From an uncultured Actinomycetes bacterium (GTDB taxonomy: Bacteria; Actinomycetota; Thermoleophilia; Gaiellales; JAICJC01): a stretch of 64,000 nucleotides of DNA. Shown here piece by piece: positions 1-64,000 of this stretch. The notes under the pieces were generated by a model. The model was given only the letters and a program-made list of their open reading frames with translations. It searched no databases and was not told the DNA's origin. The stretch spans positions 89,851 through 153,850 of the forward strand of contig CAWHWC010000001.1 in the NCBI GenBank assembly GCA_963832955.1, given 5' to 3'. How positions within the stretch are numbered: position 1 is the first letter of the stretch; each line of letters begins with the position of its first letter. The translations under genes and the position numbers were made by a program.

Positions 1-2
1 CG

Positions 3-257
3 GCGGTCGCGAACGGCCAGACCTACCTCGCAATCGCCGGCGCGATCGCAACGGCGGTCGGCCTCGTCTACTACCTGCGGGTGCCGTTCGCGCTCTTCGA
101 CCGCGACGCGGCTGTGCCCGCCGTGGCCCGGCCGGCGAACTTCCCGCTCGACGCGGCCGTGTCGGTGGCGGCCGCCCTGGTCGTCCTCGGCTTCGGGATC
201 ATCCCCTCGCCGCTGATCGACCTCGCCCGGACGGCGAGCTCGTCGCTCTTCGGCTGA
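3..257 (+). CDS. C-terminal end of a polytopic membrane protein resembling NADH-quinone oxidoreductase subunit N (5' end outside window)
   Basis: Frame 3 is open from the window edge to TGA at 255-257. Hydrophobic tail ...AIAGAIATAVGLVYYLRVPFALF... is typical of NuoN/antiporter-like subunits. High GC3. Confidence 0.4.
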   Translation, partial: AVANGQTYLAIAGAIATAVGLVYYLRVPFALFDRDAAVPAVARPANFPLDAAVSVAAALVVLGFGIIPSPLIDLARTASSSLFG

Positions 258-825
258 GATAGTCGAGCAGCCCGGCTCCCCTGGGCGACAGGCGGTAGCC
301 GGGCCGCAGGCTCTCGGTGAGGCCCAGCTCCTTGAGCCTGCGGACGTCGGCCTTGAAAGGCAGCCGCTCGCGCCCCACAGACGCCGCCAGGTCTGCGGCT
401 GCGACCTCGGGCCGGTCGCCGATCAGCCGCAGCGTCGCGACCGTCCACGGCCCTCGCTTGGTTGCCCGGTCGATGCGCTCGAGCTCGGCCGCAAGCTCGG
501 CCCAGGCCGCGTCGGGAAGGCGGTCGGCCGCCCGCAGCTCGATCCGGGGATCGACCCCGGCGAAGTGGAACGCGATCCGGTAGTGCGTCCCCGAGCGCCG
601 GGCCAGGATCGCCCGGATCTCGTCGCCGTCGGCGGCTCCCGCGCGGCGGGCCTGGGCGTCCGTGATCTTCGCGGGGTCGACGACCTTCACGGAGTCGATC
701 TCGATGATCCCGACCGGCGTGCGGTGCCTGGCGCCGGGGCGAGCCCGCGGGCGCTCCCAGCGCCGGAATGCCAGCGAGACGGTGCCGTCGGCGATGCCGG
801 GCCAGAGCCGCTTCGGGAAGAGCAT
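199..825 (-). CDS. ASCH/PUA-like domain protein
   Basis: ATG at 823-825 inside the 523-aa ORF. MLFPKRLWPGIADGTVSLAFRRWERP...GTHYRIAFHF resembles the conserved actinobacterial ASCH-domain family. The rest of the long ORF is antisense to the radical SAM gene. Confidence 0.6.
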   Translation of the reverse strand: MLFPKRLWPGIADGTVSLAFRRWERPRARPGARHRTPVGIIEIDSVKVVDPAKITDAQARRAGAADGDEIRAILARRSGTHYRIAFHFAGVDPRIELRAADRLPDAAWAELAAELERIDRATKRGPWTVATLRLIGDRPEVAAADLAASVGRERLPFKADVRRLKELGLTESLRPGYRLSPRGAGLLDYLSRRATSSPSGRGRSAARG

Positions 826-879
826 CGCCCGCAACGTAGAGGATTCGCGTACCGAACGTATGTTCGATAGACTTCGATC

Positions 880-1815
880 GTGGGCATCGAGCAGCCGACC
901 CTCTTTCCGGAGCCCGACGGGTGGGGCGACGGACGAAGCCTGCACGACGTCGAGTACCTCCACGTCCGTGCCAAGCGCATCGTGAACCGCGTGCCCGAGG
1001 CGTCGCGCATGCCGTTTCGCTTCACGATCAACGCCTACCGCGGCTGCGCCCACGCCTGCACGTACTGCTTCGCGCGGCCCACCCACGAGTTCCTGGGGAT
1101 GAACGCCGGCGAGGACTTCGAACGCCGGATCGTGGTCAAGGTGAACGCGGTCGAGAAGCTCCGCCGCGAGCTGCGCGAGCCGCGCTGGGCGGGCGACCAC
1201 ATCGCAATGGGCACGAACACCGACCCCTACCAGCCGGCCGAGGGCCGCTACCGGCTGACGCGCGGCATCATCGAGGCGCTCGGCGAGGCGCAGAACGAGT
1301 TCTCGATCCTCACCAAGTCGCCGATGATCGTCCGCGACCTCGACGTCCTGGTTGCCGCGGCCGCGCGCACGCACGTCCGCTGCAACCTCTCGATCGGCAC
1401 GGTCGACGAGGACGTCTGGCGGGCCAGCGAGCCGGGCACGCCGCCGCCCCGGCAGCGCATCGAGGCGGTGCGGCGACTGACCGAGGCGGGCATCCCGTGC
1501 GGTGTCCTCGTCGCTCCGATCCTGCCGGGCATCTCCGACGACCCCGACCGGCTCGAGGCCGTCGTCGAGGCGGTGCTCGCCGCCGGTGCCGTCTCGATCA
1601 CGCCGATCTTCCTCCACCTGCGGCCCGGCGTGCGCGACGTCTTCATGCCGTGGCTGGCCGCCTACCGGCCCGACCTCGTCGAGCGCTACCGCAAGCTGTA
1701 CGCGAGCTCGTACGCATCCGCGGCAGCGGCCCGCACGAGCCAGCTCGTCCAGGAGCTGGTGCGTGCGCACGGCGGCGTCCCTGCGGCCCCGGCGGGCGCG
1801 CGGATGGCCGCCTAG
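880..1815 (+). CDS. Radical SAM protein (SplB/Rv2578c-like)
   Basis: GTG start. YRGCAHACTYCFARP CxxxCxxC radical SAM motif. Conserved ...GTNTDPYQPAEGRYRLTR...SILTKSP... Confidence 0.85.
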   Translation: MGIEQPTLFPEPDGWGDGRSLHDVEYLHVRAKRIVNRVPEASRMPFRFTINAYRGCAHACTYCFARPTHEFLGMNAGEDFERRIVVKVNAVEKLRRELREPRWAGDHIAMGTNTDPYQPAEGRYRLTRGIIEALGEAQNEFSILTKSPMIVRDLDVLVAAAARTHVRCNLSIGTVDEDVWRASEPGTPPPRQRIEAVRRLTEAGIPCGVLVAPILPGISDDPDRLEAVVEAVLAAGAVSITPIFLHLRPGVRDVFMPWLAAYRPDLVERYRKLYASSYASAAAARTSQLVQELVRAHGGVPAAPAGARMAA

Positions 1816-2183
1816 CGGAGGAGCCCGCTCAGCCGGCCCCAGACCGAGCGCGAGCGGGCACGCCCGGCGGGCTCGAGCAGGAAGCGGGCGAGCCGCTCGG
1901 CCTCGGCGTCCTCTAGGGGGATGACCGACTCAGCCGTGCTCTCGTCGTCCCAGATGCTGAGGCGGACGTGGCGCTCCTCCGCGTCGCCGCCGAGGTAGCG
2001 CGAGACGCGAAGCGCACGGCCGCCCTCGCCCTCGAACGCCGGGTGCGGATGGAAGAATTCGACGAGCTTCGAGCGCAGAGGCGCGGCGCACCACGGGCAG
2101 AACCGGTACCGGCCGGACATGCTCTGGCCGCAACTCGCGCACACCTGCACAGCTGACCCCGAATCGCGTATGACAACGAGCAT
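1812..2183 (-). CDS. Zinc-ribbon domain protein, hypothetical
   Basis: ATG at 2181-2183. CASCG...x9...FCPWC two CxxC pairs. High GC3. The upstream part of the 216-aa ORF looks non-coding. Confidence 0.5.
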   Translation of the reverse strand: MLVVIRDSGSAVQVCASCGQSMSGRYRFCPWCAAPLRSKLVEFFHPHPAFEGEGGRALRVSRYLGGDAEERHVRLSIWDDESTAESVIPLEDAEAERLARFLLEPAGRARSRSVWGRLSGLLR

Positions 2184-2238
2184 ATTACGCGGCCGCCGGA
2201 TCCGCCAGAATCCGGCCGGTCCAGCAGCCGGGTGCCGG

Positions 2239-2634
2239 CTAGCGCTGGAGAAGCTCGCGCAGGCCCTCGTGCGCGCGCCGCTGGAGGCGCGGCCATGGCA
2301 CCATCGGCGCGACGAGCGTCCCGACGACGAGCGCCAGCGCGACGAGTGCGAGCTTGCCGGCCCCGGACGGCGCGGACGCCGAGACCACCCCGGGCACGCG
2401 AACCGCCAGGTCGCCGAGCAGCAGTGCGCCGGCGACGGCGCACACCGCCGCCTCGCACACACGGGCCGGTCGCGGATCGTCGACGGTGACTAGATACGCG
2501 AGGAACGCGGCGCCCAGCAGCGCCGCGACCGAGAGGGTCGTCAGGTAGAGGGCGGCCACCGGCGGGAGGCCGCCGGCGATGACAGCGGTGAACACGCCTG
2601 CGAGGGCGATCCAATTCGGGGTGACGGGGGCCAC
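2239..2634 (-). CDS. Small integral membrane protein, hypothetical
   Basis: 131-aa ORF with 3-4 hydrophobic spans (ALAGVFTAVIAGGL..., AALLGAAFLAYLV..., LALVALALVVGTLVAP). Confidence 0.45.
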   Translation of the reverse strand: MAPVTPNWIALAGVFTAVIAGGLPPVAALYLTTLSVAALLGAAFLAYLVTVDDPRPARVCEAAVCAVAGALLLGDLAVRVPGVVSASAPSGAGKLALVALALVVGTLVAPMVPWPRLQRRAHEGLRELLQR

Positions 2635-2716
2635 ACAACGGCGTTCGCCGTCGCACCCCCGGCTCCTGCCCAGGGACTAGTCTGACGGTCGCAGGCGAGG
2701 CTAGGAGGGTGATGGC

Positions 2717-3439
2717 ATGTCCCTGAACGGCGCACGGCTCACATGGTTCGGCCACGCAACGTGGCTGCTCGAGACGCCGGGCGGAAAACGCGTCCTGTTC
2801 GACCCATGGTTCACCGGCAACCCGAAGGTCCCGGAGGGCACGGATCCGGGCGCGATCGACGTGATGCTGCTCTCGCACGGCCACTCGGACCACACGGCCG
2901 ACGTCATCCGGCTCGCCGCCGAGAAGAAGCCCAAGGCGATCGTCGGGATGCTCGAGATGATGGACTACTTCGAGGCGAAGGGTGTCGAGAACGGCGTCGG
3001 GATGAACAAGGGCGGGTCGACCGAGGCCGAGGGTCTGCGCATCACCATGACGAACGCCCACCATTCCTCGAGCATCGGTGAGGAGGACGGCACCATCGTC
3101 TACACCGGCGAGCCCGCGGGCCTCGTCGTCACGCTCGAGAATGGCTTCAAGATCTACTTCGCCGGCGACACGTGCGTGTTCGGCGACATGGCGCTGATCG
3201 GCGAGCTCTACTCGCCCGACGTCGCGATGCTCCCGATCGGCGACTTCTTCACGATGGGCCCGCTCGAGGCCGCCAAGGCGGTGGAGCTGCTCGGCGTGAA
3301 GAAGATCGTGCCGATGCACTGGGGGACGTTCCCGGCCCTTCCCGGCACCCCCGACGGGCTGCGCGAGGAGCTCGCGAAGCGAGGCCTCGGTGACGTCGAG
3401 GTGCTCGACACCGAGCCGGGCGGGGGCACCATCGAATGA
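2717..3439 (+). CDS. Metal-dependent hydrolase, UPF0173/MBL-fold family
   Basis: LTWFGHATWLLETPGGKRVLFDPW...LLSHGHSDH...FAGDT...MHWGTFP pattern of the UPF0173 beta-lactamase-fold family. Confidence 0.85.
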   Translation: MSLNGARLTWFGHATWLLETPGGKRVLFDPWFTGNPKVPEGTDPGAIDVMLLSHGHSDHTADVIRLAAEKKPKAIVGMLEMMDYFEAKGVENGVGMNKGGSTEAEGLRITMTNAHHSSSIGEEDGTIVYTGEPAGLVVTLENGFKIYFAGDTCVFGDMALIGELYSPDVAMLPIGDFFTMGPLEAAKAVELLGVKKIVPMHWGTFPALPGTPDGLREELAKRGLGDVEVLDTEPGGGTIE

Positions 3440-4254
3440 CGTTCTCGCTGGTCGCGTGCGACCTCGAGACGGGCGAGTGGGGCGTCTCGGTCGCGTCGAA
3501 GTTCCTCGCGGTCGGGGCGGTCGTGCCGTGGGCGCGCGGTGACGTCGGCGCCGTCGCGACACAGAGCTACGCGAACGTGACCTACGGCCCAGACGGGCTG
3601 GCGCTGCTGGCCGGTGGGGCCGACGCCCAGTCGGCGCTCGATCGCCTGGTCGCCGACGATCCCGGCCGGGACCAGCGCCAGGCGGGGATCGTCGACGCGA
3701 CGGGTGGATCGGCGACGTTCACCGGGAGCGGCTGCTTCGAGTGGGCGGGAGGCCGAACCGGCCCGTGCTTCGCGGCGCAGGGCAACATCCTCGTCGGCCC
3801 CGACGTCGTCGACGCGCTGGCAGACACGTTCCTCGGCACGAAGGGCCCGCTGGCAGAGCGCCTGCTGGCGGCCCTCGCAGCCGCGGACGCCGCCGGCGGC
3901 GACCGCCGCGGGCGGCAGTCGGCGTGCGTGATCGTGCGCCGGACAGGCGGCGGCTACGGTGGCAACAACGACATCCTGATCGATCTACGGGTGGACGACC
4001 ACGCCGACCCGGTGGGCGAGCTCCAGCGGGTGTACGCCATCCACGACCTGCTCTTCGGGCAGACGGCGGAGGTCGACATGATCCCGCTCGACGAGGTGCG
4101 GGCCGAGGTGACCGAGAGGCTCGCCGCGCTCGGCTTCGACGGGTCGACCGAGGAGGCGCTGCGGGCATGGGCGGGCCGGGAGAACCTGGAAGAACGGCTC
4201 CGCGAGGATCGCATGGATCCCGTGCTCCTGCGTGCATTGCGCGAGGCAACTTGA
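3436..4254 (+). CDS. DUF1028 family Ntn-hydrolase-like protein with C-terminal peptidoglycan-binding-like domain
   Basis: MTFSLVACD...GAVATQSYAN...GRQSAC... typical of DUF1028. ATGA overlap with the upstream gene. Confidence 0.8.
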   Translation: MTFSLVACDLETGEWGVSVASKFLAVGAVVPWARGDVGAVATQSYANVTYGPDGLALLAGGADAQSALDRLVADDPGRDQRQAGIVDATGGSATFTGSGCFEWAGGRTGPCFAAQGNILVGPDVVDALADTFLGTKGPLAERLLAALAAADAAGGDRRGRQSACVIVRRTGGGYGGNNDILIDLRVDDHADPVGELQRVYAIHDLLFGQTAEVDMIPLDEVRAEVTERLAALGFDGSTEEALRAWAGRENLEERLREDRMDPVLLRALREAT

Positions 4255-4307
4255 CGCGTTGCTCGTGACCCCCTAGCGTCCGCTCCGAAACCGACGAGAG
4301 GGGGACC

Positions 4308-5390
4308 ATGCGAAGGGCACTTCGCGTTTCGGCAGCGGCCGCTGCGGCGGTCGGCGTCCTGGCTCTGGCGTCACCGGCGTTCGCAACGGTGCGCCACGTC
4401 CATCCCGGGCAGTCGATCCAGGCCGCCATCAACGCCTCGCACCCCGGCGACACGATCAAGGTCGCCGCAGGGGTGTATCACCAGAACCTCACGATCGCGA
4501 CGAACCACATCACGCTGTGGGGCGCCGGCAGCGGGCGGCACGGGACCGTCCTGAAGCCGCGCAAGCACCCGCTGCCCAGCCCGTGCACGAACTCGAACGG
4601 CACCGCCAAGTTCGTGAACGGCATCTGCTCGGTCGGGCAGTTCGACCCGGCGACCGGTGATCCGGGCGCGCCGATCGACGGGACGACCATCCACGGGTTC
4701 AGGGTCGTGGGCTTCTCGAGCACGGGGATCATCTTCTTCAACGACGCCCATACCGTCGTCTCCGGGAACCGCGCGATCGGGAACGCGGACTACGGGATCG
4801 CCGCGTTCGTCAATAACCACATCACGTACACGCACAACGTGGCGACGGGGAGCGAGGAGGCCGGGTTCTACATCGGCGACTCGCCCGACGCCGAAGCGGT
4901 CGTGACGCACAACGTCGCCAAGGGGAATCTGTTCGGGTTCTTCTTCCGCGACTCCCAGCACGGGCTCTTCGCGCACGACTTCGCGAAGGGCAACTGCGTC
5001 GGGATCATGACCCTCGACACCGGCTCGCCGGGCGCCGAGGGCTTCGTCGAGATCGCGCAGAACCGGATCTTCCACAATCAGAAGGCCTGCCCGGCCGGCG
5101 AGGGCCCGCCCCTGTCCGGCGTCGGCATCTTCCTCTTCGGGACGACTCACGCCAACGTGTGGGGGAACCGGGTGACGAAGAACCTGCCGTCCGGCCCGAG
5201 CTTCATAAGCGGCGGCATCGTGGTCCACTCGGCCGGCATCGTCGGCGGGGCCGACCCGACCTCGAACGTCGTGACGCACAACTTCGTCCACGACAACCTG
5301 AGCAAGGACCTGAAGTACGACGGCACCGGGTCGGGGAACACCTTCCCCGACAACGACTGCGGCACGTCGCACCCCGGCGGGCTCTGCTAG
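4308..5390 (+). CDS. Secreted right-handed parallel beta-helix repeat protein (NosD/pectin-lyase fold)
   Basis: Signal peptide MRRALRVSAAAAAAVGVLALASPAFA. VHPGQSIQAAINASHPGDTIKVAAGVYHQNLTI followed by repeated ...GN..G.. beta-helix turns. Confidence 0.75.
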   Translation: MRRALRVSAAAAAAVGVLALASPAFATVRHVHPGQSIQAAINASHPGDTIKVAAGVYHQNLTIATNHITLWGAGSGRHGTVLKPRKHPLPSPCTNSNGTAKFVNGICSVGQFDPATGDPGAPIDGTTIHGFRVVGFSSTGIIFFNDAHTVVSGNRAIGNADYGIAAFVNNHITYTHNVATGSEEAGFYIGDSPDAEAVVTHNVAKGNLFGFFFRDSQHGLFAHDFAKGNCVGIMTLDTGSPGAEGFVEIAQNRIFHNQKACPAGEGPPLSGVGIFLFGTTHANVWGNRVTKNLPSGPSFISGGIVVHSAGIVGGADPTSNVVTHNFVHDNLSKDLKYDGTGSGNTFPDNDCGTSHPGGLC

Positions 5391-5394
5391 CGAG

Positions 5395-6510
5395 CTAGGA
5401 GAGCACGCCGAGACGCCGGGAGATCCGCTCCGCCCCCGACCGGGGGCGGAGCGCTCCCGGTAGCGCCTCGACGAGCGCCGAGACGGCCTGGGCGGACTCG
5501 GCGTCGGGGGCCGAGAGGACGAGCGGCGTCCCGCCGTCGGCCGACTCGCGGAGCGGCTCGTCGAGCGGGATCTCCGCGAGGAGCGGCACGCCGAGCTCGT
5601 CCGCGAGCGCCCTGCCGCCGCCCGTGCCGAACGGGTGCGACACCTCGCCGCAGCACGTGCACCGGATGAAGCTCATGTTCTCGACGACGCCCGCGACGCG
5701 CATCCCCGTCTTCTCGGCCACCTCGGCCGTGCGAGCGGCGACCCGCTGCGCAGCCGGCTGCGGGGTGGTGACGATGATCAGATCGGGCTCGGGCAGGAGC
5801 TGGCCGAGCGAGATCGCCACGTCGCCCGTGCCGGGAGGCATGTCGACGACGAGGTAGTCGAGCTCGCCCCAGTGGACGTCGGTCAGGAATTGCTCGAGCG
5901 CGCGGTGCAGCATCGGCCCGCGCCAGACGACGGCCTGGTCCGACTCGAGGAAGAACCCGATCGACATCACCCGCAGGTCGTGCGAGACCGGCGGCACGAT
6001 CATCTTCTCGACGACCACGGGTCGCCGGTTCACGCCGAGCATGCGCGGGATCGAGTAGCCGTAGATGTCCGCGTCGACCACTCCGACCTCGGCGCCGCCT
6101 GCCGCCAGCGCGGCCGCGAGGTTGACGGACACCGTCGACTTGCCAACCCCTCCCTTGCCCGAGGCCAGCGCGATGACCCGTGTGCGCGAGCTGAGGGAGA
6201 TCGACTTCTGCTCGCCGCCGTTCGCGCCGGGCTGCAGCCGCTGGCGGAGCGCCGTCTTCTCCTGGGCGCTCATCACGTCGAAGGCGACGCCGACCGAGGA
6301 GACGCCCTCGACCGCGCCGACGTGCTGCCGGACCTGGCCCTCGAGATCGGCCTTCATCGGGCAGCCGGCGACGGTCAGCGCGATCGTGACGTCGACATGA
6401 TCCCCCTGGACCTGGACGCCGCGCACCATCTCGAGCTCGACGACATTGCGGCGGATCTCCGGATCGATGACGGCGCGAAGCGCCTCACGGATCGACTGCT
6501 CGGCGATCAT
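5395..6510 (-). CDS. apbC: Fe-S cluster carrier ATPase Mrp/ApbC (DUF59 + P-loop)
   Basis: N-terminal DUF59 (LRAVIDPEIRRNVVELEMV). Deviant Walker A ASGKGGVGKSTVSVNLA. CxxC near the C-terminus (FIRCTCCGE). Confidence 0.9.
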   Translation of the reverse strand: MIAEQSIREALRAVIDPEIRRNVVELEMVRGVQVQGDHVDVTIALTVAGCPMKADLEGQVRQHVGAVEGVSSVGVAFDVMSAQEKTALRQRLQPGANGGEQKSISLSSRTRVIALASGKGGVGKSTVSVNLAAALAAGGAEVGVVDADIYGYSIPRMLGVNRRPVVVEKMIVPPVSHDLRVMSIGFFLESDQAVVWRGPMLHRALEQFLTDVHWGELDYLVVDMPPGTGDVAISLGQLLPEPDLIIVTTPQPAAQRVAARTAEVAEKTGMRVAGVVENMSFIRCTCCGEVSHPFGTGGGRALADELGVPLLAEIPLDEPLRESADGGTPLVLSAPDAESAQAVSALVEALPGALRPRSGAERISRRLGVLS

Positions 6511-6544
6511 GGCCGCAGTGTAGGCCGAACCGGCCTGGCGGCCG

Positions 6545-7315
6545 TCAGCCGTACACGAGGTCGCCGAGCGTGCGGCACCACGTCTCGTCGCGCGCGGCGA
6601 CCGCGCGGGTGCGGCTTTCCAGGCCCAGGTCGACCGACTCGAGATCCCACGTCACGAGCGAGGCGCCGGCCTCCCGCACGATGAGCGCGGCCGCCGCCAG
6701 GTCGACCGACCGGCTCGGCTTCAGCGTCGCCACCCCGTCGACGCGGCCGTCCGCGAGCTGGCACAGCGCGAGCGCGAGCGCCCCGAGCACACGGATGCGC
6801 CCGACGTGCCCGTCGAGCCGCGCCGCGGCGTCGGCTACCAGGCCGGCGTTCGTCGCCTCGAGATCGACCACCCCCAGGCGCTCCTTGGGACGGGTGCCTC
6901 CGAGCTCCCTGCCGTCCACCGTGGCCCCGAGCCCGCGCTGGGCCACCCACTCCTCGCCGGTGCCGAAGTCGCGGATGTAGCCGAACCGGACGTCGTCGAG
7001 GGTCGGCCCGTCGGCGAAGGCCAGCGAGATGCACCAGAACGGCAGGCAGCGCTTCGCGTTCAGCGAGCCGTCGATCGGGTCGACGACGACCACCCACTTG
7101 CTCTCGCTCCCGAACATCCGCTCGCCGAGCTCCTCTGACACCAGCCGAAAGTCGACGCCGCCGGCGTGCAGCTCCTCGAGCCTCGCAACGACGGCCGCCT
7201 CGGCGTCGCGATCGATCACGGTCGTGTCGTCACCGCCCTCCCCCTGACCGACGACCGGCTCGCGCTGGTCGCGGGTGGGAAGCGCGGCGAGGGCCGCGCC
7301 GACGTCGTCGGACAC
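6545..7315 (-). CDS. Inositol monophosphatase/FBPase family protein
   Basis: VVVDPIDGSLNAKR metal-binding motif. ...LGALALALCQLADGRVDG... typical of the IMPase fold. Confidence 0.8.
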   Translation of the reverse strand: MSDDVGAALAALPTRDQREPVVGQGEGGDDTTVIDRDAEAAVVARLEELHAGGVDFRLVSEELGERMFGSESKWVVVVDPIDGSLNAKRCLPFWCISLAFADGPTLDDVRFGYIRDFGTGEEWVAQRGLGATVDGRELGGTRPKERLGVVDLEATNAGLVADAAARLDGHVGRIRVLGALALALCQLADGRVDGVATLKPSRSVDLAAAALIVREAGASLVTWDLESVDLGLESRTRAVAARDETWCRTLGDLVYG

Positions 7316-7353
7316 CTGCCGGCAGAAGCCGAGCCAGCGCTGGTCGATGGGGA

Positions 7354-8643
7354 CTAGTCCTCCAACGGGTTCAGGAGGAACCCGCTCCAGAGCTTCGGGA
7401 AGAAGTACGTCGACTTCTGGGGCATGACGGCGCCCGCATCGGCAACCGCGCGCACCTGCTCAAGCGTGGGCGCCCGCAGGATGAACGCCGCGGCGGCCTC
7501 GCCTCGTTCGACCGGCGCCGTCGCGGCGCCCAGCTCGCGCACGTACTGGACGGCGTCGCTCGCCGCGAACTGCTCGGCGTCGAGCAGGCCGAGCATCGGC
7601 TGGAGGATGGCCGCCTCGAGCACGGCCGCGTCCACCTTGCGCACCGGCGCTGGCACGCCGGGCATCGCCATCGAGATCGCGGCCCGGTCGCGCAGCGTGC
7701 AGAGCAGGGCCGGCCGCTCGGCCCCATGCCAGACCGCGAATGCGATCGTGTCGGCGGGGACCGCGTTCAGCTCTGCCTCGACATCGAGCGGGGTCGCCTG
7801 GATCTCTCGGACTGTGAACGCCGACAGGAGATCGGGGGTGACGTCGCGCTTTCCCGGGACGACTCGGTGCGTCGGGTAGACCACGAGGCCCTCGCCCTGC
7901 ATGTTCACGAGGTGCATGAGCGCGAAGTCGCACGGCAGGTCGGCCGGCGAGTCGCCCTCCCGAGCGCGGACCTCGTCCCGGTAGGCCAGCGCCGTCTCGT
8001 AGCGGTGGTGGCCGTCGGCGATCACGATCGACCGGTCGGCCATCGCCTCCTGGACGGCCTCGATGGCGCCGGCGTCGGTCACCTGCCAGAAGCGATGGAC
8101 GGTGCCGTCGGCGTCGGTCGTCTCCATCATCGGCGCGCCGGAGACGTGCGGCAGGAGCGCGGCGCGCGGTGCCCCCTCGGGGTCGTCGTAGAGGCCGAAG
8201 ACCGGCGAGAGGTTGGCGCGCACCGCCCGCATCAGCTCGAGCCGGCCCGCGCGCGTGGCGGCGTGGGTGCGCTCGTGCGGCCGCACGCGGCCCTCGCCGT
8301 AGGCGGCGAGGCGGATGGCGGAGAGGAAGCCCGACCGCTCGCCTTCGCTCCCGTCCGGGGCGACGTAGGTCTGCGTGTGCCACCAGATCGAGGGCTCGGT
8401 GTCGCGCAGGAGCGCGCCCTCGCGGCGCCAGTCCTGGAGCAGCCGGGCGGCCTGGCTCGGCGCCTCGGGCAGGAGCAGGCGGACGATCGAGTGCGCGCTG
8501 CGGCGGAGGTAGGCATCGCGATCCGCGGGCGAGATCACGTCGTACGGAGGTGCGACGACATCGCCGAGCTCGACGAATTCCGGGTTGTAGCGCAGTGCCC
8601 GCAGCGGCTCGAGCGCGGTGCGCGTGGCCGGGGTCGATGCCAT
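7354..8643 (-). CDS. DUF1015 domain protein
   Basis: LRALRYNP...VVAPPYDVISPADRDAYL...IADGHHRYETALAY hallmark of DUF1015. ATG at 8641-8643 is preferred over the upstream start at 8685. Confidence 0.8.
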   Translation of the reverse strand: MASTPATRTALEPLRALRYNPEFVELGDVVAPPYDVISPADRDAYLRRSAHSIVRLLLPEAPSQAARLLQDWRREGALLRDTEPSIWWHTQTYVAPDGSEGERSGFLSAIRLAAYGEGRVRPHERTHAATRAGRLELMRAVRANLSPVFGLYDDPEGAPRAALLPHVSGAPMMETTDADGTVHRFWQVTDAGAIEAVQEAMADRSIVIADGHHRYETALAYRDEVRAREGDSPADLPCDFALMHLVNMQGEGLVVYPTHRVVPGKRDVTPDLLSAFTVREIQATPLDVEAELNAVPADTIAFAVWHGAERPALLCTLRDRAAISMAMPGVPAPVRKVDAAVLEAAILQPMLGLLDAEQFAASDAVQYVRELGAATAPVERGEAAAAFILRAPTLEQVRAVADAGAVMPQKSTYFFPKLWSGFLLNPLED

Positions 8644-8671
8644 CGGCGCCAGTCTAATAGACTCGTTCCGG

Positions 8672-9523
8672 ATGGCCGGGAGCACCTACGTCGCGGACTT
8701 GGCCGAGGGGGCGGTGGTCGACGCGACGTTCGCGGTGCAGCGCAAGACCCGCCGCCGCACGCGCAACGGGGACCCGTTCCTGTCGGTCGAGCTGGCCGAC
8801 CGTACTGGCCGCGTCCCGGGCGTCGTCTGGAACGACGTGAACTTGCTCGGAGCCCGGTTCGACCAGGGCGACACCGTCCGCGTGCTCGGCAAGGTCGAGG
8901 CCTACGCCGGCCGCCTTCAGATCTCGGTGCGCGACCTCGAGCGCATCGAGGGAGGAGACCCGCTCGAACTCGTCCCGGGCTCGCGGCGCGACGCCGAGAC
9001 GCTCGAGGGATTCCTCGAGTTCCTCGCGGGCGAGATCCACCATGAGGGGCTGCGCGCGCTCGTGACCGGTGTCATCGACGATCCGCGCGTCCGCGAGCGG
9101 CTCCGAACGGCGCCCGCGTCCGAGACGCACCACGACTACGCCGGCGGGCTGCTCGAGCACACCGTCGCCGTCGCCACGCTGTGCCGCGAGGCGGCGCAGC
9201 TCCACCCGCGCCTCAACTCCGACATCCTGCTCGCGGCCGCGCTCCTGCACGACGTCGGCCGCACCGAGACCTTCCGCCCCGGAGTGACGATCGCCGTCTC
9301 GGACGAGGGCCGGATGCTCGGGCACGTCCTCGCCGGGGTGCGCATGATCGACGCCGCGGCGCGGGATGCCGGCCTCGCCGACGACGTCCTCCTTCCGCTC
9401 CTGAACGCCGTCGCCGGACACCACGGCCCGCTCGAGGGCCGCCGGCTCGAGACGCCCGAGGCGGTCGCGCTCTACCACGCGAACTCGCTCGACGCCCGGC
9501 TCGGCGAAGCGCTCGGGGGTTAA
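8672..9523 (+). CDS. OB-fold + HD domain 3'-5' exoribonuclease, YhaM-like
   Basis: N-terminal OB fold (FAVQRKTRRRTRNGDPFLSVELADRTG). HD domain (HHDYAGGLLEHT...LLHDVGR). Divergent from DUF1015 with a 28-bp spacer. Confidence 0.75.
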   Translation: MAGSTYVADLAEGAVVDATFAVQRKTRRRTRNGDPFLSVELADRTGRVPGVVWNDVNLLGARFDQGDTVRVLGKVEAYAGRLQISVRDLERIEGGDPLELVPGSRRDAETLEGFLEFLAGEIHHEGLRALVTGVIDDPRVRERLRTAPASETHHDYAGGLLEHTVAVATLCREAAQLHPRLNSDILLAAALLHDVGRTETFRPGVTIAVSDEGRMLGHVLAGVRMIDAAARDAGLADDVLLPLLNAVAGHHGPLEGRRLETPEAVALYHANSLDARLGEALGG

Positions 9524-9589
9524 CCGCACGCCGGTCTCGGGATATCTCGGCGGCCCGCGCCGCCGGCGGCGCATACGCTGGCGGCCGCC

Positions 9590-10087
9590 ATGCCAAGAGA
9601 GACCTCCCTTCATCCCGACGTCCGCGTGGGCCACGTGCACCTGCGGGTCGGCGACCTCGAGCGGGCGACCGCGTTCTATCGCGACGCGATCGGCCTGAGC
9701 GTCACGGTCGACGGCCGCGCGTTCGGGCTCCCGGCAGTGTTCCTCGCCGCCGGCGACTACCACCATCACGTCGCGCTGAACGCGTTCGACGGCGAGGGCG
9801 CCGAGCCGGCGCCGCGCCGCCACGCCGGCCTGCACCACTTCGCCCTGCTCTACCCGAGCCGCGAGGAGCTGGGCCTGGCGGTCGCCCGCCTGCGCCGGAT
9901 CGGACATCCGATCGACGCCGCCGAGGACCACGGCGGCACCGTCGCCGTGTACCTGCGAGACCCCGACGGAAACGGCGTGGAGCTCTCGTATGACCGCCCG
10001 CGCAGCGAGTGGTTCGACGACGAAGGGCGGCCGATCATGAAGGCCGCGCCGTTCGACCCCGACAGCCTGATCCAGGAGCCAGTGTGA
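9590..10087 (+). CDS. VOC/glyoxalase-dioxygenase family protein
   Basis: VGHVHLRVGDLERATAFYRDAIGL...HHHVALN...GLHHFALLY...YLRDPDGNGVEL. Confidence 0.8.
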   Translation: MPRETSLHPDVRVGHVHLRVGDLERATAFYRDAIGLSVTVDGRAFGLPAVFLAAGDYHHHVALNAFDGEGAEPAPRRHAGLHHFALLYPSREELGLAVARLRRIGHPIDAAEDHGGTVAVYLRDPDGNGVELSYDRPRSEWFDDEGRPIMKAAPFDPDSLIQEPV

Positions 10088-10275
10088 GCATCACCTTCTA
10101 CGACCTGTTCGAGCCGGAGGCCGAGGCCCCGGCTGCGGCAGCCACCGAGCCGCGATATCGGCTCGAGGTCGTCCTCGACTCCCGCGGCCGGCTGGTGTCG
10201 GCGCAGGCCGAGCCGGCGGCCGTCGGCCTGATCGACCACCTGGCGCGCGGCCTCGGCGTCGCCCCGCGGGCCTAG
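10084..10275 (+). CDS. Small hypothetical protein (63 aa)
   Basis: GTG at 10084 overlaps the VOC stop (GTGTGA). Almost every codon ends in G/C, so the frame looks coding. No recognisable domain. Confidence 0.4.
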   Translation: MSITFYDLFEPEAEAPAAAATEPRYRLEVVLDSRGRLVSAQAEPAAVGLIDHLARGLGVAPRA

Positions 10276-12876
10276 TCGCCGTCCCCGCCGCCCGACCCAG
10301 GCGCCGGAGCGGGCATATGCGAGTGGCGGCCGCGGATCGACCTCCAGATCGCCTCGTTCAGCACATGCTCGTCGGGCCCGTCGGGGATCGAGTAGTTCTG
10401 CGCGGCCGATGCCGCTGCGAGCGGCGAGCTGCGTCCGTTCCGCGGGTATCCGGGATCGCCGAACGGGATCACCCTGGTCGGAAGGACGTCGTACGGGCGC
10501 ATGTTCGGCCAGTTCGCAAATGACGGCCACATCCGCGTCCCGCGCTGGTCGAAGATGCTCATCGGCTCGAGCCCGAGGATGTCCTCGACCGTGCCGAGCA
10601 TCCCGGCGGTGTCGTAGTGCGTCGAGTCGACCCCCGCGTGCTGCGTGAATGGGCTGATGACGAGCGCGGTGGAGCGGTGGGCGTCGACGTGGTCGGGTCC
10701 GTCCTGGGCGTCGTCCTCGACGACGAAGATCGCCGTGCTCCGCCAGTAGCGGCTGTGCGAGACGGCGTCGACCAGCCGGCCGACGGCGACGTCGTTGTCG
10801 GCCTCGTAGGACGCCGGCGTTGCGGTGCCCGGCGTCGTCCCCTGGGTGTGGTCGTTGGGCAGGTACACAACCTCGAGGCCCGGCAGGTTGCCGTTTCGCT
10901 CGTACCCACGGAACTCGCGCTCCCACTCGGGCTCGCGAACCGCGTGGTCGGAGCAGTCGAGGTTCCAGCCCGGAAAGCGCGGGTCGACGTGCTCGCCGAA
11001 ACGGGCCTGGAGGTGGGTGAGGTCGGAGTAGACGGTGCCGCTGTGGCAGTTATGCGGGTCGTCCCACGGCGTGCCCTCGCCGTAGTCGCGGAAGCTGACG
11101 CCGTGCTTGTAGGCGTCGTCCCACAGGTAGCCGACGGTCGCGGCCGCCGCCGTCCTGGGCACCGTCGGGTCGCCGGCCAGCGGCTCCGAGGCGAACTGCT
11201 GTGCCAGCGGTACGAACTCGCTGTCGTAGCTTCGGTAGTAGGCCCAGGCGTAGTCGAACGGCCAGATCTTGTCCACATAGTCGGTGGCCGTCGCCTGGGT
11301 CGACCAGGGGTGGCCGTCCTGCGACACCTCCGCGTCGACGTAGAAATTGTCGAGCAGCGTGAACCGGCGCGCGAGGGCCCGCTGGTTCGGCGCCGACCCG
11401 TCCTTGAAGAGTGTCAGGGACGGGTCGCCGTTGCCCTTCCCCAGGTCGCCGAACACCTGGTCGTAGGTGCGGTTCTCCTTGATGACGTAGATCACGTGGT
11501 GGATCGCGCTCACCGCCGCGGGCATGTGCGCCCGCCGCTCCGCGACGTGGTTGTTGCGGCGCACCTCAGCCGTCCATCGCCGCAACCGGTGGGCGAACCC
11601 GTGGCCGTCGCGCAGGTCGATCACCTGCACCGACCCGCGGATCATCGTGCCGCTGTACTGGTTCTCGAAGTAGCCGGGCGAGTACTCGATGCCCGTGCCG
11701 CACCCCTGGGCCAGAAGCGGCGAGAACGGACCACACGGGTTCGGGCCCGCACCGAAGCCGTTGGTGTTCACGACCACGAGCCGGTGACCTCCGGGGGCGA
11801 TCTTGACGTCGGCCGGGTACCAGGCCGTCGGGATGAACCCGCGGACGCGGCGAGTGCCGAGGTCGACGACCGCCACGGCGTTCTCGCCCGCGTCGGCGAC
11901 ATAGAGCGTCCCGCCGTCGGGGCTGACCGACAGGCCCTCGGGCATCGACCCCTTCGGCGCTCCCGGCACGAGTGCAACGTCGATCGTGGCCGAGAGCCGG
12001 TCGCGGCGCGAGTCGAGCACGCTCACCGTGTCGCTCGAGGCATTCGCGGTGTAGATCTCGTCGTTCGTCGGGTTCGCGGCGATCGCCGTCGGGTGGTCGG
12101 CCTGGAGCGGATCGCCTGCCGGCGAGAGCCGGATCGTCTTCAGAACGCGCTGCGCGGCCGTGTCGATCACCGACACCGAGCGGCCGGTCCAGTTCGTGAC
12201 GTACGCCTTGGTCGCGGGGCGGTTGAAGGCGACGCCGAACGGGTCTCCCGGCGCGCCCAGGTCGATCGTGGCGGTGATCCGGCCGGTGTTGGGGTTGATC
12301 ACCGTGACCTGGTGACCGGGCGGATCCTCGTATGACCCGGTGGTGAAGGGGTCGCCGCCCAGGTTGTTCGCGACGTACAGGCGGTCGCCGAGCGGCGTGT
12401 GACCGTATGCGATCCCGGCGGGGAAGTGACCCGCCGGGATCGGCGCCGTCCGGCACGAACCTCCCCGCCGGGGTCACGTGGTAGGAGTGCAGGACGTCCT
12501 GACCGCCGCCAGAGGCCCACGCCCGCCGGCCGTCGGGGGAGAAGGCGACGCCGTAGAACACGGAGTGACCGCGGTGGCCGTTCATCACGCGCACGGCCGT
12601 CCGCGCCCGCGTGTCGATGTCGAACATCTCGAGCGTCTCGTCCTGCACCGCCTGCCCGCTCGACGTGACCAGCGCATGCCGGCCGTCGGGCGACAGCGCG
12701 ACGCCCCACGGGCCCGAGAGCCCCGGCCCGCTCGTGACGGTCAGGAGATGGCCCGCCGGCGTGACCCTCCACCCGGCCGGCGTGCGCGGGACATCAGATC
12801 CGCTCGCCGTTTCGGGCGCTCCCGCGCCGCAGATCGTCATGGCGACGACGAGGCCCACGAACACTCCACGCTTCAT
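10272..12876 (-). CDS. Secreted YncE-like beta-propeller fused to a phosphoesterase (PLC/AcpA-type) domain; apparent frameshift near 12441
   Basis: Signal peptide MKRGVFVGLVVAMTICGAGA plus propeller repeats (449-aa ORF) continue in another frame as IPAGHFPAGIAYGH...VINPNTGRIT (676-aa ORF). The phosphoesterase part carries HHVIYVIKENRTYDQVFGDL. Confidence 0.75.
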
Positions 12877-12931
12877 CCGATCCCCCTCGGACGCACGAAC
12901 GGCCTCGGCGATCATACGCCGGCAGGGCGCC

Positions 12932-14008
12932 TCACACGTTGAAGCGCACGTTCAGCACGTCGCCGTCCGCGACGACGTAGTCGCGCCCCTCGACGCGCAC
13001 CCAGCCGCGGCGCTTGGCCTCGACCTCCGAGCCGGCCTCGACGAGCCGGTCCCACTCGATGACCTCCGCACGGATGAACCCGCGGGCGAGGTCGGTGTGG
13101 ATGCGGCCCGCGGCCGCCTGCGCGTTCTGGCCGCGCCGGATCGTCCACGCGCGGGTCTCCTTGGGGCCCGTCGTGAAGAACGGGATCAGGTCGAGCAGCG
13201 TGTAGGTCGCGAGCGTGAGCCGGTCGAGCGCGGGCGACTCGATCCCGAGGTCGTCCAGGAACGCGCGGGCGTCGGCCTCGGGCAGCTCGCGCAGCTCCGC
13301 CTCGATCTTGGCGTTCACCGAGACGCACGGGGCACCGCGCTCGGCGGCGAACGCCTCGAGGGCGGCCACGTCGGCGGCGTTCCCGGAGTCGTCGACGTTC
13401 GCCAGGTAGAGCGTCGGCTTGGCCGTGAGGAGGTCGACCGTCGCGGGCACCGCGACGCCGGCCGACCGCGCCGGCCGGCCCGCCTCGAGCGCCGCGCGGA
13501 TCGCCTCGAGGGCCTCGCCCTCGGCGACGGCGTCGCGGTCGCCGCCCTTCGCCGCCTTGGCGACACGCTCGTGGCGGCGCTCGATCGCGGCCAGGTCGGC
13601 GAACGCCAGCTCGAGCTCGACGGTCTCGACGTCGCCCAGCGGATCGACGCTCCCGCCGGGATGGGCGACCGTCTCGTCGCGGAAGCAGCGCACGACGTGG
13701 AGCACCGCATCGGTCGAGCGGATCTGGCCGAGGAACTGGTTCCCGAGCCCCTCGCCGTGCGAGGCGCCGCGCACGAGGCCTGCGATGTCGACGACCCGGA
13801 GCGTCGCGGGCACGGTCTTGGCCGAGGCCGAGAGCCGGGTGAGCTCCCCCAGGCGCGGGTCGCGGACGTCGGCCTCGGCGTGGTTCGTCTCGACGGTCGA
13901 GAACATGTGCGGCGCCACTGCGGCGCCCGCCCCGGTGAGTGCGTTGAAGACGGTGGACTTGCCGCTGTTTGGGAGGCCGACGAGTCCCGCTTCGAGGCTC
14001 GACATCAC
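12932..14008 (-). CDS. ychF: Redox-regulated ribosome-binding ATPase YchF
   Basis: GLVGLPNSGKSTVFNALT P-loop. DIAGLVRGASHGEGLGNQFL. C-terminal TGS-like ...RVEGRDYVVADGDVLNVRFNV. Confidence 0.9.
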   Translation of the reverse strand: MMSSLEAGLVGLPNSGKSTVFNALTGAGAAVAPHMFSTVETNHAEADVRDPRLGELTRLSASAKTVPATLRVVDIAGLVRGASHGEGLGNQFLGQIRSTDAVLHVVRCFRDETVAHPGGSVDPLGDVETVELELAFADLAAIERRHERVAKAAKGGDRDAVAEGEALEAIRAALEAGRPARSAGVAVPATVDLLTAKPTLYLANVDDSGNAADVAALEAFAAERGAPCVSVNAKIEAELRELPEADARAFLDDLGIESPALDRLTLATYTLLDLIPFFTTGPKETRAWTIRRGQNAQAAAGRIHTDLARGFIRAEVIEWDRLVEAGSEVEAKRRGWVRVEGRDYVVADGDVLNVRFNV

Positions 14009-14424
14009 ACGGCCCCTGCGGCCGCGCCCGTCACGGTCCCGAGCGCCGCGCCGGCAACGACGTCACCCGGCCTGTGCGCGCCGACGTAGACGCGGCTCGC
14101 GGCCATGACGGCGGCGGCCGTCCACCAGACCGGCGCCAGCTCCGGCCGGGCCCGGGTCAGGGCGAACGCGGCTGCGACCGACATGGCGGCGTGGCTCGAG
14201 GGGAACGAGCTCGACGCCGGGAGCGGGATCAGCGCGTCGGCCGACGCGGGCCGCTCGCGGCCGACGGCGAGCTTCACGGCATAGTTCACGCCGAGCGTCC
14301 CCCACACCGTGGCGGCGACCCGGACGGGTGCTCCGCAGAGCGCGCCGACGACGACCCATCCGATCCCGTAATTGCCGGTGGTCGTGTAGGCGACCACCAC
14401 GCGGTCGAGCGCCGAACGGTTCAC
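14005..14424 (-). CDS. PAP2 family phosphatase
   Basis: KLAVGRERP...SFPSSHA...SRVYVGAHRPGDV tripartite PAP2 motif. 4-nt overlap with ychF. Confidence 0.75.
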   Translation of the reverse strand: MNRSALDRVVVAYTTTGNYGIGWVVVGALCGAPVRVAATVWGTLGVNYAVKLAVGRERPASADALIPLPASSSFPSSHAAMSVAAAFALTRARPELAPVWWTAAAVMAASRVYVGAHRPGDVVAGAALGTVTGAAAGAV

Positions 14425-14536
14425 GAGATGGTTGGTTCCCGGTACACGTGATGTTCAGCCGCAGCCACGCCAGCGTCCGGACAACCCGACGCAGTCGGAC
14501 GTCCAGGCGCAGGTGAATCGGGAACCACCCATCTCT

Positions 14537-14755
14537 CTAGAAGCCGACGCGGCCGACGTGCGCCTCGCGCTTCACATAGCCCACCTTCGAGACGTCGATG
14601 TGGTAGGTGGTTTCGTCGGGCCCGGAGATCTTGGCGACGCCCTTGCCGGCGTCGAGCGCCGCCTCGAGCTTCGCCCACTCGCCGGCTTCCAGCTTCGTGA
14701 TCACGATCAGCCCGCTGTCGAACCCGAGCTCGACCCGGGACATGTCATCAGCCAT
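14537..14755 (-). CDS. Small conserved protein, DUF3107-like
   Basis: 72 aa; ...YHIDVSKVGYVKREAHVGRVGF resembles the C-terminus of actinobacterial DUF3107 proteins. Overlaps the stop of the epimerase gene. Confidence 0.45.
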   Translation of the reverse strand: MADDMSRVELGFDSGLIVITKLEAGEWAKLEAALDAGKGVAKISGPDETTYHIDVSKVGYVKREAHVGRVGF

Positions 14756-15167
14756 CGACCGCTCCTTCGAGTTGCACGTATTCGACCAGCACGCCGGCGA
14801 CGCTGGAGGGATGGATGAACGCGACCTCGAGCCCGAAGAGGCCGGCGTGGGGCTCCTCGTCGATCAGCTCGGCGCCGGCGGCAACGGCGTCGCGGAGCGC
14901 CGTCCGGATGTCGTCTACCGCATAGGCAACATGGTGCATCCCCGGTCCCCGGCTCGCCATGAACCGGCCCACCGGAGTGTCGTCTCCGAGGGGCCGCAGG
15001 AGCTCGACGCAGTCGCTCCCGACACGGAGCGACACCGCTTCGACCCCCTGCTCCGGCACGGTCTCGTGATGCTCCGTCACCGCGCCGAAGAGCCGCTGGT
15101 ACACGTCCACGGCGGCCGCCATGTCGTCGACGGCGTGCCCGATATGATGGAACCCGCGGGGGCGCAT
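14748..15167 (-). CDS. mce: Methylmalonyl-CoA epimerase (VOC family)
   Basis: FHHIGHAVDDMAAAVDVYQRLFG...GVEAVSLRVGSDCVELL...GPGMHHVAYAVDDI...FIHP. Confidence 0.85.
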   Translation of the reverse strand: MRPRGFHHIGHAVDDMAAAVDVYQRLFGAVTEHHETVPEQGVEAVSLRVGSDCVELLRPLGDDTPVGRFMASRGPGMHHVAYAVDDIRTALRDAVAAGAELIDEEPHAGLFGLEVAFIHPSSVAGVLVEYVQLEGAVDG

Positions 15168-15209
15168 TGCGCCCCCATCCTAGGAGACGGCTACCCGCAG
15201 GGGGCACCG

Positions 15210-15632
15210 ATGGGGTTTCTCGACAAGATCAAGCAGCAGGCCACGGACGTCGCATCGACGGTGGCCGAGAAGACGCAGGAGACGGCCAAGGTCGGCCAGA
15301 TGCAGATGCAGCTTCGCAGCCTGAAGGGCGAGGAGAAGGAGGCGTTCGCCGACTTCGGCCGCCAGGCGTACGGCCTTCACCGCGACGGCGCGCTCGCCGA
15401 GCGCTCGGGCGAGCTCGCGTCGGGTGCCGCGCGGATCTCCGACCTCCAGTCGCAGATCGCGGCCAAGGAGCAGGAGATCGCAGACGTGAAGGGGGACGAG
15501 GGCTCCGAGACCGTGGAGGGCTCCGCCGAGGAGGTCGCCGAGCCGACTTCGGACGCGCCGCCACCACCGCCACCGCCGGCCGCGGACGCACGCCACCGCC
15601 GCCGCCTCCCACCGCCCCCTCCGGCCGAGTAG
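15210..15632 (+). CDS. Coiled-coil protein with proline-rich tail, hypothetical
   Basis: ATG at 15210. MGFLDKIKQQATDVASTVAEKTQETAKVGQMQMQLRSLKGEE... The stop directly abuts the convergent ftsH stop. Confidence 0.5.
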   Translation: MGFLDKIKQQATDVASTVAEKTQETAKVGQMQMQLRSLKGEEKEAFADFGRQAYGLHRDGALAERSGELASGAARISDLQSQIAAKEQEIADVKGDEGSETVEGSAEEVAEPTSDAPPPPPPPAADARHRRRLPPPPPAE

Positions 15633-17210
15633 CTACCGAGCAGCCAGGCTGCCGTGGCCGTTGGCCTCGGGAGCCGTGAGCTCGACGCCGACGTCGAGCG
15701 ACGAGTTCGACTCGGGCTGGAGGCCCTCGAGCAACCGGTCGATCTCGGGCCGCTCGAGCGTCTCGTGCGCGAGCAGGCCCTGCGCCAGCTTGTCGAGGTA
15801 CGGGCGATACCGCTCGACGAGCCCGAGCGCGTCGCGGTAGGCCGCATCGGTGATCGCGCGCTGCTCGGCGTCGCGCAGGCGCTTCGTCTCCTCCGAGAGC
15901 GCGTAGTCGTCGGCGCGCACCTGGAGGTGCGGGACGCTCGCCCCCATGCCCCACTCGAAGACCATCGCCCGCGCGATCTGGGTCGCGCGATCGAGATCGT
16001 TGGCCGCTCCGTTCGTGATCCGGCCGAACACGACCTGCTCGGCCGCCCGGCCCGCCAGGATCACCTTCAGCCAGTCGCGCAGCTCCTCGGTCGACTGGAG
16101 GTAGCGATCCTCCTCCGGCAGGTTGAGCGTGTATCCGAGCGCGTGGCCGCGGGGCACGATCGTGACCTTGTGCAGCTGCATCGCATCGCCCATGAGCCTG
16201 GCCACGAGCGCGTGGCCGGCCTCGTGGTAGGCGATCACGCGCTTCTCCTTGTCGGTGATGAGCTTGCGCTGGAGGAGGCCCGCGACCACGCGGTCGAGCG
16301 CGTCGTCGAAGTCGGCGCTCGTGATCTGCTCGCGCGCCGACCGGCCGGCGAAGATCGCCGCCTCGTTCGCCAGGTTCGCAAGGTCGGCACCCGTCAGCCC
16401 CGACGTGCGGCGGGCGACCTCGTGCAGGTCGACGCTCGAGTCGAGCGGCTTCCCGCGCGTGTGCACGGCCAGGATCTGCTCGCGGCCGCGCAGGTCGGGG
16501 AGCGCCACGCCCACGTGCCGGTCGAAACGGCCGGGGCGAAGGAGCGCGGGATCGAGATCCTGGAGGCGGTTCGACGCGCCGATCACCACGAGCCGCTGGC
16601 TCTCGTCAAACCCGTCCAGCTCGACGAGAAGCTGGTTCAGCGTCTGGTTGTGCTCCTGGGACGACGGCCCCCCCGAGCGCTGGCCGCCGACGGCGTCGAG
16701 CTCGTCGATGAAGATGATCGCGGGCTGGTTCTTCCGCGCCGTCGAGAACAGGCGCCGGATGCGGGCAGCGCCGACTCCGACGAACATCTCGACGAACGCC
16801 GAGGCGCTCTGGAAGTAGAACGTCGCGCCCGACTCGTGGGCGATCGCCTTGGCGAGAAGCGTCTTCCCCGTCCCGGGCGGCCCATAGAGGAGCACGCCGC
16901 GCGGGACGCGCGCACCGAGCTTCTCGAACCGGTCGGGATGGCGCAGGAACTCCACCACCTCCTGGAGCTCGGCCCTGACCTCGTCGACGCCCGCAACGTC
17001 CTCCCAGCGCACCGCCGAGTCAGACCGCGGCGTGATCTCGATCGGCTTCGTGTTGGGCATCATCCTGAGCATCCGCCAGCTGATGTAGACGAGCAGGGCG
17101 AACAGGATCGGGATGATCCAGGCAATCGCGAGCTGGGCGAGCGCAGACAGCAGATCCCGGACGGTGTCCAAGAGCGCATGCGCCGACGGCATCGTGAAGA
17201 GGACGTCCAC
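15633..17210 (-). CDS. ftsH: FtsH-like AAA+ zinc metalloprotease (short form, single N-terminal TM)
   Basis: GPPGTGKTLLAKAIA Walker A, IIFIDELDA Walker B, SRH region, HEAGHALVA zinc site. Only 525 aa. Confidence 0.85.
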   Translation of the reverse strand: MDVLFTMPSAHALLDTVRDLLSALAQLAIAWIIPILFALLVYISWRMLRMMPNTKPIEITPRSDSAVRWEDVAGVDEVRAELQEVVEFLRHPDRFEKLGARVPRGVLLYGPPGTGKTLLAKAIAHESGATFYFQSASAFVEMFVGVGAARIRRLFSTARKNQPAIIFIDELDAVGGQRSGGPSSQEHNQTLNQLLVELDGFDESQRLVVIGASNRLQDLDPALLRPGRFDRHVGVALPDLRGREQILAVHTRGKPLDSSVDLHEVARRTSGLTGADLANLANEAAIFAGRSAREQITSADFDDALDRVVAGLLQRKLITDKEKRVIAYHEAGHALVARLMGDAMQLHKVTIVPRGHALGYTLNLPEEDRYLQSTEELRDWLKVILAGRAAEQVVFGRITNGAANDLDRATQIARAMVFEWGMGASVPHLQVRADDYALSEETKRLRDAEQRAITDAAYRDALGLVERYRPYLDKLAQGLLAHETLERPEIDRLLEGLQPESNSSLDVGVELTAPEANGHGSLAAR

Positions 17211-17242
17211 CCACCCAGGGTACCTGTCCCTGGGGTACGTGC

Positions 17243-18037
17243 CTAGGTCTGCGCCACGCCCTCGAGCCGCAGCACCTCGCCGAGCGCCGCCTCGGCGACC
17301 TCGAGCTCGGCGGCCGTCGGCTCGCGGGTCGCCGCGACCCGCTGGAGCTCGAAGCCCGGCCGTCGCAGCGCGCGGGCGACGGGGTGCTCGCGGTGGCGCC
17401 CCATCCAGCCGAACGCCTCGGTGGCGGCGCCGAGCGCCGCCACGCCGACCGCCAGCCGGGCCGGCCCGCGGCGCGACTCCGGAAGCCGGCTCGCGAGCAC
17501 GTTGCCGGCGGCGGTGAGCACCACGATCGGGCCCACCATGTGCGAGCCGCAGCGCTCGTGCTCCTTCGTGGCATCCACCGCGTCGGTGCCCTTCTCGTAG
17601 GCCCCGATCGCCTTGTGCTCGGCGCCGTGATACCCGGCGATCTCGGAGCCGCGAAGCGCCATGAGCGCGGGAGCCAGCGCCGCCGCGGCGGCCAGCGACT
17701 CGCCGACGATCGGATGCAGACGGCTTCTCCGCACGGCCTGGGCGAGAATCGCCGAGCCGGCCAGCGCGGCACCCATCCCCGGCCCCTCGACCGGGAGCCG
17801 CGCCTCGGGCAGGCGCCGCCGCACGACGGGGAGCAGGAGGGCCGCCTCCGCCATCCGCGCGACGCCGCGCAGGAGCGGCGTGCGGGTCAGCGCGTCGGGG
17901 AGGTCGGGCTTGCGGCCGGATGCGACCTTCACCTCGCCATCGGCGGCGCGCACCGCCGCCGCCCAGTGGTCGAGGCTATGGACGAGGATGCCGTTTCGGA
18001 GCGCCATCCCACCGAGCCGGATGGGCGCCGTGCTCAC
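17243..18037 (-). CDS. DUF1385 domain membrane protein
   Basis: IRLGGMALRNGILVHS...YHGAEHKAIGAYE...HERCGSHM conserved DUF1385 motifs. GTG at 18035-18037 in GTGA overlap with the M20 gene stop. Confidence 0.8.
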   Translation of the reverse strand: MSTAPIRLGGMALRNGILVHSLDHWAAAVRAADGEVKVASGRKPDLPDALTRTPLLRGVARMAEAALLLPVVRRRLPEARLPVEGPGMGAALAGSAILAQAVRRSRLHPIVGESLAAAAALAPALMALRGSEIAGYHGAEHKAIGAYEKGTDAVDATKEHERCGSHMVGPIVVLTAAGNVLASRLPESRRGPARLAVGVAALGAATEAFGWMGRHREHPVARALRRPGFELQRVAATREPTAAELEVAEAALGEVLRLEGVAQT

Positions 18038-19344
18038 GCCGGCTCCCCCATCGCCCGCACGACGTGCCTGAAGAAGCGCGTGCCGAGCTCGAGGTCGTCC
18101 ATCGCAGCCCGCTCGTCGGCGGAGTGGACGAGCGACCCGGCGAGCATCGGATCCATGCGCATCGGCATGAAGCCGTACGCCACCGACCCGAAGGCCTCGC
18201 GCATGAAATGGCTGTCGGTGAAGCCGGCGTTCACCATCGGGGCCAGCGACGCACCGGGCTCGATCTCCGGCGCGAAGTCCTCGATCACCCGGTAGAGCGG
18301 CGTGTCCTGCGGCGAGAGGGTGCCGCCCACGTTCTCGACGATCTCGAACTCGTGCTCGATCCCGGCCAGCTCCGCCCGGACCGCCTGCTCGATCTGATCC
18401 GTGGTCATCCCGGGGAGGATCCGGCAGTCGCACACGAGCCGAGCCTTGCCGGGAATGATGTTGACGGCGGTCGAGGCCTCGGCGATGGTCGGCGCGATCG
18501 TCGCCCCCAGCATCGGCTCGACGGCCGCGGCCAGAAGCGGGGTCTCCGTCCGGCAGCGGGCGACGAGCTCGGCGGGGTCGGCGCCCTCCTCGCCGATCGC
18601 CGCCAGGAAGGTGTGCAGCGCCGGCAGCTCGGCCACCGGAGGGCGCATCCGCTGCATCCGGTCGATCACCGGGACGAGTTTCACGAGCGCGTTGTCGGCG
18701 GCGCCGGGCGTCGACGCGTGGCCGCTCTTGCCGCGGACGGTGATCGCAAACGCGGAGCAGCGCTTCTCGCCGATCCCGATGCTGTAGGCGACGCGGCCGT
18801 TGTGCTCGATCCGCTCGCCGCCGCCCTCGTTCACGACGTAGTCGGCCCGCACCAGGTCAGGGTGCGCCTCGACGAGCCAGGAGAGCCCGACGCCGGCGCC
18901 GACCTCCTCGTCGGCCACCGCGCACAGGATCAGGTCGCCGGCGCCGCGCCAGCCCTCCCGGGCCAGCATCGCCATCGCGACCGCCTCGGCCGCCACCTGG
19001 CCCTTCATGTCGAGTGCGCCGCGACCCCAGATGAACCCCTCGCGCTCGAGACCCGAGTGCGGCGGCACCGACCAGTCGTCGGGATCGACTCCGACCGTGT
19101 CGGTGTGGCCGAGCAGCATGAGCGAGGGCCCATCGCCCGTGCCGGGGATCCGCGCCACGAGCGACCCGCGGTCGGGCGTGGGGCCGACGATCTGCGACTC
19201 GATCCCGGCGGCCGCCAGGTATGCGGCGAGGTGCTCGGCCGCCGCCGTCTCGTTGCCCGGCGGATTGATCGTGTCGATGCGGATCAGCTCCGCGAGGAGC
19301 CGACTGGTCTCGGTGCGCACATCGGCCGCGATCATCGTCCGCAC
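18034..19344 (-). CDS. M20/M25/M40 family metallopeptidase
   Basis: LIRIDTINPPGNE...LLGHTDTV...WGRGALDMKGQ...VADEEVG... Confidence 0.85.
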   Translation of the reverse strand: MRTMIAADVRTETSRLLAELIRIDTINPPGNETAAAEHLAAYLAAAGIESQIVGPTPDRGSLVARIPGTGDGPSLMLLGHTDTVGVDPDDWSVPPHSGLEREGFIWGRGALDMKGQVAAEAVAMAMLAREGWRGAGDLILCAVADEEVGAGVGLSWLVEAHPDLVRADYVVNEGGGERIEHNGRVAYSIGIGEKRCSAFAITVRGKSGHASTPGAADNALVKLVPVIDRMQRMRPPVAELPALHTFLAAIGEEGADPAELVARCRTETPLLAAAVEPMLGATIAPTIAEASTAVNIIPGKARLVCDCRILPGMTTDQIEQAVRAELAGIEHEFEIVENVGGTLSPQDTPLYRVIEDFAPEIEPGASLAPMVNAGFTDSHFMREAFGSVAYGFMPMRMDPMLAGSLVHSADERAAMDDLELGTRFFRHVVRAMGEPA

Positions 19345-19373
19345 GGTACACGATGGTGCCGAGTAGATTCCTC

Positions 19374-20619
19374 ATGGTGACCGGCGATCTCTTCTCCCAT
19401 TCGGCGGAGTCGCGCCTCGAGCGCGTGGCGCCGCTCGCCCAGCGGCTCCGGCCCGGCACGATCGACGAGTTCGTGGGCCAGGCCGGAGTCGTCGGCGAGG
19501 GCAGCGCGCTCCGGCGCGCCATCGCCAAGGACAGCATCCCGTCGATGATCTTCTACGGCCCGCCCGGCAGCGGCAAGACGACGCTGGCCCGGATCGTGGC
19601 CCACACCACCGAGGCCCACTTCGAGGAGCTTTCGGCGGTGCAGGTCGGCGTGGCCGACGTCCGCCGCGTGCTCGGCGAGGCGCGCGACCGGCTCGGCGCC
19701 AACGGGCAGCGCACGATCCTCTTCCTTGACGAGATCCACCGGTTCAACAAGGGCCAGCAGGACGCCCTCCTGCCTGCGGTCGAGTCCGGCCTCGTCACGC
19801 TGATCGGCGCGACCACCGAGAACCCCTACTTCGAGGTGAACTCGGCGCTCCTCTCGCGCTGCCAGCTCTTCCAGCTCGACCTCCTGACCGAGGACGACCT
19901 GACGGCGATCGTGCGCCGCGGCGAGGGAGCGCTCGGCGTGGAGCTCTCGACAGAGGCGCGCGAGGCGACCGTCCACTCGGCCGGCGGGGATGCCCGGAAC
20001 GCCCTCAACATCCTCGAGGCGGCCGTCGGCGCGGCCGGCGACGGGCCGGTCACGCCCGAGCACGTCCGCGACGCGGCCCGCAAGCGGCCGCTCCTCTACG
20101 ACAAGGGCGGAGACCAGCACTACGACGTCATCTCGGCCTTCATCAAGAGCATGCGCGGCTCCGACACCGACGCCTCGATCTACTACCTCGCGCGTCATGC
20201 TCGAGGGCGGCGAGGACCCGCGGTTCGTCGCTCGCCGAATGGTCGTGTTCGCGTCCGAGGACGTGGGCAACGCCGACCCGCGGGCGCTCGAGGTCGCCGT
20301 CGCCGCGGCCCGGGCCGTCGAGTTCGTCGGCATGCCGGAATGCCGCATCAACCTGAGCCAGGCGGCGGCGTACCTCGCCCGGGCGCCGAAGTCGAATGCG
20401 TCGTACGTCGCCATCGCAAGCGCCATGCGCGATGTGCGCGAGCGCGGCAACCTGCGCCCTCCGCCGGCGCTCCGCGATGCGTCCTACGCCGGCGCGAAGC
20501 GGCTCGGCCACGGCGCCGGCTACGTCTATCCGCACGACCGGCCCGACGAGGCGGCGGCCCAGCAGTACCTGCCCGACGATCTCGTCGGGACGCGCTACTA
20601 CCCGGAGGACGCGCCGTAG
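19374..20619 (+). CDS. rarA: Replication-associated recombination protein A (RarA/MgsA); apparent +1 frameshift near 20196
   Basis: [17 protein letters not shown]...[13 protein letters not shown]...[19 protein letters not shown] in the 499-aa ORF. The conserved C-terminus (R)[28 protein letters not shown] continues in the 209-aa ORF frame. Confidence 0.85.
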
Positions 20620-21377
20620 CGGCTCCGAATCTGCACCGCGGCGAAGGCCGCGAGCGCGACGCCCAAGCCCAGGACCGCCCCCGAGATTGCATCCGTCAAC
20701 CAGTGCACCTGCAGGTACGTGCGGCTCCAGACCATGCCGGCCACGACCACGGCGGCGACCACTGCCCACGCGCGCCGCTGCCGAGTCCCGGGGCGCGTGA
20801 GAAGCACGAGGAGCGAGATCGCGGTGGCTCCGGCGTAGGCCGCATGCCCTGAGGGAAACGAGCTCCCGGTCGCCTCGATCATGGCTCCGGGAGGCCGCGG
20901 CCGATCCACGAGCTGCTTCAGGAGGTTGACCGAGAGCGGAGTGAGGCTCTCGGTCACGGCGAAGGCGATCAGCGCCCGCCAGCGCCGCGCCACGATCAGC
21001 ACGAGGCCGACCGCGGCCAGGGAGACGGCCCGGCCCAGGCCGCGACCGAGGTAGTTGAGCGCGAGCGCGAGATCATGGAGCCGGCCGGTCTCGATGTCGC
21101 GCATCGCCTCAGCCCAGCGAAGGTCGACCGCGAGCGGGCGCCCCGGGATCAGGGCCGCCACGACGCCGACGAGCGCCACCAGCGCGAGGCCGGCCCAGGC
21201 GGCCGTCCGCGGACGGCTGAAGAACTGCTCGCCGCGCACGACAGGATGGAAGCCGCTTCGAGGCCTGCCCGCCTCATCCCATGGGCGCCATGCAGGCTGA
21301 TGCCGAATACGGTGAAACATTGGCATCAGGCATCGTGTTTCACGCCCACAGCGCGGCAACGGGGTGCCGGGTACCAC
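20598..21377 (-). CDS. PAP2 family phosphatase, membrane-bound
   Basis: KQLVDRPRPP...SFPSGHA...SRTYLQVHWLTDA. Start uncertain (GTG 21377 or ATG about 21326). Confidence 0.75.
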   Translation of the reverse strand: MVPGTPLPRCGRETRCLMPMFHRIRHQPAWRPWDEAGRPRSGFHPVVRGEQFFSRPRTAAWAGLALVALVGVVAALIPGRPLAVDLRWAEAMRDIETGRLHDLALALNYLGRGLGRAVSLAAVGLVLIVARRWRALIAFAVTESLTPLSVNLLKQLVDRPRPPGAMIEATGSSFPSGHAAYAGATAISLLVLLTRPGTRQRRAWAVVAAVVVAGMVWSRTYLQVHWLTDAISGAVLGLGVALAAFAAVQIRSRYGASSG

Positions 21378-21381
21378 CGTT

Positions 21382-22302
21382 CTACAAGATCCGGGCGCCC
21401 AGCGCCGAGCACGTCAGCTCGACCGCCAGGCTCGCCGTCTGGTTGTGCTCGTCGAGCACCGGGTTCACCTCGACCAGCTCGAGCGACGTGAGGATGCCGT
21501 GCTTTGCGACGAGCTCCATCGCCAGGTGGGCCTCGCGGTAGGTGATGCCGCCCCGCACGGGCGTCCCGACACCGGGCGCCTGGTCGGGGTCGACCACGTC
21601 CATGTCGAACGAGATGTGCACGAACGGGGCCGTGGAGGTGATCTCGATCGCCTCCTCGACCACCCGGTGCATGCCGTAGCGGTCGATGTCGTGCATCGTG
21701 AAGACCTTGAGGCCGAGCTCGGACATGCGCCGCCGCTCGCCCTCGTCGACCGACCGGACGCCGACCAGGACCGTCGAGCCCTCGGCGATCATCGGGAGGG
21801 GCCAGCGATCGCTTCGGAAGCGGTCGTCGTCGGCCAGGCCGAGCGCGATCGCGAGCGGCATCCCGTGGACGTTCCCGGACGGGGAGGTCGCGGGCGTGTT
21901 GATGTCGGTGTGTGCGTCGAACCAGATCACGCCGCCCGGGGCGCCGTGGGCGCTTGCAAGGCCGCCGAGCGTGCCGATCGCGACGGCGTGGTCGCCGCCG
22001 ATGACGAGCGGGATCCGGCCGGCGCGCGTCGCGGCCTCGACCCCGCCGGCGAGCTCCTCGCACGTCCGCTTGATCGCATCCCAGTAGCGGGCCGACGGGT
22101 CGCCCACGTCGAGCGCCTCCACCATGCCGGCGCCGACGTTGCCGCGGTCGTCGAGCTCGTACCCGAGCGCCTCGACGCGCTCGGCGAGCTGCGCATAGCG
22201 CACAGCCGACGGGCCCATGTCGACTCCGCGCCGGCCCGACCCGAGGTCGAGGGCGGCGCCGATGACGGCGATCGGGGCCTTCGGTACGGGTTGCGCGGAC
22301 AC
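21382..22302 (-). CDS. rocF: Arginase
   Basis: VIGAALDLGSGRRGVDMGPSAVRYA...VIGGDHAVAIGT...WFDAHTDINTP...SFDMDVVDP ureohydrolase Mn motifs. GTG at 22300-22302 chosen; the upstream ORF extension looks non-coding. Confidence 0.85.
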   Translation of the reverse strand: MSAQPVPKAPIAVIGAALDLGSGRRGVDMGPSAVRYAQLAERVEALGYELDDRGNVGAGMVEALDVGDPSARYWDAIKRTCEELAGGVEAATRAGRIPLVIGGDHAVAIGTLGGLASAHGAPGGVIWFDAHTDINTPATSPSGNVHGMPLAIALGLADDDRFRSDRWPLPMIAEGSTVLVGVRSVDEGERRRMSELGLKVFTMHDIDRYGMHRVVEEAIEITSTAPFVHISFDMDVVDPDQAPGVGTPVRGGITYREAHLAMELVAKHGILTSLELVEVNPVLDEHNQTASLAVELTCSALGARIL

Positions 22303-22330
22303 GGGCCGCAGGAGCGTAGATGATTCCGCG

Positions 22331-22608
22331 ATGCCCGATGGCGCCGCCCAGGCCCGCGCCGCGGGCCTGCTCCTGCTCCTGACTGTGGCGGGCGCCTGTG
22401 GCAGCAGTTGTTGGTGGTCAATCTGCGGGCCGACGCCGAGAGGTTGGGGCGGCCAGGGGCCGACCTCCGCTCCGAGCGGGAAGCTGACTACGCGCGCACC
22501 CGTCGCGAGCTCGATGCGTTCGTCAGGAGGCGCGTCGCGCCGTTTTGGTCGCGTGACCGCTGGCGCCGCCGCGGTCCGCTGTTCGAGATCGAAGACCACG
22601 GCGACTGA
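22331..22608 (+). CDS. Candidate small lipoprotein/secreted protein, apparently frameshifted near 22400
   Basis: ATG 22331 gives MPDGAAQARAAGLLLLLTVAGACGSS. High-GC3 coding signal then continues in the frame of the 66-aa ORF (..LVVNLRADAERLG...FEIEDHGD). Confidence 0.3.
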
Positions 22609-22799
22609 GGACAAGACATCTGCGATCAGGTCGGTCCCACGAGCGTGTTGGTGATCCCGGCCGCGGGCCGACGACCTCTCGACCCGACGAGCCGCGGCTC
22701 GGCCAATGTCCGCTTGAAATCCAGTCGCACGTGTGAGACGATTGCCACAATCTCCCTCTTGGGTGTTTCGGGCATGGGAGGCAAACGAGGGGGCGGATC

Positions 22800-23903
22800 A
22801 TGCCGCGCACTCTCCCACGGAGCGCTTGCCTAACGGTTTGGGTGGCACTGGTCGCAGTACTGGCCGGATTCGGTCCTTTCGGGGCGTCGGCGCAAGCGTC
22901 TGGTGCGGTGACACTCGTGCACTCGTCTCAGTTCATAGACGTGGCGACGGCGGCGGGAGGACGGCTCGCCTGGGTGCAGGAAAGAGGAAACCATTCGGTA
23001 ACGTGTTTCCAGATACGCCGTAAGCTGGTGGGACGGACTGGTTCGACGGTGCTGACGGGCTGGTGCGAGGACCAGCAAACCAACCCGCTCGCGTTGGATA
23101 TCGCAATGGCCGGTCGGCGGGTCACGGCGTCATCCGTTACGTTCTTCGGTGGTGGAGTGGACACATCGTTGACGACGGCGATCAAGCCCACCCATGCCCA
23201 AACATTCACGTATTCCTCTGATTGCGAGTTCACGTTCTGCGGGTCGAGCGGTCAGACCGGCACCCAGCTAGGGCCGGTCGCGGCGAGCGCGCGCACCACC
23301 GTGTTCGGGCTCACAGAGGTGGCTGCCGAGCCCGTCTGCCCCAATGGTTGTGCGATCGTCGTCACCGGAGGACGGGTAGTACAGCTGGTGGACACCGGCG
23401 GCGGTCGCGTCAGCCGTATACGCGTGCCCGGCGCTCCGGCCTCGGCGCTCCTGGCGGTTGCCTCCCACCGGATTGTGGATGTGCCGCTCCTGGCTGATGG
23501 AACGGCATCGTCCGTGATGGAGGTTCGGGATATCGACACCGGCGTCGTCACGTCATCGGTGACGGTCAACGGCCTCATTCGGCGCATCGCTCTGACCCGG
23601 ACTACGATCATCGCCGAGTTCAGAAACGCCCAGCACGTAAACAGAATCGCATGGTATGCCGTGTCTGACGGCCACCAACTGGGACACACCGGCCCGCTCT
23701 CGGACCCGCTTCCGATGGATGCCGACGGAGACCGATTCGTCTTCGGCACCCACAGGATCCGGCTCCTCAACCTTCTCACAGGCGCGTCGCGCCAAGTGTG
23801 GAATCCGAATGGACATGTCGGCGAGTTGTCCCTCGACGGCAGGTTGATTGTCGTCCACCGAGCACCTAGCAAGACCATTGAAGGGCTTCGCCTGCCAGCC
23901 TGA
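22800..23903 (+). CDS. Secreted hypothetical protein
   Basis: Signal peptide ...VALVAVLAGFGPFGASAQA. Beta-rich, with several Cys pairs. Lower GC3 than the flanks. Confidence 0.6.
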   Translation: MPRTLPRSACLTVWVALVAVLAGFGPFGASAQASGAVTLVHSSQFIDVATAAGGRLAWVQERGNHSVTCFQIRRKLVGRTGSTVLTGWCEDQQTNPLALDIAMAGRRVTASSVTFFGGGVDTSLTTAIKPTHAQTFTYSSDCEFTFCGSSGQTGTQLGPVAASARTTVFGLTEVAAEPVCPNGCAIVVTGGRVVQLVDTGGGRVSRIRVPGAPASALLAVASHRIVDVPLLADGTASSVMEVRDIDTGVVTSSVTVNGLIRRIALTRTTIIAEFRNAQHVNRIAWYAVSDGHQLGHTGPLSDPLPMDADGDRFVFGTHRIRLLNLLTGASRQVWNPNGHVGELSLDGRLIVVHRAPSKTIEGLRLPA

Positions 23904-24145
23904 GTTCGGACGACGCGCGAAGGGAGCGGAATCATCGTGAAGGTCAGCGACCCTTGCACAGCCGCATCGAAGCCGTGGTCTGTTGTCGCAGACCAGACGA
24001 GGTGGCCGTCCGGGACGAGCGCCTTGATGAAGCCGCCGTCGACGCCGAACTACGAGTCCACGGTGGTTCGTCGATGACGGTCGCGTCAGCTAGGTAGTGA
24101 TGGCAGGGCGCCGGCCGCGGATGCGGAGGTGCTGGAGGATCGACG

Positions 24146-24742
24146 TCAGAATCCGGGTGTGGCGGCGACGGTCCGTTTGAAGCCGATGCGTTGGATCATC
24201 TTTGCGAGGAAGATGACGAAGCCGAGGGGATAGTGAGGCCCGGGGTCGGTGTGGCCACTCGGGTCGATGCCCGCCAGTCCGACGCGGCGGTGGGTGGTTA
24301 CGCCGGGCAGGCGTGGATCGTGCCGCACACGGATCGGAATGCCGTACCGGCCATGTGCCCACGCGATGATCCGCGCCACCGCGTACAACTGCTTGCGCCG
24401 CTTTCGCCTCCACACCAGATTGCGGAAGGTGGCAAAGCCGATCTGCTCGATCCCGATCGACCCGGTGTTGAGGTTGGTGACATGCCATTGGATCTGGGTC
24501 GGGTCGCCGCCTCGGCCGACGTTTCCGTTCCTGTCCACGACGAAGTGGGCGCCATACTTGGCGAGTGTCCCGTCCGGATTCTTCTGGGTATGCCAGAAGT
24601 TGAAGACGCCACGGATCTCAGCAACGCCGGCCGTGTCATGCGACTCGGTGTCGTGCAAGACGATCCGAACCGGCTTGTGTGTCCCATGCACCCACGGCTT
24701 GGGATCGGTAACCGAGATCGGTGGGAGGAGGACGCGCCTCAC
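24146..24742 (-). CDS. N-acetylmuramoyl-L-alanine amidase (amidase_2/PGRP fold)
   Basis: IVLHDTES...GAHFVVDRNGN...NTGSIGIEQIG...GVTTHRRV...GHTDPGP: zinc ligand and substrate motifs of T7-lysozyme-type amidases. No signal peptide. Confidence 0.75.
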   Translation of the reverse strand: MRRVLLPPISVTDPKPWVHGTHKPVRIVLHDTESHDTAGVAEIRGVFNFWHTQKNPDGTLAKYGAHFVVDRNGNVGRGGDPTQIQWHVTNLNTGSIGIEQIGFATFRNLVWRRKRRKQLYAVARIIAWAHGRYGIPIRVRHDPRLPGVTTHRRVGLAGIDPSGHTDPGPHYPLGFVIFLAKMIQRIGFKRTVAATPGF

Positions 24743-24849
24743 GTCAGCAGCCTCGCGATCTCCGCTGGTGACCTACCTCGATGTCCCCTATCGGCGGCCA
24801 TCGGCCCCTTTTAGGTTTGCCATGTCAGACCGCCTCTGCGCGTGCCCAC

Positions 24850-25716
24850 CTACGGGCATGAGGTGAGGACTTCTCCGCTGGTACAAGTGTCGGTGCCGGC
24901 GCCACCATCGAGAGCGTCTGTGCCCGCTCCGCCGGTGAGCACGTCGTCGCCGGCGAACCCACGAATGGTGTCGTCGCCGCGGCCGCCATCGAGGTGGTCG
25001 TCCGCGGATCCCGCAAAGAGCATGTCGTCGCCGCCACGGCCGCGGATCACAGCCGCGCCTCCTCCCTTGACGATCACGTGGTTCGAAGCGTTTGATCCTG
25101 TCACGGAAATTGGCGAATCCTTGACAAGGTGAACGTTCTCGACGCTGAAGACATGGTCATGTCCCAAGCCCAGCGCGGTTCCTGCCGAAAGATTCACAGT
25201 GAGTGCTGGCCCGAAGAAGCCAGTGAACGTCTCGAGCAGGTCCGGGTCGGCTCCCCCGTGGATCACGTCGTTCCCGAAGTCCAGCGATACGCTGTCTCGT
25301 CCGACACCGGCGAAAAGCACATCATCCCCATGACCGCCGGTGAGAGCGTCGTCGCCGCGTTCGCCGAGAACGATGTCCGCGCCGCCCCTGCCCGCCAGTG
25401 TGTCGTTGCCGGTGCCTCCGAATACCTCATCGTCGCCACGCCCTGCGATGATCCGGTCATTACCGATGCCACCACAGACGAGGTCGTTACCGCCGTTGCC
25501 GAAGATCAAGTCGGATCCCGCCAACCCGACGATGACATCGTCTCCAGCTGTCCCGATCAATAGGTTACTGCGGGGAGTACCAACCATCGTCGCCGCATGG
25601 TCATGGCACATCAGCGTGGCCGCCTGAACCCCTGGCGCTGGTATCAGCACGCCGACGCCAGCGATAAGCAGTCCTACGACGGACAGTCGCCGCCTGATCC
25701 TCAAACGTCGTCGCAT
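24850..25716 (-). CDS. Secreted calcium-binding protein with hemolysin-type (RTX-like GGxGxD) repeats
   Basis: Signal peptide MRRRLRIRRRLSVVGLLIAGVGVLIPAPGVQA. Repeats such as GTAGDDVIVGLAGSDLIFGNGGNDLVCGGIGNDRI. C-terminal ..GTDTCTSGEVLTSCP. Confidence 0.7.
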   Translation of the reverse strand: MRRRLRIRRRLSVVGLLIAGVGVLIPAPGVQAATLMCHDHAATMVGTPRSNLLIGTAGDDVIVGLAGSDLIFGNGGNDLVCGGIGNDRIIAGRGDDEVFGGTGNDTLAGRGGADIVLGERGDDALTGGHGDDVLFAGVGRDSVSLDFGNDVIHGGADPDLLETFTGFFGPALTVNLSAGTALGLGHDHVFSVENVHLVKDSPISVTGSNASNHVIVKGGGAAVIRGRGGDDMLFAGSADDHLDGGRGDDTIRGFAGDDVLTGGAGTDALDGGAGTDTCTSGEVLTSCP

Positions 25717-25855
25717 GGCGTTGCCCCTTTTCGTCGTCCCGCGAGGATTCTCACCAGCCGGAAGGTCGGCCCGTTCAAACGCCGCTGCCACCAACACCGA
25801 TCGAAGCTATCGCGTGCGTCTCGCTCACGCCTCCTGACGTCACCAACCGGCGGTA

Positions 25856-26275
25856 TCACGGACACGACGTGACGACCTCACCTCGGGTGCACGTGTCCGA
25901 GCCAAGGCCTCCGTCGAGCGTGTCGGTGCCGACTCCGCCGTCGAGGAGGTCGTCGCCGAAGAAGCCGGTGATGGTGTCATCACCTCGGCCGCCGCGCAGT
26001 CGATCGTCGAAGTCCCAGCCGGAAAGTGTGTCGTTGCCGCCTCGGCCGCGAATCGCAACAGACCCGATCACATCGAATCGCGGCGTACCCACCAGGACGT
26101 CGGCACCCGGACTCCCCACGATCGTCGCCGGTACATGCCGACACATCACCGTGGCGGCGGACGCCGACCCAACCGGGACGACCGCGATCCCGCCGGCTGA
26201 GAGAAGCAGGGCTGCGACGCGCCCCACCGACCGCCACGTAGACGTCGCTCGCGTTCGCAAGGAGCCCCCACGCAT
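25856..26275 (-). CDS. Secreted calcium-binding RTX-like protein, short paralogue of 24850-25716
   Basis: Signal peptide, then the same N-terminal cap (AATVMCRHVPATIVGSPGADVLVGT) and C-terminal cap (GSDTCTRGEVVTSCP). Confidence 0.65.
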   Translation of the reverse strand: MRGGSLRTRATSTWRSVGRVAALLLSAGGIAVVPVGSASAATVMCRHVPATIVGSPGADVLVGTPRFDVIGSVAIRGRGGNDTLSGWDFDDRLRGGRGDDTITGFFGDDLLDGGVGTDTLDGGLGSDTCTRGEVVTSCP

Positions 26276-26422
26276 CACGCCCCCGATCGTCGAACCGACG
26301 ACTATAAGCCACAATCAGCACAAATTCAAACTCGCCCTCGCGCCCTCGGCGCAGCCTGGGCCAGCCACGATGCCGCGCGCTGGCTGTTGCTTGGGCGACG
26401 ACATCGGCGGATCCGCGTAACT

Positions 26423-26736
26423 TCAGCCGACGAGCCGACATACACGCCAACGGTCTGATAGGCCCTTGAGTTCGTGCTCGCCCGCGTCCTCGAGTACGAG
26501 TCCCAAGCCGCGGTGAGATCCTTCACTGTCGACGAGACGAGGACTTCCGACGGATCCGTGAGAACCGCGATCCTGGCGCCGATATGGACGGCGATTCCCC
26601 CCACGCCAGCTTCCATCAACTCGATCTCACCGGTGTGCACTCCGCCTCGGACTACGAGGCCAATCGATCCGACAGTTTCGGTGATTGCCCCGGCGCAGCG
26701 AACGGCGCGGGCGGGCCCCGACACCGCGACAGTCAA
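26423..26736 (-). pseudogene. Relic of a class III adenylate/guanylate cyclase domain (C-terminal half only, internally frameshifted)
   Basis: ...AVRCAGAITETV...VRGGVHTGEIELMEAGVGGIAVHIGARIAVLTDPSEVLVSSTVKDLTA, then after a frameshift near 26507 GLGLVLEDAGEHELKGLSDRWRV. The N-terminal metal-binding half is absent. Confidence 0.6.
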
Positions 26737-29700
26737 GCTCCAGGCTCGGCGACCCGGCCAACAACGCTGCCATCCAGTGGCCAGCCGGTCGCAGAGAGTA
26801 CGTCCTCGTCCACGCCAAGGCCGCGGAATAGCGACGCTGCCTCCGTCGCGTATGGCTCAGCCTGGCCCTCGTTCCCCAACTGTCGGAGGCAGCGGGCGCG
26901 GCCGGCGAGGGCGTGCGCGAGCTCGAACGGATGGCCGAACGAGCGCCATCTCTGCGCGGCGTCGTCGTAGAGAGCCGCCGACGTCCATGCATCTCCTTCT
27001 GCCTCGGCAAGCATCGCTCGAACGGTCGCTCTGCTGTTCGTCGCGCGCGTCGGTTCGGACGTATCTTCCGCCAACCGGTGCGCGTGCGTCACACCGCCCG
27101 AGGCGATCAACACGCGCGCGGTTTCGGTGATAATGCCGGTTTCGCCGGCGAACCGAAGCGTGCTGCTCTCGACGGCGAGCTTGCCCGCTCGCTGCGCGTT
27201 GCCGTCGATCAGGACTAGTAGGGCGGCCACCGTGAGGGCTGGGGCGACGATTTGCGCGTCGACGATGTCGCGGGCGCGGTCGACTGCTCCCGCCATGGTG
27301 GCACGGGCTGCGGGCGCGTCGCCGCGAAGGGCGAGGATGTACGCCCTCAGCGGGGCGGCCAAGGCTGCGTGCTGGTGGGTGCTGCTACCGGCCCAGGTGA
27401 GCACCACCTCGGCGTCTTGGAGGGCGTCATCCCAGGCTCCTGCGTCGAAAAGGTGCCACACGCTGAACGCTCGTGCCAGCATCTCGTACGTCGAGTTGCG
27501 CGTCCGAGCCGCATGCTGGATTGCCTCCCGGTCGATCGCCGCAGCGGCGGCAGGCCCGTCCCATTCGAGTCGCTGGCCGGCGAGGTGCATGAGCCCCATC
27601 GTGATGTAGGGCGGGTCGTGCTCTCTGAACATCGAGAGCGACCGCTCGAGATCATCCATGCCTTGATGGCGGTCACCGGACTCAGAGCGGATCAGGCCAC
27701 GGGTGTTGATGGCGAGAGCTGCCGCTAGCGGATCGTCGACTTCTTCAGCGATGGCCAGCTGTCGGTCGACGAGCTCCAGGCTGCGGGCTAGATCTCCGCG
27801 TAGCATGAGGATGAAGGTGGCGTTGCCGATCACCCGCGCGACCTTCGACGTGGGGGGCTCACGTTCGAACCGCTCGAGCGCTAGGTCTGCGACGCGTTTG
27901 CATTCCCGGCCGTCGCCGCGGAAATAGGCCGCCTCGATCTGCTGGAACATCGTGTCGGCGAGCGCCTCAGTATCTCCAAGTGATACCGCGGCAGTGCGCG
28001 CCCATTCGAGAACATGGGAGGCCTCCGCGAGGGCACCCGCCTGGACGAGACACGTGCCGCGGACACACAAGAGCTGCGGCATCTGGTCGCCCTTGCCGTC
28101 GGCGAGCTCAATCGCCTGGTCGACGAGGTGGGTGGCTCGCTCCAGGTCGAGGCCCATAGCGTGCTCGGCGGCGATCCCGCCGAAGCGAACGGCGGCCCAG
28201 CGGAGGGATGCATCCTCGTCCTGTCCACTCGAGCGTCGAAGCGCGACCGCCTCGGTGTAGTGGTAGGCGAGCAACTCGGCGCGGTCTGCCACCCGGTCGC
28301 CCGCGAGCTGCTGGATCCAATCCGCCGCCCGGCGATGCTTGTCGGCCCGCTCCACGCGTGGGATCTGGCCGTAGGCCACGTCGTGGACGAGGTCGTGCCA
28401 AAACGAATACTCCTCGTCACCCGGCACGGTGGAGAGGCGCGATCGCCGGATCAGCTCCTTGCGGGCCAGTTCGTGCAGCTCGGAGCGAACCGCCGCTGGT
28501 TCGCGCTCCCCCATTTCCGCGAGTGCGCCGGCCCAAAACACCTTGCCGACCACGGCCGCGTCGTACAACAGCGCTTTGCGCTCCGCGTCCAGCGTGTCGA
28601 TCCGGGCTGTGATCAGCGCCAGCACGGTGTCAGGCATCTCGACCTCGGTCAGCGCAGGGCTGGTGCGGTCCCCGAGCAGACGTATGTACTCCTCGGCATA
28701 CAGCGGGTTGCCGCCGGACCGTTCAACCAATCGCCGCTCGACATCCGCCGAGATGGGAAAGTCACCCAACAGCGAGCGGGCCAGGCGCTCCGTGTCGTCG
28801 GTTGCCAGTGCCCTGAGCGCGAGTGTGGTCGCGTTCGCCAGCCCGCCCGCCCAGTCGGGGTGGGCCTCCAACAGCTCCGGCCGGGCCGTGCATAGAATCA
28901 GCATCGGAACGCTGGTCGACCACTCCGCCAGATACTGAATGAAGGCGAGCAGCGCCGGATCAGCCCAGTGCAGATCCTCGAAGATCAAGGCCAGGGGGTC
29001 GCGGGCGGCGACTTCGTCGAAGAATCGCTGCCACGCCGCGAACACCTCCTCGCGCTCGCCGCCCTCGCCCGGAAGCCCGACCAGTGGCGCCAGCCGAGCC
29101 CGAAGCCACGCCGCGTCAGCCATCCCGGCCACGGCCTCATCCAAAAGAGCCCGCGCCTGCTCCTCGCTCTCGGTCTCACTGATGCCGGCGTGTGCCTTCA
29201 CGATCTCGGCCAGCGGCCACAAGCCGATCCCGTCGCCATACGCGATGCAGCGGCCCCGCCGTATCGCCACCGAGACCGACCGCGCACCAAGCCACACCTC
29301 GAGCTCCGCTATCAACCGCGACTTTCCGATGCCGGGCTCGCCCACGACCGTCACGAGCTGCAGACCCGGCCCTTCGATCGCCCGCTCGGACACCTCCTGC
29401 AGCAGGCGCACCTCGCGGAGCCGGCCCACGAAGGGCGCCGACCGTCCTGGGCTGCGAACCGCCGCCCCGCCGATGGCCGCTACCGCCTGCCACACCTCGA
29501 CCGACGTCGGTTTCCCCTTCAACACCACCGGAGCCAGCGATTCGTACTCGATCACGTCGCTGGTCGCACGGACGGTCGCTTCGCCGACGACCACGCCACC
29601 CACCGGCGCCACCGCCTGAAGACGCGATGCCGTATTCATCACGTCTCCCACCACCATCCCCTCGCCGAACTCCGATCCAGGCGACACCCGCACCAACGCC

Positions 29701-30227
29701 GCACCCGTATTCACCGCCACACGCACCTCAACCCCGATCGAATCCACGATCGCAAGCCCGGAGCGCACCGCCCGCTCCGCATCATCCTCATGCACCCGCG
29801 GCGCGCCCCACACCCCCACAATCGCGTCCCCGATGAACTTCTCCACCACACCACCGAAGCGCTCGATCTCCGCTCGAACCGCCGCGTGATACGCGCTCAG
29901 CCTCCGGCTCACATCCTCCGGATCCGCCGCATGCGCCGACGCCGTGAACCCGACCAAGTCGCAGAACAACACCGACACAACCTTCCGCTCCTCGCGCATA
30001 CGTGGTGGCGCAACGTCCAGCCCGGCGCCGCATGACCCACAGAAGCGGAAGCCATCAGGATTCTCCTGCCCGCACCTCGCGCAGACCGCCACCACACGGA
30101 CTCTACGCCTCGCGGACCGATCGGCGGCACCCGATTCAGCGCGACCAATACGCTCGAAGCTCGTGCGCCTATGAGATCCCCCTCGTCCGCCGGTTGAGAT
30201 CGTGGTGTCATGATGCTGATTCCCCAC
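26733..30227 (-). CDS. Zinc-ribbon / class III nucleotidyl cyclase / P-loop NTPase (AAA_16, STAND-like) / TPR multidomain protein
   Basis: CARCGQENPDGFRFCGSCG. Cyclase motifs VLFCDLVGFT, KFIGDAIVGVWG, NTASRL. Walker A GEPGIGKSRL. Long helical-repeat C-terminus. The start may be GTG near 30101. Confidence 0.85.
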   Translation of the reverse strand: MGNQHHDTTISTGGRGGSHRRTSFERIGRAESGAADRSARRRVRVVAVCARCGQENPDGFRFCGSCGAGLDVAPPRMREERKVVSVLFCDLVGFTASAHAADPEDVSRRLSAYHAAVRAEIERFGGVVEKFIGDAIVGVWGAPRVHEDDAERAVRSGLAIVDSIGVEVRVAVNTGAALVRVSPGSEFGEGMVVGDVMNTASRLQAVAPVGGVVVGEATVRATSDVIEYESLAPVVLKGKPTSVEVWQAVAAIGGAAVRSPGRSAPFVGRLREVRLLQEVSERAIEGPGLQLVTVVGEPGIGKSRLIAELEVWLGARSVSVAIRRGRCIAYGDGIGLWPLAEIVKAHAGISETESEEQARALLDEAVAGMADAAWLRARLAPLVGLPGEGGEREEVFAAWQRFFDEVAARDPLALIFEDLHWADPALLAFIQYLAEWSTSVPMLILCTARPELLEAHPDWAGGLANATTLALRALATDDTERLARSLLGDFPISADVERRLVERSGGNPLYAEEYIRLLGDRTSPALTEVEMPDTVLALITARIDTLDAERKALLYDAAVVGKVFWAGALAEMGEREPAAVRSELHELARKELIRRSRLSTVPGDEEYSFWHDLVHDVAYGQIPRVERADKHRRAADWIQQLAGDRVADRAELLAYHYTEAVALRRSSGQDEDASLRWAAVRFGGIAAEHAMGLDLERATHLVDQAIELADGKGDQMPQLLCVRGTCLVQAGALAEASHVLEWARTAAVSLGDTEALADTMFQQIEAAYFRGDGRECKRVADLALERFEREPPTSKVARVIGNATFILMLRGDLARSLELVDRQLAIAEEVDDPLAAALAINTRGLIRSESGDRHQGMDDLERSLSMFREHDPPYITMGLMHLAGQRLEWDGPAAAAAIDREAIQHAARTRNSTYEMLARAFSVWHLFDAGAWDDALQDAEVVLTWAGSSTHQHAALAAPLRAYILALRGDAPAARATMAGAVDRARDIVDAQIVAPALTVAALLVLIDGNAQRAGKLAVESSTLRFAGETGIITETARVLIASGGVTHAHRLAEDTSEPTRATNSRATVRAMLAEAEGDAWTSAALYDDAAQRWRSFGHPFELAHALAGRARCLRQLGNEGQAEPYATEAASLFRGLGVDEDVLSATGWPLDGSVVGRVAEPGA

Positions 30228-30307
30228 GGATCATCGCGCCTCGTCCCCCGGCGGCTCGTGAAACGAGTCGGCGCGTTCCACACGCAGAGCGCTTGTCGTC
30301 GGTGGTG

Positions 30308-33298
30308 ATGCGGTCTAGTGTCGGCAACGTGCTGATCTGCACGAGTTGTGGGCACGAGAACGGCGACGGCGCGAAGTTCTGCGAGGAATGCGGCCGCTCG
30401 TTCGCGGGTGCGTTCGCCCAGTCGCAGGAGCAGCGCAAGACGGTGACGGTCCTGTTCTGCGATGTGACCGGGTCGACGGAGCTGGGTGAGTCGATGGATC
30501 CGGAGCGGCTGCGTGCGCTGCTCGCGCAGTACTTCGAGCAGATGCGGGTGATCGTGGAGCGGCACGGCGGCAGCGTGGAGAAGTTCATCGGCGATGCTGT
30601 GATGGCGGTGTTCGGGGTGCCGGTGCTGCACGAGGATGACGCGCTGCGGGCGGTGCGGGCGGCTGTGGAGATGCGAGACGCGCTACCCGAGCTTGGGCTG
30701 CAGGGGCGGCTCGGCGTCATGACCGGGGAGGTGGTGACGGGGACGGAGGAGCGGCTTGCAACCGGGGATGCGGTCAATGTGGCCGCTCGGTTGGAGCAGG
30801 CGGCACGGCCGGGGGAGGTGCTCGTGGGTGCGGCAACGGTGGAGCTCGTCCACGATTCGGCCGTGGTCGAGCAGGCGGGCGCATTGGAGTTGAAGGGCAA
30901 GGCGAGGCCGGTGGACGCCTACCGGTTGGTGGAGGTGGGTCGTGCGCCGCCGCGGGCGCAGGACACGGCCTTCGTCGGTCGTGTCGGCGAGCTCGAGGCG
31001 CTGCGGGATGCGTGGGATCGGGTGCGGGCAGAGCAGAGGTGTGAGCTTGTTACGGTGGTCGGTGATGCCGGCGTCGGAAAGTCTCGGCTCGTCGCAGAGT
31101 TTCTACGCTCGATCGACGCGACCGCCGTTCGCGGCCGCTGCTTGCCGTACGGGGACGGCATCACCTACTGGCCGGTGGTCGAAGTGTTGAAGCAGCTCGA
31201 TCTGGTCCCGGACGACCCGGCGGTGGCCGCGCCGATCGATGCGCTGCTCAGGAGAACAACCGTACCGACGTCTGCCGACGAGGTGGCCTGGGCGTTTCGC
31301 AAGACGCTCGAGCAGGCGTCCGCTGAGCGACCATTGGTGGTTGTCTTCGACGACATCCAGTGGGGGGAGCAGACGTTCATCGACCTAGTCGAGCACGTCG
31401 CGCTGCTCTCGTCCGGTGCGTCGATCCTGCTCGTCTGCATGGCCCGGCCCGAGTTGGCCGAGCGTCGTACAGGCTGGCCCGTTGTGCTCCGGCTCGACGG
31501 GTTGGGTGATGCGGACGTCGATGCCCTCCTCCCCGCTGGGATGTCCGACGAGTTGCGCGGGCGGATTGCGCGATCGGCCGGCGGCAATCCGCTTTTCGTC
31601 GAGGAGATGCTGGCCGTGGCGGGGGACGCAGACGGCGACGTGGTCGTCCCGCCCACCCTGCAAGCGTTGCTCGGTGCGCGGCTGGATCAGCTGGACGCTT
31701 CTGAGCGGAGCGTGCTGGAGCGGGCCGCTGTCGAGGGCGAGGTCTTCCACCGCGGCGCCGTTCAAGCGCTCACCCCAGGCGATACCACCGTGACTCCCCG
31801 CCTGGCTGCCCTGGTGCGCCGAAAGTTGATCGGGCCCGAACGGCCGGTGGTCGCCGGCGAGGACGCGTTCCGCTTCCGCCACCTGCTCATCCGCGACGCC
31901 GCCTACGACTCCCTGCCCAAGGCAGCGCGGGCTGACCTCCATCTCCGCTTCGCCGCATGGATGAGTCGGCAAGGCGCGGATCTGGTCGAGCTGGACGAGA
32001 TCGTCGGCTACCACCTCGAGCAGGCGCTCCACTACCAGGCCGAGCTGGGGCTGGCCCGCGACGAAGCCGTGACCGCCGCCGCCGTCCGACACCTGAGCGC
32101 GGCCGGCGGGCGGGCGAACGATCGTGGGGACCCCGACGCGGCTGCAAGCCTCCTGGCCCGAGCGGTCGCAATGCTCCCGCCCGGCCAGATCGATCTCGCC
32201 GCCGAAACCAACCTCATCGACGCGCTCCTCTGGGGCGGCGCGACGGACGCGGCGCTCAGAAGCGCGGAGTCGCTAGCTTCGCGGGCGCGCGCGACTGGTG
32301 CGAAGGTCGGCGAGCTGTGTGGCCAGATCATGGCGGGCCACGTCCGGCTGTTCGTCGCGCCCGGGGGAATCGCCGACCCATTGGAGGCGCTCATCCGGCG
32401 GGCGCTGCCCGTCTTCCAGGCGGCGGACGAACGCGTCGCCCTCCACGTCGCGTACTTTACGCTCGCCTGGGTGAAGCAGCTCCGGGGGCGGATCGGCGAG
32501 GGGCTCGAGGCGGTGGAGCGAGCGGTCGCGTATCGCCCCGAGCGGGCCGGCGATCTCCGGCCGTGGCGCGGCGGCGCACGCTTGGATGGCCCCATGCCCG
32601 TCGCGGACCTGCTCGCCTGGCTGGACGAGCCCGAGCAGCATCAGGTGCACGACCCCTGGCTCGACTCGTACCGGGCACACGCGCTGGCGATGCTCGGCCG
32701 CGTCGACGAGGCCCGTGCCATCATCGCCGAGACGCGGGCCGAGGTGGCAGAGCGCGGGAGCCGACTCGAGGTGGCGGTCTTCACCGGCCAGTACTCGGCC
32801 GAGATCGAACTCCTGGCGGGCGATCCCGTTGCGGCCGCAGACTTCGCCACCGAGGGGTGCCGCCAGCTGGAGAGCCTGGGTGAGCGCTACTTCCAAACCC
32901 CGATGCTCGCTCGCCTGGCCCGCATCCTGTGCGTCCTCGACCGCCTCGACGATGCCGACGAGCTGGTGGAGCGCGTCAGGCGGATGGGCGCGAGCAACGA
33001 CGGCGAGGCAGGGTGCCGGTGGAGACAGGCCAAGGCCGTCCTGCTGGCGCGCCGCGGCCATCACGCTGAGGCCGAGGAGCACGTCCGCGCCGCGGTTGCG
33101 ATCGCCGAGACGACCGACCTCCTCAATAACCGCGCCGACGCATACGCCGACCTCGCCGAGGTGCTCGCCCTCGGCGGGAAAGCCGACGAGGCGACGGAGG
33201 CGCTCGAGCAAGCCCTCGAGCGCTATGAGCGCAAGGAGAACCTCGTCATGGCGAGGCGGACCCGCGACCGGCTGGCGGCTGTAGCGGCCCACACATAG
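30308..33298 (+). CDS. Zinc-ribbon / class III nucleotidyl cyclase / P-loop NTPase (AAA_16, STAND-like) / TPR multidomain protein (paralogue, divergent)
   Basis: ATG 30308. CTSCGHENGDGAKFCEECG. VLFCDVTGST, KFIGDAVMAVFG, NVAARL. GDAGVGKSRL. TPR-like C-terminus. Confidence 0.85.
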   Translation: MRSSVGNVLICTSCGHENGDGAKFCEECGRSFAGAFAQSQEQRKTVTVLFCDVTGSTELGESMDPERLRALLAQYFEQMRVIVERHGGSVEKFIGDAVMAVFGVPVLHEDDALRAVRAAVEMRDALPELGLQGRLGVMTGEVVTGTEERLATGDAVNVAARLEQAARPGEVLVGAATVELVHDSAVVEQAGALELKGKARPVDAYRLVEVGRAPPRAQDTAFVGRVGELEALRDAWDRVRAEQRCELVTVVGDAGVGKSRLVAEFLRSIDATAVRGRCLPYGDGITYWPVVEVLKQLDLVPDDPAVAAPIDALLRRTTVPTSADEVAWAFRKTLEQASAERPLVVVFDDIQWGEQTFIDLVEHVALLSSGASILLVCMARPELAERRTGWPVVLRLDGLGDADVDALLPAGMSDELRGRIARSAGGNPLFVEEMLAVAGDADGDVVVPPTLQALLGARLDQLDASERSVLERAAVEGEVFHRGAVQALTPGDTTVTPRLAALVRRKLIGPERPVVAGEDAFRFRHLLIRDAAYDSLPKAARADLHLRFAAWMSRQGADLVELDEIVGYHLEQALHYQAELGLARDEAVTAAAVRHLSAAGGRANDRGDPDAAASLLARAVAMLPPGQIDLAAETNLIDALLWGGATDAALRSAESLASRARATGAKVGELCGQIMAGHVRLFVAPGGIADPLEALIRRALPVFQAADERVALHVAYFTLAWVKQLRGRIGEGLEAVERAVAYRPERAGDLRPWRGGARLDGPMPVADLLAWLDEPEQHQVHDPWLDSYRAHALAMLGRVDEARAIIAETRAEVAERGSRLEVAVFTGQYSAEIELLAGDPVAAADFATEGCRQLESLGERYFQTPMLARLARILCVLDRLDDADELVERVRRMGASNDGEAGCRWRQAKAVLLARRGHHAEAEEHVRAAVAIAETTDLLNNRADAYADLAEVLALGGKADEATEALEQALERYERKENLVMARRTRDRLAAVAAHT

Positions 33299-33820
33299 CG
33301 GTTGCACAAGCCGATGGTGGCCCGGCCGACACTTACGACGGTCAGCGGCCAGCGTTGGCGTACGGCGGATCCGGACGCAGGCGCAACTGCGGGGGCGGCG
33401 TCGGCAGCGGCCACGTGGTAACACGCGGCTGGGACGGGCTCTGTGCAGGCGACAAGGTCATGGGCAGAGTCTTGATCGCACGCCTAGCCGTCGCTGTACG
33501 GCTGGCAGGCGTCAGGTGGGCGCCTGTCCCGACGATCGTGGTGCGGCCAGCACCCGCGCCACCGACGGCAAGAGGGGTTGCCTGGTGCCCAGCCTTCGCA
33601 CGCCTCAACCTAGGCTTGGCGAGGATCGGATCGCGTCGGGGAGATCCCCATCCGTTTACAGGCCAAGGCGGCGGGCTCTCTGTCGACTACTTGGCTGACT
33701 CCGCGGGGAGCACGGCGCTTCGTCCTTAGACGGCTCGCAGAACGGGGCGGAACTGGGCCCGCTGAACGACCAGCTTCGACTAGCAGCCCATGACCACACG
33801 GGCGCGGCGTTCCGAAGCCT

Positions 33821-33925
33821 CTACATGGAGGGGGCGTCAGCGGCTCGAACGTGTCGGCGCTCCATGACCGCGTCGATCGCCCACTGCTCGCACCGCCGCT
33901 ACTCGCCGCCCGGTTCGCGGTACGC
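33821..33925 (-). repeat. Copy A of a decayed Cys-rich small-ORF module (ends ..RRCEQWAIDAVMERRHVRAADAPSM*), with in-frame TAG at 33899-33901
   Basis: Core tccatgaccgcgtcgatcgcccactgctcgcaccg (33861-33895) recurs at 34981 and 36604. The TAG aligns with a TCG codon in copy C. Confidence 0.6.
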
Positions 33926-34031
33926 ATGCCCTGTCCCTCCCATACACTCGCTGCCGATCATGGAGCTGCTCGTTGCCTTGAAGGCCGATGTTTGGGAAGC
34001 GACCATCAGGGAATGGCGGCCTAGGATCGCT

Positions 34032-34802
34032 ATGGAGCCCTCAGAACACGAGGACGAGCGATATTCAGCGGTCAGGCAGTACTCGCTCGCTGAGATCATT
34101 GGGGTGTGGGCGGCAGCGGCAGTCCCGATGGGTGTTCTCGCGTGGGTCGTCGCTCCCTGGCTTAGGGATCAACTGGGGGGCCGCGACCCGTTCATCGAGG
34201 CGCTCTTGATCTGCTTCAACATGGGGCTCGTCTACCAGCTCGTATTGGTGCTGATTCTGGTTTGGCGGGAGCAGGGAAGCCTTGAATGGTTGCGTGTGCG
34301 TGACGCCCTGTGGCTGCGGGCGCCGAAGGATCCGAAAACGCGACGCGTGGGCGGGAAGGTCTGGTGGTGGGTGCTTCCCTTCCTCCTCCTGTCTGCTGCC
34401 ATAGAAGCGCTCCCCATCTATCCCACGGGGCCGTCGCCCAGGGATCTCCCTAATCTGCTGGGCAGCGACCGCGCCGAGCACTTCTTCAAGGGCGCTTGGG
34501 GCTGGTTCGCGCTGCTTGTGTCGGTGGCCCTCCTGGCCCCGGTGGTTGAGGAACTGCTGTTCCGGGGGCTACTGCTGCCGCGAATGCGAGCCGCAGTCGG
34601 CAGGCGCGATTGGGCGGTAAACGGCGCCCTTTTCGGTGTCTACCACGTGCACCAGCCGTGGAGCATTCCATCCAGCGTGCTTGACGGCATGTTCGGTCAG
34701 GCCTATCCCACGAAGCGGTTCCAGAGCATATGGATAGCGATCATCACGCACACGGCTCCGAGCTTCGTGATCATCGGTGTCGTCCTCAGCCTCGTGCTTT
34801 GA
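34032..34802 (+). CDS. CPBP family (CAAX/Abi) intramembrane glutamic endopeptidase
   Basis: APVVEELLFRGLLLP motif 1, FGVYHV motif 2, ITHTAPSF motif 3, multiple TM helices. ATG 34032 preferred; the upstream part of the ORF overlaps repeat copy A. Confidence 0.8.
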   Translation: MEPSEHEDERYSAVRQYSLAEIIGVWAAAAVPMGVLAWVVAPWLRDQLGGRDPFIEALLICFNMGLVYQLVLVLILVWREQGSLEWLRVRDALWLRAPKDPKTRRVGGKVWWWVLPFLLLSAAIEALPIYPTGPSPRDLPNLLGSDRAEHFFKGAWGWFALLVSVALLAPVVEELLFRGLLLPRMRAAVGRRDWAVNGALFGVYHVHQPWSIPSSVLDGMFGQAYPTKRFQSIWIAIITHTAPSFVIIGVVLSLVL

Positions 34803-34804
34803 TC

Positions 34805-34927
34805 ATGGCCCGCTTGCGCCTCACACCGTGGCGGGTGGTCGGCCTGATCGTCGTACTGCTCCTGCTCTTCGTACTCCTGTTCCTGGTCGGATGGAGCGGC
34901 GGGTCGGGAGGGTCGAACTACCCCTAA
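34805..34927 (+). CDS. 40-aa hydrophobic micro-protein coupled to the CPBP protease gene
   Basis: ATG 3 nt after the CPBP stop. MARLRLTPWRVVGLIVVLLLLFVLLFLVGWSGGSGGSNYP. High GC3 in this frame. Confidence 0.45.
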   Translation: MARLRLTPWRVVGLIVVLLLLFVLLFLVGWSGGSGGSNYP

Positions 34928-34949
34928 AGGCCAGGCCTGGCGAGGCGGT

Positions 34950-35102
34950 CTATCTCCGGGGGGCTCGAGCCCGACGACGTTCCATCACGGCGTCGATCGC
35001 CCAGTGTTCGCCGCGGCCACCTCGCTCGTCGGCGCGTCGCGGCAGAGCCATCGGCCGGATTCGGAGCAGGCAACGGTCTCGAGGCCGGCCGAGCAGCCGG
35101 CC
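34950..35102 (-). repeat. Copy B of the decayed Cys-rich small-ORF module (..GCSAGLETVACSESGRW..//..EHWAIDAVMERRRARAPRR*), frameshifted with an insertion of about 40 nt
   Basis: Core 34981-35013 plus a second block 35054-35102 that matches 36641-36686. No start codon in frame. Confidence 0.6.
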
Positions 35103-35204
35103 GGGGAGCGGTCGGTTGCCAGGAGGCGGACGGCGGGGCCGCCCCGAGCCTACTGGCCATTCCGACGGCTTCCGGCGCGTCCGTGGCGCTCGTACGATGG
35201 TGAT

Positions 35205-35435
35205 ATGCCTCCCCGGCGACGGATTATCGACATCCAGGAGTCTTACTGTCATGGCTGCGGGTCGCCGTTGACCTGGGTGGCCGTATCGGATGTGCTGGTT
35301 GGCTCAACCAGCGGGGTTGCCTCGGATCGGGAGGCATCACCTTCACCAGCCCGCTTCTGGGAGACCGCATGCGGCAAGTGCGGACAGACCTACATGACCA
35401 GCTCCGGGCCGGCAGCTCGTCTTCGCTGGCCGTGA
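35205..35435 (+). CDS. Small zinc-ribbon protein, hypothetical
   Basis: MPPRRRIIDIQESYCHGCG...x35...ACGKCGQTY two CxxC pairs. Moderate GC3. Confidence 0.4.
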   Translation: MPPRRRIIDIQESYCHGCGSPLTWVAVSDVLVGSTSGVASDREASPSPARFWETACGKCGQTYMTSSGPAARLRWP

Positions 35436-35494
35436 GCGGCTCGTCCTAAAGAAGGCCACAGCACCTCCAACGACTAGGCGGCGGATGTTCACCA

Positions 35495-35519
35495 CCTTCG
35501 GTCGTAGACAGACCGAAGG
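35495..35519. terminator. Perfect 9-bp stem / 7-nt loop hairpin between convergent genes
   Basis: ccttcggtc gtagaca gaccgaagg. Confidence 0.35.
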
Positions 35520-35570
35520 CGGGTCGGTAGGCTCGGTTTGGGGACTGGTCACTCCAGAGACCAAGGGAAC

Positions 35571-35667
35571 CCGCGTCCCGCCCATCGTGCGAATGATGCG
35601 GCGCTAGGCTGCCGCACACCGAGGGCGGGACGCGGTCTCCCGCCTGACGTGCGGAGCTCGTCAGGCG
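35571..35667. terminator. Nested/alternative stem-loops at the 3' end of the 35661-36107 gene
   Basis: 13-bp perfect inverted repeat ccgcgtcccgccc(35571-83)/gggcgggacgcgg(35623-35) enclosing a 6-bp hairpin. A second 9-bp inverted repeat cgcctgacg(35641-49)/cgtcaggcg(35659-67) overlaps the stop codon. Confidence 0.3.
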
Positions 35668-36107
35668 GACGCCTGCTCCAGCCGGTCGCGAACCTCGGTC
35701 AGCGCCGCCTGCTCGGCGGGGCTCACCTGCTGCCCCTCCTCTTTGTGGGCGGCCGCGACGTTCGACGCGAGAGTCACGACGAACTCGCGATAGTCATCGA
35801 GCTCCTCGGGCGTGCCCTTCCGGCCGACGACGGCGGCCGCTTCGGCGATCCGCTCGAGGCCGGTGTCGTGCAGCTCGCGGGTCGAGTGGTAGCGGTGCCG
35901 GTCGAACTCAGGCTTGGCCGAGACGATCTCGTCGAGCAGCTCGCTCTGTCCATGCTCCTTGCGGGCGTCCGTGTAGGCGCGCGCGAGCGCCAGGGTCTCG
36001 CGGAACGTCCCACCGCTGTCGGCGGTGAGCACGATCATCCCGGCGGTGACGGGGCCCTCGGCCACCAGATCCCATTCAGCCTCATCGAAGTCGCTCTTCA
36101 CGCTCAT
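35661..36107 (-). CDS. Conserved hypothetical protein (actinobacterial family, all-helical)
   Basis: MSVKSDFDEAEWDLVAEGPVTAGMIVLTADSGGTFRETLALARAYTDARKEHGQSELLDEIVSAKPEFDRHRY... resembles a widespread uncharacterised actinobacterial family. Confidence 0.6.
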   Translation of the reverse strand: MSVKSDFDEAEWDLVAEGPVTAGMIVLTADSGGTFRETLALARAYTDARKEHGQSELLDEIVSAKPEFDRHRYHSTRELHDTGLERIAEAAAVVGRKGTPEELDDYREFVVTLASNVAAAHKEEGQQVSPAEQAALTEVRDRLEQASA

Positions 36108-36578
36108 TCAGTGTCTCCTCCACCGCCACTCGATCATGGCCTCCCCCGGATTGATCTGGCGGCTGGCGGTCGAACCCCGACCAGGATCGGCGAGCCTAGG
36201 GAAGAATCAGGCCGAACCGCGTCTCCCGACCGCGGCTGGCTCCTCAACCCCGACGACCGGCATCCTAGTCATCCTCGGGCGAAGCGCTGTACAACCGAAT
36301 ACCCGAGCGGTCGCCGTGCCGTCGCGGCGTCCGGTTCGCGCGGTGTGGCCTTGGCCCGATCTTGCCGTGGGAGCCGTGGGATCTCGGCCATGTCGACCAC
36401 GGCCGCCGCTCCTCGATCCTGGTTCGGGCGGAATCGCCGGGGAGTTGGCCGGGCACCGCACCGGTAGAGGTGCGAATGTCCTTTCGCTAGTCTGGCGGTG
36501 CCCGGCGCGGGGTCCCCCGAGACCCGCTCTGGGCTAGCCGCGTCTCGCCCCTACTCCTGGTCGCGGGCGAGGCGCGAC

Positions 36579-36786
36579 CTACCCCGATCGAGCTCTTCGG
36601 CGCTCCATCACCGCGTCGATCGCCCAATGCTCGCACCGGCCCGACTCGGAGCAGGCGGCCGTCTCCAGGCCGGTGGAGCAGCGACCGGGTAGCGGCTGGT
36701 GGGGGCCGGCCGCAGAGCGAGCATCGGGTGCGATCGCTGCTCGTCGGCGGCAGGGTGGTCAGTTCGAGCGAAGGGTGCGACATCAT
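36579..36786 (-). pseudogene. Copy C, the most complete Cys-rich small ORF (about 69 aa), apparently frameshifted
   Basis: MMSHPSLELTTLPPTSSDRTRCSLCGRPPPAATR.. shifts frame to ..GRCSTGLETAACSESGRCEHWAIDAVMERRRARSG*. GC3 supports the switch. An imperfect 12-bp hairpin at 36540-36578 follows the stop. Confidence 0.35.
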
Positions 36787-36890
36787 CTTGACGTTGCTCG
36801 CAGCCTCATCTGGCCGTGCGGCGCGCGGGCGATATCGGTGTGATGTCGATGGGGTGGCGCCGCTTGGCGCACACCCCATCGATGAGGTGC

Positions 36891-38514
36891 TCAGTGGTGA
36901 TCGGTGAACGGTTGCGGCACGCCGATGCGGCCGTCCGACCAGGTGTAGTACGTCGTCGTGCCGACGCTTGTGTTGTCGGTGTAGTCGCCGAAGTTGGGGA
37001 TGATTAGGCTGGAGGTGTTCGTCCAATCTGTCGCGCCGGTGGTGATTCGGAAGTCGGCCTTGTTGGAGCTGATGCTGGGTCGACAATCGCCGAAGTAGTC
37101 GGTCGTGGCCGAGTCGGGGCCGAATCGGCGCCGGTCATACCATGACGTGCAGATGTGCCCGTTTGAGCGAACCGATAGGGCCGGCAGGAAGTGAAGCGCG
37201 AAGTCGGAGTCGTCGTTTACCTGCGCGATGGCGCTTGGGTTGCCGAGCGAGGCGGAGTACGACCGCAACCAGATGTCGCCGAGTGGATGCAGGCTGGCGT
37301 CGTTCCATGCCACGACTGCGCGGCCGCTGACTCGGTTCCAGGCGATGCGAGGGAAGTCGTTCCCAGTGCCGCGGTTGTAGCCCGCGATCACCGTGGCGTC
37401 GAGAGACCTGACACCTCCGACCGGCGTCGCGTTGGTCTGGCCCTTCGTGATCACGACCGGGTTGTTCTTCCCACCGTTGAGCGGCGCGTTCGCGCCGGCC
37501 GGCACGACAGCGATGTGCTCGTAGATGTGCGGGTCTCCCCCGAAGAACACGTTGGTGTCGACGTTGCGCTCCCACGCCACGTAGGTATCACCACCAGGTG
37601 CCACTGCCACGTAGGCGCCTTCGTTCTCCACGCTCGGCTCCTCCGGCCACACCAGCGTGGTGTGAAAGTCACTGCTGTTGAGCAGGGTCGCGTTGGCGGG
37701 TACGTGGGCGCGGGCAATGTCGATCTCGCCCTGGCCGGTGTGGTTGCCCGAGATGAAGAAGCGCGTGAACGACATCGCCAGGGTTCGGGTTGACTGATCC
37801 CACGACAAGAAGTCCTTATCCAGGAAGGCGATGTTCGGCGGCGGATTCCTCTGGAAGAGCTTGCACGCGTTCCCGGCCTTGCTCGTCACCGACCGGCTTC
37901 CCCATCGTGACGCCCGTCGCGGTAGGCGTAAGCACCTCCACCGCCACGGTCAGCTGAGCGGGCTTGCCGTCCGTGCAGGCATCGAGAGACGGAAGGAACA
38001 GCGACCCGACGACGAAGTGCGCTCCCCCGTCGATTGAGACGACCGTGGGATCTCCACTCCACTGCTGATCCGGATTCGGGTTTCGCAGGCCGACCAAGTC
38101 TGTGTAGGACGCGCCACCGTCCGTCGAGTAGCCCACGCCAGTCAGCGACGCCTGGAGGCGGTTCCCCTGCAGAAACGCGAACCCAGTCGCGTCGTTCCAT
38201 GCCGCCATCACCTGGCCGGACGTCGTCGCATCGATGGCCGTCTCACTCTGCCCCGCCAGCAAATCCTCCACCGTCGAGGCGGCATCCACGTTCGAGCCAA
38301 ACGACAGCGAACTGGCCGTGGGCGCGACGCGCCTCGCAGCGCCGGATCCGACCTTCGGCGGGTTGAGCCACCCGCGCGCGCCCTGTGACACCCAATGGGC
38401 ATGCAGATGCTGCGCAACCACCTGCTTTAGCGAAACCTGCGCGCCAGCCGACCCCGACCCGCCCCACACCACGACCATCGCGCCCATCACGGCCACCAAC
38501 ACGATCCGACGCAT
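36891..38514 (-). CDS. Secreted BNR/Asp-box (sialidase-like) beta-propeller protein; apparent frameshift near 37890
   Basis: Signal peptide MRRIVLVAVMGAMVVVWGGSGSAGA. Asp-box YSTDGGASY. The 286-aa and 332-aa ORFs join at ..GVTMGKPV/VTSKAGNACK... Confidence 0.6.
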
Positions 38515-38717
38515 CACGCCGCCCCCTTCACCCGACCCTCGCCCGCGTCTAGAAGCGACCCGGAGTCTGCTACTCCACACCACGCATGTCAACCCCGAGA
38601 TGCGGCGCGCTCGGCCCCTGGCGGCACACGGACAGAGAGGGCGGGGCGACCGATCGTCGCTAATCGCGGAGACCACACCGAGACCACACGGCTACGACAT
38701 TCCAGTGCGTCTACGAC

Positions 38718-39002
38718 GTGGACGGCCATGGAGGAATACGGGTTCCCGCATGGTTGGGCGGCCTTGTCCTTTCCGGGCCCGGAATCGCGTTCTCGGTGCA
38801 GGTGATGGCGCAGCAATCTCTGAGCCCGGTGCGCGCCTCGATCCTGCTCGGGGCCGAGGCCCTTGTCGCCGCGATCGTGGCCGCGATCTGGCTCGGAGAG
38901 CGGCTCTCGGCCCGGGCCTGGGTCGGCGCAGCCGTGGTCCTCGCCGCGATCGCCATCTCGGAGCTCGCGCCGCGGCGCGACGGCACCCACCCGGAGGGCT
39001 AA
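38718..39002 (+). pseudogene. 3' fragment of an EamA/DMT transporter gene (last ~3 TM helices only)
   Basis: ..LGGLVLSGPGIAFSVQVMAQQSLSPVRASILLGAEALVAAIVAAIWLGERLSARAWVGAAVVLAAIAISE matches only the C-terminal EamA repeat. The N-terminal ~200 aa are absent. Confidence 0.55.
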
Positions 39003-39085
39003 AGCCGTCGGCCCCATCGCCCGATAAGGGGACTTAACCCCCGTTCTTCGTCCTGCTTCTTCGCGCCTTCAGGAGGGCTCCGCAA

Positions 39086-39757
39086 ATGATCGACCTGGCG
39101 AGCATCCGTAACGCCTCGTTCACGCTTACCCCCACGGGATACAACCCCGAGGAGGTGGACCGGTTCCTCGCGGACCTCGTGGACCAGCTCGAGGCTCAGC
39201 CGATTTCCATCGAGGCGGCTCCCGCCGCCGCCGACCCGGCTCCCGCGCCGGTTCCGGCTCCGCGTCCGGAGGCCGATCTCAACGGCCTGACGGGCGCGAT
39301 CGACCGCACCATCGGTGCGCTCGACGCCTTCGTCCAGAACGAGCTGGCCGCGGTTCGCGCCGCCTCCGACCTCGAGGTCGAGGAGATCCATCGCGAGCGT
39401 GAGCGCCTGCTCGACGAGGCGGCGGACGCCGCCCGCGCCCATCTCGAGGAGGCCAAGGCCCGCGCCGAGGACGTCGCGTCGCAGGTGCGCGCCGACGCCG
39501 AGCAGGATGCCGCGCGCATCGTCGCCGCCGCCGAGGAGAAGAAGAGCCAGGCCGACGAGATGGTCGCCGCTGCCGCGCGCGTCCAGGCCCAGGTGCTCGG
39601 GTCGCTCGAGTCCGCCCGCGCGACGCTCGGCATCCCGACTGACGTCGCCGCAACCGCCGACGTCCATCCGATCGAGTCGAACGCCGCCGCGCAGCCGGAG
39701 CGGACCGCCGAGCCTGAGGCCGACGATGTCCGGGACGCGACGGATGCCGCAGCTTGA
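39086..39757 (+). CDS. DivIVA domain protein
   Basis: AGGAGG-type RBS. MIDLASIRNASFTLTPTGYNPEEVDRFLADLVDQL followed by coiled coil. Confidence 0.8.
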   Translation: MIDLASIRNASFTLTPTGYNPEEVDRFLADLVDQLEAQPISIEAAPAAADPAPAPVPAPRPEADLNGLTGAIDRTIGALDAFVQNELAAVRAASDLEVEEIHRERERLLDEAADAARAHLEEAKARAEDVASQVRADAEQDAARIVAAAEEKKSQADEMVAAAARVQAQVLGSLESARATLGIPTDVAATADVHPIESNAAAQPERTAEPEADDVRDATDAAA

Positions 39758-40772
39758 TGCACCGCTCGAACCGCTTCGCCTGACCGCCGCCGGCGGCGCG
39801 TCCGTCGACCTGGGCGCGGTCGCCGCCGGCGCACCCGTGGTGCTGGCCCTGCTCGAGGCCGAGCCTGAGCCCGGCCCGCGCCTCGACATGCTCCGCGAGC
39901 TGGGCCGCCGCCTGCGCGGCTCGGGCGCCCAGCTCGTCGTGGTGACTCGGTCCGAGTCCGCCATCGCCAAGACGCTCCAGGCGGAGGCCCTGGCGCTGTG
40001 CATGACCGACCCAGCGGCGAACGCCTTCGCAGCGCTCGGCCTGGTCGAGCGCGGCATCGGCCGCGTCCGGCGCCGCGGCGGGGTGTTCGTCGTCGACGGC
40101 GGCGGTGTGCTGCGGTTCGCGTATGTCGCCCAGCGCGACCACGAATGGGTGCCGTGCACCTTTGTGCTCGGACGTCTCCAGCGGCTCGGAATCGCCGCCG
40201 AGGGCGACGGTGCCGCTCCGGTTCCGAGCCCCGCCCAAGCTGCCGTGCTCGACCTGGAGGATGACGTCGAGGACAGCGCCATCGAGATCCTCGCAAGCGG
40301 CGTGGGCGCCGAGATGGGCATGTCGGCCGAGGAGCTGAAGGATCTCGCAACCGCCGCCAAGTTCCGCGACCTGGGGATGGCGACCGTGCCGGACGAGATC
40401 ATCACGAAGCTCGGCCCGCTCACCGACGACGAGTGGGCGATCGTGCGCAGCCACCCGCAGCGCTCGGCCGAGATGCTCGGGGCCGGCCCGGCCTTCGACG
40501 TGGCGCGGGCGATCATCCGCGCGAACCATGAGCACCTCGACGGTACCGGCTATCCCAACGGCCTCGCCGGCGCGGAGATCCCGACCGGCGCGCGCATCCT
40601 CCTCGTCGTCGAGTCGTACACCGCGATGACCGAGGACCGGCCGTACCGCAACCGGCTTGAGCCCAGCGCGGCGATCGAGCAGCTCGAGCAGCGCTCGGGC
40701 ACGGTCTACGACGCCGACGCAGTGGCGGCGCTCGCACGCGTCCTGCGCGGCCGCTCCACGCGCGCGGCCTGA
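39744..40772 (+). CDS. HD-GYP domain phosphohydrolase with N-terminal Cys-less redoxin-like domain
   Basis: C-terminal ..IVRSHPQRSAEML...IIRANHEHLDGTGYPNGL. N-terminal AhpC/TSA-like fold without the CxxC or peroxidatic Cys. Overlaps the divIVA-like stop by 14 nt. Confidence 0.75.
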   Translation: MPQLDAPLEPLRLTAAGGASVDLGAVAAGAPVVLALLEAEPEPGPRLDMLRELGRRLRGSGAQLVVVTRSESAIAKTLQAEALALCMTDPAANAFAALGLVERGIGRVRRRGGVFVVDGGGVLRFAYVAQRDHEWVPCTFVLGRLQRLGIAAEGDGAAPVPSPAQAAVLDLEDDVEDSAIEILASGVGAEMGMSAEELKDLATAAKFRDLGMATVPDEIITKLGPLTDDEWAIVRSHPQRSAEMLGAGPAFDVARAIIRANHEHLDGTGYPNGLAGAEIPTGARILLVVESYTAMTEDRPYRNRLEPSAAIEQLEQRSGTVYDADAVAALARVLRGRSTRAA

Positions 40773-40798
40773 CAAGACCGGCATCCTAGGATGCCGCG

Positions 40799-41629
40799 AT
40801 GGGACTCGTCCTCGGGCTCGCATCGAGCCTGGTCTGGGGCACAGCCGACTTCCTCGGCGGCGTCTACACGCGCCGGCTGACGCTGGCCTCCGTCACCGTC
40901 GGCTCGCAGATCGCAGGGCTCGCAGCGCTCCTGGTGGCGGCGGGGCTCATCGGCGGCGTGGACGAACGGCCGGTCGCGATCGGGCTGGCGGCGGGCGCCT
41001 GCGGAGCGATCGGGCTCTCGGCCTTCTACCGGGCGCTCGCCACGGGCACGATCAGCATCGTCTCGCCCGTGAGCGCGTGCGGCGCCCTCGTCCCGGTCGG
41101 GCTCGCGCTGGCGACGGGGGAGCGCCCGGGCGCCCTCGCGCTGGCCGGCTCGGCGGTCGCGCTCGCGGGAGCGGTGCTCGCGTCGGTGCATGAGATCCGG
41201 GGCGACCATCCCGCCGCGCGCAGCTCGATCGGGCTGGCGCTCGTCGCCGCGCTCGGGATCGGCGGGTTCCTGTGGTTCCTCGGCCGGGCCGCGGACGGAG
41301 GGCACACGCTGTCGGCGCTCCTGGGCGCACGCTTCGGGTCGCTGGCGCTCCTCGGGATCGGGGTGGCCGTCACCCGCAGCTCGATCGCGATCCCGCGCCC
41401 CGAGATCCCAGCGGTCGCCCTCATCGGCCTCCTCGACACCGCGGCCAACGGGCTCTTCGCCGTTGCGATCCAGCACGGCTACATCGTGGTCGTCTCGGTG
41501 CTCGGCTCGGAGTACCCCGTCGCCACCGTGATCCTGGCCCACGCGTTCCTCGGCGAGCGGATCTCGCGGCCCCAGATCCTGGGGGTCGTGCTGGCCCTCA
41601 CCGGCGTCGGGATGGTGAGCGCCGCGTAG
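40799..41629 (+). CDS. DMT superfamily (EamA) transporter
   Basis: 10 predicted TM helices in two EamA halves. ...YRALATGTISIVSPV... and ...AHAFLGERISRPQILGVVLALTGV. Confidence 0.85.
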   Translation: MGLVLGLASSLVWGTADFLGGVYTRRLTLASVTVGSQIAGLAALLVAAGLIGGVDERPVAIGLAAGACGAIGLSAFYRALATGTISIVSPVSACGALVPVGLALATGERPGALALAGSAVALAGAVLASVHEIRGDHPAARSSIGLALVAALGIGGFLWFLGRAADGGHTLSALLGARFGSLALLGIGVAVTRSSIAIPRPEIPAVALIGLLDTAANGLFAVAIQHGYIVVVSVLGSEYPVATVILAHAFLGERISRPQILGVVLALTGVGMVSAA

Positions 41630-41658
41630 GCCGAGCCCACGCGGCGCTCATCCCGGTG

Positions 41659-41961
41659 TCAGAGCGTGAAGCGGGCGATCCCTCGCACAGCTGCGCCCGA
41701 GATGCTCGTGAAGTACCCGCCGAGCCAGAGCTGGCCGCCGGTCAAGAGCAGTGCGCGGCCGCCCTTGAAGTTCTGCGTGTCGGGCAGCATGTGGGGAAGC
41801 CACGCGGCGTCCGGAGCGAAACCGGGCACGATCGCGCCGTTGACAGATCCCACGCCGGCGTCGGGCACCGCCGAGAGCGCGAATGCCAGGCTTGCGGCAA
41901 CCGCCGCCCAGCCAAGAGCCGCGGCGACCGCAACGGATCGCCGAAACCGCGTCATCTTCAT
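41659..41961 (-). CDS. Small secreted hypothetical protein
   Basis: Signal peptide MKMTRFRRSVAVAAALGWAAVAASLAFA. C-terminus ..GGYFTSISGAAVRGIARFTL resembles one blade of a propeller repeat. Confidence 0.4.
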   Translation of the reverse strand: MKMTRFRRSVAVAAALGWAAVAASLAFALSAVPDAGVGSVNGAIVPGFAPDAAWLPHMLPDTQNFKGGRALLLTGGQLWLGGYFTSISGAAVRGIARFTL

Positions 41962-42056
41962 CTCATCCCCTCCACCGCACGTCGAGCGGAGCCCGAGACG
42001 AGGGTACCGGTGGGCCGAGAATCAGTGAACCTGCGAGGCGCAGCCCCGCTGGCAGA

Positions 42057-42129
42057 TGGCGAGGGCCGGGATCGAACCAGCGACACCGCGATTTTCAGTC
42101 GCGTGCTCTACCAACTGAGCTACCTCGCC
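42057..42129 (-). tRNA. tRNA-Phe (GAA)
   Basis: GGCGAGGTAGCTCAGTTGGTAGAGCACGCGACTGAAAATCGCGGTGTCGCTGGTTCGATCCCGGCCCTCGCCA. 7-bp acceptor stem, anticodon loop CTGAAAA, GTTCGATCC T-loop. CCA is not encoded. Confidence 0.92.
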
Positions 42130-42237
42130 GCGGCCGGGATTCTATCGGCGCGGAAAACGAACGGCCTCCGGGACGGTGCTACCGCTCCTCGGAGGCCGTT
42201 CGACTAGTCCGGATTCCACCACACCGGGAGCGCCGGG

Positions 42238-43068
42238 TCAAGAAATTCGCCCGTGCCGGCTGGGAGAGAACTCGACGCCGATCTCATCCCCGGGCTCGGT
42301 TGCGGTGAGCTCGGCGGCGCTCCCCCGGTTCACGGCGACCGACAGGAGCCCCGAGGAATCCTTGTAGAGGACGAGCTCACCGGCGTCCACGTCGGCGAAG
42401 GTCTCGGCGCAGCGCACGTAGTAGCGGTCGTCGGGGGTGACGACCTCGGCCAGGCGGCCGGGCTCGAAGAGGCCGTCGAGCTCCGAGGCGAACACCGCGA
42501 GCTGGATGTTGCCGAACCGGTCGACGTGCTGCACTGACGCCGTGAGCAGCGATCCGTCGATCTCGTGGTCGACGCCGACCCGGCGCACGAGGTCGGCGGG
42601 GTCGAGCGCCGGCCCGAGGTCGGCCAGAGGCATCCCGGCCGCCAGGTGCCCCGTCGCAGGCGAGAAGACGTCGCGGGCGTGGAAGGTGCGCGAGACCGGA
42701 TGCAGCATCACGTCGGGATTCGTGATCTCGTGCGCCTCCACGATGCCGCCGCACGCCTCGGCCGCCGGGATCAGAAGGCCGTTGTCGGGGCCGACGAACA
42801 CGCGGCCGTCGCCGCTCCTGAGCGCGATGGCTTGGCGGCCCGACCCGACGCCCGGGTCGACGACCGCAAGGTGCACGCCGACGGGCAGGTACGGGACCGC
42901 CCCGGCGAGGACGCGGGCGCCGTGCCCGATCGCCTGCGCCCGGATCCCGTGCGTGACGTGGACGACCTGGGCCGCCGGGCAGGCGCGCAGGATGACACCG
43001 TGGCAGATGCCGACGAAGTCGTCCGCGGTGCCGAAGTCCGAGAGGAACGTGACGACTGCCGGGCTCAT
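42238..43068 (-). CDS. SAM hydroxide adenosyltransferase (DUF62, fluorinase/chlorinase-like fold)
   Basis: VTFLSDFGTADDFVGICHGV...VVDPGVGS...FVGPDNGLL...HARDVFSP...VDRFGN. Confidence 0.85.
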   Translation of the reverse strand: MSPAVVTFLSDFGTADDFVGICHGVILRACPAAQVVHVTHGIRAQAIGHGARVLAGAVPYLPVGVHLAVVDPGVGSGRQAIALRSGDGRVFVGPDNGLLIPAAEACGGIVEAHEITNPDVMLHPVSRTFHARDVFSPATGHLAAGMPLADLGPALDPADLVRRVGVDHEIDGSLLTASVQHVDRFGNIQLAVFASELDGLFEPGRLAEVVTPDDRYYVRCAETFADVDAGELVLYKDSSGLLSVAVNRGSAAELTATEPGDEIGVEFSPSRHGRIS

Positions 43069-43742
43069 CGCTTCGACGCCCGGAGGGCGATGATCCCCGG
43101 CGGGTCGCCGTGCACCTCCTCGACCCGGTCAAGCGCAAGCCCGGCCGCGGACACGTGGTTCAAGAGGTCGGCCAGCGGGACGTGCCGGGCGCCGGCCAGC
43201 CGGCGCACGCCGTCGCCGAACCCCGGGGCGTCGAAGTGCAGCGTTCGATCCCAGTAGCCCGGAGGGACGAGCACGCCGTCGTCGGTTGCATGCGCGTACG
43301 GCCCGACGAAGCAAGGATGCGTCCCGGCGTACACCAGCCGCCCACCGTGGGCGAGCACGCGCGCGCACTCGGCGAAGGCCGCCGCCGGCTCGTCGACATC
43401 GGTGTGCGTGAAGGTCGAGACGACCGCGTCGAAGGCGCCGTCGGCGAAGGGCAGCGAGGCGGCGTCGGCCCGGACGAGCGCGTCGGCGCGCCGGCCGGCG
43501 CGCAGCTCGGCGATCCGGAGCTGGTCGGCCGAAAGGTCGGCGCCGGTCGCCGTCCACCCGGCATCGGCGAGCTCGACGACGAGCCGGCCGCCGCCGCAGC
43601 CCACGTCCAGGCACCGGCCCGGCCCCCGGCCGAGCAGGCGCAGCACCGCGGCGATGGCCTCGGCCGTGAAGCTCGCCACCGCCGGGCGCTCCGACCACGT
43701 GTCGTACCAGTCGGCAAGGCCGTCGTAGCGCGCCGTGCTCAC
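43065..43742 (-). CDS. Class I SAM-dependent methyltransferase
   Basis: CLDVGCGGGRL motif I and ..FDAVVSTF.. motif. GTGA/ATGA overlaps on both sides. Confidence 0.8.
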   Translation of the reverse strand: MSTARYDGLADWYDTWSERPAVASFTAEAIAAVLRLLGRGPGRCLDVGCGGGRLVVELADAGWTATGADLSADQLRIAELRAGRRADALVRADAASLPFADGAFDAVVSTFTHTDVDEPAAAFAECARVLAHGGRLVYAGTHPCFVGPYAHATDDGVLVPPGYWDRTLHFDAPGFGDGVRRLAGARHVPLADLLNHVSAAGLALDRVEEVHGDPPGIIALRASKR

Positions 43743-45184
43743 GATCTCGGGACTCTACCGGCGGCCGCGCGCACCGCCTCGACAAGGCCGGGGACATCGT
43801 GTGGATCGGCCTCGGCGACCGGCTCGATCCCCGCCTCCCGCAGGCTGGCGCTCGTCACCGGGCCGATCGACACGGCCCGGAGGCCGGACAGGTCTCGCCC
43901 GTCCATAGCCTGAGCCAGGTTGGCGACCGTCGATGACGACGTGAACGTGACGAGGTCGGCGTCGAGCACGGTGTCGGGATCGACCGGCTCGGGCACGGAC
44001 CGGTACGTGTGCAGCACCGTGACGTCGGCGCCCCTCGCCAGGAGCCCGTCGGGGACCACGTCGCGCGCTCCCTCGGCCGCGGCGACGAGGCAGCGCCGCC
44101 CGCCGACGTCGCCGAGCTCCTCGAGGAGCGCCTCTCCGACCGCCCGCGCCGGCACCACGTCGGCGACGATGCCGCGGCCCCGAAGCGCCTCGGCCGTCGC
44201 GCTCCCGACGGCGGCGACCGTGACTCCCGCGAGCGCCCGGACGTCGGCCGGGAGGATCCGCTCGACGCCGTTCGCGCTGGTCAGCACGAGCAGGTCGAAC
44301 GTGGAGAGGTCGGGCGGGTCGAACGGAAGCGGCTCGATCCGGATCGCCGGCGCCTCGGTCACGGCCGCGCCGAGCTCCTCCAGGCGAGAGCGGAGGCCGC
44401 TCGACTGTGCCCGCGCCCGGGTCACGACGACCCGCAGGCCGTGGAGCGGGCGCCGCTCGAACCAGGCCAGGTGCTCGCGCAGGAGCGCGACCTCGCCGAC
44501 GACGGTGATCGCCGGCGCCGGCAGCTCGGAGGCGGCATCGGCGATGCGCGCCAGCGGCGCCGTCACGGTGCGCTGGTCGGGCCGCGTGCCGTGCGAGATC
44601 ACCGCCGCGGGCGTATCGGCCCGCATCCCGTGGGCGATCAGCCGGCGGGCGTTCTCCTCGAGCGCGCCGACGCCCATGAGGAAGACGAGCGTGCCGGGCG
44701 TCGCCGCGAGCGATCCCCAGTCGATCGCGCTCTCGGGCCGCGCCGGGTCCTCGTGCCCGGTCACGAACGTCACCTGCGCCGCCGTCCCGCGCTGGGTCAC
44801 CGGGATGCCCGCATACGCCGGAACGGCATGGGCCGAGCTGACGCCGGGGACGATCTCGAACGCGATGCCGGCGGCCGCGAGCGCCAGCGCCTCCTCGCCG
44901 CCGCGCCCGAACACGAAGGGGTCGCCCCCCTTCAGCCGGACGACCGTCTCGAGCCGGCCCCCGAGCTCCACGAGGAGGGCGTTCAGCCGCTCCTGCGTCA
45001 TCGCGTGCTCCCCTGGGCGCTTGCCGGCGTAGACCTTCTCGGCGCCCTCGGGCGCGAGCGCGACGATTCGCGGGTCGGCCAGGCGGTCGTAGACGATCGC
45101 GTCGCAGCGCTCGACCAGCTCGCGGCCGCGGACCGTGACGAGGCCCGGGTCTCCGGGCCCGGCGCCTACCAGGTAGACGGTCAC
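43739..45184 (-). CDS. cobA: Bifunctional uroporphyrinogen-III C-methyltransferase / uroporphyrinogen-III synthase
   Basis: VYLVGAGPGDPGLVTVRG...RLKGGDPFVFGRGGEE...VPGVSSA followed by a HemD-like half. GTG 45182-45184 in GTGA overlap with hemC. Confidence 0.85.
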   Translation of the reverse strand: MTVYLVGAGPGDPGLVTVRGRELVERCDAIVYDRLADPRIVALAPEGAEKVYAGKRPGEHAMTQERLNALLVELGGRLETVVRLKGGDPFVFGRGGEEALALAAAGIAFEIVPGVSSAHAVPAYAGIPVTQRGTAAQVTFVTGHEDPARPESAIDWGSLAATPGTLVFLMGVGALEENARRLIAHGMRADTPAAVISHGTRPDQRTVTAPLARIADAASELPAPAITVVGEVALLREHLAWFERRPLHGLRVVVTRARAQSSGLRSRLEELGAAVTEAPAIRIEPLPFDPPDLSTFDLLVLTSANGVERILPADVRALAGVTVAAVGSATAEALRGRGIVADVVPARAVGEALLEELGDVGGRRCLVAAAEGARDVVPDGLLARGADVTVLHTYRSVPEPVDPDTVLDADLVTFTSSSTVANLAQAMDGRDLSGLRAVSIGPVTSASLREAGIEPVAEADPHDVPGLVEAVRAAAGRVPRS

Positions 45185-45939
45185 GCGGCCGTCCAGTGCT
45201 GGAGCCTGAGCTCGCCGTCCTCGTGCCATGCGTGCGCCGCGACCGCCGCCGTGCAGCCGCCGCCGAGCCGGCGGACGCACTCGCGCTCGGCCTCCACGGC
45301 GGCGCGGCTGGGCGCGTGGTCGAGCGCGGCGACGAGCGGCTCCTCGCCCGCCCTGACCTGGACGGCGATCGCCCCCTGCCCGGCCTCCGGCACGAACTCC
45401 CGCGGATCGAGCAGGAACGCGATCCGATCGCCGAGCCCGAGACGCTCCAGCCCGGCCGCCGCCAGGACGATCGCGTCGGCGTCACCGGCGTCGAGCTTGG
45501 CGAGGCGGGTGTCGACGTTGCCCCGCAGCGGCACGACGCGGATCTCGGGCCGAAGCTCGGCCAGAAGGCCGGCCCGCCGCGCGGAGGAGGTGCCAACCCG
45601 GGCGCCCGCCGGGATCTCGGCGAGCGAGCGGTACCGGCCGCAGACCGCGTCGCGGGGGTCGGCCCGCTCGAGGATCGCCCCCAGCACGAGCCCGTCGGGC
45701 ATGTCGCCGGTCAGGTCCTTCGCGCTGTGGACGGCGGCGTCGATGTCGCCGTCCAGGAGGGCCCTCTCGATGTCGCGGGTGAAGACGCCGCGGCCGGTTC
45801 CGATCTCGGCGAACCTCCGCGCGGCATCGCGGTCGCCCTCGGTCGAGATGGGGACGAGCTCCGCCTCGCCGAGCCCATCGGCGACGATCCGGGCCTGCGC
45901 CGTCGCCAGCCGGCTGCGGCGCGTCCCCAGCCGGATCAT
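45181..45939 (-). CDS. hemC: Hydroxymethylbilane synthase (porphobilinogen deaminase)
   Basis: IRLGTRRSRLATAQA...GVFTRDIERALLDGDIDAAVHSAKD...RGNVDTRL...GGGCTAAV. Confidence 0.85.
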   Translation of the reverse strand: MIRLGTRRSRLATAQARIVADGLGEAELVPISTEGDRDAARRFAEIGTGRGVFTRDIERALLDGDIDAAVHSAKDLTGDMPDGLVLGAILERADPRDAVCGRYRSLAEIPAGARVGTSSARRAGLLAELRPEIRVVPLRGNVDTRLAKLDAGDADAIVLAAAGLERLGLGDRIAFLLDPREFVPEAGQGAIAVQVRAGEEPLVAALDHAPSRAAVEAERECVRRLGGGCTAAVAAHAWHEDGELRLQHWTAA

Positions 45940-47192
45940 TCGACGGCGGCCAGCCCGAAGAGCTCGGTGACCGCCTCGGCGTACGGTGCCGAGCCGTCCT
46001 CGGCCGCGAGCTGCTTCAGGCGGACGGTCGGCCGGTGGAGGAGCTTGTTCACGATCCCGCGCGTCAGGGCGTCGAGGCGCTCGCGCTCGGCATCGGAGAG
46101 GTCGCCCAGGCGCGCCCGCTCGAGCTCGGAGACCCGGATGCGCTCGGCGTGCGCCCGGAGCGACGTGATTGCCGGCACGACCTCGAGCGCCGCCATCCAG
46201 TCGCGGAAGCCGGTTGCCTGAGCGGCGACGATCTCGTGCGCGCGGTCAGCCTCGCCGTGGCGCAGCGAGATGGTCCGCTCGACCACCGCCTCGAGGTCGT
46301 CGATTGTATGCAGCGAGGCTCCGTCGACCGCCGCCACGTCGGGGTGGATGTCGCGCGGGACGGCGAGGTCGATCAGGACGCGCCGGCCGGGAGGAACGTC
46401 GCCGGCCGCGATGAGCGGCTCGCGGGCGGAGGTGGAGGCGACGACGACGTCGGCCGCGGCGATCGCGGTGCGCAGATCCGCGAAGTCGACCGCCTGGCCG
46501 CCGAATCGCGAGGCGAGCGCCGCCGCCCTGGTTGCGTCGCGGTTGGCGACCGCGATCGATCCCACGCCGCGCGCCGCCAGGTTGGCGGCGACGAGCTCGG
46601 CGACTCTCCCGGCGCCCACGACCAGCACCCGCGCGGTGGACAGCTCGCCGCCGAGCCGGTCGGCCGCCAGCTCGGCTGCGACCGAGGCCGGCGACGCGCC
46701 GCCCTCGCCGATCGCGGTCTCGTGGCGGACCCGCTTTCCGGCCTCGAGCGCCTGGTGGAACAGCCGGTTCGTCACCGGGCCGGTCGTGTCCCACTCGTAC
46801 GCCGACTCGTAGGCCTCGCGGATCTGGGCGAGGATCTGCGCCTCGCCGGGCACCATCGAGTCGAGGCCGCCGGCGACGCCGAACAGATGGCGCGCGGCGG
46901 CTTCGCCGTGGTGGACGTACAGCATGGGCTCGAGCCGTTCGGCCGCGTGCCCGGAGAGATGGCCGAGGCTCCCCACCGCCGCCTGGCGCATCGCACCGAC
47001 ATCGGCTCCGACCATGTAGAGCTCGCACCGGTTGCACGTCGAGAGGCCGACCGCCTCTGCCACGTCGGACGAGCCGGTCAGGACCTCGAAGAGCTCGCGG
47101 CCGTGGTCGTGCGCCGCCAGCCGCTCGCGCACGGCGACCGGGGCGCGCGTGTGGTTGGTGCCCACGAGGACGAGCTGGGCGGTGCTAGGCAT
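45936..47192 (-). CDS. hemA: Glutamyl-tRNA reductase
   Basis: LVLVGTNHTRAPVAVRE...LSTCNRCELY...VVGAGRVAELVA NAD(P) fold. Confidence 0.9.
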   Translation of the reverse strand: MPSTAQLVLVGTNHTRAPVAVRERLAAHDHGRELFEVLTGSSDVAEAVGLSTCNRCELYMVGADVGAMRQAAVGSLGHLSGHAAERLEPMLYVHHGEAAARHLFGVAGGLDSMVPGEAQILAQIREAYESAYEWDTTGPVTNRLFHQALEAGKRVRHETAIGEGGASPASVAAELAADRLGGELSTARVLVVGAGRVAELVAANLAARGVGSIAVANRDATRAAALASRFGGQAVDFADLRTAIAAADVVVASTSAREPLIAAGDVPPGRRVLIDLAVPRDIHPDVAAVDGASLHTIDDLEAVVERTISLRHGEADRAHEIVAAQATGFRDWMAALEVVPAITSLRAHAERIRVSELERARLGDLSDAERERLDALTRGIVNKLLHRPTVRLKQLAAEDGSAPYAEAVTELFGLAAVE

Positions 47193-47346
47193 CCCCGCTC
47201 CGCGCCTCGAGCATCCCGGCGATCTCCTCGAGCTGGCGCTCCAGCCGGCCGAGCTTCGCGTTCAGGATGACGACGTACGCCAGCGTCACGACCCACGCGA
47301 TGCCGTAGACGGCCGCGACGGACCGGACGGCCGACTCGTCGATCAT
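47185..47346 (-). CDS. ccmD: CcmD-like small heme exporter membrane protein
   Basis: 53 aa, one TM (VAAVYGIAWVVTLAYVVIL) then a charged tail. ATGA overlap with ccmC. Confidence 0.45.
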   Translation of the reverse strand: MIDESAVRSVAAVYGIAWVVTLAYVVILNAKLGRLERQLEEIAGMLEARSGDA

Positions 47347-48041
47347 GCCGCCCCCCGAGCCAGGCGCCGGAGCTGGGCGAGCCGCTCGTCGACCCGCTTG
47401 CCGCGCATCTCGACGAGGTACATCGACACCGCCAGGCTCAGCATCGCGGCCAGCGCGACCAGGAACGTGAAGAACATGCTGCCGTCCATGTTGACGCCGT
47501 TCGAGCGAAAGACGATCGGATGGAGCGCGTCCTGGGCGATGCGCACGGCGAGCACCGAGAGCGGGATCAGACCGACGCCGAGGAGGGCGTAGACGGCCGA
47601 GTACCGCGACCGCCGGGCGCCGGGCTCCACCGAGAAGCGCAGCATGAAGTAGGCGCAGTAGAACAGGAAGATGATCAGGAACGTGTTCAGCTCGCGGCTC
47701 CCCCAGTCCCACCACGTCCCCCACGAGATGTGCGCCCAGATCGACCCGGTGATGAGGGTGAGCGAGCCGAAGATGACGCCGAGGTGCATGGGCACGTAGC
47801 TCTGCAGGTCGAGCTCCTCGCGGCCCGTCCAGAGGTAGCGGGCGGCGTTCACGGCTCCCCATGCGAAGAGCGTGTAGGTGGTGAGGGCGATCGGCACGTG
47901 GAAATAGAAGATCCGCTGCGAGTAGCCCTGATCGACGTCGCTCGGGACGTAGAAGAAGATCAGCGCGACAGCGGCGGGCATGAGCACCGCGGCGATCAAC
48001 GTGGCGGCGGTTGCCCGGTCCAGGCGGGCTCTATGTGCCAT
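47343..48041 (-). CDS. ccmC: Heme exporter protein CcmC
   Basis: Trp-rich WGTWWDWGSRE motif, conserved His residues, 6 TM. ATG 48039-48041 in ATGA overlap with ccmB. Confidence 0.85.
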   Translation of the reverse strand: MAHRARLDRATAATLIAAVLMPAAVALIFFYVPSDVDQGYSQRIFYFHVPIALTTYTLFAWGAVNAARYLWTGREELDLQSYVPMHLGVIFGSLTLITGSIWAHISWGTWWDWGSRELNTFLIIFLFYCAYFMLRFSVEPGARRSRYSAVYALLGVGLIPLSVLAVRIAQDALHPIVFRSNGVNMDGSMFFTFLVALAAMLSLAVSMYLVEMRGKRVDERLAQLRRLARGAA

Positions 48042-48724
48042 CAATCCTCCACGACGTACTCGAAGAGCGCCCACCCCAGAAGCGCAAAAACCGTATCATA
48101 GAGAGCGAGGAATCCCAGGCGTTCAAGGGTCTCAAACCCGCTTGTTTGCGGGGAAATCGTGTCGGTCGTCACACGCACGGCGGTCAGCACGAGCGGGATC
48201 GAGAACGGCAGGTAGAGCGCCGGCAGGAGCACCTCGCGCGCCCGCACCGCCGACGCCAGACCCGCGAGGAGCGATCCGAGGCAGGCGATCCCGACGTCGG
48301 CGAGGAGCACCGCCGCGACGAGCACCGGGTACGACGGCCCGGCGTGCTCCTGGAGGAAGAACAGCCAGAAGGCCGGCAGCGCGAGCGCCTGCACCGCGAC
48401 CAGAAAGAGGAATGTGGAGCACGAGCGCGCGAACCAGAAGAGCGCGCGGTCGACGGGCGCGGCCAGGAGACCGTCCCACGTGCGGCCCTCGCGCTCGTGG
48501 GCGAACGACCGCGAGAGGCCGACGAGGGCCGTGAACACGATCGCGACCCAGAGCATCCCCGTCGCCGCCCGGGTGCCGCCCGCCAGCTCCGTGCCTCCGA
48601 GCCCGAAGCGAAAGAGGACGAACGCCGCGCCGACGAAGACCGCCATCGACGGGATGACCTCGCGGCCGCGCAGCTCGAGCAGGAGGTCCTTGCGGACGAG
48701 CGCCCGGAGTGCCCGCCCGTTCAC
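48041..48724 (-). CDS. ccmB: Heme exporter protein CcmB
   Basis: 227-aa polytopic protein starting VNGRALRALVRKDLLLELRGRE. GTGA overlap with the ccmA stop at 48721. Confidence 0.75.
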   Translation of the reverse strand: MNGRALRALVRKDLLLELRGREVIPSMAVFVGAAFVLFRFGLGGTELAGGTRAATGMLWVAIVFTALVGLSRSFAHEREGRTWDGLLAAPVDRALFWFARSCSTFLFLVAVQALALPAFWLFFLQEHAGPSYPVLVAAVLLADVGIACLGSLLAGLASAVRAREVLLPALYLPFSIPLVLTAVRVTTDTISPQTSGFETLERLGFLALYDTVFALLGWALFEYVVED

Positions 48725-49354
48725 GTCGCCACCCGGCCTGCGTCCATCCGCACGACCCGGCTCTCGAGCCCCGAGAACCACTCCGGCTCGTGGGTGGCGG
48801 CGACGATCGTCCGGCCCGGCTCGACGAGGAAGCGGCGCAGGACGTCGCGGCCCGTCGGCGTCGAGGCCGGCCGTCGGCTCGTCGAGGAGCACGATCGACG
48901 GCCGGTGAAGGCCGATGCGGGCGAGCGCAAGCCGCTGGAGCATCCCGCGGGACAGCTCGGCGGCGCGGTCGCCGCGGCGGCCGTCGAGCCCGACCCGGTC
49001 GAGCTCCTCGTCGACGCGGTCGTCCGCGACGGCGTAGAGCGCCGCGTAGAGCTCGAGGTTCTCGCGGGCGGTGAGGTCGGCGTACGCGAGCGGGTCGTGG
49101 CCGGCGTATCCGACGGTGCGGCGCACGTCGCCCGCGCGGCCCGGGAGGTCGTTGCCCGCGACGGCGACGCGGCCGGACGTCGGTCGGAGCACCGTCGCGA
49201 GGATGCGAAGGAGCGTCGTCTTGCCGGCCCCGTTCGGGCCCGTGACGAGCACGGTCTCGCCCGTCTCCACGGAGAGGTCGAGGCCGGCCAGGGCGTCGCG
49301 CTCCCCGAACCGGCGAACGAGGCCCTCGCAGACGACCGCCTCAGGCGAGCGCAT
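48721..49354 (-). CDS. ccmA: Heme exporter ATP-binding protein CcmA; apparent frameshift near 48850
   Basis: GPNGAGKTTLLRILA, LSRGMLQRLALA, VLLDEPTAGLDADG, then the true C-terminus RDVLRRFLVEPGRTIVAATHEPEW...RMDAGRVAT* lies in another frame. Confidence 0.75.
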
Positions 49355-50203
49355 CGGCCAGCACCCCGGCCAGGAACACGATCGCGATGACCCCGTTCAT
49401 CCCGAGGAAGGCCATGTCGACCCGCGACAGGTCGTCCTCCGAGACGATGGAGTTCTCGTACGCCAGGAGCACGGCGACTACGGCCAGCCCCAGCCAGTAG
49501 AGCGGGCCCAGGCCGAGGTCGATGCCCGAGCCAGATCAGCAGCGCGACCGAGCCGGCGTGGGCGATCCGCGTGAGGAGGAGCGCCGTGCCGATCCCGAAC
49601 CGGCGCGGGATCGAATGCAGGCCCTCGCGCTCGTCGACGTCGAGGTCCATGGTCGCGTAGATGATGTCGAAGCCGCCGATCCAGAGCGCGACCGCCCCGC
49701 CGAGGAGGAACGGCTGCCAGTCGAGCGTGCCGGTGACCGCGATCCAGCCGCCCACCGGCGCGAGCCCGTCGACCGCTCCCAGGAACGGATGGCACAGCCA
49801 GGTGAACCGCTTGAGGTACGGGTAGATGACGAACCCGGCGACCGGGATCGGCCAGAGGACGTGCGTGATCGGCGGGAGCTGCCAGACGGCGAGGAGGAAC
49901 ACCGCCAGCGAGGCGGCGGCGAACGCCGCGACCTGGACGGGCGTGAGCAGGCCGGCGGGGAGCTCGCGGCGGGCCGTGCGCGGGTTCCGGGCGTCGATGC
50001 CGGCGTCGATCAGGCGGTTGAGCGCCATCGCCAGGCTGCGCGCGCCGACCATCGCCACGGTGATCCAGGCCGAGCGTCTGCGCGGCGGGCACCTCGCCGG
50101 CGGCGAGGACGGCGCCGGCGTAGGCGTAGGGCAGGGCGAAGACGGTGTGCTCGAGCTTGACGAGCGACACGAACCGGCGGGCGTAGACGGGAGTCGCGGT
50201 CAA
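49341..50203 (-). CDS. UbiA-family polyprenyltransferase (4-hydroxybenzoate/MqnP-like); two apparent frameshifts near 50069 and 49526
   Basis: Three frame segments: [30 protein letters not shown].. / WITVAMVGARSLAMALNRLIDAGIDARNPRT..DIIYATMDLDVDEREG.. / IDLGLGPLYWLGLAVVAVLLAYENSIV... Confidence 0.7.
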
Positions 50204-50673
50204 TGCGCCGTCGGGAGGTCGAGCAGGAGCCGAAGGCCGTGGTCGAGCGCCGGGGCGACGGCGTCGAAGAGCTCGGCGCAGGCCCGCGGGCTGCCGGGGA
50301 AGTTGACGATGAGCGCGGAGCCGGCGATCCCGCTTCGGCCGCGGGAGAGCATCCCGTGCGGGGATGCCGCGATCGAGACCGCGCGCATGTGCTCGTCGAG
50401 GCCGGGCGTGGCGCGCTCGACGACGCGCGCCGTCGCCTCCGGGGTGACGTCGCGCGGCGCAAATCCGGTGCCACCCGTCGTCAGGACGAGGTCGGCCGCG
50501 GCCGAGAGCTCGCGCAGCGCCTCCTCGATGGCGTCGGCCTCGTCGGGCACGGTGCGCCGCTCGGCGAGGTCGAACCCCGCGCCGGCGAGACGCTCGGCGA
50601 GGAGATCGCCGCTCAAGTCTTCGCGGGTGCCGGCCGCGACGCCGTCGGACACCGTCAGGACGGAGGCCCTCAC
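50200..50673 (-). CDS. moaB: Molybdenum cofactor biosynthesis protein MoaB/MogA-type
   Basis: [25 protein letters not shown]...[19 protein letters not shown]...[16 protein letters not shown] overlap with moaC and TTGA overlap with ubiA. Confidence 0.8.
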
Positions 50674-51120
50674 GGCGCCTCCCGCCGCCAGTCTCCGCTC
50701 TTCCCGCCCGACTTCTCGACGAGCCGGATGTGCTCGATCGAGGAGTTCGGGTCGAGCCCCTTCGTCATGTCGTAGACGGTGAGCGCCGCGGCCGCGACCG
50801 CGGTCAGCGCCTCCATCTCGACGCCGGTCTGCGCGGTGGTCTCGGCGGCGGCGGTGACGGTGACGCCCTCGTCGTCGAGCACCGGCTCGACCTCGACCAT
50901 CGTGAGCGGGAGCGGATGGCACAGCGGCACGATGTCGGGCGTCCGCTTCGCCGCCATGATGCCCGGCGAGCCGGGCGGCGGCGAGGACGTCGCCCTTCGG
51001 GAGCGTCCCGGCCGCGATCCGCTCGCGCACGTGCTCGGGCAGCGCGACGTGGCCGCGGGCGACAGCCCGGCGCCGGGTCGCAGGCTTCCCGCCCACGTCG
51101 ATCATCCGGATCTCGCCCAT
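50670..51120 (-). CDS. moaC: Cyclic pyranopterin monophosphate synthase MoaC; apparent frameshift near 50963
   Basis: ..[20 protein letters not shown]...[12 protein letters not shown] / [19 protein letters not shown]...[18 protein letters not shown]. The start could lie upstream (GTG about 51159). Confidence 0.8.
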
Positions 51121-51314
51121 GCGCGCGAAGTGTACGGGGTCGGCTACCAGGTAACGCACCCTCCGGTGACACGCGTTCGGCGCACATCTGCCGGGAACCC
51201 GGGCGATCGCAGCCGACAGATGCAACGCCGGACGCGCGAAAGGGTCACGGCGGGGAGGCTGGGGACCAGGTATGGCACCCCGCCGTGTTGCACGATCGTT
51301 GCGGCCCGTGACAG
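51121..51314 (-). promoter_or_regulatory. Structured 5' leader of the moaC operon (candidate Moco-type riboswitch or attenuator)
   Basis: Two strong stem-loops in the sense strand: a 10-bp perfect inverted repeat at 51246-55/51278-87, and a compound 11+10-bp stem at 51172-93/51213-36. Confidence 0.3.
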
Positions 51315-52098
51315 CTAGGCCGAGAGCAGCGGCTCGAGCGCGCGGGCGTAGGCCGCGGCCGAGCCGCCCGTCGGGGTCGCGGCGGGGGTTGCCGCAGCAC
51401 AGGCTCACGCCCACCACGCGGCCGGTCGCCGCCAGCGCCGCCATCTCGTCGACGAGTCGCGGCAGGCGCCAGCCGCCGGGCGCGGGGAAGTCGACGCCCG
51501 GGCGCATCCTCGGGGTCGAGCACGTCGCCGTCGAGGTGCACGTGGAGCGGGACGTCGTCAGGCAGGCCGGCGAGCGCACCCGCCACGTCGTCGGCGACCA
51601 CCAGCCGCGAGCGGTCGATCGCCGCGCGCTCGCCCGGGTCGAGGTCGCGCGCGCCGACAAGCGCCGCTCGCTCCTCGACGAATGCCGGGCTCCAGCCCGG
51701 CGGCGGCCCGCAGGTCGTCGTGGCACCAGCCGAGCAGGATCGCGAACGGCATGCCGCCCAGGAAGCCGCTCGGCGTCGTGTCCGGCGTGTTCAGGTCGCC
51801 GTGCGCGTCGATCCACACCAGCGCGAGGTCGGGATGCGCGCGCCGCAGGCCGGCGGTCACCGCCGGTGCGAGCGTGCACTCCCCCAGGAGCGCGAGCGGG
51901 CCGTCGGCGCCGCCGACCGCGTCGGCGAGGGCCGGAAGGCCCGCCGTGAGCGCCCTGCACGAGCGGCGCGTCGAGGTCGAAGCCGACCCGCTCCCCGTCG
52001 CCCCGGCCCAGGGCCGCCGCGACGGCATCGGGCCCCTCCTCCATCCCCGGCCCGTGGAACCGGCTCGACCACGGCGCCAGGACGAGCTCGCCGCTCAC
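51315..52098 (-). pseudogene. Ureohydrolase (arginase/agmatinase/formiminoglutamase family) gene with about 4 frameshifts
   Basis: Segments VSGELVLAPWSSRFHGPG.. / ..LVWIDAHGDLNTPDTTPSGFLGGMPFA.. / FVEERAALVGARDLDPGE..HVHLDGDVLDP.. / VDFPAPGGW..VGVSLCCGNP.. / ..YARALEPLLSA* lie in alternating frames. GTGA overlap with otsA. Confidence 0.6.
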
Positions 52099-53570
52099 CG
52101 CAGCGCCTCGGGCACCGGGGCGCCGGACACCTCGGCGAGGTCGTCGAGCTGATCCTGCATCCAGCGGTCGATGTCGTGCTCGTGCACCTGGCGGCGGATG
52201 CCCTCGATCCGCTCGTGCCGCTCCTCCTCGGGCATGACGAGCGCTTCGTGGATCGCATCGGCCGTCGCCTGGATGTCGAACGGATTCACCGTGAGGGCGA
52301 AGCGGCCGAGCTCGACGTGGGCGCCGGTGTTCTCGCTCAGGATGAGGACGCCGTCGCGCTCGTTGATGAGCGGCGCCTCCTTGGCGATCAGGTTCATCCC
52401 GTCGAAGAGCGCGTTCACGAGCAGCACGTCGTAGTGCTTGTACGCCGCCACGGCCTCCGGGAAGTTGTCGGAGATCCGCAGGTCGATCGGCATCCAGTCG
52501 CCCGTGTAGTAGCGGTCGTTGACCGCCCGCGCGCCGCGCTGGATCGCGCCCACGTATTCGGCGTACTCGGGGATGTCCGGGCGCGACGGGTCGAGCAGGG
52601 CGAGCATCGTCACTCGCCCGACCCACTCCGGGTGATCGGCGAGGAAGAGGTCGAACGCCGAGAAGCCCCGGACGACGTTCTTCGACGGGTCCGTCCGGTC
52701 GACCCGAAGGATGAGCTTCTCGGGCCGCGCCTCGAGCACCTTGGGCTCCGCCTCGATGACCTCGGGCTGCGCCGCCAGCCGCTCGAACTCCGCCGGGTCG
52801 ACCGAGATCGGGTAGGCCCGCACGCGCACGCGGCGGCCGTCGATCTCGGCCTCGCCGCCGCGCACGTCGACCTGGGCGTTGGGGACGAACCGCTCGCAGC
52901 ACTGGAGGAACGACCGCACGTAGCGCGGCGTGTGGAGGCCGATGAGGTCGCAGGCCAGCATCGACTCGTGGATCGCCGTGCGGACGTCGGTGGGAAGGAC
53001 GCGCCAGTAGTCCGGCTGCGGCCAGGGGATGTGGGTGAAGTGGTGGATGACGGCGTCGGGCACCCGCGCGCGCAGGAAGCCCGGCACCATGAAGAGCTGG
53101 TAGTCGTGCACCATCACGAGCGGCTTCGGCCCCGCGCCGGCCAGCTGCTCGGCAGCCGCGTCGGCGAAGCGCTCGTTGACCGGCACGTAGCCCGCCTCCC
53201 ACGCCAGCCGTACGTTCCGATCGACCGACGGCTCGAGCGCCAGGCTCCAGAGATAGTGGTGCACGAACCACAGCGTCGGGTTGGCGAAGACGTTGTAGTA
53301 GCGGTCGTACTCCTCGCGGTCGTGCTGGACGAGCCGCAGCGTGAGGTTGCCGTCCCGGTAGACCCCCTGCTCGGCGACCGTCGCGTCGTCGTCGGAGAGC
53401 GCGCTGGCCACCCACGTGACCGGCCGGGTCGCCGTGAGCGCCGAGAGGGCTGTCACGAGGCCTCCCCCGCCGCGGCGGGCCGTGACCTCGCCGTCGGAGG
53501 AGACCGAAAACCGCAGCGGGCCGCGGTTCGACACGATCAAGAGCTGCTGGTCGTCCATCGTCGGGGTCAC
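52095..53570 (-). CDS. otsA: Alpha,alpha-trehalose-phosphate synthase (GT20)
   Basis: LLIVSNRGP...GGGLVTAL...VHDYQLFMVPGFLR...FTHIPWP...NALFDGMNLIAKE. Confidence 0.9.
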   Translation of the reverse strand: MTPTMDDQQLLIVSNRGPLRFSVSSDGEVTARRGGGGLVTALSALTATRPVTWVASALSDDDATVAEQGVYRDGNLTLRLVQHDREEYDRYYNVFANPTLWFVHHYLWSLALEPSVDRNVRLAWEAGYVPVNERFADAAAEQLAGAGPKPLVMVHDYQLFMVPGFLRARVPDAVIHHFTHIPWPQPDYWRVLPTDVRTAIHESMLACDLIGLHTPRYVRSFLQCCERFVPNAQVDVRGGEAEIDGRRVRVRAYPISVDPAEFERLAAQPEVIEAEPKVLEARPEKLILRVDRTDPSKNVVRGFSAFDLFLADHPEWVGRVTMLALLDPSRPDIPEYAEYVGAIQRGARAVNDRYYTGDWMPIDLRISDNFPEAVAAYKHYDVLLVNALFDGMNLIAKEAPLINERDGVLILSENTGAHVELGRFALTVNPFDIQATADAIHEALVMPEEERHERIEGIRRQVHEHDIDRWMQDQLDDLAEVSGAPVPEALR

Positions 53571-53580
53571 GAGGCGCGCC

Positions 53581-54855
53581 TCAGTCCCCGGCCACCACCT
53601 CGAGCTCGACCGCCGTCTCTCCGGCCATTCGGTGCATCAGCGCGAGCCAGTCGCGGAGCAGGCGCGGCATCAGGAAGCGGCGGCGGACGTGCTCCTTGGC
53701 CCTCCGGGTCATGTCCCGTGTCGCGCCGGGGTCGGCGAGGATGTCGAGCGTGCGCTTGGCGCACTCCTCGGCGGAGTCGACCAGATAGCCGGTCTCACCG
53801 TCGGTGATCTGGGCGACGATTCCCCCGACACGCCCGCCGATCGTCGGGCGGCTCTTCCAAAGCGCCTCCGACACGGTCAGGCCGAAGCCCTCGCGAATCG
53901 ACTTCTGGATGCAGACCGCCGCCTGCACCTGGAAGGCGTTCACCTCCACCGCGCCCACGTTGTTCAGGTTGGAGAACATGAAGATGTCGGGATCCTCGTT
54001 GCAGTAGTCCTGGGTGCGGTTCCAGTATTCCCAGCCCTCGGGATCGTCATGCGCCATCGAGCCGACGAGCGCGAGCTGCATCCCGGGATAGGCGCGCTTC
54101 ACCTCGCGGTAGGCGTCGATCACGCCGAGCGGGTCCTTCCACGGGTCGAACCGCGACACCTGGAGCATGAGCGGCCGGCTGACGTCGACGCCGAACTGGT
54201 CGACGATGTACGCGGCGTCGTCCGGCGCGAGCGCCATGTTCTTCGGAGCCAGAGGATCGATCGCCGGCGGCCAGATCACGGCCTCCTTCAGGCCGGCGCC
54301 GTGCGGGACGTACTCCGGCATGTGGAAGATGCAGGCGTCGTATGCGCCGAGCCGCGGCGCGAGGAAGTCGAGCACCTCGGGGTTCGGCGTCGAGAGGTCG
54401 ATGTGACATCGCCACACCCAATGCGGCCGAGTCGTCTGGACGAACTCGGGGATCGCGACCGGCTGCGGGTCGTGCACGACGATGACGTCCCACTCGTCGG
54501 CGTCGGTGAGCGCATCGGCGTTCAGCTTGTTGTAGCCGTCGAAGACCGCGCGCTGGCCGTCGGTCAGCGTCCGCTCGTCGCCCTGGAGCGCGTTGTGGAT
54601 CGTCTTCGTGACGTCGTAGAACTCCTCCTGCCCCTGGATGACGCGCCACTCGGCGTCGATCCCCGCGTCGATCATGAGCGGGATGAGCGTGTACTGGATC
54701 TCGGCCACGCCGCCGCCGAAGGCCGTCGCCGAGAGGTGCAGCATCCGGCGGCCCTTGAGCGGCTCGGCCAGGGCTCTGATCTCTTCCGCGAGCGCCCGGC
54801 CGATGAGCGAGTTGTAATCGGCCAGCGCCTTGTGTCCGACGTTCACGCGCTGCAT
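53581..54855 (-). CDS. treT: Trehalose glycosyltransferring synthase TreT (GT4)
   Basis: Co-linear with archaeal/Rubrobacter TreT: ..LADYNSLIG..LKGRRMLHLSATAFGGGVAEI..FYDVTKTIHNALQG..WRCHIDLS..QVSRFDPWKD..MAHDDPEGW..IREGFGLTVSEALWK... Confidence 0.88.
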   Translation of the reverse strand: MQRVNVGHKALADYNSLIGRALAEEIRALAEPLKGRRMLHLSATAFGGGVAEIQYTLIPLMIDAGIDAEWRVIQGQEEFYDVTKTIHNALQGDERTLTDGQRAVFDGYNKLNADALTDADEWDVIVVHDPQPVAIPEFVQTTRPHWVWRCHIDLSTPNPEVLDFLAPRLGAYDACIFHMPEYVPHGAGLKEAVIWPPAIDPLAPKNMALAPDDAAYIVDQFGVDVSRPLMLQVSRFDPWKDPLGVIDAYREVKRAYPGMQLALVGSMAHDDPEGWEYWNRTQDYCNEDPDIFMFSNLNNVGAVEVNAFQVQAAVCIQKSIREGFGLTVSEALWKSRPTIGGRVGGIVAQITDGETGYLVDSAEECAKRTLDILADPGATRDMTRRAKEHVRRRFLMPRLLRDWLALMHRMAGETAVELEVVAGD

Positions 54856-54899
54856 CGCCCGCGGAGGTTAGCCAACCTCGAGCGCGCAGACGAACGGGA

Positions 54900-56276
54900 T
54901 CAGCCGACGGGCTCGGCTGGGAGCACGAGCGCGAAGCGCGTGAGGCCGTTCGCGGAGTCGACAACGATGGACCCGCCCATGCGCTGAGCCAGCTCGTCGG
55001 CGATGGCGAGGCCGAGCCCGCTCCCGGCCGCGGTCGTCTCCGGCCCGCGCGAGAACCGCTCGAAGAGGTGGTCGCGAACGCGCGGGTCGATCCCCGGCCC
55101 GTCGTCCGAGACGGCGAGGCGGACGATGCCGTTCTCAGACTCCACGGCCACGCGCACGTTCGTGCCGGGCGGCGTGTGCCGGACGGCGTTGTCGAGCAGC
55201 GCGCGCCCGATCTGCTGGACGCGCTCCTCGTCGCCCATGCCCCGCGCCGGCGGGGTCGGCGACCGCGCGAGCACGATCCGGCTGCCGTGCCGTGCGCCGA
55301 GCCCGCGGAACTCGCGCACGAGCATGCGGGCGGCGGCCGACAGGTCGACCGGCTCGCGGGCGAGCCCGACGGCCCCGGAGTCGAGCCGGCTCAGGTCGAG
55401 CAGGTCGCTCGCGAGCTTCGTGAGCCGGCTGACCTGCTCGCGCGTTGACTGCACGAACTCGGCCCGGGTCTGCGGATCGAGGTCCTCCTCGGCGAGGAGC
55501 TCGAGGAATCCCCCAAGCGAGAAGAGCGGCGTGCGAAGCTCGTGCGACGCGTTCGCGATGAAGTCCTTCCGCGCGCGGTCGACCTGCGCGAGCCGGGCCT
55601 GCATGAGGTCGAACGAGCGCGCCACCTGGCCGACCTCGTCGGGCGATTCGTCGCCGATGGGCTGGTCGAAGGTGCCCGCGGCGACACGGCTCGCGGCCTC
55701 CTTGAGGCGCTCGAGCCTGACCGAGATCGCGAGCGCGGCACCCCAGCCGACCACCACGGCAACCGCCATCGCGACGAGGGCGGCGAGGAGGATCTGGCGC
55801 TCGACGAGCGACGCGGCGGCGTTCACGTCGCTCAGGCCCTGCGAGAGGAAGAGCAGTCCGCCCTTCACCGTGAACGCGACGACGACGCCGCCGTTCGCCG
55901 TGCGCCCCCGGGCGACCCCCGATCGCAGCGCGGCCTCGGCGAGCGGGCTCGAGAGCGGCAGGATCGGCGGCGCGAACTCGATCGGCGTGCCCTGACCGCC
56001 GCTCACGTCCAGATAGCCCGGTGACCGTGGCGTTCGCGAGCTTCTGGGTGCGGACGAGCGGGCGCCGCATGTGCTTTCCCGTCTGGCCATCGCGCGCGTG
56101 AGGCCCGGCGCCTCCTGCTGGAGCCGCGCCACCCGCTCCAGCCGGTCGAGCCGGTCGGTGACGAGGTCGTCTCGGAGGCTGGGGACGACGTAGAGGAAGA
56201 GGACGCCCATCGCCGTCGCGACGACGGCGCCGAACATGAGGATCAGCTGGAACCGCAGCGAGCGAGGCGAGGGCAC
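54900..56276 (-). CDS. Sensor histidine kinase (TM-HAMP-HisKA-HATPase); two compensating frameshifts near 56098 and 56027
   Basis: FIANASHELRTPL H-box, N/G boxes (LLDNAVRHT, DDGPGI, GSGLGLAI). A 24-codon stretch reads better in another frame (GQTGKHMRRPLVRTQKLANATVTG). Confidence 0.8.
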   Translation of the reverse strand: MPSPRSLRFQLILMFGAVVATAMGVLFLYVVPSLRDDLVTDRLDRLERVARLQQEAPGLTRAMARRESTCGARSSAPRSSRTPRSPGYLDVSGGQGTPIEFAPPILPLSSPLAEAALRSGVARGRTANGGVVVAFTVKGGLLFLSQGLSDVNAAASLVERQILLAALVAMAVAVVVGWGAALAISVRLERLKEAASRVAAGTFDQPIGDESPDEVGQVARSFDLMQARLAQVDRARKDFIANASHELRTPLFSLGGFLELLAEEDLDPQTRAEFVQSTREQVSRLTKLASDLLDLSRLDSGAVGLAREPVDLSAAARMLVREFRGLGARHGSRIVLARSPTPPARGMGDEERVQQIGRALLDNAVRHTPPGTNVRVAVESENGIVRLAVSDDGPGIDPRVRDHLFERFSRGPETTAAGSGLGLAIADELAQRMGGSIVVDSANGLTRFALVLPAEPVG

Positions 56277-56284
56277 GGGAGGGC

Positions 56285-56986
56285 CTAGGTCATCGTGTCG
56301 CGGAACCGGTACCCGACGCCGCGCACGGTGAAGATGTACGCCGGCTCGCGCGGGTCGGCCTCGATCTTCTCGCGCAGGTGGCGGATGTGGACGTCGATCG
56401 TGCGGGGCTCGCGGTACGCCGAGTCGCCCCAGACCGCTTCGAGCAGCGCCTGCCGGCTGTAGACGCGCCCGGGGTGGCTCGCGAGCGTGTGCAGCACCTC
56501 GAACTCGACGTAGGTGAGCTGCGCCCGCTCGCCGTCGACGGTGACGGCGCGCTTGGCCGGGTCGATCGCGATCGCGCCGGCCTCGATCGTCCCGTCCGTC
56601 GCGCGATCGGCCCTGAGGCCCGCTCGGCGCAGCACCGCGCGGATGCGGCTTCGGAACTCGCGGATCGAGAAGGGCTTCGTGATGTAGTCGTCGGCGCCCA
56701 GCTCGAGCCCGAGCACCTTGTCGACCTCGTCGTCGCGCGCCGTCAGCATGATGATCGGGACGGCCGAGCCGGTTCGGAGCCGGCGGCACACCTCGAGGCC
56801 GTCGAGGCGGGGCAGCATCACGTCGAGCACCACCAGGTCGACGGGCTGCTCGGCGAACCGGCGCAGCGCCTCCTCGCCGTCGCGCGCCTGGACGACCGTG
56901 TAGCCCTCCCGCTCCAGCGGATAGGTCAGGAGCTTCTGGATGGACTCCTCGTCGTCGACCAGCATGATGGTGGCTTCGCCGGTCAT
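56285..56986 (-). CDS. OmpR/PhoB-family response regulator
   Basis: IMLVDDEE...LVVLDVMLPRLDG...DDYITKPF receiver domain, plus winged helix ..LTYVEFEVLHTLA..RTIDVHIRHLREKIE..IFTVRGVGYRF. Confidence 0.9.
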   Translation of the reverse strand: MTGEATIMLVDDEESIQKLLTYPLEREGYTVVQARDGEEALRRFAEQPVDLVVLDVMLPRLDGLEVCRRLRTGSAVPIIMLTARDDEVDKVLGLELGADDYITKPFSIREFRSRIRAVLRRAGLRADRATDGTIEAGAIAIDPAKRAVTVDGERAQLTYVEFEVLHTLASHPGRVYSRQALLEAVWGDSAYREPRTIDVHIRHLREKIEADPREPAYIFTVRGVGYRFRDTMT

Positions 56987-57034
56987 GATCGCGAAGTTTA
57001 GTCCGCCGTTCCGTGTGCTATAACCGCCGCTCCC

Positions 57035-58768
57035 GTGGCGACTCAACCTCGCAGCCGGCGCGGGCGGACGCGTGCCGTCGTGGTTTCGTGGCCGCTGTAC
57101 CGTGTGCTGGCCGGCGCCGCGCTCCTGCCGCCTCTGATCGCGCTCCTGACCCTGCGCCAGCCGGCGATCCCACAGCACCCGCTTCCGCCGCTCGAGTTCG
57201 ACGGCAAGGCCGCAGCCACATCGGCAGCCGCATTCGTGGCCGCCGAGCACGCGACCAACCAGGCGTGCTGCGAGCCTGGGTCGGCCGGGGAGCTGGCCGG
57301 AGCCGACTGGGTGGCGCGGAAGCTCCGCGTGCTCGACAAGGGCCCGTCGCAGGTGGCGTTCGCGGCCCGCGTCCCGGGCGTGTCGGCGCCCGTGGCGATG
57401 TCCAACGTCATCGCCTACCGGCCCGGCCGCTCGCGGCAGATCATCGCCGTCATCGCCCATCGCGACGGCTCGACCGGCGGCGATGCGGCCGGCACCGGCC
57501 TCCTTGTCCAGCTGGCGCGGACGCTTGCGGACATGCCGCCCGATCGCGGGCTCGTGCTGGTCTCGACCGACGGCGGGACCACCGGGGCCCAGGGCGCGGC
57601 CGCCTTCGGCTCGACGTGGGAGCTGCGGTCGCGGATCGTCGCCGCGGTCGTGCTCGACGACGTGGCGGCTCCGACCGGGACGCCGCTCAGGATCGTCGTG
57701 CGTCCCGACACTCCCCAGGGCACGTCGCCGACGGTCTACTCGGTCGTCCGCGACGGCCTCCAGACCTTCTACGGGGTGCCGGCGGGGACACCGGGGTTCT
57801 ACGACCAGCTCTCCGGCTACGCCGTCCCGTATACGTACCAGGAGCAGGGCCCGCTGATCTCCCGTGACATCCCGGCCGTAACGATCACGGCGGGCGCCGC
57901 CGGAGACCACCTCCGCCTGGCCGACCTCGATGCCACCCAGCTCGCACGCGCAGGGGCCGCGACGGCCAACGTCGTCGCCGAGCTCAACTCCGCCGTCACC
58001 ATCGAGCGCGGAGGCGAGCCCGCGCTGTTCCTCTCCGGGAAGGTGCTGCGGGGCTGGTTCGCGGAGGTGACCATCGCGATGCTGCTCGTCCCGTTCGTCG
58101 TGTGCGTGCTCGACGTCGTCGCCCGGCTGCGGCGGCGGCGGATCCCCATCGCACCGGGGATCCGCGCGCTCGGATGGCGGTTCGCGGCGTGGTTCACGAC
58201 CCTCGTCGCGCTGTGGGTCGAGGCGCTCGCGCCGGGCGAGCTCATGCCGAAGTTCGACTCGGCGCCGCTTCGGGGCGAGACCGGCGCGACCACCGCCGGC
58301 ATGCTGCTCGCGGCGGGCGCCGGGCTGCTCGTCTGGCGGTTCGGCGGCCGGCCACGGCTCGTGCGCGAGGGTGGGGTCACCGGCTCCGAGCGCACCGGAG
58401 GCCTGGCCGGCGGGCTCGTCGGCCTGCTCTTCGCCTCGGTGCTCCTCACCGCTGTGGATCCCTTCACGCTGATCGTGCTCCTGCCCGCCGCGCACCTGTG
58501 GCTGTGGATCCCGGCGGCATCACGGCTCGGGCGCCGCGGGATGCTCGCCTGCTACGCGGCCGGCTTCGTCGGGCTCGCGGCGCTCCTCTGGGAGCTCGCC
58601 GGGCCGCAGGGTCTCGGCTCGGACGCGCCGCGGGCATTGGTGGCGATGATCGCGAGCGGCTACCTCTCACCCGTCGTCTCGGTGTGCCTGTGCCTTGCGG
58701 CGGCCGCAGCGGCGCAGATCGGCGCGCTCGTCCTCGGACGATACGGCCCACCGCATCCGCCGGTATAA
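57035..58768 (+). CDS. Membrane protein with M28-peptidase-like ectodomain (catalytic motifs degenerate) and polytopic C-terminal half
   Basis: ..NVIAYRPGRSRQIIAVIAHRDGSTGGDAAGTGLLVQLARTL.. resembles the M28 H-x-D / GA-x-D-D core but is divergent. 6-7 C-terminal TM helices. Confidence 0.5.
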   Translation: MATQPRSRRGRTRAVVVSWPLYRVLAGAALLPPLIALLTLRQPAIPQHPLPPLEFDGKAAATSAAAFVAAEHATNQACCEPGSAGELAGADWVARKLRVLDKGPSQVAFAARVPGVSAPVAMSNVIAYRPGRSRQIIAVIAHRDGSTGGDAAGTGLLVQLARTLADMPPDRGLVLVSTDGGTTGAQGAAAFGSTWELRSRIVAAVVLDDVAAPTGTPLRIVVRPDTPQGTSPTVYSVVRDGLQTFYGVPAGTPGFYDQLSGYAVPYTYQEQGPLISRDIPAVTITAGAAGDHLRLADLDATQLARAGAATANVVAELNSAVTIERGGEPALFLSGKVLRGWFAEVTIAMLLVPFVVCVLDVVARLRRRRIPIAPGIRALGWRFAAWFTTLVALWVEALAPGELMPKFDSAPLRGETGATTAGMLLAAGAGLLVWRFGGRPRLVREGGVTGSERTGGLAGGLVGLLFASVLLTAVDPFTLIVLLPAAHLWLWIPAASRLGRRGMLACYAAGFVGLAALLWELAGPQGLGSDAPRALVAMIASGYLSPVVSVCLCLAAAAAAQIGALVLGRYGPPHPPV

Positions 58769-58776
58769 CTCGGTAC

Positions 58777-59545
58777 ATGGGCACGACGATCCCGGCCGAC
58801 GCCGAGACGCAGGCCGAAGCGACGCCGCGGGCCGGGCGCACGCGCGGGCGCACATGGGCGCACCGCACCGGCACGGTCCTGATCGGGCTGGGAGTCGTGC
58901 TCGTCGCGTACGCGGCGGTGGTCTGGTTCTGGGGCGATCCGATCACGGCGCTCTACGCCGAGCACGAGCAGCACCAGCTCGCGCAGTCGTTCGACCGTGA
59001 GGTGCACGCGTGGCCGACGGCGCCGGTCGGGCCGGATCCGACGGCCGGCATCGCCCACATCCGGGCCGATGCGCACCGGTTCCAGGCCGGGCTCGAGGGC
59101 GGCCACCCGTTCGGCCGGCTCCGGATCCCGCGGCTCGGGCTGAGCGTGATCGTGGTGCAGGGGACCGACTGGCTGAGCGACCTCAGCAAGGGCCCTGGGC
59201 ACTACACGCAGACATCCGTGCCGGGCCTCGGCCGCACGGTCGCCATCGCCGGCCATCGCACCACGTTCGGCGCCTGGTTCCGGCACATCGACTCGCTCCG
59301 GCAACGGCGACCCGATCAGCCTCCAGACGCCGTACGGGACGTTCCGCTACCGGGTGCAGTACCACCGGGTCGTGAAGAGCGACGACTGGGGCATCATCCG
59401 CCCGCAGGGGTATGAGCGGCTCGTCCTCTCGGCCTGCCATCCGCTCTACTCCGCCTCGCACCGCTGGGTCGTGTTCGCGCGCGCCGTCTCCGAGACGCCC
59501 CGCGGCGGCCAGCCGATCACCATCAGCGCCGGCGTCCACCTCTAA
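58777..59545 (+). CDS. Class E sortase; apparent frameshift near 59301
   Basis: TM anchor, ..RIPRLGLSVIVVQG..GPGHYTQTSVPG..VAIAGHRTT.. then in another frame NGDPISLQTPYGTFRYRV..ERLVLSACHP (catalytic Cys) ..RWVVFA. Confidence 0.75.
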
Positions 59546-59678
59546 CGGGCTCCGCGCCGACTGAGCGGATCGGCGGTGCCCCGTCTCGTAGCGTTGGACT
59601 GGAAATGGCGAGCGAAAACCGAGCGGTGCTAGGACGCAGGTGAGCGTCAGTACAGGTAGCGCGCCGCGAGCCGGGGCA

Positions 59679-60859
59679 CTAGATCGGGACGTACTCGACG
59701 AGCGTCCCGGCGGGCACCTCGCCCGTGCCGGCGCCGACCAGCGCGACCGCGTCGGCGCCGGAGGCGTGCACGATCAGGTGCGAGTCCTGCGCGCCGGCCT
59801 GGTCGAGCTCCATGCCGCTCGGGCCCGGGGCGCAGGCGGCAGCGAACGGCGTGGTCGCGGGTCTCGAGACGCGCGATCGGCTGCGCGAGGCGGGCGACCT
59901 GGCGCGGCTCCTGCGGGGCGCCCTGGAGCGCCCGGAGCGCCGGGCGGACGAAGAGCTCGAAGCAGACGAGGCTCGACACGGGGTTCCCCGGCACGCCGAA
60001 GACGAGCGCGCCCGACGGCGCGACCCCGAACCAGAGCGGCTTCCCGGGCTTGTGGGCGACGCGCCAGAAGACCTCGCGGACGCCGAGCGCGTCGAGCGCG
60101 CCCTTCACGTGGTCGTGAGGGCCCACCGAGACGCCGCCGGACGACACGACGACGTCGGCCGAGAGCGCCGCGGCGAACGCCGCCTCGGTCGCCGCGCGAT
60201 CGTCGGGGACGATCTCGGCGGCCACGACCTCGGCGCCCGCACGCGCGGACTGGGCGACGATCGCCGTCAGGTTCGACTCGTAGATCTGACCCGGCGCGAG
60301 CGGCGTCCCCGCCGCTCACGAGCTCGCTTCCCGTCGCGATCGCCGCAATGCGCGGCCGTCGCGAGACGCGCACCCGCGCCGCGCCGACGGCGGCGATCGC
60401 CGCGAGCAGCGCCGGCGTCAGCACCCGTCCCGAGCGGGCGATGACCCGTCCCGATTCCACGTCGCCGCCGGCGGGCCGGATGTGCGCACCGGGCTCGGGG
60501 CGGCCCGCACGGAGGGCGCCCTCGACCTCCTCGGCATCTTCGACCGGAACCACCGCGTCGGCCCCCGGCGGCATGGGGGCGCCCGTGGCGATGCCCGCGA
60601 CCGCGCCCTCCGGAAGCGGCCGCGGCGCGTCTCCGGCGGCCAGCCGGAAGGCGATCGGCACGGGCCCGTCGCCGAGCTCGGCCGCCCGCACCGCGTAGCC
60701 GTCCATCGCCGAGGTCGAGAACGGCGGCAGGCTGACGGCGGCGGCGACGTCGGCGGCAAGCACCCGCCCGGCGAGTGCCGGCGACATGTCGGCCTCCTCG
60801 TCCTCAAGCCGCGGAACGCGCTCGAGGATCTGAGCCAGCGCCTCCTCGGGGCTGATCAC
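59679..60859 (-). CDS. moeA: Molybdopterin molybdenumtransferase MoeA; two apparent frameshifts near 60308 and 59830
   Basis: ..LPPFSTSAMDGYAVRA..ATGAPMPPGADAVVPVE.. / ..PLAPGQIYESNL..VVSSGGVSVGPHDHV..VAHKPGKPLWFG..GVPGNPVSS.. / ..SGMELDQAGAQDSHLI..VEYVPI*. Confidence 0.8.
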
Positions 60860-63014
60860 GGCCGCGTCGTCGTGGGCGGGCCGCCGGTGGTGGTTCCGCC
60901 GGTCGTGCCCGTGCCCGTGCCGGTGCCGCCCGTCGTCGACTTGCCGCCCTTCGTGCTCTTGGGCGGCTTGATCACCGGCAGCGTGAAGTTCGGCGAGTGC
61001 CAGGCTGGAACGTCAGGAAGTGCCTCGGGACGGCCCACGGCGTCGGCGGGAACTTGGCCGGCTCATCGGCAAAGACCGCCGTCGCGAAGCGGTTCCAGAT
61101 CGTGGCCGGGTAGCCGCCGCCGAACGCCGGGCCGGGGATCGGCCCGCCGAGGTCCATCGGCACCTCGCCGCGCGGATAGCCGACCCAGACGCAGGCGGCC
61201 AGGTTCGGGGTGTAGCCGCAGAACCACGCGTCGGTGTGGTCGTCGGTCGTGCCGGTCTTGCCGGCCTGCGGCCGATATGGGGACACGGCGGCGTTCAGGC
61301 CGGTGCAGCAGGAGTGCACGTTGGCATCGAGGAACTTCGTGACGTCGGCGGTGGCGCCGTCCGGGATGACGGCCTTACCCTTGTCCGGCTTGAACTTCGC
61401 AACCCCCGCCGCCGTACCTCTGCGACCTTCGTGACCGCAAGGAGATCGCGGCGGACGCCGTTGGCGGCGATCGTGGAGTACGCGTGCGTCATGTCGAGCG
61501 GCGAGACCGCGCCCGAGCCCAGGATGACCGACGGCGTCGTCGGGAGGTTGTCCGACCTCGGGATGCCGAGCTTGTAGGCCATGTTGGCGACGTTGTAGCC
61601 GCCGATGTCGATCGACAACCGGGCGAAGACCGCGTTCACCGACGCCTCGAGGGCGGAGTCGAGCGGCAGCACGCCGGCCGAGGTCGATTCGGCATTGTTG
61701 ACCGTCCAGAAGTCATTCGGGCCGACCGGGTTCGGGCTGATCGGGTAGTCGTGCAGCGGCGACGTTGCGTACTGGGTCGTGTACGGGTCGATTCCGAAGT
61801 CGACCATCCCGGCCAGGAGGCCGTACGTCTTGAACGTCGACCCGGCCTGGCGCTTCGCGTCGACCGCCAGGTTGAACTTGCTCTGGGAGTAGTCGGTCGA
61901 GGACTGCATCGCCAGGATCTCGCCGGTGCGGGGGTCGATCGCCACCATCGCCGCCGCCGGGGCGTACGAGAAGTTCATCGTGTCCGAGATCGCCTGGCGG
62001 GCGTCCTCCTGGAGCACGGGATCGATCGTCGTCGTGACCGTGAGGCCGCCCCGCTTCACCGCGAACTTGCCGTACTTGTGCTTCAGGAGCTGGCGGACGT
62101 ACTCGACGAAGTACGGCTGGCGGACCCGGGTCGACTTCGTCGGCTTCTGGAGCCCGAGCGGCTTGCCGACCGCCTTGTTGAAGTTCGCAGTCGTGATGTC
62201 GCCCGCCGACAGCATCGCCGCAAGCACCTGATTCCGGCGCGCGAGGGCCGCGGCCGGGTGAAGCCGCGGGTTGTACTCGGTCGGGGACTGCGGCAGGCCC
62301 GCGATCATCGCCGATTGGACGAGGGTGAGATCCTTGCAGTGGGTGTTGAAGAACGCCGCCGCCGCCGCCTCGCATCCGTAGGTGACGGGGCCGTAGGGGA
62401 TCGTGTTCAGGTACGTGGCGAGGATCTTGTTCTTCGACCACTGGTCGGCCATCTGGGTGGCCAGATAGGCCTCGCGCAGCTTCCTGGTGACCGACTGCTC
62501 GTCGGTGAGGTACACGTTTCGCACGAGCTGCTGCTCGATCGTCGAGGCGCCCTGCACGACCCCGCCGGCCGTCACGTCCTCGTACGCGGCGCGGAGCACA
62601 CCCTGGTAGTCGACGCCGCCGTGCTCGTAGAAGCGCTTGTCCTCGACGTCGACCGTCGCCGTCTTGAGCCAGTGGCGACATCTCGCTGTATCTCACCGGC
62701 GTACGGTTCTGGACCGACGGAATGAGCGCCAGCAGGTTCTTGTTACGATCGAGGATCTGCGTCGTCACGCCGGGGTAGTGCGGCTTCAGGGTCGCGAGGT
62801 CGTAGCCCTTGAGGACATCGCTCACGTAGAGCGTCGCCCCGACGCCGCCGGACGCGACGACGGCGCCGAACGCGACGGCGATCACGACCAGCGCCGTGGC
62901 GGCAGCCGACCGGCGTCCGCGCCGGCGCGCGACCGCCCGGCGCCTGCGGCGCCGCGCCGCGACATGCCCGAGCACGTCGTCGTACGCGCGCCGGTTTCGG
63001 ACCGGGCCGCTCAC
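60856..63014 (-). CDS. Class A penicillin-binding protein (GT51 transglycosylase + transpeptidase); three apparent frameshifts near 62676, 61420 and 61003
   Basis: TM anchor. ..VDVEDKRFYEHGGVD..GASTIEQQLVRN (GT51). GSTFK (SxxK). ..AGKTGTTDDHTDAWFCGYTP (KTG). Gly/Thr-rich tail. GTGA overlaps at both ends. Confidence 0.8.
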
Positions 63015-63811
63015 CCCGCCGCCTCCGGCTCGAGCGCCGCCAGCACGCCCTCGTCGTTCAGGCGCGCGAGCGCGCGCTCGCGAAGCCATGCCGCGGTCTG
63101 CACGGCCTGGGTCGCGTCGGCCGTCCAGATCCCCACGGTGAAGACCGCGCCCGATCCCGTCAGCTCGGCGACGCTCACGCCGGGCCCGGGCCGATCGGGG
63201 AGCGCCCCGGGCGCGGCGGCCGCGAGCTCGGACAGCACCTCCCGCACGCGCGTGGCGTCGGCGGTGACCGGCACCGTCACGCGAGCCTGCGCCAGGCTGA
63301 CCGGGTCGATCACGGTCATGTTCGCGATGCGGGAGCTGGCGAGCTCCTCGTTGGGAATCAGCACGCGCCTATTGTCGGGCGTGCGAAGGCGCGTGTATGT
63401 GAGGCCGACGTCCTCGACGATTCCCTCCACGTCCGCGATGGCGACCCTGTCGCCGAGGCGGATTGGCTGATTGACTGCGATCATCACTCCGGCCACGAAG
63501 TTTGCCAGCGTCGAGCGCGCGGCGAACCCAACGACCAGCCCGAGCACGGCGGACGACGCGAGCACGGTCTGGGCGGCGGCCCGCGTCTGGTCGAACGAGA
63601 ACAGGATCGCGATGAGGCCGATGAAGACGATCACCGCCTCGACGGCGCGGCGCAGCAAGCGGTAGCGGGTCTGGAACGCGGCCCGGTCGGCCTCCGGCAG
63701 CCGGGCCGTGATGCGCGTCATGTGCCGCCGGAACACGAGGCGGTCGACGACCACGATCACGACGAACAGCGCGACCAGACCGCCGAGCACGATCTCCAGA
63801 TGGCCGGTCAC
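63011..63811 (-). CDS. mscS: Small-conductance mechanosensitive channel (MscS family)
   Basis: ..VLGLVVGFAARSTLANFVAGVMIAVNQPIRLGDRVAI..VEGIVEDVGLTYTRLRTPDNRRVLIPN.. GTG 63809-63811 in GTGA overlap with the upstream ORF. Confidence 0.8.
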   Translation of the reverse strand: MTGHLEIVLGGLVALFVVIVVVDRLVFRRHMTRITARLPEADRAAFQTRYRLLRRAVEAVIVFIGLIAILFSFDQTRAAAQTVLASSAVLGLVVGFAARSTLANFVAGVMIAVNQPIRLGDRVAIADVEGIVEDVGLTYTRLRTPDNRRVLIPNEELASSRIANMTVIDPVSLAQARVTVPVTADATRVREVLSELAAAAPGALPDRPGPGVSVAELTGSGAVFTVGIWTADATQAVQTAAWLRERALARLNDEGVLAALEPEAAG

Positions 63812-64000
63812 GGCGCAGTTCTCACGTCGTACGTCAGCTCCCCCGAGGCGAAGTCGATCAGGCCCACGGTCTGCACCGGGCCGCCCGGGCGGACGCGACC
63901 CGACACTCTCCACACTAACCGTCCCTTCGCCGTCGCCTCGTCGCTCCCTGCGCCGAGCGGCACACGCCGGTCGGGCACGTAGAGGAGGTCGACCCGCACG
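63808..64000 (-). CDS. 3' end of an unidentified gene (5' end outside window)
   Basis: Open frame to the window edge ending ..GLIDFASGELTYDVRTAP*. 4-nt overlap with the mscS start. No domain recognised. Confidence 0.3.
   Translation of the reverse strand, partial: VRVDLLYVPDRRVPLGAGSDEATAKGRLVWRVSGRVRPGGPVQTVGLIDFASGELTYDVRTAP

Follow-up and report, generated by a model that had tools for sequence, protein, structure and literature searches.

Several known protein types come close to the pair of genes described here. PH0952 of Pyrococcus horikoshii (6MFV) and MalT of E. coli consist of an NBD-HD-WHD NOD followed by a helical-repeat (TPR/SUPR) sensor; their effectors bind DNA, and their output is transcription. 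Rv0386, Rv1358 and Rv2488c of Mycobacterium tuberculosis carry an N-terminal class III cyclase, a P-loop NTPase of the AAA_16/MalT type, TPR-like repeats and a terminal LuxR-type HTH, and therefore have two outputs. Rv0386 was reported to be a class IIIc cyclase that is active and has Gln/Asn as its non-canonical substrate-defining pair (10.1101/2024.03.06.583649). STAND proteins in general rest as ADP-bound closed monomers that are autoinhibited by the sensor until an inducer drives multimerisation, and the terminal domain that is neither NOD nor sensor is the effector (PMC6468293). Two kinds of defence system are also comparable. Avs proteins are tripartite, composed of an N-terminal effector, a STAND NTPase and a TPR-like sensor that binds a single target; in the example Avs7 the effector is a Cap4 nuclease (PMC13581612). 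PycC (Pycsar) and PucC (Pucsar) are short proteins with the class III cyclase fold, whose genes adjoin that of a CNBD-TIR or TM effector; they work by the logic of a messenger and a separate receiver.

The window (the whole stretch of DNA analysed, 64 kb) contains two genes, A and B, each an independent member of a very large STAND-type nucleotide cyclase family of soil bacteria. Their features are as follows:

26733-30098, minus strand: gene A, 1121 aa, with zinc ribbon, class III cyclase, STAND NTPase and TPR sensor.
30018-30083, minus strand: zinc ribbon of A (CxxC-x10-CxxC), aa 6-27; Pfam Zn_Ribbon_1, E 2e-6.
29475-29996, minus strand: class III nucleotidyl cyclase of A, aa 35-208; Pfam Guanylate_cyc, E 5e-12; PDB matches Cya2, CyaB and RhGC.
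28359-29435, minus strand: STAND NOD of A (P-loop NBD, helical domain, winged helix), aa 222-580; Pfam AAA_16, E 7e-19; AF2 secondary structure; Foldseek.
26790-28358, minus strand: all-helical TPR-like sensor of A, without HTH, aa 581-1103; AF2 model; Pfam TPR_12 at aa 1028-1092.
30099-30307, no strand: divergent spacer between A and B, 209 bp between the likely starts.
30308-33298, plus strand: gene B, 996 aa, with the same architecture as A.
30338-30400, plus strand: zinc ribbon of B (CxxC-x10-CxxC), aa 11-31; Pfam Zn_Ribbon_1, E 9e-7.
30428-30937, plus strand: class III cyclase of B, aa 41-210; Pfam Guanylate_cyc, E 6e-21; PDB CyaB, E 3e-24.
30971-31918, plus strand: STAND NOD of B, aa 222-537; Pfam AAA_16, E 2e-23; AF2 model.
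31919-33292, plus strand: TPR-like sensor of B, without HTH, aa 538-995; Pfam TPR_12, TPR_19 and TPR-S; AF2 model.

The reading frame of A is open up to 30227 (longest form 26733-30227, 1164 aa); by comparison with the N termini of homologs, the GTG at 30098 is the likely start, which gives 1121 aa. B might instead start at the GTG at 30329, the one that homologs use. A preliminary description made from the letters alone had given the same positions for both frames (up to 1164 aa for A, 996 aa for B) and the same four-part architecture, which is borne out by Pfam matches to Zn_Ribbon_1, Guanylate_cyc, AAA_16 and TPR in both proteins; the repeat region, which it had put at about 600 aa, measures about 460-520 aa.

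The cyclase motifs are FCDLVGFT, KFIGDA and NTASR in A and FCDVTGST, KFIGDA and NVAAR in B, followed by the P-loops GEPGIGKSRL and GDAGVGKSRL. Both proteins have the STAND layout, with GxxGxGKS and hhhhD[DE] motifs, an NBD succeeded by a helical domain and a winged helix, a C-terminal repeat sensor and a terminal effector, here the N-terminal cyclase. The NOD motifs are GEPGIGKS (Walker A) and FEDLHWAD (Walker B-like) in A, and GDAGVGKS (Walker A) and VVFDDIQW (Walker B) in B; DLHW and GGNPL are invariant throughout the A clade. AlphaFold2 models were obtained at pLDDT 90.1 for A and 80.5 for B, the winged-helix part of B (aa 440-532) being of low confidence. The best Foldseek match of the A model is the STAND-TPR protein PH0952 (E 4e-14, 732 columns), and the cyclase domain of A matches CyaB, Cya2, RhGC and Rv1900c at TM 0.7-0.9. 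The pair had been described as having no output domain. Since the effector of a STAND protein is its terminal domain other than NOD and sensor, and the cyclase occupies this position, the cyclase is the output of A and B. In PH0952 and MalT, by contrast, the effector binds DNA, whereas that of A and B is an enzyme predicted to make a diffusible second messenger. From the Rv0386 type, A and B differ by their N-terminal zinc ribbon and by the missing LuxR-type HTH.

In canonical cyclases the base-specifying position is Asp or Thr, and Lys with Asp/Thr selects adenine, Glu with Cys/Gly guanine. Pfam PF00211 scores 46.2 bits for A and 75.4 bits for B (cut-off 21.9), and D47, K87, D91, N155, R159 and K196 of A and D52, K92, D96, N157, R161 and K198 of B are conserved. 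Both metal Asp residues, the substrate Lys, the transition-state Asn and Arg and the γ-phosphate Lys are essentially invariant among 204 relatives, as is the Walker A Lys; this invariance of catalytic and phosphate-binding residues implies selection on catalysis. The cyclase is the slowest-evolving domain. At the base-specifying position, seven residues before the transition-state Asn, A has M148 and B has L150, and the position is hydrophobic (L/I/M/V/F) across the 204 relatives. The canonical pair is thus incomplete, with the Lys present and a second residue other than Asp/Thr, and 5 of 6 canonical cyclase residues are kept. The earlier statement that all catalytic signatures are apparently intact is accordingly right for the motifs it quoted, all of which are present, but not for this residue, where Met or Leu replaces Asp/Thr. 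Because the position is always hydrophobic, product specificity is not predictable; activity or specificity could be unusual. The published description of Rv0386 gives Gln/Asn for the substrate pair, as against Lys plus Met/Leu in A and B.

A and B are probably ligand-gated, oligomerisation-activated cNMP synthases for ordinary signalling, a reading to which a probability of roughly 0.6 is assigned. The analysis shows the architecture and fold, the conserved catalytic and Walker residues, the island, the missing conserved partners and the size of the family; what we infer here is the ligand gating, the activation by oligomerisation, the product and the physiological rather than immune role. 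Each polypeptide would be a complete sensor, switch and output device, with the C-terminal TPR-like solenoid as sensor, the NBD-HD-WHD module as ADP/ATP switch and the N-terminal class III cyclase as effector. Active sites of class III cyclases arise only in the dimer; A and B, if resting as closed ADP-bound monomers, should therefore make little product. Binding of a ligand to the sensor would release autoinhibition and allow ATP to replace ADP and the NODs to oligomerise, and the cyclase domains, joined as active dimers, would then produce a 3′,5′-cNMP. The default guess for the product is cAMP, the base being uncertain owing to the hydrophobic base-specifying position. Receptors that read the signal would be encoded at other places in the genome. 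The preliminary proposal of a ligand-triggered second-messenger generator with its receiver elsewhere is a reasonable reading, too.

The family is far from rare, contrary to what had been implied: HTH-less cyclase-STAND-TPR proteins are very abundant and are routinely annotated. When candidates were scored, 7997 of 8000 and 8000 of 8000 reached E≤1e-10, their annotation being “class 3 adenylate cyclase/TPR repeat protein”; at E≤1e-30 the core of cyclase and NTPase has matches in at least 14,694 cluster representatives, and 288 plasmid records contain a match. No experimental test of any HTH-less member was found in literature searches. Genomes carry many paralogs each, some of them decayed or with transposases at their flanks. 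A core made up of cyclase, AAA and the beginning of the TPR region also aligns with NCBIfam TIGR03903 (“TOMM system kinase/cyclase fusion protein”), at model positions 282-891 in the case of A (E 2e-63) and 262-584 in that of B, in both cases starting behind the kinase part of the model. Membership was rejected at 214.5 (A) and 169.9 (B) bits against a cut-off of 705.75; A and B differ from this family in having neither the N-terminal Ser/Thr kinase nor a RiPP (TOMM) cluster nearby.

The TPR-like sensor, as seen in A, is the most variable part of the family. P0004, one of the four closest (P0001-P0004), in which the zinc ribbon is missing or degenerate, is 84-86% identical to A in cyclase and NBD and 35% identical in the TPR region, which indicates a swapped sensor. 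The sensor of B is kept end to end in 119 relatives, a conservation over the whole length that fits a stable ligand, and in a 1058-aa cyclase/AAA/TPR protein encoded on pSymA of Sinorhizobium meliloti 1021 (NC_003037.1, about 249.6-252.8 kb). The latter is 37% identical to B over residues 39-994, a stretch that takes in the entire sensor and the C-terminal helix; it has no HTH and differs from B in lacking the zinc ribbon, in lying on a rhizobial megaplasmid and in carrying Arg for both the substrate Lys and the transition-state Asn, and may be inactive because of these two changes. The contexts of the five closest relatives are all different. When the neighbour ORFs of 87 family loci were clustered, no recurrent partner gene family was obtained, and neither CNBD, TIR and TM effectors nor genes of any other kind recurred beside family members; of the neighbourhood conservation suggested for examination in the preliminary description, no conserved neighbour came to light, nor did a known defence gene accompany the family members.

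A and B are situated on an island, the features of which are:

22384-38780, no strand: strain-specific island of 16.4 kb with A, B, a cyclase remnant and other genes.
22331-22383, plus strand: 5′ remnant of an EamA/DMT transporter gene, from alignment to the intact gene in L170, L174 and L178.
38781-39002, plus strand: 3′ remnant of the same EamA/DMT transporter gene, from reading of the junction.
26423-26718, minus strand: cyclase pseudogene remnant, C-terminal half-domain only, directly downstream of A.

The island takes the place of the middle part of the EamA transporter gene and is absent from all 12 syntenic Gaiellales-like genomes compared, the flanks of which are mostly 83-94% identical to those of the window at the nucleotide level (lowest 67%). 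Its GC content (0.672 for 22,384-38,765) is lower than that of the flanks (0.719 and 0.728). Other genes on it encode two RTX-repeat proteins, an amidase, a CAAX-type protease and proteins of unknown kind. The remnant is frameshifted near 26,505, gives a tblastn match to B residues 114-180, and translates as “...GVHTGEIE...GIAVHIGARI...” with “EDAGEHELKGLSDRWRVCRLVG*” in the other frame. The assignment to lower-GC accessory DNA beside a third, degraded cyclase was therefore correct: the region is missing from the 12 syntenic relatives and is not core, and the remnant is a real half of a cyclase domain with a frameshift. A and B would have arrived in this Gaiellales-like actinobacterium on the island. 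Acquisition on an island and the swapping of sensors in the A clade, a pattern also seen in immune receptors, are points against the signalling reading, as are the hydrophobic base position and the search for a cNMP receptor in the window, which found none.

These observations bear on an unlikely alternative, in which A and B are NLR-like immune sensors, similar to Avs with a cyclase effector, the TPR region recognising a phage or invader protein, oligomerisation turning on the cyclase and the cNMP arming a toxic or growth-arresting effector elsewhere, as in Pycsar/Pucsar. The succession of N-terminal effector, STAND core and TPR-like sensor is the Avs layout (PMC13581612), with a cyclase in place of the Cap4 nuclease of Avs7; a 2026 preprint predicts that one clade of cNMP cyclases, joined to STANDs of the NACHT and AP-ATPase types, is immune (10.64898/2026.08.12.744502); and the strain-specific island, the module swapping among close relatives of A and the many paralogs, some decayed or beside transposases, would suit such a role. 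PADLOC PycC models match the cyclases of A and B (E 6e-12 and 7e-14), but such a match is expected of any class III cyclase, and no Avs or other STAND defence model matches either protein. The PADLOC search advised earlier thus gave generic cyclase-domain similarity only; no other island gene matches a defence model, the surroundings are not those of a defence island, and PHROGs yields only an endolysin-like amidase. Unlike PycC and PucC, A and B are fused to STAND-TPR modules; no gene for a cNMP-binding effector of the Pycsar/Pucsar type was found among the ORFs scanned between about 18 and 41.6 kb, no CRP-like match was found in the 64-kb window, and neither CNBD, TIR or TM effectors nor other neighbours recur at family loci. 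Also against immunity are the metabolic, transport and regulator genes adjoining the closest relatives, the slow evolution of the cyclase domain and the conservation of the B sensor from Actinomycetota to Sinorhizobium. The NOD is neither NACHT nor AP-ATPase but belongs to the AAA_16/MalT-PH0952 kind that regulators typically have, a weak argument against placing A and B in “immune clade 1” of the preprint (10.64898/2026.08.12.744502). A role in defence is possible but unsupported.

It is improbable that the cyclase domains are weak or dead and serve as nucleotide-binding or dimerisation modules of proteins that scaffold or regulate through their TPRs. The replacement of the base-specifying Asp/Thr by Met or Leu in both proteins and the K-to-R and N-to-R changes in the S. 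meliloti homolog point in this direction, and inactive cNMP cyclase domains are known in other multidomain systems (PMC7159879); however, the six catalytic and phosphate-binding residues are essentially invariant among the 204 relatives, and Rv0386 is reported to be active with a non-canonical substrate pair (10.1101/2024.03.06.583649).

Of similarly low probability is the view that A and B form one co-regulated unit that makes mixed oligomers or a heterodimeric cyclase and integrates two ligands. The starts lie back to back at 209 bp, the two genes lie intact on one island, and the two clades are homologous over the full length; class III cyclases can moreover be heterodimers, as are the mammalian C1/C2 enzymes. 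Against this, each protein is equipped with all catalytic residues, which leaves no asymmetry for the two to complement, and the closest relatives of A and of B are not paired with the other type. Among 167 family loci, paired copies are mostly tandem, the 3 divergent pairs of family genes are each more than 3.6 kb apart, and no other tight divergent pair with a short spacer occurs, this arrangement being confined to the window. The spacer (30099-30307) contains no sigma-70-like promoter or terminator consensus and has no Rfam match. The shared divergent spacer noted earlier exists, though at 209 bp between likely starts it is longer than the 80-200 bp given, and the term “duplicated” was misleading: A and B are 35% identical across the first ~640 residues (BLAST), an alignment of the two subfamily profiles spans 978 columns with 28% identity, and A and B are old paralogs of different subfamilies, not products of a recent duplication. 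Functional coupling of the pair is likewise unsupported by the closest relatives, which stand alone in unrelated contexts; the divergent arrangement would be a local accident rather than a conserved system.

That A and B are LAL/Rv0386-type regulators with a LuxR HTH lost, or hidden by truncation or miscalled ends, is consistent with the domain order that their N-terminal three-quarters share with Rv0386, Rv1358 and Rv2488c, but is highly improbable and effectively refuted, given that neither GerE nor any HTH is matched by Pfam at E≤0.1, that both AlphaFold2 models finish in TPR-like helices that leave no room for an HTH, that dozens of full-length relatives, likewise without HTH, share the C termini down to the final residues, and that an unrelated pseudogene immediately follows the stop codon of A; the preliminary description had rightly seen no HTH.

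Beside the preferred reading as cNMP synthases for ordinary signalling, a more far-reaching and doubtful idea is that HTH-less cyclase-STAND-TPR proteins, notably A with its swappable sensor, might be pattern-recognition receptors, with a diffusible cyclic nucleotide, possibly a non-canonical one in view of the invariably hydrophobic base-pocket residue, arming effectors elsewhere in the genome. If this were true, they would amount to “Avs with a second-messenger output”, and the immune repertoire would gain a STAND family that is among the largest uncharacterised ones of soil Actinomycetota.

The divergent genes A and B and the cyclase fragment beside them were placed on the window as follows:

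26733-30098 (open to 30227), minus strand: gene A, GTG start at 30098, 1121 aa
30308-33298, plus strand: gene B, ATG start, 996 aa
26423-26718, minus strand: third-cyclase remnant directly downstream of A, C-terminal half of the domain only, frameshifted

The start of A was chosen from homolog N-termini, for example that of the protein relative P0007 ('VVPVCTRCGQ...'); some homologs of B begin 7 codons further in than its ATG. The two starts are separated by 209 bp, and a promoter/terminator scan of this spacer gave no match. Both proteins matched the Zn_Ribbon_1, Guanylate_cyc, AAA_16 and TPR families of Pfam, with no GerE or other HTH domain in either (E<=0.1). The AlphaFold2 model of A (115 sequences; pLDDT 90.1, pTM 0.79) was divided into the following parts:

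aa 1-30: zinc ribbon
aa 35-208: cyclase, followed by a disordered linker
aa 222-580: P-loop NBD, helical domain and winged helix, together the STAND switch module (NOD)
through aa 1103: unbroken helical solenoid

The model of B (pLDDT 80.5) has the same layout, with the winged-helix region at low confidence and TPR helices at 939-995 forming the end. With Foldseek, the STAND-TPR protein PH0952 (6MFV) was the top PDB structural match of A (E 4e-14, 732 columns); a PDB profile search returned mainly cyclase and TPR matches and no STAND structures, which Foldseek recovered. The cyclase domain of A superposed on CyaB, Cya2, RhGC, Rv1625c and Rv1900c. As a description, the preliminary account of this pair was accurate: all motifs quoted in it were found, the lack of an HTH was borne out by Pfam and by both models, and the degraded third cyclase that it reported corresponds to the remnant. 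Its interpretation was only partly right. Identification of A and B as truncated LAL regulators was rejected on the same absence of GerE/HTH from the searches and the models.

Active sites of class III cyclases form solely at the dimer interface. At rest, STAND proteins are ADP-bound closed monomers held by their own sensor, and binding of an inducer leads to nucleotide exchange and multimerisation, by which an effector at one end of the protein is activated (PMC6468293). The terminal effector of A and B is the class III cyclase, so that the two proteins, previously thought to have no output domain, carry one in the cyclase itself. By analogy, induced proximity is the natural reading of their activation: ligand binding would cause the NOD to oligomerise, the oligomer would bring the cyclases together as dimers, and the dimers would produce cNMP. 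No study of any HTH-less cyclase-STAND-TPR member was found in the literature searched, and the ATPase module of Rv0386 has been described as unstudied (10.1101/2024.03.06.583649).

For inspection of the catalytic residues, A and B were aligned to solved cyclases and to 202 relatives (204 sequences in all).

Catalytic positions of the cyclase domains of A and B
Metal-binding Asp 1: A D47, B D52
Metal-binding Asp 2: A D91, B D96
Substrate Lys: A K87, B K92
Transition-state Asn: A N155, B N157
Transition-state Arg: A R159, B R161
Lys of the KGK motif: A K196, B K198
Base-specifying position: A M148, B L150

Apart from the base-specifying one, each tabulated residue is conserved in 199 or more of the 204 sequences, and selection appears to maintain catalysis in these cyclases. 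The base-specifying position, 7 residues before the transition-state Asn, is occupied by L, I, M, V or F family-wide (gap in 26/204 sequences). The earlier statement that the catalytic signatures are apparently intact is correct for most residues, but at one of the six canonical positions the whole family departs from the canonical residue. Adenylyl cyclases have Asp or Thr at this position and guanylyl cyclases Cys or Gly; with a hydrophobic residue there, the nucleotide used is not readable from the sequence. Inference of the product from Pycsar specificity residues was dropped because those positions do not map onto the divergent position here.

Searches of protein databases gave at least 7997 relatives for A (7997 of 8000 candidates scored) and at least 8000 for B (8000 of 8000) at E<=1e-10, while look-ups of the exact sequences of A and B in an assembly index gave no match. 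The matches listed (the best 120 per search) were mostly full-length with the same domains, and nearly all of the named ones were annotated as 'class 3 adenylate cyclase/tetratricopeptide (TPR) repeat protein', 'adenylate/guanylate cyclase domain-containing protein' or 'AAA family ATPase'. When the cyclase and NOD core of B was compared with 1.84 billion 50%-identity representatives, 14,694 proteins were found at E<=1e-30, and nearly all of the best 150 matches span the whole core as one stretch. The HTH-less family was found in Actinomycetota, Chloroflexota and Proteobacteria, and relatives occur in 288 plasmid records, mostly of rhizobial megaplasmids. Given this abundance, the HTH-less form is a very common type in its own right and should not be viewed as deviating from mycobacterial Rv0386. 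Not all family members have the zinc ribbon, which is absent from the nearest relatives of A; an N-terminal SARP domain is added in P0013 and P0034, and a few relatives from the core search have about 260-280 additional N-terminal residues of unassigned type.

A 1058-aa protein of Sinorhizobium meliloti 1021 pSymA shares 37% identity with B residues 39 to 994 and ends, as B does, in a C-terminal helix and not in an HTH. It (L248:2926-6102) has Arg for the substrate Lys (DRYVGD) and Arg for the transition-state Asn (AVRVAKR), and may be an inactive representative. The NCBIfam TOMM kinase/cyclase model matched the core of A and B with a score under its cut-off. A further family member lies within a RiPP-like 'aroma-sacti' cluster (radical SAM, iron redox enzyme, small aroma-sacti protein, S8 peptidase and GAF protein genes) on Streptomyces sp. 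NBC_00184 plasmid NZ_CP108138.1 (L249, 299.7-307.5 kb). This context and the TOMM model together hint that some sensors of the family read peptides.

By BLAST, A and B share 35% identity in an alignment limited to the first ~640 residues, whereas the profiles of their subfamilies align across 978 columns at 28% identity; the two are thus full-length ancient paralogs and not recent duplicates. The B clade (119 relatives, 62-80% identity) aligned end to end, with the sensor conserved. The A clade is mosaic: between P0004 and A, identity stands at 84-86% for the cyclase and NBD and at 35% for the TPR sensor, and P0023 and P0025 are 71-73% identical to A in the NBD and 42-43% in the cyclase. These domain-wise contrasts imply that family members have recombined with one another at the boundaries of their domains.

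The view of the pair as a duplicated, conserved unit was not upheld, since close relatives are not paired in addition to the low identity between A and B. Among the matches listed, the closest relatives (76-79% identity for A, 76-80% for B) occur in five unrelated contexts, in none of which was a gene of the other type found alongside. Two or more family genes were present in 22 of 167 family loci (21 tandem, 2 convergent and 3 divergent pairs, the divergent ones all >3.6 kb apart). Clustering of neighbour ORFs from 87 loci returned generic families only (ABC ATPases, luciferase-like oxidoreductases, SDRs) and no recurring partner gene. From the unrelated contexts, the lack of a partner and the wide spacing of divergent pairs, A and B are each considered autonomous; the close back-to-back placement of the two is a peculiarity of the present island. 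P0005, the closest relative of A found on a long metagenome contig among the matches listed (79%; L083, ENA contig_6417, 292 kb, 8997-16027), is split by a frameshift and forms a tandem with another broken family gene, with DDE, rve and IS110 transposase genes around. Family copies decay and occupy mobile-element-rich DNA elsewhere too, and members act as single-gene modules that can move and are sometimes mosaic.

The genomic setting was compared with that of 12 syntenic relatives, which align to the window from ~10.5 to 22.38 kb and from 38.78 to 49 kb, with nucleotide identities of 83-94% in most of them; the stretch between 22.38 and 38.78 kb was absent from all 12. By its core genes, the window belongs to an uncultured Gaiellales-like lineage of the Thermoleophilia; identity to soil MAGs was 85% for RarA and 96% for arginase. 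As judged by the matches listed from scans of genome collections with A and B, and also by the best identities among those listed from a search of 5.8 billion proteins (78% and 80%), the nearest relatives appear to hold no close ortholog of A or B. The GC content is 0.672 over the 16.4-kb island and 0.72-0.73 in the flanks. At the island site, an EamA/DMT transporter gene is intact in three relatives (L170, L174 and L178), and the junctions are read as replacement of its middle ~650 bp by the island. Accessory status, previously guessed from GC, is confirmed by this absence, the junctions and the GC contrast. The following features mark the junctions and the island:

22,331-22,383: EamA/DMT 5' remnant, first 53 nt of the gene
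24146-24742, minus strand: endolysin-like N-acetylmuramoyl-L-alanine amidase
24850-25797 and 25856-26314, minus strand: a pair of proteins with RTX calcium-binding repeats
36891-37889 and 37816-38676, minus strand: overlapping ORFs (332 and 286 aa), with an N-terminus resembling a signal peptide in the upstream one
38,781-39,002: EamA/DMT 3' remnant, last ~220 nt of the gene

The other island genes encode a secreted protein without assigned function, a CAAX-type protease and several unassigned ORFs. On the island, PHROGs matched the amidase only and Rfam gave no match; tblastx against the family loci gave short high-GC matches only, which are not interpretable. An origin as a prophage or integrative element was considered and set aside, since neither an integrase nor a transposase gene turned up, and the island lacks a neighbouring tRNA and direct repeats at its ends. 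The overlapping ORFs, without a match in Pfam, PADLOC or PHROGs, look like a single secreted protein that a frameshift has divided. A conserved core of ~50-60 nt (TCCATSACSGCGTCGATCGCCCANTG plus flanks) recurs three times in the same orientation (33845-33905, 34965-35097 and 36588-36682), within the island only, with no copy expected by chance and no Rfam match; the first copy shares sequence with the CAAX-protease ORF at its 5' end. The copies may represent a scattered regulatory repeat or else the terminal parts of small paralogous genes. Near-complete loss of the EamA/DMT gene, independent of the island, was observed at the same spot in L168 (around 10,000), and the interval from the arginase gene to the DivIVA-like gene seems to be a hot spot of rearrangement. 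Beside tRNA-Phe (42057-42129), window 41,632-42,054 (about 0.4 kb) corresponds to about 2.3-3.2 kb in L169, L173 and L180, which makes this a second variable site of the neighbourhood.

We consider use of A and B in ordinary signalling probable (roughly 0.6). Action in defence is unlikely. Their tripartite design is Avs-like (PMC13581612), and a 2026 preprint predicts an immune role for fusions of cNMP cyclases with NACHT or AP-ATPase STANDs (10.64898/2026.08.12.744502), whereas the NOD of A and B is of the MalT/PH0952 type. Carriage on an island, decayed family copies and sensor swapping within the A clade would also suit defence; however, the B sensor is conserved across phyla, and no domain is more strongly conserved than the cyclase. 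Moreover, matches to defence models were limited to generic PycC similarity of A and B, and neither PADLOC on the island nor the neighbour ORFs of the 87 family loci gave an effector or defence neighbour.

In itself the locus is ordinary, adding two further members to a family of tens of thousands of sequence clusters, to which annotation pipelines already give names. It makes explicit how large the HTH-less cyclase-STAND-TPR family is, and the hydrophobic base-reading residue makes the cyclase product a directly testable question. With its conserved sensor, many orthologs and Sinorhizobium homolog, B is a reasonable entry point to STAND control of an enzyme rather than of a DNA-binding or killing domain.
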